Below are positions 1 through 31,805 of a DNA stretch of 31,805 nucleotides, in pieces. Each line of letters starts with the position of its first letter. Position 1 is the first letter of the stretch. The DNA lies in the NCBI GenBank assembly GCA_964489485.1, contig CAZAZB010000001.1, positions 1 through 31,805 of the forward strand, in the 5' to 3' direction. Both the position numbers and the translations under genes were made by a program. The stretch comes from an uncultured Pseudomonadales bacterium. GTDB lineage: Bacteria; Pseudomonadota; Gammaproteobacteria; Pseudomonadales; Azotimanducaceae. The notes beneath the pieces are model-generated. The model saw nothing but the letters and a program-made list of their open reading frames with translations, made no database searches and was not told the origin of the DNA.

Positions 1-1386
1 GAAGCGTTCGGACTGGTTCTGTTGAAGTCACCCGAGGTACTGCGCATTGTTGAAGGGTTGGGTTACTCGGGCGCGAACATTCAGGTCATCGACGCACAAA
101 GGAGAGTTCGTGCGGAAGTTGGCAGCTATCGATCCAATACCATCCAGCCAGAGGCTGATCCGGAGTCAAGCTGGTCTGACCGGTGGTTCAGTCTCACCAG
201 CATGATTCTGGATCCATTATACAATGTCATTGATGTCGGCTTTCGTGAGGACAATGCAACGCTTGAAGACAAGGTCATCACCGATTCGCTTGCAGGCATT
301 CCCAGCTACCAGCGAATTTATACCGAAGAAGAGGGAGAGATGATTCTCGCGGCCCACCCGATCATCGATCAAAATGAGGTGATCGGCACCGTTGTCTTAA
401 AACAGAATACCAAAAGAATCCTGCAACTCCGGCGGGATGCCCTACAGCGTATCATCAACTTCTCGGTCACATCTCTTTTTATATTTGTCGTGCTCATTCT
501 GGTTTTCTCCGTGAGGTTAGCCGGCAGAATACGCCGGTTAGGGCTCGAGACAACCGAGGCGATTGACATCTATGGTCGATTACAAACCAACCAGATAAAG
601 GCTGAAACAAAATCAGGTGATGAGATAGGCGACCTTGCCAGAAGTATCTCTGGTATGTTGTCGAGACTACATCAACACAACCAGTTCCTTGAAAATATGC
701 CCAGGACACTACGACACGAGATCAACAACCCGCTAAACACGCTCTCCACCTCTCTGCAAAACCTCGAGAACGAAACGTCTGATGAAGCAAAAAAACGATA
801 TTTGGAAAGCGCCAAACGAGGCGTTATTCGCATTGGCATGATCGTCCAGAACCTGGCAGATGCAGCCAGCCTCGAAGATGCGCTGGAGGCAGAAGAGTTC
901 GAAGTGGTTAATCTCTATGATCTTGTCCAGAATTATCTAGCAAACTGTCGAACGGTTCATCCAAATCGAAACTTCGAATACCGCGGCACTCAACATCCTG
1001 TTCGCAGCAATGTATCCGATTTTAGGATTGAACAACTACTGGACAAATTGATCGATAACGCAGTCGACTTTTCAAAACCTGGCACCACCATTACAGTCGG
1101 ACTTACGACCGATGAGAACAATCTCACCTTGTTTGTCACAAACCAGGGTTCCAGTATTTCGCCGGACATGGTGGACAATGTATTCGACTCCATGGTTTCA
1201 GTACGAGAAACCAATCCAGACAATCGGCTACACTTTGGCATGGGGCTTTATGTCGTCCGGGTTATCGCAGAGCAACACGGTGGAAGTGTTAGTGCTGCGA
1301 ACCTTCTAAACGGAAATGGCGTCACAATTAGAGTCAAGCTCCCACTCTTCAAATCAATTCCGAATCGATCTTTTGCGGCGTCTTAA
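1..1386 (+). CDS. pdsS: Sensor histidine kinase (HAMP-HisKA-HATPase), 5'-truncated; resembles the proteobacterial dedicated sortase system kinase PdsS
   Basis: Frame is open from base 1 (GAA GCG TTC GGA...), so the true start is upstream. TM segment IINFSVTSLFIFVVLILVFSV, HAMP DEIGDLARSISGM, H-box LRHEINNPL, N-box QLLDKLIDNAVDFS, G2 HFGMGLYVV. The AHPI...IGTVVL...ALQR periplasmic segment and N-box match PdsS as I recall it. Confidence 0.7.
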   Translation, partial: EAFGLVLLKSPEVLRIVEGLGYSGANIQVIDAQRRVRAEVGSYRSNTIQPEADPESSWSDRWFSLTSMILDPLYNVIDVGFREDNATLEDKVITDSLAGIPSYQRIYTEEEGEMILAAHPIIDQNEVIGTVVLKQNTKRILQLRRDALQRIINFSVTSLFIFVVLILVFSVRLAGRIRRLGLETTEAIDIYGRLQTNQIKAETKSGDEIGDLARSISGMLSRLHQHNQFLENMPRTLRHEINNPLNTLSTSLQNLENETSDEAKKRYLESAKRGVIRIGMIVQNLADAASLEDALEAEEFEVVNLYDLVQNYLANCRTVHPNRNFEYRGTQHPVRSNVSDFRIEQLLDKLIDNAVDFSKPGTTITVGLTTDENNLTLFVTNQGSSISPDMVDNVFDSMVSVRETNPDNRLHFGMGLYVVRVIAEQHGGSVSAANLLNGNGVTIRVKLPLFKSIPNRSFAAS

Positions 1387-1433
1387 CAATTACAATAACT
1401 GTTTTGTTGCATCGACTCCAAATTCTAGCGCGC

Positions 1434-1478
1434 AAAAAAAAGTCCTAACATCTTTCGGGGGAGGGAATCTGTTAGGAC
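1434..1478 (-). terminator. Rho-independent terminator on the minus strand
   Basis: GTCCTAACA (1442-1450) and TGTTAGGAC (1470-1478) form a 9-bp inverted repeat. A8 at 1434-1441 reads as U8 directly after the stem on the minus strand. Confidence 0.7.
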
Positions 1479-1612
1479 CTGGCGCACTAGTTGGAGCCAA
1501 TACGTAGAAGTAATCTTAGACCGTGAATATGAAGATACTATGGAAGGTTGATGGAAATAACACTCCACGAATTTCAGATCTTACTATCTATCGACCCATG
1601 CACCGGCAGAAA

Positions 1613-2134
1613 TCAGTTAACGACAATATTCGTCTGAGCCGGTGCCATGGCGGATGTGAGGTTTCCTTCTAGTCGCCATTCGGCGTTCTTGACCGCAGTC
1701 ATCAGCAATTGGGACATCGTAATATTGATGTCCTGATTCAATACTATGGTAATACCTTGCCCTTCCTTCGGCTGTACGCTTAATTGCATTGTGCCATCGT
1801 CTCTCAGGTTGTAACTTAATTTAAACGCCAGCTTGATGTCCTGACCCAATGGATACTCATTGTCTTTCTCACTAAACTGTTGATCAAAACTCGCGTCACC
1901 TATGGCCTTTTCTTCTTTAAAGTGCTGAAGAGCCGCTTTTGCCTGGGGCGTTGCCTGTAAAGAAATGTCCGGATCAACCTGCTTATGATCGCTCAAAACA
2001 CCTAATAGAAGAATCGTATAACGCCTGGTAAGCCAGAACCTGAATTCCTTTTTGTCTGTGGAATTCACGCGGAAGAGAATTCGATCCTCTTCTGCCACAT
2101 AGACCATCTGTAGTTGGCTGATTGCACCTGTCAT
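1613..2134 (-). CDS. Conserved hypothetical cytoplasmic protein (173 aa)
   Basis: Clean ORF filling an otherwise empty gap. The N-terminal QLQMVYVAEEDRILFRVNS...FRFWLTRR pattern resembles uncharacterised proteobacterial proteins. No function assignable. Confidence 0.75.
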   Translation of the reverse strand: MTGAISQLQMVYVAEEDRILFRVNSTDKKEFRFWLTRRYTILLLGVLSDHKQVDPDISLQATPQAKAALQHFKEEKAIGDASFDQQFSEKDNEYPLGQDIKLAFKLSYNLRDDGTMQLSVQPKEGQGITIVLNQDINITMSQLLMTAVKNAEWRLEGNLTSAMAPAQTNIVVN

Positions 2135-2218
2135 GGTGAGAGTATAAACAACACCGGTTGTTTTCTTAAAGTGCCCTTACCTATTTCGGGCGGCGGAGGC
2201 TAATATTCAGCCAGATCA

Positions 2219-2238
2219 ACATCAAAATATTTTGATAT
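2219..2238. promoter_or_regulatory. Palindromic operator, putative SahR box 1
   Basis: ACATCAAAATATTTTGATAT contains a perfect 16-bp palindrome ATCAAAATATTTTGAT (2221-2236). It fits the ATCAA-N6-TTGAT core I recall for SahR sites and lies upstream of sahR. Confidence 0.7.
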
Positions 2239-2267
2239 AGCTTGTAAATTGCATTGCCATCAGTAGT

Positions 2268-2287
2268 ATATCGATTTTTATTGATAT
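2268..2287. promoter_or_regulatory. Palindromic operator, putative SahR box 2
   Basis: ATATCGATTTTTATTGATAT: same ATC-x-A-N6-TTGAT geometry with one mismatch, ending 9 nt before the sahR GTG. Confidence 0.6.
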
Positions 2288-2296
2288 AGATCCTCC

Positions 2297-3325
2297 GTGC
2301 CCACCTACTCAACTTCACGGCTCAACTTTCAGGTTCAAGATTCGAGCTTCATCAGAATCGTTGAGTCCGACGAACTTTTAGCTTTTTGCAAAGCGACCGC
2401 TGACGCGTTGCGCCTGGATATTATCAGGGTATTGAGAGGCGAGTCGTTCAGCGTGATGGAGCTTTGCCGCATATTTGGCACAACTCAACCGAGCATGAGC
2501 CACCATTTAAAGATACTCGCCGGTGCGGGTCTTTTACAAACACGAAGAGAAGGGAATACCATTTTCTACCGCCGCGCACTCATCGCATCAGACGGTCCCA
2601 TCAGCGACCTGATGGCAAGGTTGTTTGAATCCATTGACCGCATGGCGCTGCCCTTAGCGGTTACAGATAGCTGCAAGCAGGTGCACAACGCCCGGGCGCA
2701 GCACTCAAAAGAATTCTTTGAAAAGAATGCTGACAAGCTCAAGGACAATCAGAATCTTATTGCAGAATTTTCACACTATTCATCCTGCATAATTGAGTTT
2801 CTTTCAAATGAGCAGTTCGCCGATAATTGCCAGGTCATCGAGGTTGGACCCGGTGAAAGCGACCTCATTGAAATTCTTGCCGAACACTTCAAGACCGTCA
2901 CAGCTGTTGATAATTCGCCGGAAATGCTCGAGCGGACCAGAGAGAAAGTTGCGTCCGCAGGGCATACTAATGTTGACTATTTCCTGGGAGAATTATCGAA
3001 CCTCCCCGGTTCTCTTCACTCAGATCTAATCGTGTTGAATATGGTATTGCACCACTTGCCTTCACCTGCAGAAATATTTCCTGCTGTGATAGAGCACCTT
3101 GCTCCAAACGGCGTATTGCTGATCGCCGACCTGTGTTCTCACGATCAAGATTGGACAAGACAAACCTGTGGCGATGTCTGGTTAGGCTTTGAGCCCGATG
3201 ATATCGATATGTGGGCGGTCTCCGCAGGATTGGAGAAAAAGCAGAGTGTCTATCTTGGATTGCGCAACGGGTTCCAGATACAGGTAGGTCTATTTCGAAA
3301 ACCGAACCCACTGAAAGTCGCTTGA
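2297..3325 (+). CDS. sahR: ArsR-family HTH + class I SAM-binding methyltransferase domain regulator (SahR)
   Basis: N-terminal ArsR HTH (KATADALRLDIIRVL...SVMELCRIFGTTQPSMSHHLKILAGAGLL...REGNTIFY). C-terminal MT fold (VIEVGPGES, VTAVDNSPEML, LNMVLHHL). Lies directly upstream of ahcY with matching operators. Confidence 0.85.
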   Translation: MPTYSTSRLNFQVQDSSFIRIVESDELLAFCKATADALRLDIIRVLRGESFSVMELCRIFGTTQPSMSHHLKILAGAGLLQTRREGNTIFYRRALIASDGPISDLMARLFESIDRMALPLAVTDSCKQVHNARAQHSKEFFEKNADKLKDNQNLIAEFSHYSSCIIEFLSNEQFADNCQVIEVGPGESDLIEILAEHFKTVTAVDNSPEMLERTREKVASAGHTNVDYFLGELSNLPGSLHSDLIVLNMVLHHLPSPAEIFPAVIEHLAPNGVLLIADLCSHDQDWTRQTCGDVWLGFEPDDIDMWAVSAGLEKKQSVYLGLRNGFQIQVGLFRKPNPLKVA

Positions 3326-3350
3326 TGAGCTTTGCGTGATTTTATAAAAA

Positions 3351-3480
3351 ACGAGCCGCTGAAGGCTCTTTAATACGAGCCGCTGAAGGCTCTTTAATAC
3401 GGGCCGCTGAAGGCTCACTATTACGAGCCGCTGAAGGCTCACTATTACGAGCCGCTGAAGGCTCTTACGAGCTGCGGCTC
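3351..3480 (+). repeat. Tandem array of 5 x 24-bp hairpin units plus one shortened unit
   Basis: Units start at 3351, 3375, 3399, 3423, 3447: ACGAGCCGCTGAAGGCTC followed by TTTAAT or ACTATT (unit 3 has GGGCC; unit 5 linker is only TT). Then ACGAGCTGCGGCTC at 3467-3480. Each unit contains GAGCC-GCTGAA-GGCTC. Confidence 0.95.
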
Positions 3481-3495
3481 CAGGAGAAGTAAACC

Positions 3496-4863
3496 ATGAG
3501 TAATAACGACTATAAGGTCGCGGACATCAGTCTGGCGAAGTTCGGACGAAGCGAGATTGAGTTGGCGGAAGCCGAGATGCCTGCACTAATGGCACTGCGT
3601 AAAAAATACAAGGCAGACCAGCCGCTGGCAACCGCAAAAATCATGGGGTGTATTCACATGACCATTCAAACGGCTGTTCTGATCGAGACACTGGTGGAAC
3701 TTGGCGCCGAAGTCAGATGGTCCTCCTGTAACATCTTCTCAACGCAGGATCACGCGGCTGCGGCAATGGCTGAGAGCGGTATCCCGGTCTACGCCTGGAA
3801 GGGTGAAACTGATGAGGAGTTTCTATGGTGCATCGAACAAACAATTCTCAGCGATGGCAAGCCCTGGGATGCCAACATCATCCTCGATGATGGCGGTGAC
3901 CTGACTGAGATGGTTCATAGTAAATACCCTGAAATGCTCAATACTATCCACGGCATCACCGAGGAGACAACAACAGGTGTTCATCGCTTGTTCGAAATGA
4001 TGGCAGCCGGGGAACTTAAAGTACCCGCGATCAATGTGAACGATGCCGTCACAAAATCCAAAAACGATAACAAATACGGCTGTCGTCATAGCCTGAATGA
4101 TGCCATCAAACGTGGCACAGATATGTTGATGGCTGGCAAGCGTGCGCTGGTCATTGGCTATGGTGATGTGGGCAAAGGTTCAGCGCAAAGTCTTCGACAG
4201 GAAGGCATGATCGTCAGAATCGTCGAGATTGATCCTATCTGCGCCATGCAGGCATGTATGGACGGCTTCGAAGTTGTCTCTCCGTACAATAACGGGGTGA
4301 ATACCGGCAAACTCGACGATATTGATACCAGGCTGATGAGTGCCACGGACCTGATTGTCACTTGTACGGGCAACGTCAATGTTTGTGATGAAAACCTCCT
4401 TCGCACCATCGCCTCAAATGCAATCGTCTGCAATATCGGTCACTTCGATACTGAAATTGACACCGCATTCATGCGCGAGAACTGGAGATGGGAAGAAGTA
4501 AAACCCCAGGTGCACAAGATCTATCGCAGTGATGATCCGAAAGACTATGTCATTCTTCTCTCGGAAGGCCGCCTGGTAAACCTTGGCAATGCAACAGGTC
4601 ATCCGTCTCGTATTATGGACGGCTCCTTTGCCAATCAGGTACTGGCACAGATGTATCTGTTCGAGCAGAAGTGGGCAGATCACGATCCAAGCCAACGGGC
4701 ACCGATTACAGTAGAGGTACTTCCCAAGGCACTTGATGAGGAGGTCGCCGGATACATGGTTGAGGGTTTCGGGGGTGTCATTACCCAGCTAACTTCCACT
4801 CAGGCGGACTACATCAATGTACCCACAGAAGGTCCTTTTAAATCGGAAACCTACAAATATTAG
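3496..4863 (+). CDS. ahcY: S-adenosyl-L-homocysteine hydrolase
   Basis: Signature motifs [89 protein letters not shown] at 3482-3486. Confidence 0.98.
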
Positions 4864-4886
4864 GCGGTAACAGAACTGATGGAAGT

Positions 4887-4925
4887 GACTCCCTGAAATA
4901 CGGACATGGTATATTCAGCGGAGTC
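4887..4925 (+). other. Intercistronic stem-loop without U-tract
   Basis: GACTCC-CTGAA-ATAC-(GGACATG)-GTAT-A-TTCAG-C-GGAGTC gives 15 bp with two single-base bulges between ahcY and tesB. No poly-T on either side. Confidence 0.55.
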
Positions 4926-4943
4926 GCCTCTTGATGTGAACAA

Positions 4944-5810
4944 GTGATGAAACAAGAACTCAAAGATCTGCTCAACCTGCTTGATCTGGAGCAAATTGAA
5001 GTCAATATGTTTCGCGGTGTTAGCCCGGACGAGGGCTGGCAAAGAGTTTATGGCGGGCAGGTTCTCGGGCAGGCACTCGTCGCAGCATCGCGCACTGTAG
5101 AGGATGAAACAAGGACGGCACATTCGCTGCACGGATACTTTCTGCGTCCCGGCGATACCACCATTCCCATTCTCTACAACGTAGACCGCATCCGGGACGG
5201 TCGGAGCTTCACCACGCGACGTGTGATGGCCATTCAAAAAGGCCGCCCCATCTTCAGCATGTCCGTCTCTTTTCAGGTGGCAGAAACCGGACTTGAGCAT
5301 CAATCCAATATGCCTGAAGTACCAGGGCCGGACGACTGTCCGAGCGAAAGGGAACTGCATGAGAAGTTTGCGAAAGATATTCCGGAAAAGTTTCAGGGCA
5401 GGGTCGAGCGACCCCGCCCGATTGAAATGCGATTTGTCGAACCCTGGAATGAATACAATCCTGAACCCATGGCGCCAGAACAACATGTCTGGATGAAGGC
5501 AGTTGATACCATGCCGGAGGACATTCGGCTTCATCAATGCCTACTCGCTTATGCATCGGACATGACGCTGATCGATACCAGCTACAGGCCGCATGCCATT
5601 GGCTGGGGAAACGATAAGTTTCAGGTGGCGAGCCTCGATCATGCCATGTGGTTCCACAAACCTATTAAGATGGATGAATGGTTATTGTACTATCAGGACA
5701 GCCCCTTCTCTGGAAGCGCCAGAGGTTTTAGTCGCGGCACAATATTCAACGCCACAGGAGATCTGGTAGCATCCGTGGCACAGGAAGGACTCATCAGGTT
5801 GCACCCATGA
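4944..5810 (+). CDS. tesB: Acyl-CoA thioesterase II
   Basis: RVYGGQVLGQAL, HSLHGYFLRPGD, RIRDGRSFTTRRV, LLAYASDMTL, ASLDHAMWFH, VASVAQEGLIR. Start is GTG 4944 or ATG 4947. Confidence 0.95.
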   Translation: MMKQELKDLLNLLDLEQIEVNMFRGVSPDEGWQRVYGGQVLGQALVAASRTVEDETRTAHSLHGYFLRPGDTTIPILYNVDRIRDGRSFTTRRVMAIQKGRPIFSMSVSFQVAETGLEHQSNMPEVPGPDDCPSERELHEKFAKDIPEKFQGRVERPRPIEMRFVEPWNEYNPEPMAPEQHVWMKAVDTMPEDIRLHQCLLAYASDMTLIDTSYRPHAIGWGNDKFQVASLDHAMWFHKPIKMDEWLLYYQDSPFSGSARGFSRGTIFNATGDLVASVAQEGLIRLHP

Positions 5811-6667
5811 ATTCGATTAATTACATGCAGCGCACCCGTGACCTCTATCGGGCACAGGGTTTTAAGAAAGACTATGTCTGGGCACACTTCACAGATACCC
5901 CATTTATACAGATCAAGAAGCCTCTGGCTGAATGTAAGGTCGCAGTGGTCACAACCGCAGTTGTAGATCCTGCGGTGCCGAAGCCTGTGCGAAAAGCGGC
6001 GAGTTACCTTTATTGTGACCTTCCAGATCAGCTAGATACAAACGACCTTGCATGGGACAAGGTGACAACCCACACCAACGACCGGCAGAGCTACTTCCCT
6101 TTTGAAGTCCTCAATAAATTGGTCCGCGAAGGCAAGATTAAATCTCTTGCCCCAAGATTTCACTTTGTGCCAACCGAGTATAGTCAACGCAACACCCTGA
6201 CATCTGACGCACCGACAATTCTTAGCGCCTGTCAGGAAGATGGCGTCGACATTGCCTTACTTGTTCCCTTGTGACCCGTCTGCCATCAGACCGTGAGTCT
6301 GACTGCAAGAACACTGGAAGACGGGGGGATCGCAACCGTTGTGATTGGCTCCGCTCTCGATATTGCCGAACATTGTGGTACCCCGCGTTTTTTGTTCAAC
6401 GACCTGCCATTGGGAAACCCCCTGGGGAAGCCCGGGGACAGGGAGATGCAGGAAAAATCTATTCTGCTGGCACTGGACATGATTGTCTCTGCAAGGGCCC
6501 CAGGGGCCGTTGTTCACTCAGATTTCCGCTTTTCCGACGATGACAGCTGGAAAGAAAACTACGCCCGGATCGACGAGTCCAATCGGGCTGAACTTTTAAG
6601 GTTGGGCGACCTGAACAGAAAACGCCGCGCCGACAATCAAGCCAAAGGGCTTAGCCGTAAACAGTAG
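5807..6667 (+). CDS. PrdB/GrdB-family (reductase selenoprotein B-like) protein, 286 aa, with in-frame TGA at 6272-6274 read as selenocysteine
   Basis: ORFs 5807..6274 and 6293..6667 are in the same frame. Reading through gives DIALLVPL-U-PVCHQTVSLTARTLEDGGIATVVIGS...GTPRFLF...PLGNPLG, which aligns by eye to the PrdB U-x-x-C-H region. ATGA overlap with the tesB stop. Confidence 0.85.
6275..6325 (+). promoter_or_regulatory. Putative bacterial SECIS element
   Basis: Apical stem TCAGAC (6286-6291) / GTCTGA (6297-6302) with loop CGTGA. The loop starts 17 nt after the TGA and has G at its second position. Possible basal stem CCCGTCT (6275-6281) / AGACGGG (6319-6325). Confidence 0.7.
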
Positions 6668-6720
6668 TCACAAGCTCTGGCCTTAATTTTGGGCAAGACC
6701 AGGCCAGACATTACCTTCCC

Positions 6721-6785
6721 TTTTCGGACAGCATTTTCAGACTGTGTTTTTGGACGTCCAGAGCCGTTTTTGGACATCCAGCGCC
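6721..6785. repeat. Degenerate intergenic repeats with palindromic cores
   Basis: GTTTTTGGACGTCCAGAGCC (6746-6765) and GTTTTTGGACATCCAGCGCC (6766-6785); TGGACGTCCA is a perfect palindrome. Related TTTTCGGAC at 6721 and TTTTCAGAC at 6734. Confidence 0.7.
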
Positions 6786-6985
6786 GCTGGCGATACTAAG
6801 CGCACTATCCCAGGCTGGCCAGTCGTTGGTTTCAAGGCATCAATAGACCTTATTCTGGCGTATACCGGACTTTGATAGACTGACCTTAACTGTACAATAG
6901 ACCTGTGGCTTCACATAATGTCGCCCTCATCTAGAACATCTACATGCTTCAGATTTACTAGTACCAATCCAAGCAGGGACCACGC

Positions 6986-7936
6986 GTGACCATCAAGAAC
7001 GAAGATCGACTCAGCAGCGTTGAAGTCATTCAGCAGAACTTTGGACAGCTGAACTATATATGTAACCTTCAGATTGCCACTGCTGTTTTTCTCGCCTACC
7101 ACCTGGAGAAACCCATTTTGATCGAGGGCCCTCCTGGTGTCGGTAAAACAGAACTCGCCAAAACTGCCGCAGAGATGCTGGATCTCCCGTGTATCAGGCT
7201 CCAGTGTTACGAAGGTCTTGATGAATCAAAGGCGATATATGAGTGGAAATATGGCAAACAATTGCTTTACACCCAGGTTCTAAAAGAAACGCTTGGCGAG
7301 ATTCTGGAAGGCGCAACCGGACTGGCAGAATCTGTTGAAAAGCTGCACAGTTTTGGTGACATATTCTTCTCTGAAGAATTTTTGGAGCCCAGAGCGCTGT
7401 TGAAGGCACTAAAAGCAGAAGAAAGCTGTGTTCTGTTGATCGACGAGGTGGATAAATCAGATCATGAATTCGAGTCCCTGTTACTTGAAATGCTCTCGGA
7501 CTATCAGCTGTCAATTCCCGAAATAGGGACGATCAAGGCGCATCCGGATAGAAAACCACTGGTCTTCCTGACCAGCAATAACACTCGCGAGATAAGCGAC
7601 GCCCTCAAACGCCGGTGCCTGCATCTGTACATTCCATTTCCTGACGCTGATCTGGAAAGCCGGATTGTGCATGCCAGGGTGCCAGAAATTCCGGACAGGT
7701 TGAGAAATCAGCTCGTCGCTTTCATTCAGGAGCTACGAGAAATGGACCTCAAAAAAGTACCCGCCATCAGCGAGACAATAGACTGGGCTCGAACGCTGAT
7801 CCTGCTACACAGTGAATCCCTCGATGCAGACCTTGTTCGACAAACACTGAACGTTATTTTGAAATTTCAGGAAGACATCGAAACCGTTGAAGCAGAAATT
7901 CAGAATGTAACGAACAAGGCGATCAAAGAAAGCTAA
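6986..7936 (+). CDS. MoxR-family AAA+ ATPase (CoxD-like)
   Basis: Walker A EGPPGVGKT, RLQCYEGLD, Walker B LLIDEVDK, LTSNNTRE, DALKRRCL. Confidence 0.9.
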   Translation: MTIKNEDRLSSVEVIQQNFGQLNYICNLQIATAVFLAYHLEKPILIEGPPGVGKTELAKTAAEMLDLPCIRLQCYEGLDESKAIYEWKYGKQLLYTQVLKETLGEILEGATGLAESVEKLHSFGDIFFSEEFLEPRALLKALKAEESCVLLIDEVDKSDHEFESLLLEMLSDYQLSIPEIGTIKAHPDRKPLVFLTSNNTREISDALKRRCLHLYIPFPDADLESRIVHARVPEIPDRLRNQLVAFIQELREMDLKKVPAISETIDWARTLILLHSESLDADLVRQTLNVILKFQEDIETVEAEIQNVTNKAIKES

Positions 7937-7940
7937 TCTC

Positions 7941-9389
7941 ATGGACAGAACACTGGTCGATTTCGTTAAGGTCCTGCGCACTGCAGAGATCAAGGTGTCG
8001 CCTGCAGAGACGCTTGATGCAATGCAGGCAATCGACCTTGTGGGATATGAAGATCGCCAGTTTCTCAAAAACTCACTCTCTATGGTTCTCGCCAAGAATC
8101 CAGAAGAAAAAGAAGCCTTCGATTCCTGTTTTGATCACTTTTTTACTTTCCAGAAAATATCGAGCAGCCAGCCCGATTCGGGTGAATCGTCAAGTCAAAG
8201 TGATGATGGGGAATTCGATGAGGGCGAAAGTGCCGATGGCAATCGACCTGGCGGTGGTAAGGGCAGTGGACAGGGATCAGGACAGGGCGGCGGCGAGGCG
8301 TCAGAAGAAGATCATTCGCTAGCGCCGGAGTCAAAACTTGGCAAACTGCTACTGTCTGGCAATAGAACCGAGCTTACGGTCGCCCTGGCAGAAGCTGGAC
8401 GTGAGGTTGAAGTGAACCAAATCGTGGTCTTCACCCAGAAAGGTCTGTATACCAGAAAGATCATGGATGCCATGGGCCTTAAGGAGCTGCAGGAAGAAAT
8501 TTCTGAACTGCAAGCCCAGGGTGGACGCCCACAAAACACCCTTTCAGCAAAACTCAAACGCGCACGCGATCAGTTAAGGGAACAGGTTCGCGACTACGTT
8601 GAAAAGCAATTTTTCTTGCATGCAGACGAATCGGGTAAACAGCTACGCGAAGAATTGTTAAAAAAAGTAAAGCTGTCCAACCTGGAAAAACGTAATTTCA
8701 AGGATGTTCAGGAAGTCGTATTCAAGATGGCTAAAAAGTTGATCGCCATTCATTCCAAGCGTCGTAAAACCTATAAGCGTGGTCAGTTGGACGTTCGCAA
8801 AACGCTCAGACACAATATGCAATATGATGGCATGTTCTTTGACTTGAAATGGAAGGCTTCGAAAGTTGACCGACCTAAAGTCATGTGTATTTGTGATGTT
8901 AGCGGGTCAGTAAGTAATTACTCACGATTCTTGTTGATGTTTCTCTACAGCCTGGCGGAGATTCTGCCAAAAGTTCGCTCTTTCGCATTCTCATCGGATC
9001 TGGGGGAAGTGACTCGCCTGTTCGAAAGCAGTAGTCTTGAGGATGCGATGGCGAAAACAATGCGTGATTATGGCAACGGGTCCACTGACTATGGGCGCAT
9101 GCTGATGGACTTCAAACACCAGTGCATGAACGATGTTAATAACAAGACCACCATCATTATTCTTGGCGACGCCCGAAACAATTACGGCGACCCTAAATCA
9201 GAGATTCTGCGAGAAATGTATGACAAAGCCAAACGGGTCATCTGGCTCAATCCAGAACCAAAAATGAGCTGGACCGTGGGAGATGCGGAAATGAAAAAGT
9301 ATGCACCTTGCTGCCACCAGACCGAGGTCTGTAACTCACTCATGCATCTTGAACGGGTTGTCTCAAACCTACTGCGTTTTGCAGCATAA
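7941..9389 (+). CDS. VWA-domain protein (CoxE-like)
   Basis: N-terminal FVKVLRTAEIKVSPAETLDA, acidic/Gly linker, LDVRKTLR, MIDAS CDVSGSV, GSTDYG, ILGDARNNY, IWLNPEP. Starts 4 nt after the MoxR stop. Confidence 0.88.
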   Translation: MDRTLVDFVKVLRTAEIKVSPAETLDAMQAIDLVGYEDRQFLKNSLSMVLAKNPEEKEAFDSCFDHFFTFQKISSSQPDSGESSSQSDDGEFDEGESADGNRPGGGKGSGQGSGQGGGEASEEDHSLAPESKLGKLLLSGNRTELTVALAEAGREVEVNQIVVFTQKGLYTRKIMDAMGLKELQEEISELQAQGGRPQNTLSAKLKRARDQLREQVRDYVEKQFFLHADESGKQLREELLKKVKLSNLEKRNFKDVQEVVFKMAKKLIAIHSKRRKTYKRGQLDVRKTLRHNMQYDGMFFDLKWKASKVDRPKVMCICDVSGSVSNYSRFLLMFLYSLAEILPKVRSFAFSSDLGEVTRLFESSSLEDAMAKTMRDYGNGSTDYGRMLMDFKHQCMNDVNNKTTIIILGDARNNYGDPKSEILREMYDKAKRVIWLNPEPKMSWTVGDAEMKKYAPCCHQTEVCNSLMHLERVVSNLLRFAA

Positions 9390-9645
9390 TAGTCATCTCA
9401 ATCTATCGGAAACCCACAAAAACAGTACCAGTTTGCCCATCGAATTTTTTCACCCTGCTATTAAAGTATGATATGGTGCAATTCAATAAAATAAGGAGCT
9501 TGAGTTCCCGGGTAAGGTCTCTATCGAGACTGATCCAGTGACAATCGGATAACCTCTGATTAGCACCATGAATGCGCCGTTTTCAACTATGCGCCGCTGC
9601 AAATGTCGGAATAATCAAGCCATCGTTATATCCTAACGAGACAGC

Positions 9646-10251
9646 ATGACAAAAGAATCCAATTCAGCACTCTTGCATAAAGAGCCGATCTTGCATAAAG
9701 AGCCGATCTTGCATAAAGAGCAACACGGCCGGAAATCCAATCAGTTGAATGATGAGCTGACCAGCCAGCAGATGCATGACCTGGCGACCCCGTTGGTTCG
9801 CTATCTTTCCAAGAAAGTGCGCAATGACGAGGACGCGAATGATCTTGCGCAAGAAGCCTTCCTGCGTATGCATAAATTCCGCCAATCCCGTCAATTAGAC
9901 AACGCGCGTGCATTTCTCTATAAGACAGCGAATAATCTTGTCGTTGACCAGCTGAGACGGGCCAAAGTTCATGATAAATATTTGAGTTTTCAAATGCTTC
10001 CAGAACAATCAGACGAAGAAAATGACAAGTTTGCACCTTCAGCCGAACGTACTGTTCTTGCAGAACAGGAGCTCGACCAAATCTACAAGGTGGTCGATAC
10101 GATGCCCGAAAAAGTACGTCGCGCATTTCTTATGCACCGCGGAAAAGACTTGAGCTACTCGGAAATCGCCTCGGAAATGGAAGTTTCGACCAGTATGGTT
10201 GAAAAGTACATTATTCAGGCGCTTAAGATCCTGCGCAAAGAGATGTCTTAA
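9646..10251 (+). CDS. ECF sigma-70 factor, FecI-like
   Basis: Region 2 DANDLAQEAFLRM...RAFLYKTANNLVVDQLRR. Region 4 MPEKVRRAFLMHRGKDLSYSEIASEMEVSTSMVEKYIIQAL. A later start (ATG near 9772) is possible. Confidence 0.9.
   Translation: MTKESNSALLHKEPILHKEPILHKEQHGRKSNQLNDELTSQQMHDLATPLVRYLSKKVRNDEDANDLAQEAFLRMHKFRQSRQLDNARAFLYKTANNLVVDQLRRAKVHDKYLSFQMLPEQSDEENDKFAPSAERTVLAEQELDQIYKVVDTMPEKVRRAFLMHRGKDLSYSEIASEMEVSTSMVEKYIIQALKILRKEMS
9671..9721 (+). repeat. 18-bp tandem repeat (about 2.8 copies) in the sigma N-terminus
   Basis: TCTTGCATAAAGAGCCGA at 9671 and 9689, partial copy at 9707. Encodes LHKEPI-LHKEPI-LHKEQ. Confidence 0.95.
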
Positions 10252-10356
10252 TTTTCAAATCTTCTCGAACTTGCGCCAGCCTAAAATGTTGCACCCACAT
10301 GGCAGAAACACAACAGGCATACCTTTCTTCAGCCATGGTCCTATCAAGCAGCTATT

Positions 10357-10623
10357 TTATCTAGCAGCACCTGCTTCAAATTTTCGTTTCAGTTCCCACA
10401 TCTGTGGGAATGGGCGTAGTTCATCAAAATCCATCTCTTGCACCACGGACAAATCTTCCCAAAGCTGCATGGTTTCTATAAATGCCTGCTGATGTTCTCT
10501 GGCTTCGCGGAGCCAGGCAAAAAAAGTACCTCTTTCAGTATCCGTCACATTATTGGCCCGAAGCCGCACGAACCATTCGATGGCTCGATCCGACAATGCT
10601 TCAGATACAGGTAACTCTTTCAT
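10357..10623 (-). CDS. Stand-alone FecR N-terminal (DUF4880-like) anti-sigma domain protein, 88 aa
   Basis: ALSDRAIEWFVRLR...ERGTFFAWLREAREHQQAFIETMQLWEDL is the typical FecR-N pattern. GGAG RBS sits 6 nt before the ATG at 10623 (the ORF track starts at TTG 10641). No TM or periplasmic FecR domain before the TAA. Confidence 0.85.
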   Translation of the reverse strand: MKELPVSEALSDRAIEWFVRLRANNVTDTERGTFFAWLREAREHQQAFIETMQLWEDLSVVQEMDFDELRPFPQMWELKRKFEAGAAR

Positions 10624-11170
10624 GAAATACTCCAGGATCAACTGACAACTACTAGGACGCTGAACCGATGAAGATGGTTGCTTCCACCTTGGCTACTTTG
10701 CCCTGGGGATCATTGTTGTCTCTACTGAGTCGCCAGGCGCTACAATAAAGTTCTATCGGGTGGTTAAAAAGCGCTATTCGTCCCGATACCCAATCTCATT
10801 GTCCATGCTTTAAGTGTTCCAGGATCAATTTTGCGCCGAGCACCATCATATAGAAGGTGAACTGACGTCTAGAACTCACATTTTCCCTTAAACACCTCTT
10901 GATGTGCCCCAGAAAGATGCAAAAACATCCCTGAACAAAGACCGGAGTAGCGTGAATTGTATTCACCAATTTGATCAAAATGGAGAGAATTAGTAATAAT
11001 TTAGGCATTTGTTCATTTTTTTTCAGGTATTTTTACTTTTTTACTCATTTTTGTTGTGGGGTTGTGTGAGTTGTTCGTCTTATTAGTTACCAGCGATCCA
11101 ATCGTTGAATGAAACTCTGCGTCTAGCAGAATTCAAAAAATAAAACATCCGAAGTGATGGGGGATAAAAC

Positions 11171-13999
11171 ATGTTAAAAAGAAAGCCATTATCCGTGGCT
11201 GTAGCGACTGCCTTAGGCGTCGTATCTGCATCAGGCATTTTCACCAATACCGCTTACGCGGCTGATGAAATCATGATGGAAGAAGTCGTAGTAACCGGTT
11301 CACGTATTAAGCGTGCCGACCTTAATGCTGTAAGTCCATACACAATTGTTACCGGGGAAGAATTTAGCCTTTCTGGCATCATTAATGTTGAACAAAAAAT
11401 GGCAGAACTGCCTCAGACGCTACCCAGCTTTGGACCTAGTTCAAACAATCCGGGTGATGGTACTGCACGAGTCGACCTGCGCGGCCTGGGTAGTTCACGT
11501 ACTTTGGTTCTGGTTAACGGCCGCCGTTATATTCCAGCAACACAGTCTGGCGTTGTCGACCTCAACACGATTCCGGGCACGCTTATTAAGCAAGTCGACG
11601 TCCTGACAGGTGGTGCATCTGCAGTATATGGCTCCGATGCATTGGCAGGTGTTGTGAACTTTCAACTAGTTGATGACTTCGAAGGTGTTGAATTCACCGG
11701 CTTGTACGACATCACGTCTGATGGCGATGCTGAAAAGTACAACATGGACATCACCCTGGGTGGTAACTTTGATGACGGACGGGGTAACGCTGTTATCTAT
11801 GCTTCCTACTCAAAGCGTGAAGCACTCTTCCAGGGCGATCGAAAGTTCTCAAACCTGGCATTAACTGAAGATGAAGACGATGCTGGCAATCCTATTTTGG
11901 TCGGTGGTGGTTCTTCCGGTGTACCGGGGACACGTATTTTCGGCGGCGGCACTTTGCCCGATGGCTCGGACCTGGGTACTTTTGGTCCAAATGGCGAAGG
12001 ACTAAACTGGATTGAGCCAACAAGCCGATTCAACTATGCACCTGACAACTTCCTTCAGTTGCCACAAGAACGGTACCTGGTCTCTGCAATGGGTCACTAC
12101 GACATCGCCGAGAATGTACGTGCTTACACTGAAGTCACTTATTCTTATAACCTGGTCCCACAGGAATTGGCGCCTACGCCAGCTTTCACCACGGTGAACA
12201 TCAATCCTGAATCGCCTTTCTTCGCCGCTGACGCTGCTGCAGCATTGCGAACACTCCGCACTGACCCAACTGATGCCACGGAAAATGTGGAAGCATTTAT
12301 TGGTCGTCGAATGGTTGAAAATGGCTCACGTCAGTCTATCGATACAAGAAGCGCATTCCGCATTCTTGTTGGTCTGGACGGTGATTTTAATGATAAGTGG
12401 TCATTTGATACCTACTACAGTCTTGCCCACCTCGAAAATAGCAATGCGTTAAATAACGACGTATCCGCTTCCCGATTTGTCCAGGGCGTTCTGGTTACTG
12501 ATGACGGTACTGCGTGTCAGGATCCTTCCGGTGGCTGTGTACCGATTAACATATTTGGTGCCGGTAATATCTCGCAGGCTGCGATCGACTATGTCAACAT
12601 CAGCGCCACAAACCTCACCAATATTGAACAGGAAGTTATTCTTGCCAGCGTCTTCGGTGAAATAGCGACATTGCCAGCTGCTAGCGACCCAGTATCAGTT
12701 GTTTTGGGTTACGAGCATCGTGCAGACAATTCAAGCTTCAGACCTGATACCTTCCTGGCAACAGGTGATGTTCTTGGATTTAACTCTGGTAAAGCAACCA
12801 AAGGTCGATACAACGCGACTGAATTCTTCGGAGAAGTATCTGCACCCTTGGTACAGGGCCGTTCCGGTGCAGAAGATCTTACCCTCTGGGGCGCGATTCG
12901 AGTTTCGGATTACTCCAACATTGGTAGCGTGACATCTTGGGCAACAGCCATCAACTACTCACCCATCGAAAGCGTTAAGCTGCGAGCGGGTTATCAGGTA
13001 GCGGTACGGGCGCCTAATGTCGCTGAGTTGTTCCTTGGCCAGTCTAACGGCTTCCCAGGTGCAGACGACCCCTGTTCAGTTGACGGCTTCCAGACTGGTA
13101 CTACAAATGCATTGCTATGTACCGCCACTGGCGTTGCAGCAGCAGATGTTGGTGTGTTCACTCAAGCTAACTCTCAGATCGAAGGTCGCTTCGGTGGTAA
13201 CCCAGATCTGAAGGAAGAAACTTCGAACACTTACACCTTCGGTGTTATCTGGCAGCCAATGGCTGGCCTTGATATCAGTGCTGACTACTACAACATTGAA
13301 ATCGAAGATGCGATTAGCGTACTCGGTGGCAGTGTCACCAATGTATTGGACTTGTGCTACAACGTGATTCAGGACGGTGCATCACCTTTTTGCCAGGCGA
13401 TTACGCGTCGTACAGACGGCAACGTTGACTTCGTCAATGTACTCAACTCAAACATTGGCTTGATCGAAACTGATGGTATCGATGTCAATGTTAACTACAA
13501 CACTGATCTTGACTTTGGTATTGGTGGTAACGGTTCTACACTGAGTCTTGCATTTACAAGTAACTTCCTTGGTAACTTTGATGTAACACCTGTTGCAGAA
13601 CTTTCTGATCGAGTTGATGTGTGTGCAGGCCAGTTTGGTAATACCTGTGGCGCTCCACTGACAGACGTTACCTGGAACCTGCGTGCTACCTGGTACTCCG
13701 GTAACTGGACACTTTCTACTCTGGTTCGATACATTGGCGAAAGCGATGACGACCAGATCAAGAATGGTGGTGTTGACAAGGCTACCTTGCCAGCGGCTAC
13801 TATTGATTCAGAGTACTATGTTGACCTGGCTGCGGTATACCAGTTCAATGAAGGGCTTAGCATCAATGTTGGTGTGAACAATATTTTTGATACCACACCC
13901 ACCAGAGTTGGTGATTCTCAGGAACAGGCTAATACCTTCCCTTCTACTTATAGTCTTTTCGGACCTCGTTACTTTGTGGCCGCTTCCTATAAGTTCTAG
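11171..13999 (+). CDS. TonB-dependent outer-membrane receptor (942 aa), no N-terminal signalling domain
   Basis: Signal peptide ending ...TAYA, TonB box EEVVVTGSR immediately after it, plug motifs RTLVLVNGRR and GASAVYGSDALAGVVNF, C-terminal GVNNIFD...GPRYFVAASYKF with terminal Phe. Confidence 0.97.
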   Translation: MLKRKPLSVAVATALGVVSASGIFTNTAYAADEIMMEEVVVTGSRIKRADLNAVSPYTIVTGEEFSLSGIINVEQKMAELPQTLPSFGPSSNNPGDGTARVDLRGLGSSRTLVLVNGRRYIPATQSGVVDLNTIPGTLIKQVDVLTGGASAVYGSDALAGVVNFQLVDDFEGVEFTGLYDITSDGDAEKYNMDITLGGNFDDGRGNAVIYASYSKREALFQGDRKFSNLALTEDEDDAGNPILVGGGSSGVPGTRIFGGGTLPDGSDLGTFGPNGEGLNWIEPTSRFNYAPDNFLQLPQERYLVSAMGHYDIAENVRAYTEVTYSYNLVPQELAPTPAFTTVNINPESPFFAADAAAALRTLRTDPTDATENVEAFIGRRMVENGSRQSIDTRSAFRILVGLDGDFNDKWSFDTYYSLAHLENSNALNNDVSASRFVQGVLVTDDGTACQDPSGGCVPINIFGAGNISQAAIDYVNISATNLTNIEQEVILASVFGEIATLPAASDPVSVVLGYEHRADNSSFRPDTFLATGDVLGFNSGKATKGRYNATEFFGEVSAPLVQGRSGAEDLTLWGAIRVSDYSNIGSVTSWATAINYSPIESVKLRAGYQVAVRAPNVAELFLGQSNGFPGADDPCSVDGFQTGTTNALLCTATGVAAADVGVFTQANSQIEGRFGGNPDLKEETSNTYTFGVIWQPMAGLDISADYYNIEIEDAISVLGGSVTNVLDLCYNVIQDGASPFCQAITRRTDGNVDFVNVLNSNIGLIETDGIDVNVNYNTDLDFGIGGNGSTLSLAFTSNFLGNFDVTPVAELSDRVDVCAGQFGNTCGAPLTDVTWNLRATWYSGNWTLSTLVRYIGESDDDQIKNGGVDKATLPAATIDSEYYVDLAAVYQFNEGLSINVGVNNIFDTTPTRVGDSQEQANTFPSTYSLFGPRYFVAASYKF

Positions 14000-14035
14000 A
14001 GATCGTCATTAGTGCTAGTGTTTTTGACACGATAG

Positions 14036-14065
14036 AAAACGGCGGGTTATCCCGCCGTTTTTTTT
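14036..14065 (+). terminator. Rho-independent terminator after the TBDR
   Basis: AAAACGGCGGG-TTAT-CCCGCCGTTTT, with T8 at 14058-14065. Confidence 0.9.
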
Positions 14066-14081
14066 GGATGTATAATAAGTT

Positions 14082-15932
14082 ATGCCTGCTAGCCAACAAA
14101 TTCGCTTTCAACAATTGCTGCAACAGCTATTTACCTCAGTTCAAAATAGCGATCCACTCGCGCTCCAAAAAATCCTCACTCTCCTGGAAAAAAACCCGAA
14201 AGAACCCAACCTTCTGCACCTGGCAGGGCTTGCCTCTCTAAATACAGGGGATTATCAACGGGCCGTGGACTACTTAACACGCTCACTCGATAGCCATTCA
14301 CAGCAGCCTGACGTACAAAATAATCTGGCAAATGCCTTTAAAGAACTGGGAGACCTGGAAAGTGCCGAGACTCAGTACAAATCCGCCATCACCCTTAATC
14401 CCCAATATCAGGAAGCGTGGAAAAACCTCGGCCTGCTACAAATTTCCATGGAGCTTCACGATGAGGCAGAAGACTCTTTACGACGGGCAATAAGTTTAAG
14501 CCCTCGAGATGTCGGCGCCCTGACCGCTTTAGGCAACATATACAAGGAACAAGAGGCGTTCGAAAAGGCTATTACCACTTACCAGCAAGCGCTTCAAATT
14601 GACCCGAATTATGTGAATGCCCTGCATAACATGGGCCTGGCCTACAAGCTTCTAGAGAAAGCTGACGAGGCAATCGCCTGCTACCAACGTGCTCAGGAAA
14701 TTGCGCCCGGAGTCGCTGAAATCGACTTTAACTATGGCAATGCCCTTTATGAATCTGGTCAACACGAACAAGCCGAGCGCCTCTACCTAAGTGCCATTCG
14801 TAAGAACCCTCATTTTGAATTGGCTCACGAGACATTAAGTGAGTTCTATTGGCAGTCAGGGGAACCCGATAAGATTGAAAATAGCTACCGGGAAGCGATC
14901 AAATCGTCGCCAGGGCACACCGGGCTCCGGCTGTCTTTTATCAATATGTTAATCGCCGTTAACCGTCATAGTACGGCACAATCGATCGTCGAGGACTCAC
15001 TCAAACAGGAGATCACGCCGGAACTCTTACACGCTCAGGGTAGACTGTTCGCTAACGAAATGGACTACGACAATGCCAGAAGTACCATGGAGAAAGCCCT
15101 TCAGAAGTCATTCTCTCTGGATATTGCGCAAGATCTCATCCGGCTCTACATACTCATTGGCAACTATCATCAGGCGCTCGATCTGCTGGTAAAGGCGCAG
15201 TTGTTGAAACCAGAAGATCAATTGAATTGGGCGCTCAAAGGACTGTGTTGGCGGTTACTTGAAGACGATCGTTACCACTGGCTGATAGACTATCAAGCCT
15301 ATGTTCGAGGCTACACACTTCCCACGCCGCAAGGATATGCCAACCTTGCTGACTTTATGGAAGAATTGAAATCGGTGTTGTTAGGTATGCATACAACAGA
15401 TCTTGAACCCTCACGACAGACATTGAAGCATGGCACACAGACGCCGGGCAGATTACTGCACAAGCCCCACCCTGTTATCCAATCGTACAAGGCTTCGCTC
15501 ACAGAGGCAGTTCAGGAATACATTTCTACCTTCCCTCAGGATGACGCGCATCCGTTACTCAGAAGAAAGAGTGAAGACTTCAGTTTTTCCGGGTCATGGT
15601 CTGTGAAGCTCAAATCAAGTGGTTTCCATATTAATCACGTACACCCGGAAGGCTGGATCAGTTCTGCATGCTATATATCACTTCCGGAAACCATGTCTCT
15701 TGAGCACAGGTCCATTGAAAACAGGTCCGCAGAAGACGGAGACAGTGGTTGCATCAAATTTGGGGAGAGTCCGCTCGGTCTGGGCGAGAGAGAAGTTATC
15801 GAACGGGTCATCCGACCCGAACCTGGCTTGATGGCATTTTTCCCATCCTACACCTGGCACGGTACATTCGATTTTGAGTGTGATGAGGGCGACTATCGAA
15901 TGACCGCCCCATTTGATGTTGTACCAGTCTAA
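14082..15932 (+). CDS. TPR-repeat protein with C-terminal putative Fe(II)/2OG oxygenase domain (TIGR02466-like)
   Basis: Many TPRs (e.g. NNLANAFKELGDLESAETQYKSAITLNP). C-terminal QTLKHGTQT, SWSVKL...GFHINHVHPEGWISSACYI, FFPSYTWHGT, RMTAPFDV. Confidence 0.85.
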   Translation: MPASQQIRFQQLLQQLFTSVQNSDPLALQKILTLLEKNPKEPNLLHLAGLASLNTGDYQRAVDYLTRSLDSHSQQPDVQNNLANAFKELGDLESAETQYKSAITLNPQYQEAWKNLGLLQISMELHDEAEDSLRRAISLSPRDVGALTALGNIYKEQEAFEKAITTYQQALQIDPNYVNALHNMGLAYKLLEKADEAIACYQRAQEIAPGVAEIDFNYGNALYESGQHEQAERLYLSAIRKNPHFELAHETLSEFYWQSGEPDKIENSYREAIKSSPGHTGLRLSFINMLIAVNRHSTAQSIVEDSLKQEITPELLHAQGRLFANEMDYDNARSTMEKALQKSFSLDIAQDLIRLYILIGNYHQALDLLVKAQLLKPEDQLNWALKGLCWRLLEDDRYHWLIDYQAYVRGYTLPTPQGYANLADFMEELKSVLLGMHTTDLEPSRQTLKHGTQTPGRLLHKPHPVIQSYKASLTEAVQEYISTFPQDDAHPLLRRKSEDFSFSGSWSVKLKSSGFHINHVHPEGWISSACYISLPETMSLEHRSIENRSAEDGDSGCIKFGESPLGLGEREVIERVIRPEPGLMAFFPSYTWHGTFDFECDEGDYRMTAPFDVVPV

Positions 15933-15980
15933 ATCGTACCGGTCTAAGCTGTACCGGTCTAAATCGTGCCAGTCTAAATC
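15921..15980. repeat. 4 x 15-bp tandem repeat spanning a stop codon
   Basis: GTACCAGTCTAAATC, GTACCGGTCTAAGCT, GTACCGGTCTAAATC, GTGCCAGTCTAAATC. The first unit encodes V-P-V-stop of the upstream gene. Confidence 0.9.
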
Positions 15981-15983
15981 CCG

Positions 15984-16709
15984 TTATGGTAAAGCCGGGT
16001 CTACGCCCTTTCTTAACCAACCTGTGATGGCATAACGCGGTGCACCGGCAAAAGGTGCGACATATGCCACTGAATGCTGCTGCGGTACCTTCAATATGTT
16101 CAATGCATTAAATGTCGGCGAAAATGCTTCCTTGATGCCTCCATTGTGGTCCATGAACTGTAAGGCGCCACCCCAATTCGCATTCCAGTCGGGCGTTAAA
16201 TTTAGAATATAGGCCGCGAGCCTATTCTTACCGGCAACATTGTCATCATGTGAGGTCAGAAAATGACCCGGTAGAAAACAGGTTGCCTGGGCGTCTGCAA
16301 ATGCTATTTCCGGCATATCAAGCGCCTCGCGGAGATAGCCCAGAAAAACCTCGCTATTCAAAAACTCGAATATCTTATTCAAAAAACTGTCCGGCAATAA
16401 TTTTTGATGGTAGATGTCATAGATGGGCACAGATCGGTAAAGATACTGAAAATCATTCGTTGCCTGGGTATGCACAATATTCAGGAAATCAGCTTTCTGT
16501 TCCTGATTCCACAAAGACTCCGATGCAGCGTCAATATCCACATGTTTCCCATTTTGATTAAAAACCAGATTCCATTTTTCTTGATGGCACAAGGTTTCGT
16601 AAATCTTATGTGCAGCATCAGGCGTCAGAAGATTGGGTATGTGGACCCGACCCTGTTCCTTAAATTTTGTCCGGTAGGGTTCTGGTTGGAGTTCGCTGGA
16701 TAATTTCAT
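15984..16709 (-). CDS. Fe(II)/2OG-dependent dioxygenase (prolyl-hydroxylase-like)
   Basis: AQATCFLPGHFLTSHDD (HxD), AYILNLTPDW...WGGALQF, PTFNALNIL, distal His in QHSV, RYAITGWL. Confidence 0.9.
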   Translation of the reverse strand: MKLSSELQPEPYRTKFKEQGRVHIPNLLTPDAAHKIYETLCHQEKWNLVFNQNGKHVDIDAASESLWNQEQKADFLNIVHTQATNDFQYLYRSVPIYDIYHQKLLPDSFLNKIFEFLNSEVFLGYLREALDMPEIAFADAQATCFLPGHFLTSHDDNVAGKNRLAAYILNLTPDWNANWGGALQFMDHNGGIKEAFSPTFNALNILKVPQQHSVAYVAPFAGAPRYAITGWLRKGVDPALP

Positions 16710-16729
16710 TGATTTATTTCATTCCCTGC

Positions 16730-16785
16730 TTCGAAAAAAATGGTTTCGAAATAATGGTGTTTCGAAATAACGGTTCCGAAAAACG
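16730..16785. repeat. About 15-bp-period array of TTCGAA palindromes in a divergent promoter region
   Basis: TTCGAAAAAAATGGT, TTCGAAATAATGGTGT, TTCGAAATAACGGT, TCCGAAAAACG starting at 16730, 16745, 16761, 16775. Confidence 0.8.
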
Positions 16786-16991
16786 CCTCTACAATATTAA
16801 GCTTGAGACTGTTTTTGAAAATTTGTCCTGTCTCTGACACTCATTCAAAAACACAGGGAGATCATCAATCGGCGATTTTGTATGGCCATTCCTCAACTGC
16901 TAACATTACAAGAGAATCGAAATGTTAGAAACAGAAACTTCGTGTGTACAGCTGCCTGAGAGACCAGACAGCTGTGCGAAAGGCTCCGCAC

Positions 16992-18908
16992 ATGTCATCA
17001 GATATTCAGCAGGCAGAAACTGCACATCAAAAGGGTTTTCTTGAAGAAGCTAAACGGCTCTATTCGGACATATTGAACAATAACTCAGATAATGTTGACG
17101 CAATTTATGGATTAGGGACCCTGGCGCTACAACAGAATAACCTGCAAGACGCTGAGAGACTCCTCGCCAAAGCACTGACACTTGAACCCAGCGCCGCCGA
17201 CATTGCATTTAACTATGCGCTTTGTTTGAATAAATCGAAAAAATCTAACGAGGCAATAAAGGCAGCCACTCAATCCCTGAAGTTTTGTGGTACCGATGAA
17301 GTGTTATCACGAACTGCATGCCAGCTCTTACTAACGCTCAATCAACCAAAATTCGTAGTGGAACACTTTTCCCGTTCAAAACATCATCAAACCAGCAGCC
17401 TGATCGTTTTGGCAAAAGCACAGGGTGCTATGGGCAATTGGGACAAATCCGTTTCTTTACTACGCAAGCTCTTCCTTCATCATCCAGATGAAGCGCCAAT
17501 AGCCAAAGAACTATCACAAGCCGCTGCCCGGCTACGTGACTACCCCCTGGCAATAGAGAGTTTCGGTCACTATATGGGCCTCATCTCACCCGGTTACCTG
17601 GACCATCTACAATTTTCTGACCTCTATCTGATGGCAAGAGATGTTGACAGTAGCGAAACGCAGCTTTCACTGGCCCACTCAATCGGGGAAGCGTCACTCA
17701 TTGAGAACAACAGTGATTACCATCTACTTAGAGCAAGGCTGGCGCGTTTAAAAGCTGAATATGAGGAAGCACGGGAAAGTAGCTCAAGGGCATTAAACAT
17801 CAACCCTGGCGACGGGCAAGCATGGAGTATTCAATTTGAAACAGCGGAAGATGACGACCTGAAAGGCCTGGTTGACAGGATCAATAATGAGGTCAATTTT
17901 GAGTCCCTAACACCCTACAACCACAGCCTCATCCGCTATACACTCGCTGATATGCAGGTTCGGCTAGGCCGAAAAGCTGATGCTTTTTCCAACTATGCCA
18001 TGGCCAACGACAGCCAACAACAGAGGCTCCAGGCAAAAGGCACAGCTTACGAATTCGTATCTAATGAAAGACGTGTCGACAATATCATTCAGCAATTCTC
18101 GCGCTTACCTTCTTTGGTCATCAATGATCATGCAAGCCAGTCCGCAAATCAGGTAGTCCCAATCTTTGTGTTGGGCATGCCTCGATCAGGTACAACCCTC
18201 GTTGAACGAATGTTGTCTCAAATCGATGGTGTGCTCGCCTGTGGTGAAATTGAGGCAATGGGTTTTCTTGCGACCCGTTACCATCAACAAGTAAATGATG
18301 GCACCATGCCGCTGCCTGTCGACATGACATCACGCCACTGGAGGGGGATCGCGGAACAGTATTTTGATTTTGTTGGCAGCAATGCACACAAAAAGAAGCA
18401 AGACAAAGCTGAACCCAATCTTCAATACATCACGGACAAGATGCCACACAACTTCAATCATGTCGGTATGATTTTGTCTATGTTTCCGACGGTCAAAGTC
18501 ATTCAGCTGCGCCGGGACCCACGGGATGTGTGCCTGTCGATTTACACTCGATACTTTCCGGACGACCACAACTACGCCTGTAACTTCAAAGCGCTAGCTC
18601 ACGCCTACAAGCTAGCCAGGCGGTTGATGGACCATTGGTCAGATCTCGCACCAGATCGTGTCGTAGACGTAAACTACGAAGGCCTGGTGAGCGATCCGCT
18701 GACAGAGGGCAAGAGAATGGTTTCATTCTGCAATCTAGCCTGGTCAGACGAATGTCTTGAGTTCCACAAGGATATCACCTCCAGTTTCACTTTTAGCGAG
18801 ATGCAGGTTCGCGAGGCCGTTCACCAGAATCGCCTGAATCGGTGGAAACAAATGGAGAGCCATATTCAACCCCTGCTACAAGCATTGCAGTCTGAAGGTT
18901 GCCTATAG
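16992..18908 (+). CDS. TPR-repeat PAPS-dependent sulfotransferase (Sulfotransfer_3-type)
   Basis: N-terminal TPRs; 5'-PSB PIFVLGMPRSGTTLVERML; ITDKMPHNF; 3'-PB RRDPRDVCLSIY; VNYEGLVSDP; SEMQVR. ATG 16992 preferred over the GTG start at 16944. Confidence 0.92.
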   Translation: MSSDIQQAETAHQKGFLEEAKRLYSDILNNNSDNVDAIYGLGTLALQQNNLQDAERLLAKALTLEPSAADIAFNYALCLNKSKKSNEAIKAATQSLKFCGTDEVLSRTACQLLLTLNQPKFVVEHFSRSKHHQTSSLIVLAKAQGAMGNWDKSVSLLRKLFLHHPDEAPIAKELSQAAARLRDYPLAIESFGHYMGLISPGYLDHLQFSDLYLMARDVDSSETQLSLAHSIGEASLIENNSDYHLLRARLARLKAEYEEARESSSRALNINPGDGQAWSIQFETAEDDDLKGLVDRINNEVNFESLTPYNHSLIRYTLADMQVRLGRKADAFSNYAMANDSQQQRLQAKGTAYEFVSNERRVDNIIQQFSRLPSLVINDHASQSANQVVPIFVLGMPRSGTTLVERMLSQIDGVLACGEIEAMGFLATRYHQQVNDGTMPLPVDMTSRHWRGIAEQYFDFVGSNAHKKKQDKAEPNLQYITDKMPHNFNHVGMILSMFPTVKVIQLRRDPRDVCLSIYTRYFPDDHNYACNFKALAHAYKLARRLMDHWSDLAPDRVVDVNYEGLVSDPLTEGKRMVSFCNLAWSDECLEFHKDITSSFTFSEMQVREAVHQNRLNRWKQMESHIQPLLQALQSEGCL

Positions 18909-18944
18909 CGTAGCCAGCCTATAGCGCAGGTTACTGGCCGGATT

Positions 18945-20198
18945 CTACTTCTCTATTTCTTCGGCGGCAGGCACCCTTCTCTGCGCCAACCATCTTGTTT
19001 TCTGCTGAAAAGAACGCTGTACAGCCTGCTGTTCTTCGATGGAGAGATCTGGATGCCAGATAGAGAATATGAGCACAATCCGCTCAGTTGAACTACCGTT
19101 ATAGGCCTCATGGTCAAAGGTATCATCAAAGACAACCGGTACCCCTTCTTGCCAGTGATGGGTCTCATCGCCAACCCTGAGCCAGCAGTCCTCCGGGACA
19201 ATCAGGGGCAAGTGAACGGTTAGACTATGATTAGACAAGCCATAGTGTGGCTTGATGTGTTGGCCTGCTTTGAGGAGGGAGAAAAAAATCTCGAAGGGAT
19301 CATTTTGCAAACAATAAAACGGAATACTCTGCATCCTGGTATTTCCATATTGCGCCTTACTTTCAGATGTACCGGCAAGCCCAAGGGCCGCGAGGGTTTC
19401 AGGAAAAGCAGATGCCACAGGGTGATTTAACGCACCTTCCTTGTATAGATCCAGCGCTGTCCAGTTGAGAGAGCCAACGAGCGGACCAAACCCCTGATCC
19501 AGTTTTATGCCTTCAGGTAGATAGGGTCTACCTTCATCTCGAATATGTGGAAGAACCGCCAACAGCTCCTTCTTGATGACCGGGGCCGCAGCCTCCAATT
19601 TTTTCAACCACAACCACGTCGCCTCATGTTTTTTCGGGGACTCAAATGCTTTCGCTTCAATATCGGGAATGTAAAATAATTGCGGTCTTTGTTTCGCCTT
19701 GGCGAATGGGTATGGCTGGTCGTGTGTTCGCGTCCAGATTGATTGTCTGATTCGAGTGCAATGTTCACCATCACCGACAGACGCCCGGTGCATTGCAGAC
19801 AAACTTACCCGCACCAACTTATTCGCAGCGGCTGAGCGATTGCGGGTTTCTAACGATTGCTCCTTGTCTTGCCAAAGGGACAGAGTTTCCTCGCTCAGTT
19901 CTGTCAACAACGAATATATCGACAAGGCTTCTTCGAGGAAATTGTGAGACTGGAACCAGTAGCCGGTATAGAGATAAGCGAGGGGATTGTTCGGTGCAAG
20001 AGAAAGGCATTTAAGATAGCTATCTCTTGCGCCAACATCCGTGCCTATTTGTTCTTCAATGACTGCCAGCCGATAGTAGATTTCAGCATCCATACGTTCC
20101 CGCGACAACTGGCGTAGTCGTCTCAATCCAAGCTGGTTTCTTCCTTCTGCGAATGCCTCATCGACCTGTTCTATCAGGTCCTTCTGTCGTTCACCCAT
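18945..20198 (-). CDS. TPR + aspartyl/asparaginyl beta-hydroxylase-domain protein
   Basis: FFSLLKAGQHIKPHYGLSN...VHLPLIVP...WQEGVPVVFDDTFDHEAYN...RIVLIFSIWHPDL (two-His AspH pattern). TPR-like helices at the N-terminus; no TM helix. Confidence 0.9.
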   Translation of the reverse strand: MGERQKDLIEQVDEAFAEGRNQLGLRRLRQLSRERMDAEIYYRLAVIEEQIGTDVGARDSYLKCLSLAPNNPLAYLYTGYWFQSHNFLEEALSIYSLLTELSEETLSLWQDKEQSLETRNRSAAANKLVRVSLSAMHRASVGDGEHCTRIRQSIWTRTHDQPYPFAKAKQRPQLFYIPDIEAKAFESPKKHEATWLWLKKLEAAAPVIKKELLAVLPHIRDEGRPYLPEGIKLDQGFGPLVGSLNWTALDLYKEGALNHPVASAFPETLAALGLAGTSESKAQYGNTRMQSIPFYCLQNDPFEIFFSLLKAGQHIKPHYGLSNHSLTVHLPLIVPEDCWLRVGDETHHWQEGVPVVFDDTFDHEAYNGSSTERIVLIFSIWHPDLSIEEQQAVQRSFQQKTRWLAQRRVPAAEEIEK

Positions 20199-20351
20199 GA
20201 GTTCCGATTTTCATGCCTCTATTCATTTCCGTGTCGGTCATTAACCCTACAATAATAATGACAAACAGACAGCCAATTCAGGTCAATAGATTCAATCATA
20301 TACTCGAATTTGGGTTAGTATTCAGAAAACTTGGACATCGCACAGGCAAGC

Positions 20352-21266
20352 ATGACAGAAACAGATCAATGGTCTGACTATTGGAATAATGAAGGTACTT
20401 CCGGGGAAGTCTTTATTAACAAATCAGGCGAGCGGCACCCGCAGCTAGCCGCCTACTGGCATACACAAATTTCTGGTGCCCACTCTACCTCTCGAATCAT
20501 CGACCTCGCCTGTGGGGCTGGCTCGATCTATTCCGACCTACACAAAGAACACACCTTCTCCTTATTCGGCGTGGACCTTTCCGTGGATGGTCTACATCTT
20601 TTAAAGCATCGATTGCCAAACACCTCAACAGTGGTCTGCTCTATTACAGAGTTGCCCTTTCCTGAGCGAAGTTTTGACCTGGTAGTGAGTCAGTTCGGGA
20701 TTGAGTATGGTGGCGCGACTGCTTTTGCCGACGCCGCCAGCCTGGTGAACAGCGGCGGGCGAATCGCGATGCTCTGCCATATTGAAGATGGCTATATTGA
20801 TGCAAGAAACAAGCTTCACCTTGGTGGTGCAAAATTGATCATCGAGTCTGAATTTATTCCCAGGGCAGTCGAACTGGCGAAGTCGGCTTTCGCCAGAGAA
20901 CCGGCAAGACGACAAAAAGCTGAAACTGAGTTTACGCAGGCCAATGATCAAATTGCCTCAATTCTGGAACAGAATCCTGGCGGCATTCACAGCCATGTCT
21001 ATTTTGGTTTTAAGCAATTGTTCCAGCGTGTCGCGCACTATGATGAATCTGACATAACAACGTGGCTGGAGACCATTCATGCGGATGTAAACAAAACGAT
21101 TGCCAAACTAGCCACTATTACTGATGTCGCACTTTCCGAGCATTCAATAAAACAGATATGCCGTGATTTCACCCATTCAGGGCTTCGAAAGGTAGGCTAT
21201 TCTCCCTTTGCGATATCAGGCAACAGTCTTCCCATCGCCTGGAGCATCACTGCAGAACGCCCCTAA
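20352..21266 (+). CDS. Class I SAM-dependent methyltransferase
   Basis: WSDYW N-terminus, motif I IIDLACGAGS, GVDLS, LPFPERSFDLVVSQFGIEYG. ATG 20352 preferred over TTG 20331. Confidence 0.85.
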   Translation: MTETDQWSDYWNNEGTSGEVFINKSGERHPQLAAYWHTQISGAHSTSRIIDLACGAGSIYSDLHKEHTFSLFGVDLSVDGLHLLKHRLPNTSTVVCSITELPFPERSFDLVVSQFGIEYGGATAFADAASLVNSGGRIAMLCHIEDGYIDARNKLHLGGAKLIIESEFIPRAVELAKSAFAREPARRQKAETEFTQANDQIASILEQNPGGIHSHVYFGFKQLFQRVAHYDESDITTWLETIHADVNKTIAKLATITDVALSEHSIKQICRDFTHSGLRKVGYSPFAISGNSLPIAWSITAERP

Positions 21267-21320
21267 GGTGAGTCCCGCACCTCTAACTGAACTCAAGTTG
21301 TACTACACCCTAGAGTTTTC

Positions 21321-21971
21321 CTAATTGACCCTTCGCACTTTGACCAGTTTACGGACACCTTCAATCTTTAGATTAAAGGACCCCATGACACCCTTTTCAA
21401 TCTTCACCATTTGGCCGACTTTTATTCGCACTCTCGCATCTTCGACTTCACGCCAGACCTGTCCATTTTCGAGCCTGAAATAGTCTTCACGGCGCGCACT
21501 CTGTGTCACTTCCACAATTCGAGACTCAATAAAGTCCCCGCCTTTCTTGATGGGAGGACGTTTACCAAAATCCTTTTCTTTATCCTTGGAAATAGTGCCG
21601 GTTGAAGTGCTGGCTGATTCGCTGGCTGATTCGCTGGCTGAGGTGCTGGCTGAAGCACTAGTAGGCGTCCTGACAGACTTTATATCATCTGAAATCACCA
21701 ATATTGTCGATACCTCAGAGGTCTGCTCTTTCGGTTTTATGCTAACCCCATTCGTGGGCATGTTGGATTGGCTGGATGCTGCACCTAATGTTTCATCATA
21801 ACAATGTAATCTCGCCGATGATGATCCGTGTTTACGACAGGCAAGCATCATGTCATAACAGGCTAATTTATCAGTATCTTCAGAGGTTAGGTTACAGGGT
21901 TTCGCCAGGGTCCCCACCGGTAAAAGCGCCCCGGCAATCGAGACAACAATCAGGGATGCAATTCTGTTCAT
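21321..21971 (-). CDS. Exported hypothetical protein: two C-x11-CYD motifs, Ser-rich linker, C-terminal beta-rich domain
   Basis: Sec signal MNRIASLIVVSIAGALLPVGTLA; CNLTSEDTDKLACYD and CRKHGSSSARLHCYD; SASASTSASESASESASTST; FRLENGQVWREV...VKIEKGVMGSF. Confidence 0.8.
   Translation of the reverse strand: MNRIASLIVVSIAGALLPVGTLAKPCNLTSEDTDKLACYDMMLACRKHGSSSARLHCYDETLGAASSQSNMPTNGVSIKPKEQTSEVSTILVISDDIKSVRTPTSASASTSASESASESASTSTGTISKDKEKDFGKRPPIKKGGDFIESRIVEVTQSARREDYFRLENGQVWREVEDARVRIKVGQMVKIEKGVMGSFNLKIEGVRKLVKVRRVN
21609..21656 (-). repeat. 4 x 12-bp coding repeat giving a Ser-Ala-Ser-x tract
   Basis: On the + strand: GCTGGCTGATTC twice, then GCTGGCTGAGGT and GCTGGCTGAAGC. Confidence 0.9.
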
Positions 21972-22111
21972 TCCAATATTTCCCGTTAACGATACTGGCC
22001 TATTTTAGCTGATTTTCGATCACTTGCGATGTCTATCGTCTTGTCGTTCAAGCGACCAACTACATGCTACAATCGAACATTGAATCTGACTTCCAATTGG
22101 GACAGAAATAT

Positions 22112-23719
22112 ATGACGCGACTGGTTATTGCAGCAATAGTTGTGCTCTATGCACAATTGACGGTAGCGCAGGTAGACGCAACATCAGCAGACTATGACAC
22201 CCAAACCATTACCATCGCACTCGCCCAGGAACCACCACAACTTAACGGCATGAAAGCGACTGATCAGGTCAGTATTTTGCTCCTCAGCCATCTGATGGAA
22301 GGACTGGTTCGTTATGACCGCCGCGGCAAGATTGTACCGGGAGTCGCCGAACGTTGGGAGATGGATGACAAGACAGCCACCTTCTGGCTAAGGGACAACG
22401 CACTCTGGAGTGATGGTCAACCAGTGACCGCCCACGATTTTGTTTTCGCCTGGCGCAATGCACTTGATCCGAAAACAGCATCTGAATATGCATTTATTTT
22501 GTATCCACTAAAAAATGGCGAGGCCATCAATCGCGGCGATATGGACCCATCCATGCTCGGCGTTACAGCAGTAGATGATAAGACCCTCAAGGTCGTTTTT
22601 GAACGACCCACCGGCTACTTCATCAAACTGACCGCGTTCACAACCTATTTTCCTGTGAGACAAGACTTCTTCGAATCTCGCGGCGATCACTACGCGGCAG
22701 AACCTGAAGATTTGCTCTACAACGGTCCATTTCGAATGACTGAGTGGACTCATAGTGCATCACTTCGAATGGTGAAGAACGAGAACTATTGGGATAAGGA
22801 AAACATTACCCTCAATGCAATTAATGCAGACTATATCACTGCCGATACCAGGGCACGGCTCAATCTATTTATCGACGGCAAAATTGTCCACACTCGACTC
22901 GATGGGGAGACCTACAAAGATGCCCTCACCCAGAAATTTAGAATTCGTAGATTCACCACTGGTTCTGTTTTCTTTCTGGAATATAACCATCGCCCAGGGC
23001 GAGTCACAGCCAATGTAAACCTTCGCCGCGCCATTCAGTACGTCTTCGACACAAACGAAATGGTTAACAAGGTTCTTGCAACACCCGGCAACCTACCCGG
23101 CGAAAGCCTTTTTCCTGTTTGGCTAAACGGTGTTGAAGACAAATTCCGCCGAGAATACCCGGCAAAGAAGGTTGATCTCGATGTTAAAAAAGCAAAAGAT
23201 TTTCTCGAACTGGCAAAGAAGGAGCTGGAGATAGACAAGCTCCCACCACTTATACTTCTCGTTGGCGATAGCCCAACCGCAGCCAAACAAGCTGAATATA
23301 TGCAAGGTTTACTAAAATCGCGATTGGGGCTTGATGTCAAGATCGATATTCAAACATTCAAACAAAGACTCGCCAAGATGAGCGCTGGAGATTTTGATAT
23401 CGTTGGTGCCGGATGGGGACCTGACTACGACGACGTGATGACATTTGGAGATCTACAGGCTTCGTGGAATCTCAACAATCGTGGCAAATATAATAACCCA
23501 GAATACGATCGACTAGTGCGCGTTGCCATGAACAGCGCCGATGCGAAAGTTCGTATGGATGCCATGGGAAAGCTACAAGACATCCTCTTTGATGATGCCG
23601 TCATTCTGCCGCAATACGAACAAGGCGTCATCTATCTGATGCACCCAAAACTAAAAGGCGTTGTTCGCCGTGTGGTAGGCGCTGACCCTGATTACACATA
23701 CGCCAGGGTTGTAAAATAA
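22112..23719 (+). CDS. oppA: Oligopeptide ABC transporter substrate-binding protein
   Basis: Signal peptide MTRLVIAAIVVLYAQLTVA; EGLVRY, PGVAERW, WSDGQPVTAHDFVFAW, NGPF, GWGPDYDD (family 5 SBP). ATG 22112 preferred over 22064. Confidence 0.92.
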   Translation: MTRLVIAAIVVLYAQLTVAQVDATSADYDTQTITIALAQEPPQLNGMKATDQVSILLLSHLMEGLVRYDRRGKIVPGVAERWEMDDKTATFWLRDNALWSDGQPVTAHDFVFAWRNALDPKTASEYAFILYPLKNGEAINRGDMDPSMLGVTAVDDKTLKVVFERPTGYFIKLTAFTTYFPVRQDFFESRGDHYAAEPEDLLYNGPFRMTEWTHSASLRMVKNENYWDKENITLNAINADYITADTRARLNLFIDGKIVHTRLDGETYKDALTQKFRIRRFTTGSVFFLEYNHRPGRVTANVNLRRAIQYVFDTNEMVNKVLATPGNLPGESLFPVWLNGVEDKFRREYPAKKVDLDVKKAKDFLELAKKELEIDKLPPLILLVGDSPTAAKQAEYMQGLLKSRLGLDVKIDIQTFKQRLAKMSAGDFDIVGAGWGPDYDDVMTFGDLQASWNLNNRGKYNNPEYDRLVRVAMNSADAKVRMDAMGKLQDILFDDAVILPQYEQGVIYLMHPKLKGVVRRVVGADPDYTYARVVK

Positions 23720-23725
23720 CTGCCT

Positions 23726-24658
23726 ATGTTCGCCTACACCTTAAAACGACTCGCAGCCGGAATTATCACCGTCTGGTTTATTGCAACAGCGACATTCATC
23801 GCGATGCACATGGTTCCCGGTGATCCGTTAATGAACGACAAGGCGGTATCTGCGGAAATTCGTAAGAACCTGGAACAAAAATATGGCCTGGACAAATCTG
23901 TCCCGGAACAATATGTGATTTTTCTACGCAACATGCTGAAAGGCGATTTCGGTATATCATTCACCCAACAGAATCGACGTGTTAACGACATCATTCGAGA
24001 CCATTTCCCCGTGTCTGCAACACTTGGGATACTGGCAATATTCTTTGCTGCTGTTGGTGGTGTCCTTTGGGGCGCGCTAACCGCGCTCTATCGCAACAAA
24101 GCACCGGATGTCATCATCATGTTTCTCGTCATACTTGGCATCTCCGTACCAAGCTTCGTCTTTGCCGCACTCGGTCAACTTATGCTGGTTAATATTAACA
24201 GTATGTTAGGGCGCTCGGTCATACCGGTCGCAGGCTGGGGAACCATCTGGCACATGCTCATGCCTTCCCTTGTGCTGGGACTTGGTACCATGGCACTCCT
24301 GACCCGGTTAATGCGCTCTTCAATGCTAGAGGTGATCAACGAAGACTATATAAAAACAGCTCGCGCCAAAGGGCTTTCACCTTCAAGGATATTTTTCAAA
24401 CACCAACTTCGAAATGCTATTCTCCCTGTGATCACCATTTTAGGACCCCAGATAGCAGCGATTACAACCGGTGGCTTTGTCGTCGAACTGGTATTCGCAA
24501 TACCAGGGCTCGGCCGCTATTTCGTTCAGGCAGTACAGCAACTCGACTATACGGTCATCATGGGCACCACTGTCTTTTATGGGGCATTTCTTGTGCTGAT
24601 GGTCATCATCGTTGATATTCTTTATGGGTTTATTGACCCCAGGGTTCGTCTGCAATGA
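23726..24658 (+). CDS. oppB: Oligopeptide ABC transporter permease
   Basis: PGDP, GLDKS..EQY, GDFGISF, EAA loop DYIKTARAKGL, DILYGFIDPRVR. Confidence 0.95.
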   Translation: MFAYTLKRLAAGIITVWFIATATFIAMHMVPGDPLMNDKAVSAEIRKNLEQKYGLDKSVPEQYVIFLRNMLKGDFGISFTQQNRRVNDIIRDHFPVSATLGILAIFFAAVGGVLWGALTALYRNKAPDVIIMFLVILGISVPSFVFAALGQLMLVNINSMLGRSVIPVAGWGTIWHMLMPSLVLGLGTMALLTRLMRSSMLEVINEDYIKTARAKGLSPSRIFFKHQLRNAILPVITILGPQIAAITTGGFVVELVFAIPGLGRYFVQAVQQLDYTVIMGTTVFYGAFLVLMVIIVDILYGFIDPRVRLQ

Positions 24659-26085
24659 CAGATATCGCGATTGAGAACCAATCTTTTAACCCAGGCCCTG
24701 ACGATTTTTCGACAGTCAATTCCAATGTTAGTGTTGAGCAACTATCACGGCCTTCGCTTTCCTACTGGCAAGATGCCTGGATACGACTGAAAAGTAATAC
24801 GCGTGCAATCATTTCTCTTTACATCGTCATGGCGCTCGCATTTTTTACACTGGCCGGGCCTTATCTCTGGCAAGTAGACCCATCACTGCAAGACCTTAAT
24901 CAGATATCCCAGGCCCCTTCATGGCCGAAACAAGCTGTTCTTGTTGGCCGGTATGAACGCTGGTCCGGCATCACTCTCGATGGGTTCCCAGTGGAACCGG
25001 AAGAATACGCAGAGACGGTAGAGGCTGTAACCGGACTCAAAGCGTATGGTCTGCCAACAACCCAGCAGGTCAGATTGGTTTGGGATCCCGTTCAAGGTGC
25101 CGGTGGATATAACATCTACCGTAATCAGCGTCTGCCAGAAAATTTCAACGATCTGGGTTTGCCGTTAGGGTCCACTGCGGGTGGCAACGAAGTAAGCTAT
25201 GAAGATCGGCTTAGCCTTGAATCTCGTGATTACTACTATGCCATTGTCCCAACGGATGGTTTTGATGAATATGAACAGTACACCGTGCTTAAGATCATAC
25301 CCGAGATGACCATCACCATTAGCGAGGCACGGGACAGGGGCCTCGTTGAACAAGGTGATGGGCTTGAAATCGGAAATGAGCTAACACTTGAGTTTCACCC
25401 ATTCGGTACTGATTATCTTGGCAGGGATATGCTTGCCCGGCTCATGCAAGGAGCGCGCGTCTCGTTGTTTATAGGCATCGTCGCCCCTTTTATCTACGTC
25501 ATTATTGGCATTATTTACGGTGGCTTCGCAGGATATTTTGGTGGTAAATTTGATTCACTGCTTATGCGCTTCGCAGATTTTGTCGTCGCTCTGCCATTTC
25601 TGTTATTTATGATTTTGTTCAAAATCGCATTTGGCATCGGTCCTGGCGAGAGTGGAATATTCCCCATGCTCATCGCGTTGATACTTCTTTTATGGCCAGC
25701 GACAGCGCGCCTTGTGCGTGGGCAGGTTTTACAGATCAGGGAGCAGGGCTACATTGAAGCGGCACAACTGCTGGGCGCGAAGCCTACCTATTTAATTCTT
25801 CGCCATATTATCCCGAATACGATGGGTGTCATATTGGTGACACTGACTTTCGCGGTTCCCGCTGCCATTTTCACCGAAGCATTCTTATCCTTCATTGGTA
25901 TGGGCGTCGCGCCTCCAACGCCCTCATGGGGCTCCATGTGCAATGAGGGTGTTAAAACCATGTTAAGTCATCCTCATGAACTCATTTTCCCAGCGGTTTT
26001 TATCAGCGTGACAGTGCTTGCATTTAATCTCCTGGGCGACGGACTGACAGAGGCGCTCGATTCAAGAATGAGGTCTAGAGAATAA
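24655..26085 (+). CDS. oppC: Oligopeptide ABC transporter permease with an inserted FN3-like periplasmic domain (476 aa)
   Basis: SYWQDAWIRLKSN, HPFGTDYLGRD, EAA loop YIEAAQLLGA, SWGSM, FNLLGDGL. About 157 extra residues lie between PSW and HPFGTD. Confidence 0.92.
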   Translation: MTDIAIENQSFNPGPDDFSTVNSNVSVEQLSRPSLSYWQDAWIRLKSNTRAIISLYIVMALAFFTLAGPYLWQVDPSLQDLNQISQAPSWPKQAVLVGRYERWSGITLDGFPVEPEEYAETVEAVTGLKAYGLPTTQQVRLVWDPVQGAGGYNIYRNQRLPENFNDLGLPLGSTAGGNEVSYEDRLSLESRDYYYAIVPTDGFDEYEQYTVLKIIPEMTITISEARDRGLVEQGDGLEIGNELTLEFHPFGTDYLGRDMLARLMQGARVSLFIGIVAPFIYVIIGIIYGGFAGYFGGKFDSLLMRFADFVVALPFLLFMILFKIAFGIGPGESGIFPMLIALILLLWPATARLVRGQVLQIREQGYIEAAQLLGAKPTYLILRHIIPNTMGVILVTLTFAVPAAIFTEAFLSFIGMGVAPPTPSWGSMCNEGVKTMLSHPHELIFPAVFISVTVLAFNLLGDGLTEALDSRMRSRE

Positions 26086-26089
26086 CCCC

Positions 26090-27139
26090 ATGCGCGACCA
26101 CATTCTTGAAGTTCAGGATCTATCCGTCGAATTCTCTACTTATGGGGGCGATGTAAAAGCCGTCCGCGGTGTTAGTTTTAGCGTCAATCGTGGTGAAACG
26201 CTCGCCATCGTTGGTGAATCAGGATGCGGTAAATCAGTCACCGTTCAGGCGATTATGGGCATCATCCCCATGCCCCCTGGCAGAATCACCGGTGGTTCTG
26301 CGAAGCTCAATGGCAAGGAAATTCTTGGTTTACCAGCCAAAGAGGCCAATAAATTTCGCGGTGTTGAAATCGGCATGATCTTCCAGGACCCAATGTCGTC
26401 GCTTAACCCCACCATGACCATTGGCGATCAAATAGCAGAGACCCTTCGCGTTCATCGGCACAAATCTGCGGCAGAGGCTTCACGACTCGCGATCGAGTTA
26501 CTGGAAAAGACACATATCCCCGAAGCTGCCAAACGGGCGAAGCAATATCCATTTGAATTCTCAGGTGGCATGTTACAGCGGGCAATGATTGCCCAAAGCC
26601 TTGCCTGCAATCCGGCGGTACTCATCGCAGACGAACCCACCACGGCGCTTGATGTAACCATTCAGGCACAGATACTGGAACTCATGGCCGAGCTACAGAG
26701 AACGGAAAATATGTCTATCATTCTCATCACTCACGATCTTGCCGTGGTCGCAAAAATGGCCGATGAAGTCGCTGTGATGTATGCCGGTCAGATTGTCGAA
26801 TCCGGGTCTGTCGAAGAGATTTTCTATAAGTCCTCCCACCCTTATACCATTGGTTTAAAGAACGCGATGCCAACCAATACTGGCGATCGGAATAAGAAAC
26901 TGATGCCAATTGTTGGTAGCCCACCGGATTTATTTTCCCCTCCAAAAGGGTGTGGATACTTCGCGCGTTGCCCCTACGCCATGCGGCTTTGCGAAGACCG
27001 TCAGCCAGAGGATTTCCTACTAGAAGGAACATCAGATCAGCCGCTTGAACATCGTGCAATGTGCTGGTTACAGCATGGTGATGCGCCAGAGATAGATGGT
27101 CTTAATCAAAACCGGTCAGGTGAAACGCATGCTGGTTAG
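26090..27139 (+). CDS. oppD: Oligopeptide ABC transporter ATP-binding protein
   Basis: GESGCGKS, FQDPMSSLNP, FSGGMLQR, IADEPTTALD, HPYT, C-terminal GCYFARCP Cys cluster. Confidence 0.95.
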   Translation: MRDHILEVQDLSVEFSTYGGDVKAVRGVSFSVNRGETLAIVGESGCGKSVTVQAIMGIIPMPPGRITGGSAKLNGKEILGLPAKEANKFRGVEIGMIFQDPMSSLNPTMTIGDQIAETLRVHRHKSAAEASRLAIELLEKTHIPEAAKRAKQYPFEFSGGMLQRAMIAQSLACNPAVLIADEPTTALDVTIQAQILELMAELQRTENMSIILITHDLAVVAKMADEVAVMYAGQIVESGSVEEIFYKSSHPYTIGLKNAMPTNTGDRNKKLMPIVGSPPDLFSPPKGCGYFARCPYAMRLCEDRQPEDFLLEGTSDQPLEHRAMCWLQHGDAPEIDGLNQNRSGETHAG

Positions 27140-28079
27140 GACAGAAAAACTAAAAAAACATTTCACCATCGGCCGTAAAGATACACTACACGCGGTCGAT
27201 GGCGTCTCACTAGGCATCGAAGAAAACGAAATATTGGGTCTTGTAGGCGAGAGTGGATCAGGGAAATCAACTTTCGGCAAGGCACTTATCGGTTTACACC
27301 CAAGAACTGCCGGTGAAGCTTACTACAAAGAAGAATTACTACCTGCCAAATTCTCTGCAGCAGATCATCTCCGTTACTCTCGTGAGCTTCAAATGATTTT
27401 CCAGGACCCCTATTCCTCACTCAACCCGAGAATGACCGTTCTGGATATTGTCGGTGAAGGGTTGCAAATCCAGGGCCAACATTCCCGTTCACAAATTCAA
27501 GAGCAGGTAGCCCAATGGCTAAGTAGGGTGGGTCTGAATGCCGATCACATGTCTCGCTACCCTCACGAATTTTCCGGTGGTCAACGACAGCGAATCGGGA
27601 TCGCCCGGGCCATGATCATCGAACCCACTTTCGTTGTTTGTGATGAGCCCATATCTGCTCTGGATGTCTCTGTTCAAGCGCAGGTCATTAATTTGCTCGA
27701 CGAACTAAAGCAGGCAATGGGACTGACACTGCTATTTATTGCACACGACCTCTCAATGGTTCGCTATGTTTCAGATCGAATGGCGGTGATGTACCTGGGA
27801 ACGGTCGTTGAAACCGGCCCTTCAGATGAAGTCTTCTTTGAGCCCAAACACCCCTATACACAGCTGCTAATTGAATCGAATCCGGAACCAGACCCAAGGC
27901 TTGAAAAAGCCAGGAGGCATATTCCTATCAGAGGTGAAATTACATCACCGGTTAATGTTCAGCCCGGTTGCCGATTCGCGGATCGCTGCCCGAAGGTGGA
28001 AGATCACTGTAAGACCACCACGCCAGTTTCAACAAAGCTAACAGACAATCATACCGTCGCCTGTCATCTGCTCACATAA
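27129..28079 (+). CDS. oppF: Oligopeptide ABC transporter ATP-binding protein
   Basis: GESGSGKS, FQDPYSSLNP, FSGGQRQRIGIARA, CDEPISALD, GCRFADRCP...VACHL. ATG 27129 preferred over 27096. Confidence 0.95.
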   Translation: MLVRTEKLKKHFTIGRKDTLHAVDGVSLGIEENEILGLVGESGSGKSTFGKALIGLHPRTAGEAYYKEELLPAKFSAADHLRYSRELQMIFQDPYSSLNPRMTVLDIVGEGLQIQGQHSRSQIQEQVAQWLSRVGLNADHMSRYPHEFSGGQRQRIGIARAMIIEPTFVVCDEPISALDVSVQAQVINLLDELKQAMGLTLLFIAHDLSMVRYVSDRMAVMYLGTVVETGPSDEVFFEPKHPYTQLLIESNPEPDPRLEKARRHIPIRGEITSPVNVQPGCRFADRCPKVEDHCKTTTPVSTKLTDNHTVACHLLT

Positions 28080-28111
28080 ACCGGTAGTCCCCGCGCGGGC
28101 TAATCCAGAAT

Positions 28112-28678
28112 CTAAAAATCTCTCAGAAAACCGCGTTTGATCTTTCCTGTTTTCTCAACCATCCGTAAAATAGATTTCTCCCGCGTGAGACCTTCAACTT
28201 CTGCCAGCGGTATCCACGCCAAATCGTGAGATTCTTCACTGACCCGATAAGTCTTGTCACCGACACAGCGAATGAGAAACCTGCAGTCATAGTGAAAATG
28301 CCCAGGTTCCGCGTCACGTTCAGGGATGGTGTGAATATCAATGTCAAAGATGTGTTCGCTGACGAGGAAAAGTTGCTTAAGCCCTGTCTCTTCCCTTGCC
28401 TCACGCATAGCAACACGAGCGACCTCATGGTCTCCATCGGCGTGGCCACCAGGTTGCAGCCATTTATCCAGCTTCGCATGATGGGTCAATAGGGTCTGCT
28501 CACTATTCTCGTCCACAACCCAGGCTGAGCCAGTGATGTGTCCTTTTAACAGTACTCTCTCAAAACAGTTTTCATTCTCTTGTACGAAATTTTCCAGCCT
28601 CGCAGACATCACGCCCTCCTCAGGAAAATGATTCTGGTACTGCTCTATGAGCGCGAGGAGATGTTGTCGTTTTGCCAT
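28112..28678 (-). CDS. NUDIX hydrolase
   Basis: Nudix box GGHADGDHEVARVAMREAREETGL; GHITGSAWV and DIDIHTIP...HYDCRF. TAATG overlap with the cobT stop. Confidence 0.92.
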   Translation of the reverse strand: MAKRQHLLALIEQYQNHFPEEGVMSARLENFVQENENCFERVLLKGHITGSAWVVDENSEQTLLTHHAKLDKWLQPGGHADGDHEVARVAMREAREETGLKQLFLVSEHIFDIDIHTIPERDAEPGHFHYDCRFLIRCVGDKTYRVSEESHDLAWIPLAEVEGLTREKSILRMVEKTGKIKRGFLRDF

Positions 28679-30540
28679 TATGCGGTAGCACGGCCTTTTT
28701 CGACCCTGCTTTCTTTGTCGAACCTAATCGCTAGGTTTGTCTTCTCATCAAACAGATCAACCAGTTGTTCTGTCATGGCATCTCCGAGTTGTTCGGCATC
28801 AGTGATCGTCACCGCCCGTCTGTAGTGGTGGGTCACGTCATGGCCGATACCGATAGCGACCAGTTCCACTTTAGAGTGGTTCTCGATCTTGTCGATTGCA
28901 AATTTGAGATGTTGCTCCAGATAATTGCTGGCATTGACAAGCAGGGTGCTATTATCGACCGGTAGCCCGTCCGATATCACCATCAATATCTTCCTGTCTT
29001 CCGGCCTGCCAACAATTCGGTTATGCGCCCAAAGCAGTGCTTCGCCGTCGATATTTTCCTTCAACAGTTCTTCTCTCATCATCAAGCCAAGATTTCGCCT
29101 GGCTCTTCTCCAGGGCATGTCAGCGGCCTTATAAATAATATGGCGCAGATCATTCAAGCGCCCTGGCTGAGCCGGTTTTCCTTGTTGTAACCAGAGCTCT
29201 CGCGACTGTCCGCCTCGCCATGCTCGCGTCGTGAACCCCAGTATTTCTACTTTGACCGTACACCTTTCAAGCGTTCGACCCAGTATGTCTGCACACATTG
29301 CTGCAATCGTGATAGACCGGCCGCGCATGGAGCCTGAACTGTCAATCAACAAGGAGACGACCGTATCACGAAAATTCATGTCCTTTTCTTGCTTGAAAGC
29401 AAGCGGGCTAAAAGGATCAGTGATGACACTCGTTAGCCTGGAGCTGTCGAGAGTTCCTTCTTCAAGATCAAACTCCCACGTTCTATTCTGCTGCGCCATG
29501 AGTTTTCGCTGCAATCGGTTTGCCAATTTACTAATGATGATCTGTGAGCTTTGAAGGTGTTTATCCAACACGCCTCTCAGCCGATCGAGTTCGACCGGCT
29601 CACACAATTCGTCTGCAAATACGATTTCATCAAAGGCCGCAGTGAAAGCCTTGTATTGATTTTCCTTGGGCCGGAGCCAATTCTTGTCTCCCATCATGTC
29701 GGGTGGAGCGCCGGCCTCATCTTCTTCTCCTTCCGCCTCTGCCATATCCATGGCGTCCATATCAACGGGTACTTCGCCTTCAACTGCATCAGCCATGTCG
29801 CCATCGGTGGACATTTCTTGTTCCGATGCCTCGTCGCCAGATTCTGACTCCATATCCTCTGGCTGTTCTTCCTGATCATCAGCTTCGCCGTCAGCGTTCT
29901 CCTCACCCCAATCGTCACCCAGGCCCAAATCTGAGATGAGTCGCCTCGCGATAAGAGAGAATTCTTCTTGATCGAAAATTGAATCACTTAAGCTATCGAG
30001 CTTACTGCCAATCCTTTCTTCAATATGTTCACGCCAGGGTTGTAAAACATTCTGTGCACTCTGAGGTACCGGGTGTCCCATAAGCTTTTCGCGGATTAAC
30101 ATGCCTACCGCATCACCGAGGGGCGCATCCTCCTGACTCGTGACCTGATCGAAGCCATGATTGATACAATGTTCTTCAAACTGCGCATGCAAATTAGCAT
30201 CCACACCTTTCATCAGGTAGGAACCAATAGAAGCAATCCTTGCCTCTTCGACCCAATCGTACACTTCCTGGGCAGTCCCAGCCTGGGGACGATTTTTCTG
30301 ATGAAACGGCTCATCATGAAAACGTGTTTGCAGAGCAAAACGGTCAGCGGTGCCACGGAGTGAGGCTAACTTTGCCTCAGACAAACCTGCTTCGGGCAGC
30401 GGAATCCTGGCCCGATTCCCTTGCAGGTACGGCTTACCCCGACCGAAACTCACAGTAAGCTCCTCATTACCGGATATCGCCCGCATAGTGGACGTGACAG
30501 CCTGTTTAAAAAGCTCTGACTCGTCTCCTGCCTCAGACAC
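28678..30540 (-). CDS. cobT: CobT-like cobaltochelatase subunit (VWA domain)
   Basis: [24 protein letters not shown], acidic linker, [49 protein letters not shown]. Confidence 0.9.
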
Positions 30541-30595
30541 TCTATATTCCCTGAAAGCTTATATTCATGATGGATCCTGAACGTTATGCGCTGGG

Positions 30596-31576
30596 CTAGG
30601 CCAGTACTACTCTGGCGCTGGATTCCGGAAGTTCTTCGCCCATGCATCGCTGATAGTATTCTGCAACGATAGCGCGCTCCGTCTCATCGCACTTGTTCAA
30701 GAAGGTCAGCCTGAAGGCAAAACCAAAGTCACTGAATATCTTCGCATTTTCCGCCCACATAATGACGGTTCTGGGTGACATCACAATGGATATATCTCCA
30801 TTGATAAATCCTTGTCTAGTGAGATCAGCAACCGTGACCATATTGGCGACGGTACTACGATCCATATCCGGCATCTTTGCCATGACAATATCGATTTCTT
30901 TTTCGCGTTCCAGATAGTTCAATGTGCTGACAATATTCCAACGGTCCATCTGACCCTGATTGATCTGCTGAGTACCATGGTACAATCCAGTGGGATCACC
31001 CAGTCCAATCGTATTGGTGGTTGCAAACAATCTAAACGATGGGTGCGGACTGATGACCTTGCTTTGGTCCAGCAGGGTCAATTTGCCTTCGACCTCCAGA
31101 ACGCGCTGGATAACAAACATAACATCCGGGCGACCTGCGTCGTATTCATCAAAGACCAGCGCGCAGGCTCTTTGCAAGGCCCAGGGCAGCAACCCTTCTT
31201 TGAATTCAGTAATTTGTTTGCCATCTTGTAGGACAATGGCATCTTTTCCTACCAGATCGATCCTGCTGACATGGCTGTCGAGGTTGATCCGGATGCAGGG
31301 CCAGTTCAGCCTCGCCGCTACCTGCTCTATATGGGTTGACTTGCCCGTGCCGTGATAACCCTGAATCATGCATCGGCGGTTATGGGAAAATCCAGCCAGA
31401 ATCGCAAGCGTCGTCTCATGATTAAATATGTAACTTGGATCTAGCGTAGGCACATGCTCTGACGCCGTCGAAAATGCAGGCACTTTCAAGTCTACATCCA
31501 ATCCAAAGGTCTCCCTGACATCTACTTCTGTATCAGGTATCCCTGCCCCTTCTAAAGCCCCAACTTTCTCTGCCAT
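30596..31576 (-). CDS. cobS: CobS-like cobaltochelatase AAA+ subunit
   Basis: [25 protein letters not shown], Walker [61 protein letters not shown]. Confidence 0.93.
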
Positions 31577-31805
31577 TACTGCAACACCTTAAATCAATTC
31601 AAATCAGCTTCTTTGACCCGACTACCGCAACAAGAATCCAGCCAGCTAACCTGATCGAGTATCGGATACGGCTCGATTGAGTTCAGCGGGTACTGATTTT
31701 TATGTGACAGAACGGGACGCAAAGAATAGCGTTTATAGGAATAAAATGCCATTGCCAGCCTTTCTCTCTGCCTCGCTAACGTTTCTTGCTGCCAACGTCT
31801 CTCTT

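Follow-up and report, generated by a model that had tools for sequence, protein, structure and literature searches.

The Locus and Its Interrupted Reading Frame

The window, by which we mean the whole 31,805-nucleotide stretch of DNA that was analyzed, carries two overlapping genes on its forward strand, the second of which contains an in-frame TGA well before its end. The features discussed below are the following:

4944–5810, forward strand: tesB, encoding acyl-CoA thioesterase II (TIGR00189, 309 bits, above cut-off)
5807–6667, forward strand: complete gene for a predicted selenoprotein of the PrdB/GrdB superfamily, 286 residues plus stop, ~32 kDa
5807–6271, forward strand: N-terminal fragment of this gene in public annotation, 155 aa, found as an exact separate protein (NCBI, Logan)
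6272–6274, forward strand: in-frame UGA, the predicted selenocysteine (Sec) codon U156 that opens the U-P-V-C motif, placed by its column in the homologue alignment
6281–6283, forward strand: codon for Cys159, presumed resolving cysteine of the U-x-x-C motif, invariant in the full-length homologue alignment
6282–6306, forward strand: bacterial SECIS-like hairpin within the coding sequence, placed by fold, covariation and the contrast between Sec and Cys forms
6293–6664, forward strand: C-terminal fragment as publicly annotated (124 aa, internal GTG start), found as an exact separate database protein

The frame from 5807 to 6667 comprises 287 codons, and the TGA at 6272–6274 falls within it. 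A first open reading frame (ORF; 5807–6274) stops at this TGA, which stands in the context CCC TTG TGA CCC GTC TGC CAT (P-L-stop-P-V-C-H), and beyond it the frame runs on without a stop for another 130 codons, as far as a TAG at 6665–6667. A preliminary description, made from the letters of the window alone, had pointed to this codon context and in-frame continuation, and both are present. It had further held that homology continues beyond the stop; indeed, the NCBIfam PrdB model TIGR04483 spans the stop codon, matching residues 26–237 with an E-value of 1.3e-25 (90.3 bits). In an AF2 model of the protein (pLDDT 79), U156 lies in a loop between a strand (149–153) and a helix (157–172), with C159 in the first turn of that helix. 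A profile search of PDB sequences and Foldseek searches of the PDB and AFDB/Swiss-Prot yielded no usable match, the best TM of about 0.3 being to generic alpha/beta folds. Foldseek also listed GrdE and GrdI at a probability of 0.98–0.99 but with a TM of 0.33–0.35, from which no functional inference is drawn.

Conservation of the Selenocysteine Position

The protein has 874 homologues of ~291 aa, at ~50% identity and with 93–99% of the query covered, and its N-terminus lines up with theirs. Whether homologues carry Cys or TGA at the interrupted position had been named at the outset as a check on recoding, and those compared have Cys or TGA there. The TGA column is an invariant Cys (L-C-P-V-C-H-Q-T) in 29 full-length homologous proteins, where the column of Cys159 is likewise invariant, and it is TGA in all 20 of 20 orthologues from related genomes (45–66% identity). 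Within the same bacterial family, ~95 TGA-bearing matches, paralogues included, occur in 34 of 36 genomes. The genome under study itself encodes three further TGA-bearing paralogues, and single genomes of this Pseudomonadales family have as many as six copies. Among the best 80 loci from other genomes the column is TGA in 74, a Sec:Cys ratio of 74:6, with the loci coming from Pseudomonadales, Myxococcota, Spirochaetes, Reyranella, Vineibacter, Hyphomicrobiaceae and Anaerolineaceae. The locus thus has the hallmark of a bacterial selenoprotein gene, a UGA aligned with Cys or UGA between conserved flanks.

This distribution bears directly on the reading of the locus as a pseudogene, in which a nonsense mutation would have disabled a gene of the Cys type, leaving two ORFs as its remnants. 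Gene callers handle the locus in just this way. However, a TGA that recurs at one column in ~95 genes of 35 related genomes, and in nearly all of the best 80 loci across phyla, cannot be the product of independent nonsense mutations, and the 130 codons downstream of it are not only open but conserved, with many invariant residues.

The closest Cys-bearing counterparts come from Bradyrhizobium and other Alphaproteobacteria, where they are named “glycine reductase” or “PrdB.” They are 47–51% identical to the selenoprotein over 93–99% of its length and have in common with it the L-x-P-V-C-H-Q-T block and many further invariant residues. They differ in that Cys (TGT or TGC) replaces Sec, and in that both the hairpin and its associated codon bias are absent.

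A SECIS-Like Hairpin Inside the Coding Sequence

The hairpin that accompanies the TGA lies 10–34 nt downstream of it and overlaps the codons for C-H-Q-T-V-S-L-T-A. Its core stem (6286–6291 paired with 6297–6302) closes an apical loop, CGUGA (6292–6296), in which G is the second position, and two lower pairs (6282–6283 with 6305–6306) lengthen the stem below a 2x2 internal loop. This is the form expected of a bacterial SECIS element, a stem-loop shortly after the UGA whose apical loop is small and contains G, and the loop sequence and the 17-nt spacing from TGA to loop are as the preliminary description had given them. The single-sequence fold only marginally beats shuffled sequences (z = -1.9; 8 of 200 shuffles fold equally well), which a proponent of the pseudogene reading might cite in its favor; the significance of the hairpin rests instead on comparison across genomes.

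Among 86 distinct TGA-bearing homologues, 94% of helix cells are paired, vs. 20–32% if the 3' arm is displaced by 1–3 columns. Compensatory double changes replace G-C by A-U in 12 sequences and C-G by U-A in 8; they include a synonymous CAG>CAA change matched by CUG>UUG in 12 sequences, with zero unpaired cells at that pair. All six core pairs are intact in 74 of 87 TGA forms vs. 1 of 27 Cys forms, with minimum free energies of -8.5 and -4.1 kcal/mol, respectively, and the Ser codon is AGU in 74 of 87 of the former vs. 2 of 27 of the latter. Synonymous sites near the hairpin are constrained only where the TGA is present, a pattern that weighs against the pseudogene reading. No Rfam family reached its gathering score in any part of the window, and hence there is no curated SECIS match for the hairpin.

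Selenocysteine Machinery and the Decoding of UGA

The genome to which the window belongs is a metagenome-assembled genome (MAG) of 699 contigs, 97% complete. A further check proposed with the initial description, that the genes for Sec insertion be found elsewhere in it, had a positive outcome: selA (581 bits), selB, selD (294 bits) and a tRNA-Sec with anticodon TCA (67 bits, confirmed by ARAGORN) are all there, selB being split across two contig ends such that its N-terminus lies at the end of contig C251 beside selA and the rest opens contig C443. Outside this genome, Reyranella soli NBRC 108950 and Vineibacter terrae CC-CFT640, both cultured and both carrying the TGA form, have selA, which was not found in the one Cys-form carrier tested, a Bradyrhizobium MAG. 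An alternative genetic code with TGA as Trp or Gly was also considered and rejected, because TGA is the normal stop of 4 of the 23 ORFs of the window, the overlapping tesB among them, and because the homologues have Cys at the column.

With the Sec machinery in place alongside the recurrent TGA column, the conserved downstream frame and the synonymous constraint, the pseudogene reading is effectively refuted, and we accord it next to no probability. We conclude instead, with a probability of roughly 0.93, that 5807–6667 is one gene for a stand-alone, 286-residue selenoprotein of the GrdB/PrdB superfamily in which UGA is read as Sec. By this reading, SelA, SelB, SelD and tRNA-Sec of the organism's own genome would decode the UGA at 6272–6274, directed to do so by the downstream hairpin within the gene.

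Relationship to PrdB and GrdB

The selenoprotein had been called PrdB/GrdB-like, a label that holds at the level of the superfamily and fails below it, where every curated family cut-off is missed and neither PrdA, GrdE, GrdA nor PrdC was found. Clostridial PrdB (Clostridium/Acetoanaerobium sticklandii, Clostridioides difficile; TIGR04483; Kabisch et al., 1999, as cited in PMC13188914) is homologous over model positions 12–229 of 238, a matched region that includes the U156-P-V-C159 motif, and Sec stands within a U-x-x-C at the equivalent place of the clostridial protein. In contrast to clostridial PrdB, the selenoprotein has ~25 more residues at the N-terminus and ~50 more, helical ones at the C-terminus, the searches turned up neither a PrdA pyruvoyl proprotein nor PrdC nor a prd operon, and its hosts are not Stickland fermenters. 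The GrdB/GrdF/GrdH proteins (PF07355, TIGR01918) belong to the same superfamily; here only the C-terminal half of the ~430-residue models is matched, Sec motif included, and the score stays below cut-off for both PF07355 (15.3 vs. 22 bits) and TIGR01918 (23.5 vs. 65.45 bits), and the 286-residue protein does not have the ~430-residue architecture.

The search for partner proteins requires some care in its interpretation. PrdA (TIGR04480) had no match in the own genome, and PF09338 had none in 61 genomes (the own genome and 60 relatives, 35 of which have the gene), but the PrdA and GrdE searches lack a positive control, with matches in 0 of 14 control genomes, such that these negatives carry less weight than they seem to. 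The same caution applies to GrdA (PF04723), which gave no match in the own genome and likewise had no positive control. The best PrdC candidate in the own genome reaches 52 bits vs. a cut-off of 490. A genuine PrdB with a PrdA neighbor was sought as a control among 10 distant representatives, of which none reaches the PrdB cut-off, on contigs that are short.

Were the protein a genuine PrdB, converting D-proline to 5-aminovalerate with a PrdA encoded elsewhere, its best NCBIfam match being TIGR04483, over nearly the full model length, would be readily understood, as would the name “D-proline reductase (dithiol) PrdB” that some sources give to homologues and the “Proline reductase PrdB” class to which ocean surveys assign such sequences (PMC1088965, PMC2398784). 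Yet its 90.3 bits fall well short of the 300-bit equivalog cut-off, neither PrdA nor PF09338 nor PrdC was detected in the searches just described, the genes upstream of 91 loci include no prd-type neighbor, and the carriers belong to the Pseudomonadales, Alphaproteobacteria and Myxococcota. We regard this reading as very improbable. Because no pyruvoyl-subunit gene was found, we take the position that the selenoprotein is not the B subunit of a D-proline or glycine reductase of the clostridial type.

A Family Known From the Ocean

That PrdB-like selenoproteins were already known from marine data, as had been noted at the outset, is borne out by the literature. Members were described as a “Proline reductase PrdB” UxxC family in the Sargasso Sea, with 42 Sec vs. 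1 Cys forms (Zhang, Fomenko and Gladyshev, 2005; PMC1088965), and as a “PrdB” family in the Global Ocean Sampling (GOS) data, with 235 Sec vs. 110 Cys forms (Zhang and Gladyshev, 2008; PMC2398784), where they rank among the most abundant selenoprotein families in both surveys. The selenoprotein described here belongs to this family known since 2005. Compared by way of the published description, the two have in common UxxC with Sec first, a relationship to PrdB and pfam07355, a preponderance of Sec forms, aerobic environmental hosts, and a SECIS with a small G-containing apical loop. The surveys list the family by metagenomic read and report neither its host genomes nor an analysis of partners or of covariation in the SECIS. 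For twenty years, then, one of the commonest selenoprotein families of ocean metagenomes has been labelled “proline reductase,” a name that is probably wrong, since the carriers searched have no detectable PrdA.

A Proposed Catalytic Role

Rather than as a clostridial-type B subunit, the selenoprotein most likely functions as a stand-alone U-x-x-C selenol/thiol reductase. The U156-P-V-C159 center is predicted to sit at a strand-loop-helix junction, and the selenol of U156 may attack a small-molecule substrate bound in a pocket with many invariant polar residues. Cys159 would then resolve the adduct to give a selenenyl-sulfide, which a cellular dithiol (thioredoxin or similar) could re-reduce. 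This cycle is extrapolated from the biochemistry of clostridial PrdB and GrdB.

The one contextual hint to the substrate, a weak one, concerns acyl-CoA or carboxylate metabolism. The TGA stop of tesB overlaps the ATG of the selenoprotein gene (ATGA), which suggests translational coupling of the two, and two fusion proteins (805 and 813 aa) carry a PrdB-like domain together with an entire AMP-binding acyl-CoA synthetase; although their mutual identity is only 34%, the two are collinear over their whole length, which implies a conserved fusion architecture. Genes for acyl-CoA synthetases, short-chain dehydrogenases/reductases (SDR), enoyl-CoA hydratases, acyl-CoA dehydrogenases and CoA-transferases recur nearby, with one AMP-binding gene for every 66 kb of the loci, compared with every 222 kb of the own genome, a ~3-fold enrichment that we treat as weak because the loci are related. 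An acyl-CoA or acyl-adenylate substrate, with the selenol serving a step in carboxylate activation or thioester metabolism, would account for the tesB coupling and the synthetase fusions, and is a rather unlikely refinement of the stand-alone reductase. Several observations weigh against it. No neighbor is kept in more than ~5–15% of loci, most of them related and non-independent; tesB itself lies upstream in 5 of 91, retained only among close relatives, and neither ORF clusters of 100 loci nor a Pfam scan of 91 upstream neighbors revealed a conserved operon partner. The fusions, moreover, are singletons that fall outside this orthologue group, in a Cys-type paralogous subfamily (motif PNCPVCHQ, 40% identity), and the host bacteria are rich in acyl-CoA genes regardless.

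A broader proposal, and one to which we assign a slightly lower probability still, is that the stand-alone PrdB-like selenoproteins, this one and its paralogues included, form a distinct, pyruvoyl-free family of aerobic heterotrophs that are not proline reductases and may use acyl-adenylate or acyl-CoA. If true, it would mean a new Sec-dependent reaction concealed by systematic mis-annotation. The SECIS consensus, the cultured selA+ carriers of the TGA form, the Cys forms of Bradyrhizobium and the tentative acyl-CoA link provide handles for finding the reaction of the family. Among sequencing runs, the locus occurs in only two, both DNA runs of one microbial-mat study, and in no RNA run; a look for proteome data on it likewise found none.

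Systematic Splitting in Databases

It had been anticipated that standard gene callers would split this gene, and both fragments do exist as separate database proteins. With the frame restored, the annotation of the genome under study is corrected, two “hypothetical proteins” becoming one selenoenzyme. The problem is not confined to this locus. Of the 150 top-ranking cluster representatives from a library of 1.8 billion proteins, 33 are cut off at the Sec position and 13 begin immediately after it; the splitting of these genes is a systematic annotation error, and since no NCBIfam model reaches its cut-off, pipelines will go on splitting them. One such product is MFP6809238.1, a 155-aa orthologous fragment from a genome of the same genus, named “hypothetical protein.”

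Gene structure and reading frame

On the forward strand, a reading frame opens with ATG at 5807, meets a TGA at 6272-6274 (context CCC TTG TGA CCC GTC TGC CAT) and then stays open for 130 further codons before ending at TAG 6665-6667. The preliminary description proposed that UGA is recoded here as selenocysteine (Sec), joining two ORFs into one PrdB/GrdB-like UxxC enzyme, and the in-frame TGA, the open downstream frame and the hairpin that it cited are all present in the sequence. The relevant features are:

5807-6667, + strand: PrdB-like gene under study
5807-6274, + strand: ORF 1 of the ORF listing under the standard code, 155 aa
6293-6667, + strand: ORF 2 of the same listing, 124 aa from an internal GTG start
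6272-6274, + strand: TGA, proposed Sec codon (U156)
6286-6291 with 6297-6302, + strand: core stem of the folded hairpin
6292-6296, + strand: apical loop CGUGA, 17 nt after the TGA
6282-6283 with 6305-6306, + strand: lower pairs, below a 2x2 internal loop

If the TGA is translated as U, the product has 286 residues, of which 26-237 match the NCBIfam PrdB model TIGR04483 (E 1.3e-25; model positions 12-229 of 238), and homology therefore crosses the stop codon. A protein database search gave 874 homologues; the top ones are about 291 aa long and share about 50% identity at 93-99% query coverage. When 29 homologues are aligned, the TGA falls opposite an invariant Cys within an invariant block, L-C-P-V-C-H-Q-T, and dozens more invariant residues flank it on both sides. 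Homology across the TGA, conservation of the TGA itself, a SECIS-like hairpin and the Sec machinery together support one selenoprotein gene rather than two ORFs, and we place the probability that 5807-6667 is a real selenoprotein gene at roughly 0.93-0.97.

Conservation of the TGA codon

A six-frame search of the source genome and 60 relatives gave matches in 34 of the 36 relatives that belong to its own family and in none of the 24 from other families of the order. Almost all of the approximately 95 matches carry exactly one in-frame TGA, and the 20 best orthologues (45-66% identity) all have it at the identical column, as L-*-P-V-C-H-Q. When one genome per prokaryotic species was scanned, 74 of the best 80 loci had TGA at this column and 6 had TGT or TGC. 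Hosts of the TGA forms include Pseudomonadales (several labelled Candidatus Azotimanducaceae), Myxococcota, Spirochaetes, Reyranella, Vineibacter, Hyphomicrobiaceae and Anaerolineaceae; Cys forms occur in Bradyrhizobium and a few other Alphaproteobacteria. A nonsense mutation is ruled out by this distribution, since orthologues and distant loci share the TGA at one column.

The source genome (G000) encodes three further PrdB/GrdB-like genes, each interrupted by a single in-frame TGA: C30:4384-5157 (L143:4372-5256; motif U-P-V-C, 48% identity to the study gene), C148:2726-3445 (L144; U-P-L-D, without the resolving Cys) and C488:92-547 (L145; U-P-L-C). Relatives carry up to six such genes per genome. 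A few homologues have two or three in-frame TGAs, or TGA plus TAG (L029 at G035:C86:2022-2789; G008:C14:64246-65001; G063:C57 and C51). These copies may be degenerating or may encode an additional Sec; in L029 there is also a mismatch in the SECIS stem.

A SECIS-like hairpin

Bacterial SECIS elements have a small apical loop containing G, directly 3' of the UGA (PMC1088965). The single-sequence fold of the hairpin is modest (z = -1.9; 8 of 200 shuffles equally stable), and the case for a SECIS therefore rests on comparison with other genomes. Because the hairpin overlaps the protein-conserved codons C-H-Q-T-V-S-L, RNA conservation was judged at synonymous sites and against Cys forms. In the helix of nine pairs, 94% of positions are paired across 86 distinct TGA forms, and the figure falls to 20-32% when the 3' arm is slid by 1-3 columns. 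Columns 18/28 in these forms are G-C in 73, A-U in 12 and G-U in one, and never unpaired, the A-U pair combining two synonymous changes, CAG>CAA (Gln) and CUG>UUG (Leu). At columns 15/31, 8 sequences have U-A in place of C-G, and at columns 19/27 one sequence has U-A in place of A-U, through two amino-acid changes. The Cys forms used for contrast comprised 6 orthologous sequences and 21 from a paralogous subfamily.

Hairpin features in TGA and Cys forms
Feature; 87 TGA forms; 27 Cys forms
Six core pairs all intact; 74/87 (others five); 1/27
Mean MFE, core segment; -8.5 kcal/mol; -4.1 kcal/mol
Ser codon; AGU 74/87 (U at that position 86/87); AGU 2/27, AGC 15/27
Loop codon GUG; 81/87; 6/27

Conservation in TGA forms and loss in Cys forms is, as judged from these alignments, the signature expected of a bacterial SECIS; Rfam has no model matching the hairpin. 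Separately, an inverted repeat without a T-run (CTGGCCT...AGGCCAG; 6668-6700), beginning 11 nt past the stop codon, may be a transcript-end structure.

Selenocysteine decoding machinery

The source genome is a 4.45-Mb MAG (699 contigs, 97% complete) from a microbial-mat metagenome, and a search for Sec machinery, the check originally suggested, found every component sought: selA (581 bits), selB directly downstream (broken at a contig end and resuming at the start of another), selD (294 bits, Cys type) and a tRNA-Sec with anticodon TCA. Genome-wide reassignment of TGA was rejected, as 4 of the window's 23 large ORFs, the upstream tesB among them, end normally at TGA. In a small cross-check, selA was present in both cultured carriers of TGA forms, Reyranella soli and Vineibacter terrae, and was not found in a Bradyrhizobium MAG with Cys forms. 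The selD gene (G000:C456:44-2254; L011) encodes a 736-aa fusion in which a pyridine-nucleotide-disulfide-oxidoreductase domain (TIGR03169, 485 bits, above cut-off) precedes the SelD part (291 bits), whose active site is of Cys rather than Sec type.

Mis-annotation in public collections

Gene callers had been predicted to split the gene, and indeed the 155-aa and 124-aa fragments both stand as separate proteins in a public collection; in a same-genus genome, the orthologous 155-aa fragment is deposited as "hypothetical protein." When 1.84 billion proteins were searched exhaustively, 33 of the best 150 representatives stopped at query residue 153-155 and another 13 started at 158-166. Splitting of such genes at the Sec codon is thus a general problem.

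Family placement and proposed chemistry

The label "PrdB/GrdB-like" holds at the superfamily level and fails at that of curated families: by profile score, the predicted protein belongs to the GrdB/PrdB superfamily and lies outside every curated family, reaching 90 bits against a 300-bit cut-off for D-proline reductase PrdB (TIGR04483), 15 against 22 for PF07355 and 23.5 against 65 for TIGR01918. A 2026 review gives clostridial D-proline reductase as the only function (PMC13188914). The source genome yielded no match to PrdA (TIGR04480), GrdA or the GrdE/PrdA Pfam family PF09338, the last also unmatched in 60 relatives, and its best PrdC match scored 52 bits, below the 490-bit cut-off. The protein is very probably not a classical D-proline reductase, our confidence being limited because the partner search lacked a positive control: the PrdA, GrdE and GrdA models were silent in all 14 control genomes as well.

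An AlphaFold model (pLDDT 79, pTM 0.81) predicts an alpha/beta fold in which a loop joining strand 149-153 to helix 157-172 carries U156, and the opening turn of that helix carries C159. Redox-active CxxC/UxxC centres usually show the arrangement predicted by the model; no usefully similar solved structure or Swiss-Prot model was found. What the analysis shows is a stand-alone, enzyme-like protein whose conserved pocket contains a Sec/Cys redox pair. If its chemistry resembles that of PrdB and GrdB (PMC13188914), the selenolate would attack the substrate as a nucleophile, Cys159 would resolve the adduct to a selenenyl-sulfide, and a dithiol would re-reduce the latter.

In the Sargasso Sea, "Proline reductase PrdB" UxxC proteins ranked third in abundance among selenoprotein families (42 Sec, 1 Cys forms; PMC1088965), and in GOS they formed one of the leading families (235 Sec, 110 Cys; PMC2398784); our literature search found no study of the stand-alone PrdB-like form. 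What is new here is the assignment to hosts, the evidence of covariation in the SECIS, the contrast between Sec and Cys forms, the negative partner searches, the scale of mis-annotation and a fusion lead. Existing knowledge is not overturned; this is a sound and useful annotation correction, and the family's function is a long-standing, low-profile question.

Genomic neighbourhood

The start codon (ATG) of the gene overlaps the stop codon of tesB, which encodes acyl-CoA thioesterase II. There is no conserved operon among 91 loci, the commonest upstream neighbour being tesB at 5, all close relatives. In other loci, the surroundings repeatedly include genes for acyl-CoA synthetase, SDR, enoyl-CoA hydratase, acyl-CoA dehydrogenase and CoA-transferase. 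Moreover, in two database proteins, P0130 (L146:363-2780; 805 aa) and P0278 (L148:1141-3582; 813 aa), a complete AMP-binding acyl-CoA synthetase is fused with a PrdB-like domain of Cys type (motif P-N-C-P-V-C-H-Q); the two proteins share only 34% identity, are collinear end to end, and could possibly provide a Rosetta-stone link to family function. These hints are weak because the loci are phylogenetically related, enrichment near the gene is about 3-fold, and each fusion is a singleton that belongs to a paralogous Cys subfamily; a substrate linked to acyl-CoA metabolism is possible but unlikely.

Just upstream of tesB lies an adenosylhomocysteinase gene (ahcY, 3496-4863, 520 bits), preceded by an ArsR/SmtB HTH fused to a SAM-dependent methyltransferase domain (2297-3325). 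Downstream, 318 nt away from the selenoprotein gene, are a MadB-like AAA ATPase (6986-7936; 298 bits, cut-off 475) and a MadC-like VWA/CoxE protein (7941-9389; 168 bits, cut-off 600), both below cut-off. A sensor histidine kinase cut by the window start (22-1386) is nearest to the "proteobacterial dedicated sortase system" kinase TIGR03785, at 339 bits against a cut-off of 612.

Follow-up and report, generated by a model that had tools for sequence, protein, structure and literature searches.

Iyer, Abhiman, de Souza and Aravind (NAR 2010; PMC2938197) predicted, in silico, neighbourhoods in which a TonB-dependent receptor gene lies beside genes for SapC, 2OG dioxygenases, tryptophan halogenases and sulfotransferases, and proposed a siderophore-like metabolite and the further methylation or sulfation of hydroxyl groups. 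In Caulobacter, the function of the receptor CciT strictly requires CciO, a cytoplasmic Fe(II)/2OG dioxygenase encoded next to it, although cells lacking CciO go on producing CciT (PMC12004947). The pairs CciT–CciO, PiuA–PiuC and Fiu–YbiX all couple an outer-membrane receptor genetically to a cytoplasmic oxygenase of the prolyl-hydroxylase fold, and have no known inner-membrane transporter. Human AspH, TPST1/2 and the prolyl hydroxylases (PHD2, OGFOD1 and Pseudomonas PPHD) act on polypeptide residues, mostly of proteins bound for secretion. For the adhesins AIDA-I, TibA and HMW1, the genes of the modifying enzymes (Aah, TibC and HMW1C, respectively) lie next to those of the adhesins, and modification takes place in the cytoplasm prior to Sec export. 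In marine bacteria, replacement-type islands usually encode surface structures.

The locus described here belongs to a marine bacterium, an uncultured member of the Pseudomonadales, and was analysed within a stretch of 31,805 nucleotides (GCA_964489485.1 CAZAZB010000001.1:1-31805), hereafter the window. It forms an island of 12.7 kb (9390-22063), bounded by a VWA gene and oppA, with the following features:

9646..10251, plus strand: ECF sigma factor, FecI-like (Pfam Sigma70_r2/r4_2; NCBIfam ECF/FecI-like)
10357..10641, minus strand: FecR-like anti-sigma factor, N-terminal cytoplasmic domain only, 94 aa (ORF; match to the FecR N-terminus)
11171-13999, plus strand: TonB-dependent receptor, 942 aa (Pfam Plug and TonB_dep_Rec_b-barrel)
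14034..14066, plus strand: intrinsic-terminator-like hairpin with U-run, between the receptor and Oxy_5 genes
14082-15932, plus strand: TPR array with 2OG-FeII_Oxy_5 domain (PF13759; Pfam E 7.5e-15)
15984-16709, minus strand: 2OG-FeII_Oxy_4/Oxy_3 oxygenase, prolyl-hydroxylase-like, 241 aa (PF13661, PF13640; E 9e-20, 6e-15)
16944-18908, plus strand: TPR with Sulfotransfer_3 domain, TPST-like (Pfam E 2e-38, 133 bits)
18945-20198, minus strand: TPR (short region) with Asp_Arg_Hydrox domain, AspH-like (PF05118; E 2e-36)
20331-21266, plus strand: class I SAM methyltransferase (Pfam Methyltransf_25/11)
21321..21971, minus strand: small exported protein at the right end of the island (signal peptide; hydrophobic N-terminus, KD 2.2)

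An earlier note, made from the sequence alone, had described a receptor followed by three oxygenases, a sulfotransferase and a methyltransferase. Six intact reading frames of these Pfam families are confirmed at the coordinates given above, with the catalytic motifs of the three oxygenases and the sulfotransferase preserved, and the TPR arrays it had seen in three of the five enzymes are likewise recovered by Pfam. As it had also held, signal peptides and transmembrane stretches are absent from all five enzymes (maximum Kyte–Doolittle 19-residue mean 1.1), and the window contains no NRPS/PKS, exporter or precursor gene. The intergenic gaps, 37-235 bp long, hold no conserved small ORF.

The cluster is a replaceable, dispensable gene island. 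In the congener G002 the same site is empty, homology to the window ending at 9382, and in the congener G005 it holds decayed remnants of the cassette. Two congeners carry another receptor-and-enzyme set at this site. The flanks of the different set in congener G003 are 76-96% identical to those of the window, and the window's own set is nearest to sets in genomes of other families, not to that of G003; its receptor is 65-70% identical to the counterparts in three such genomes (L004, L008 and L009) and 44% identical to a congener's receptor at the same site. Receptor and enzymes are inherited, lost and replaced together. The exchange of whole sets at one site among close relatives is shared with the replacement-type flexible genomic islands of marine bacteria, and the sporadic, laterally transferred distribution with the neighbourhoods of Iyer et al. 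What is new here is the recognition of the cluster as a replaceable island; the kind of neighbourhood had itself already been predicted in silico (Iyer et al. 2010).

At its left end, which is conserved, the island has the FecI-like sigma factor gene; this gene is missing where the site is empty, and its product is 76-78% identical in L029 and L026. The FecR-like protein, devoid of a membrane or periplasmic part, aligns to the N-terminus of full-length FecR in L015, L019 and L020; short versions of 88 and 102 aa also occur, in L029 and L026 respectively. On the other side, Opp is kept where the cassette is absent (G002) or decayed (G005), and in G705, whose cassette is located elsewhere, VWA directly adjoins OppA. 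Since Opp is present at the empty site of G002 and beside VWA in G705, it is conserved backbone and lies outside the module. A two-membrane peptide import route made up of the receptor and Opp was considered and rejected, as Opp is not co-inherited with the cassette in G002, G005 and G705.

The note was to count as refuted if the genes failed to co-occur across genomes, and they do co-occur. Gene order and orientation are identical in L004, L008 and L009, at 41-70% protein identity, and looser versions of the cassette are found at about 20 more loci. At 13 of 19 related loci, an Oxy_5 gene follows on the receptor's strand no more than 250 bp behind the receptor gene, and the pairwise identities of the two proteins are correlated (Mantel r 0.705, reached by 0 of 2000 permutations). 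The receptor is the anchor of the cassette, and TPR-Oxy_5 is the enzyme most tightly linked to it. Because Plug-domain receptors are few (18 in the 4.45 Mb genome), the Oxy_5, AspH and methyltransferase genes are each single-copy and the pairing recurs in 13 of 19 loci, the clustering is not due to chance. Homologues of the methyltransferase adjoin a receptor or Oxy_5 gene in L009, L012, L013, L015, L029 (60%), L032, L033, L035, L036 and L041, and related cassettes add a TPR-transglutaminase-like protein.

Among 113 unassigned neighbour ORFs at 24 loci, each Pfam family was seen at most twice; no inner-membrane transporter, exporter, synthetase or precursor gene therefore recurs. The only recurrent exported products at these loci are the receptor, which is always present, and the small periplasmic protein, a recurrent cassette member for which jackhmmer found homologues at eight further loci, beside or between receptors (nine in total). 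The latter consists of a signal peptide, a Cys-rich segment, a Ser/Ala/Thr/Glu-rich linker and a conserved C-terminal NGQVW beta domain; the ESM Atlas returned only hypothetical proteins.

Compared with the neighbourhoods of Iyer et al., the locus shares a receptor beside several classical 2OG dioxygenases (Oxy_5-like, a candidate for the phage type that resembles Syn9 gp52/gp54, and beta-hydroxylase) and sulfotransferases, an adjacency that is conserved across genomes. In the orthologous L004, L008 and L009, SapC directly follows the AspH gene, as in that type. In contrast, the window lacks SapC (encoded elsewhere in the same genome, C23 and C88), tryptophan halogenase and JmjC, and has the methyltransferase and the small periplasmic protein instead. 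A siderophore-like product was predicted there, whereas no synthetase or exporter was found here. The note had known of similar neighbourhoods without demonstrated function, and the literature description found is indeed in silico only (PMC2938197).

Two kinds of biosynthetic locus were considered and set aside. An NRPS/NIS siderophore locus was rejected, with neither synthetase nor exporter domains present and no Fur box above chance: the search gave 8 weak matches where 4.5 would be expected, and all had more than 4 mismatches. A RiPP cluster was rejected in the light of the empty gaps and the lack of a recurrent peptidase or ABC exporter at the 24 loci. The RaxX–RaxST system of Xanthomonas, which yields a sulfated RiPP, shares a bacterial TPST-like enzyme of the Sulfotransfer_3 type, RaxST, that acts on a peptide, but its precursor gene, peptidase-containing exporter and RaxABC-type secretion genes are absent here and from related loci.

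The receptor has a signal peptide and a TonB box and lacks the STN signalling domain. It scores below every NCBIfam subfamily cut-off, far below those of the Fiu/CirA/FepA type, and only its plug resembles solved receptors. The hairpin behind its gene folds at -24.1 kcal/mol (z -5.3), which 0 of 200 shuffles matched; a terminator consensus scan did not return it.

In the TPR-Oxy_5 enzyme, the motif HxxHxH...WHGT...RxT is unchanged across 42 orthologues, and 690 homologues were found at E<=1e-10; species of Thalassotalea, Colwellia, Microbulbifer and Arenicella are among the cultured carriers. Its AlphaFold2 model (pLDDT 94.4, pTM 0.87) shows about 11 TPR repeats wound into an OGT-like superhelix, and an oxygenase domain whose fold matches 2rg4 (Z 17.4), OGFOD1 (15.3), PPHD (14.8) and PiuC (9qn0; 13.2). 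In place of the HxD...H site of the prolyl hydroxylases it has HxH...H with RxT; its fold matches OGFOD1, PPHD and PHD at Z 14-15. The domain also matches phrog_81, a phage auxiliary 2OG oxygenase (E 3.7e-10); tblastn against 50,697 phage records gave no direct match.

The 241-aa oxygenase, which has no TPR, retains its motif HDD...H...R, that is, the HxD...H and 2OG-binding Arg of prolyl-4-hydroxylase/PHD-like oxygenases, which have the double-stranded beta-helix (DSBH) fold. It matches PPHD (4iw3), OGFOD1 and PHD2 weakly in the PDB, and its orthologues in L004, L008 and L009 are 54-58% identical. Without an NCBIfam match, it was ruled out as PiuC or YbiX; with the receptor below its cut-offs, orthology to CciT/PiuA/Fiu and CciO/PiuC/YbiX was rejected. 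The likeness to these pairs, among which PiuC is a fold neighbour of the Oxy_5 domain, is one of fold and arrangement only: the island has five enzymes, three of them TPR fusions, includes a sulfotransferase and a methyltransferase, and shows no Fur box above chance.

The sulfotransferase probably starts at ATG 16992, judging from orthologue alignments. Its motifs GMPRSGTTL, CGE, DKMP (DKxP) and RDPRD align to TPST2 (3ap1), and it is TPST-like in its 5'-PSB loop (PRSGTT), its 3'-PB motif and the catalytic residues Glu and Lys; solved TPST1/2 are matched at E 1e-8 to 1e-6, and the syntenic orthologues are 41-46% identical. The TPR-AspH protein matches PF05118 at 125.8 bits (cut-off 22.6), contains the two-His iron site HxG...H ('PHYG...DH'), and has human AspH as its nearest solved relative (E 3e-22); its syntenic orthologues are 47-49% identical. 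For the methyltransferase, whose start is probably ATG 20352 by the same kind of alignment, no close relative was found among solved structures, and its C-terminal half is uncharacterised. APS kinase, required for PAPS, was not found in the draft genome, which speaks against the reading favoured below; it is present in 5/5 cluster-bearing relatives checked.

The nearest solved relatives thus bear out the note's view that these are protein-modifying enzyme types. Pfam family and catalytic motifs are shared with human AspH, TPST1/2 and the prolyl hydroxylases, and the TPR-plus-oxygenase architecture with AspH. The bacterial enzymes differ in being soluble proteins of the cytoplasm; sequence identities are low, and the E-values range from 1e-8 to marginal for all but AspH. 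The hydroxylases and the sulfotransferase all have protein-modifying enzymes as their closest characterised relatives, which suggests a polypeptide substrate, as do the TPR superhelix of the Oxy_5 enzyme and the TPR-transglutaminase-like protein of related cassettes. TPR domains, for their part, are no proof of a protein substrate. Homologous TPR-sulfotransferases exist with no receptor nearby: in Halocynthiibacter, a distant one lies among glycosyltransferase and sugar genes, and the substrates of the family are therefore not uniform.

The explanation tentatively favoured is that the enzymes act on exported proteins of the island itself and tailor them ahead of Sec export, since the receptor and the small periplasmic protein are the sole recurrent exported products. 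The island is a self-contained accessory unit, exchanged horizontally and comprising an ECF sigma factor with a truncated anti-sigma factor, one receptor, five soluble tailoring enzymes and the small periplasmic protein. With three of them tethered to putative polypeptide-binding TPR scaffolds, the enzymes would act in the cytoplasm on an extended polypeptide, most likely the precursor of the receptor, the small periplasmic protein or both, in the still unfolded state. The AspH-like and two prolyl-hydroxylase-like enzymes would add hydroxyl groups, the TPST-like sulfotransferase sulfate and the methyltransferase methyl groups; hydroxylation may come first, in the order that the note had envisaged. 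The outcome would be a customised receptor with an altered ligand site or surface epitopes. A surface-protein gene beside cytoplasmic modifying enzymes is shared with AIDA-I/Aah, TibA/TibC and HMW1/HMW1C, where the modification differs in being glycosylation. We know of no report of a hydroxylated, sulfated or methylated TonB-dependent receptor, and a conserved target motif was sought in this receptor and not found; both points count against this explanation.

Receptor and enzymes would be expected to co-vary just as much if the ligand were made or processed by these enzymes. In the first case, which seems possible but rather doubtful, they would build or tailor a self-made siderophore-like or cell-associated ligand from an amino acid or housekeeping peptide, to be taken back up by the receptor. 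Co-variation and cassette replacement mirror pyoverdine loci, a FecI-like sigma factor lies within the island, and marine siderophores commonly bind iron through beta-hydroxy-aspartate. Such synthesis is also what Iyer et al. (2010) predicted for TonB-receptor/2OG-oxygenase/sulfotransferase/SapC neighbourhoods (PMC2938197), and corresponds to 'Model 1' for CciO. However, no scaffold synthetase (NRPS, NIS, ATP-grasp), precursor gene or exporter recurs at the 24 loci, Fur boxes are no better than chance, the receptor falls below all siderophore-receptor cut-offs, and long TPR scaffolds are atypical of small-molecule enzymes.

In the second case, judged unlikely, the receptor would import an exogenous peptide-like or modified compound, which would cross the inner membrane by a general system and be transformed, detoxified or catabolised by the cytoplasmic enzymes. 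Fiu–YbiX, PiuA–PiuC and CciT–CciO have been proposed to transform an imported substrate ('Model 3' for CciO); Opp adjoins the cassette in the window, L004, L026, L029 and L011, an M2 peptidase the receptor in L009, and a P450 a related receptor in L018. Yet Opp is backbone (G002, G705), no inner-membrane transporter recurs at the 24 loci, and PAPS-dependent sulfation and SAM-dependent methylation are costly tailoring, atypical of catabolism. The note's proposal of a processed imported peptide draws on the neighbouring Opp and is weakened accordingly; of its overall interpretation, co-occurrence and protein-modifying types stand.

A lipid or glycan of the envelope is an improbable target; in that case the enzymes would, for instance, hydroxylate and then sulfate or methylate ornithine lipid or lipid A, and merely share a variable surface island with the receptor. 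The usual content of replacement islands and the Halocynthiibacter neighbourhood would suit this, as would partial matches of the AspH-like domain to OlsC (63.7 bits) and LpxO (47 bits), but these scores are far below the cut-offs of 450 and 500 bits, the enzymes have no membrane helices, and the cassettes show no recurrent glycosyltransferase, acyltransferase or flippase. The same-strand pairing and co-divergence of receptor and Oxy_5 would also be left unexplained. That unrelated accessory genes merely gathered at an insertion hotspot is very improbable: the content of the site is variable, the genes alternate strands and a terminator parts the receptor from the next gene, but in three genomes from other families the same five genes stand in unchanged order and orientation at only 41-70% identity, receptor and Oxy_5 co-diverge, and the same enzyme families recur with this receptor clade at about 20 loci, some of them in distant families of the class.

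Tailoring of the island's own proteins, which the note had listed as one alternative ('a protein modified before export'), is thus our best guess. If it is true, the swapping of sets at one site would be a form of surface diversification, like that of glycosylation and O-antigen islands.

The TonB-dependent receptor of the window and the enzyme genes beside it are inherited, lost and replaced as a single unit. The ORF coordinates of the earlier note were confirmed, and the Pfam assignments agree with its list.

Genes of the cassette and its surroundings in the window
9646-10251 (+), FecI-like ECF sigma factor, upstream of the cassette (Pfam/NCBIfam)
10357-10641 (-), FecR N-terminal domain only, 94 aa
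11171-13999 (+), TonB-dependent receptor (TBDR), 942 aa, Plug and barrel (Pfam)
14082-15932 (+), TPR-Oxy_5: long TPR array with C-terminal 2OG-FeII_Oxy_5 domain (PF13759), 616 aa (Pfam)
15984-16709 (-), Oxy_3/4: 2OG-FeII_Oxy_4/Oxy_3 oxygenase, 241 aa (Pfam)
16944-18908 (+), TPR-sulfotransferase: TPR and Sulfotransfer_3 protein (Pfam)
18945-20198 (-), TPR-AspH: TPR and Asp_Arg_Hydrox protein (Pfam)
20331-21266 (+), class I SAM methyltransferase (Pfam)
21321-21971 (-), small protein with signal peptide, the next gene after the enzymes (sequence)
downstream of the cassette, oppABCDF

Judged from the sequence, the catalytic motifs of the cassette enzymes are unbroken, and all five enzymes lack signal peptides and hydrophobic segments; the earlier note had likewise seen no signal peptide or TM helix in them. 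The sigma-factor gene contains an exact 18-nt tandem repeat (2.8 copies, 9671-9721) that encodes N-terminal HKEPIL repeats; a 166-aa minus-strand ORF overlapping this gene (9626-10126) matches no family and appears spurious.

Throughout the family the flanks are conserved, with ArsR-methyltransferase, ahcY, tesB, AAA and VWA genes on the left and oppABCDF, nudix, cobT and cobS on the right. The VWA-oppA junction between them is a replacement hotspot within the window's own genus. The site is empty in genome G002 (locus L047), where VWA and oppA lie about 400 bp apart, and G005 (L046) holds about 2 kb of decayed remnants with a truncated receptor ORF of 341 aa. Genomes G003 (L029) and G001 (L044) carry another set, consisting of a receptor, a TPR-sulfotransferase, a methyltransferase, a TPR-Oxy_5 and a small exported protein, and the window has its own five-enzyme set. 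Homology to the empty site ends at 9382 and restarts at 22170, so the island spans about 9390-22063 and includes the sigma/anti-sigma pair. This pair, with the N-terminal-only FecR, is also present in L029 and L026, while the more distant L015, L019 and L020 have an ECF sigma factor, a full-length FecR, a first receptor and a small exported protein, followed by the cassette receptor.

Compared with its congener G003, the window has flank proteins that are 76-96% identical, whereas identity falls to 44% for the receptor, 31% for Oxy_5 and 28% for the sulfotransferase, and AspH and Oxy_3/4 are missing from G003. The region upstream of the receptor is conserved with the congener only, as part of the flank, and the congener is also the nearest match for the receptor promoter region and for residues 1-60. 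Beyond residue 60, the receptor is far nearer to those of other families (plug 82-93%, against 55-62% to the congener). This switch at residue 60 suggests that the mature receptor and the enzymes were replaced as a block. The Opp genes belong to the backbone and are not co-inherited with the cassette, so their adjacency is weak evidence for a peptide route across two membranes; a functional link between the cassette and Opp was rejected as positional.

The co-occurrence check proposed in the earlier note bore out the association of these families. The receptor and four enzymes (TPR-Oxy_5, Oxy_3/4, TPR-sulfotransferase and TPR-AspH) occur in the order and orientations of the window in L004, from a Halieaceae MAG, and in L008 (G252) and L009 (G221), whose genomes belong to other families of the same order as the window's. 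Identity to the window across these three loci is 64-70% for the receptor, 50-53% for TPR-Oxy_5, 54-58% for Oxy_3/4, 41-46% for TPR-sulfotransferase and 47-49% for TPR-AspH. All three have a SapC gene after the AspH gene, at the place taken by the methyltransferase in the window. In L009, an angiotensin-converting-enzyme-like M2 peptidase (2832-4658; PF01401, E 2e-217) is the divergent neighbour of the orthologous receptor.

Some 20 additional loci have looser versions, among them loci in genomes from distant families of the class. Besides the receptor and Oxy_5 they hold some of the following: sulfotransferase, AspH, methyltransferase, Oxy_3/4, SapC and a TPR-transglutaminase-like protein. 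The last, which joins TPRs to a transglutaminase-like core (PF01841), is another optional cassette member (L019, 10908-12101; also L010, L015 and L031). A receptor-rich form of the module is seen in L027 (G756), where five receptor genes lie within 20 kb, interspersed with SapC, AspH, sulfotransferase and Oxy_5 genes. The distribution is patchy: sampling at three levels gave Oxy_5 orthologues in 2 of 6 genomes of the genus, 21 of 150 of the family and 4 of 400 from the class as a whole. In the wider protein database there are 690 homologues, from Halioglobus, Thalassotalea (T. atypica and T. euphylliae), Colwellia, Arenicella (A. xantha), Microbulbifer (M. marinus) and others.

Nothing else required for import, export or synthesis accompanies the receptor and the enzymes. 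When 113 unassigned ORFs within or beside the cassettes of 24 loci were pooled and scanned against Pfam, no family appeared more than twice. No inner-membrane transporter, exporter, NRPS, ATP-grasp enzyme, peptidase or precursor gene recurred among these loci. A conserved small ORF that could encode a precursor peptide is likewise absent from the short intergenic gaps of the window and from the region upstream of the receptor. The small exported protein has homologues in eight other loci, adjoining or between receptors.

Homologues of the small exported protein
L010, 11202-11687
L015, 4251-4709
L020, 4339-4812
L026, 13952-14629
L029, 9291-9869
L031, 2451-3002
L032, 12347-13000
L041, 2982-3548

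Shared features of this family are a signal peptide and, at the C-terminus, a conserved NGQVW beta domain. The protein of the window additionally has a Cys-rich segment, 'RLxCYD', and a linker rich in Ser, Ala, Thr and Glu that a 12-nt tandem repeat (21609-21653) encodes. Pfam gives it no family above threshold, and its ESM Atlas hits are all hypothetical proteins.

The receptor stop codon is followed by a hairpin with a U-run that is strong in folding calculations (-24.1 kcal/mol, z -5.3), so the receptor is probably expressed well above the enzymes. Known RNAs such as riboswitches were sought ahead of the receptor gene, and nowhere in the window did an Rfam family attain its gathering score; a convincing Fur box was not found either. 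Four 15-nt units (GTACCAGTCTAAATC) form a tandem array at 15921-15980, between the convergent Oxy_5 and Oxy_3/4 genes. A second array, at 16730-16781, lies in the promoter region from which the Oxy_3/4 and sulfotransferase genes diverge. It is made of 14-nt units, about 3.5 of them, that all contain the palindrome TTCGAA, and it could be a regulator-binding array.

The nearest characterised relatives and fold matches of the enzymes other than the methyltransferase point to residues in polypeptides as the predicted substrates. For TPR-sulfotransferase they are the tyrosylprotein sulfotransferases, and its PRSGTT, CGE, DKxP and RDPRD motifs align to TPST2. For TPR-AspH it is human AspH (E 3e-22), also a TPR-plus-oxygenase enzyme. 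The 241-aa oxygenase has weak matches to PPHD, OGFOD1 and PHD2. AlphaFold2 modelled TPR-Oxy_5 with confidence, reaching pLDDT 94.4 on the full-length protein and 92.5 on the separate catalytic domain; the protein has about 11 TPR repeats, closest to the OGT superhelix, followed by a double-stranded beta-helix domain. Foldseek with the full-length model returned TPR proteins only, and a separate model was used for the catalytic domain. Its best matches are the uncharacterised PF13759 structures 2rg4 (Z 17.4) and 3bvc (the second Foldseek hit), followed by OGFOD1 (Z 15.3), EF-Tu-bound PPHD (Z 14.8), and also PHD, a viral collagen prolyl hydroxylase and PiuC (Z 13.2), a shallow gradient in which the common modelled fold does not fix the substrate. 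No direct phage homologue of the domain was found by tblastn, and no informative solved relative of the methyltransferase was found. Homology did not yield a receptor substrate, as solved receptors (BtuB, Cir) match the plug only and no NCBIfam subfamily was reached. APS kinase (PF01583) was not found in the 699-contig draft of the window's own genome, save for a weak P-loop match on contig C65, even though three TPST-like sulfotransferases are encoded there. APS kinase is present in each of the five cluster-bearing relatives that were checked, so its absence is most likely an assembly gap.

These data favour, tentatively, a reading in which the enzymes tailor the receptor, the small periplasmic protein or both before Sec export, since these two are the only exported proteins of the unit and the substrate appears to be a polypeptide. 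The enzymes would act in the cytoplasm on an extended polypeptide chain. AIDA-I, TibA and HMW1 are modified in the cytoplasm by enzymes encoded next door, and islands for surface structures undergo whole-set replacement; the cassette may parallel both. A fuller version of this idea, in which TonB-dependent receptors are open to post-translational tailoring, is possible, if doubtful: the TPR-tethered hydroxylases, together with the sulfotransferase and the methyltransferase, would take hold of the still unfolded precursor of the receptor, or of its small periplasmic partner, in the cytoplasm and modify specific residues ahead of Sec export, and the swapping of sets between strains would bring new ligand specificity or escape from receptor-using phages and bacteriocins.

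A self-made ligand as the product of the enzymes is a somewhat less likely possibility. In silico work by Iyer et al. (2010, PMC2938197) described neighbourhoods of TonB-like receptors, SapC, tryptophan halogenases, sulfotransferases and 2OG dioxygenases of phage and beta-hydroxylase types, and predicted a siderophore-like metabolite whose hydroxyl groups are then methylated or sulfated. Against this stands the lack of a recurring synthetase in the 24 loci. Processing of an imported ligand is rather unlikely, with no inner-membrane transporter recurring in those loci. Co-variation alone cannot separate pre-export tailoring from these two alternatives. Modification of an envelope lipid or glycan is improbable. 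Genes for sugar metabolism and glycosyltransferases surround one distant TPR-sulfotransferase, from a Rhodobacteraceae genome, so substrates need not be uniform within these enzyme families. That the genes have no shared function is very hard to credit: in 13 of 19 loci the Oxy_5 gene shares the strand of the receptor and lies within 250 bp of it, and receptor and Oxy_5 proteins correlate in pairwise identity (Mantel r 0.705, a value attained by 0 of 2000 permutations) over these 19 loci, which are those with a full receptor and Oxy_5 gene and come from related genomes that are not independent samples. Chance adjacency is also unlikely because the window's genome has only 18 Plug-domain receptors and single copies of Oxy_5, AspH and the methyltransferase; the remaining paralogues in that genome, of sulfotransferase, SapC and oxygenase, are on short contigs that carry no receptor, and these are uninformative.

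The island is an elaborate relative of the arrangement of a receptor with a cytoplasmic Fe(II)/2OG oxygenase (PiuC, YbiX, CciO). The need of some outer-membrane TonB-dependent receptors for such an oxygenase bears on cefiderocol resistance. The Caulobacter receptor CciT strictly depends on the adjacent cytoplasmic dioxygenase CciO, and the CciT protein is still produced without it (PMC12004947). A literature search found no experimental work on PF13759/TIGR02466, SapC-receptor clusters or receptor-adjoining TPR-sulfotransferases. In the island, exchange at a fixed chromosomal site takes receptor and enzymes together, without an accompanying transporter, exporter or synthetase, and hydroxylases and sulfotransferase alike belong to protein-modifying types. 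These three points narrow the range of hypotheses. If the receptor is tailored, the dependence of CciT, PiuA and Fiu-type receptors on adjacent cytoplasmic dioxygenases could share the same basis. With the receptor as substrate, the cassette would represent a class of protein modification new to the bacterial envelope, and the bacterial equivalent of the hydroxylation and sulfation machinery of the animal secretory pathway.
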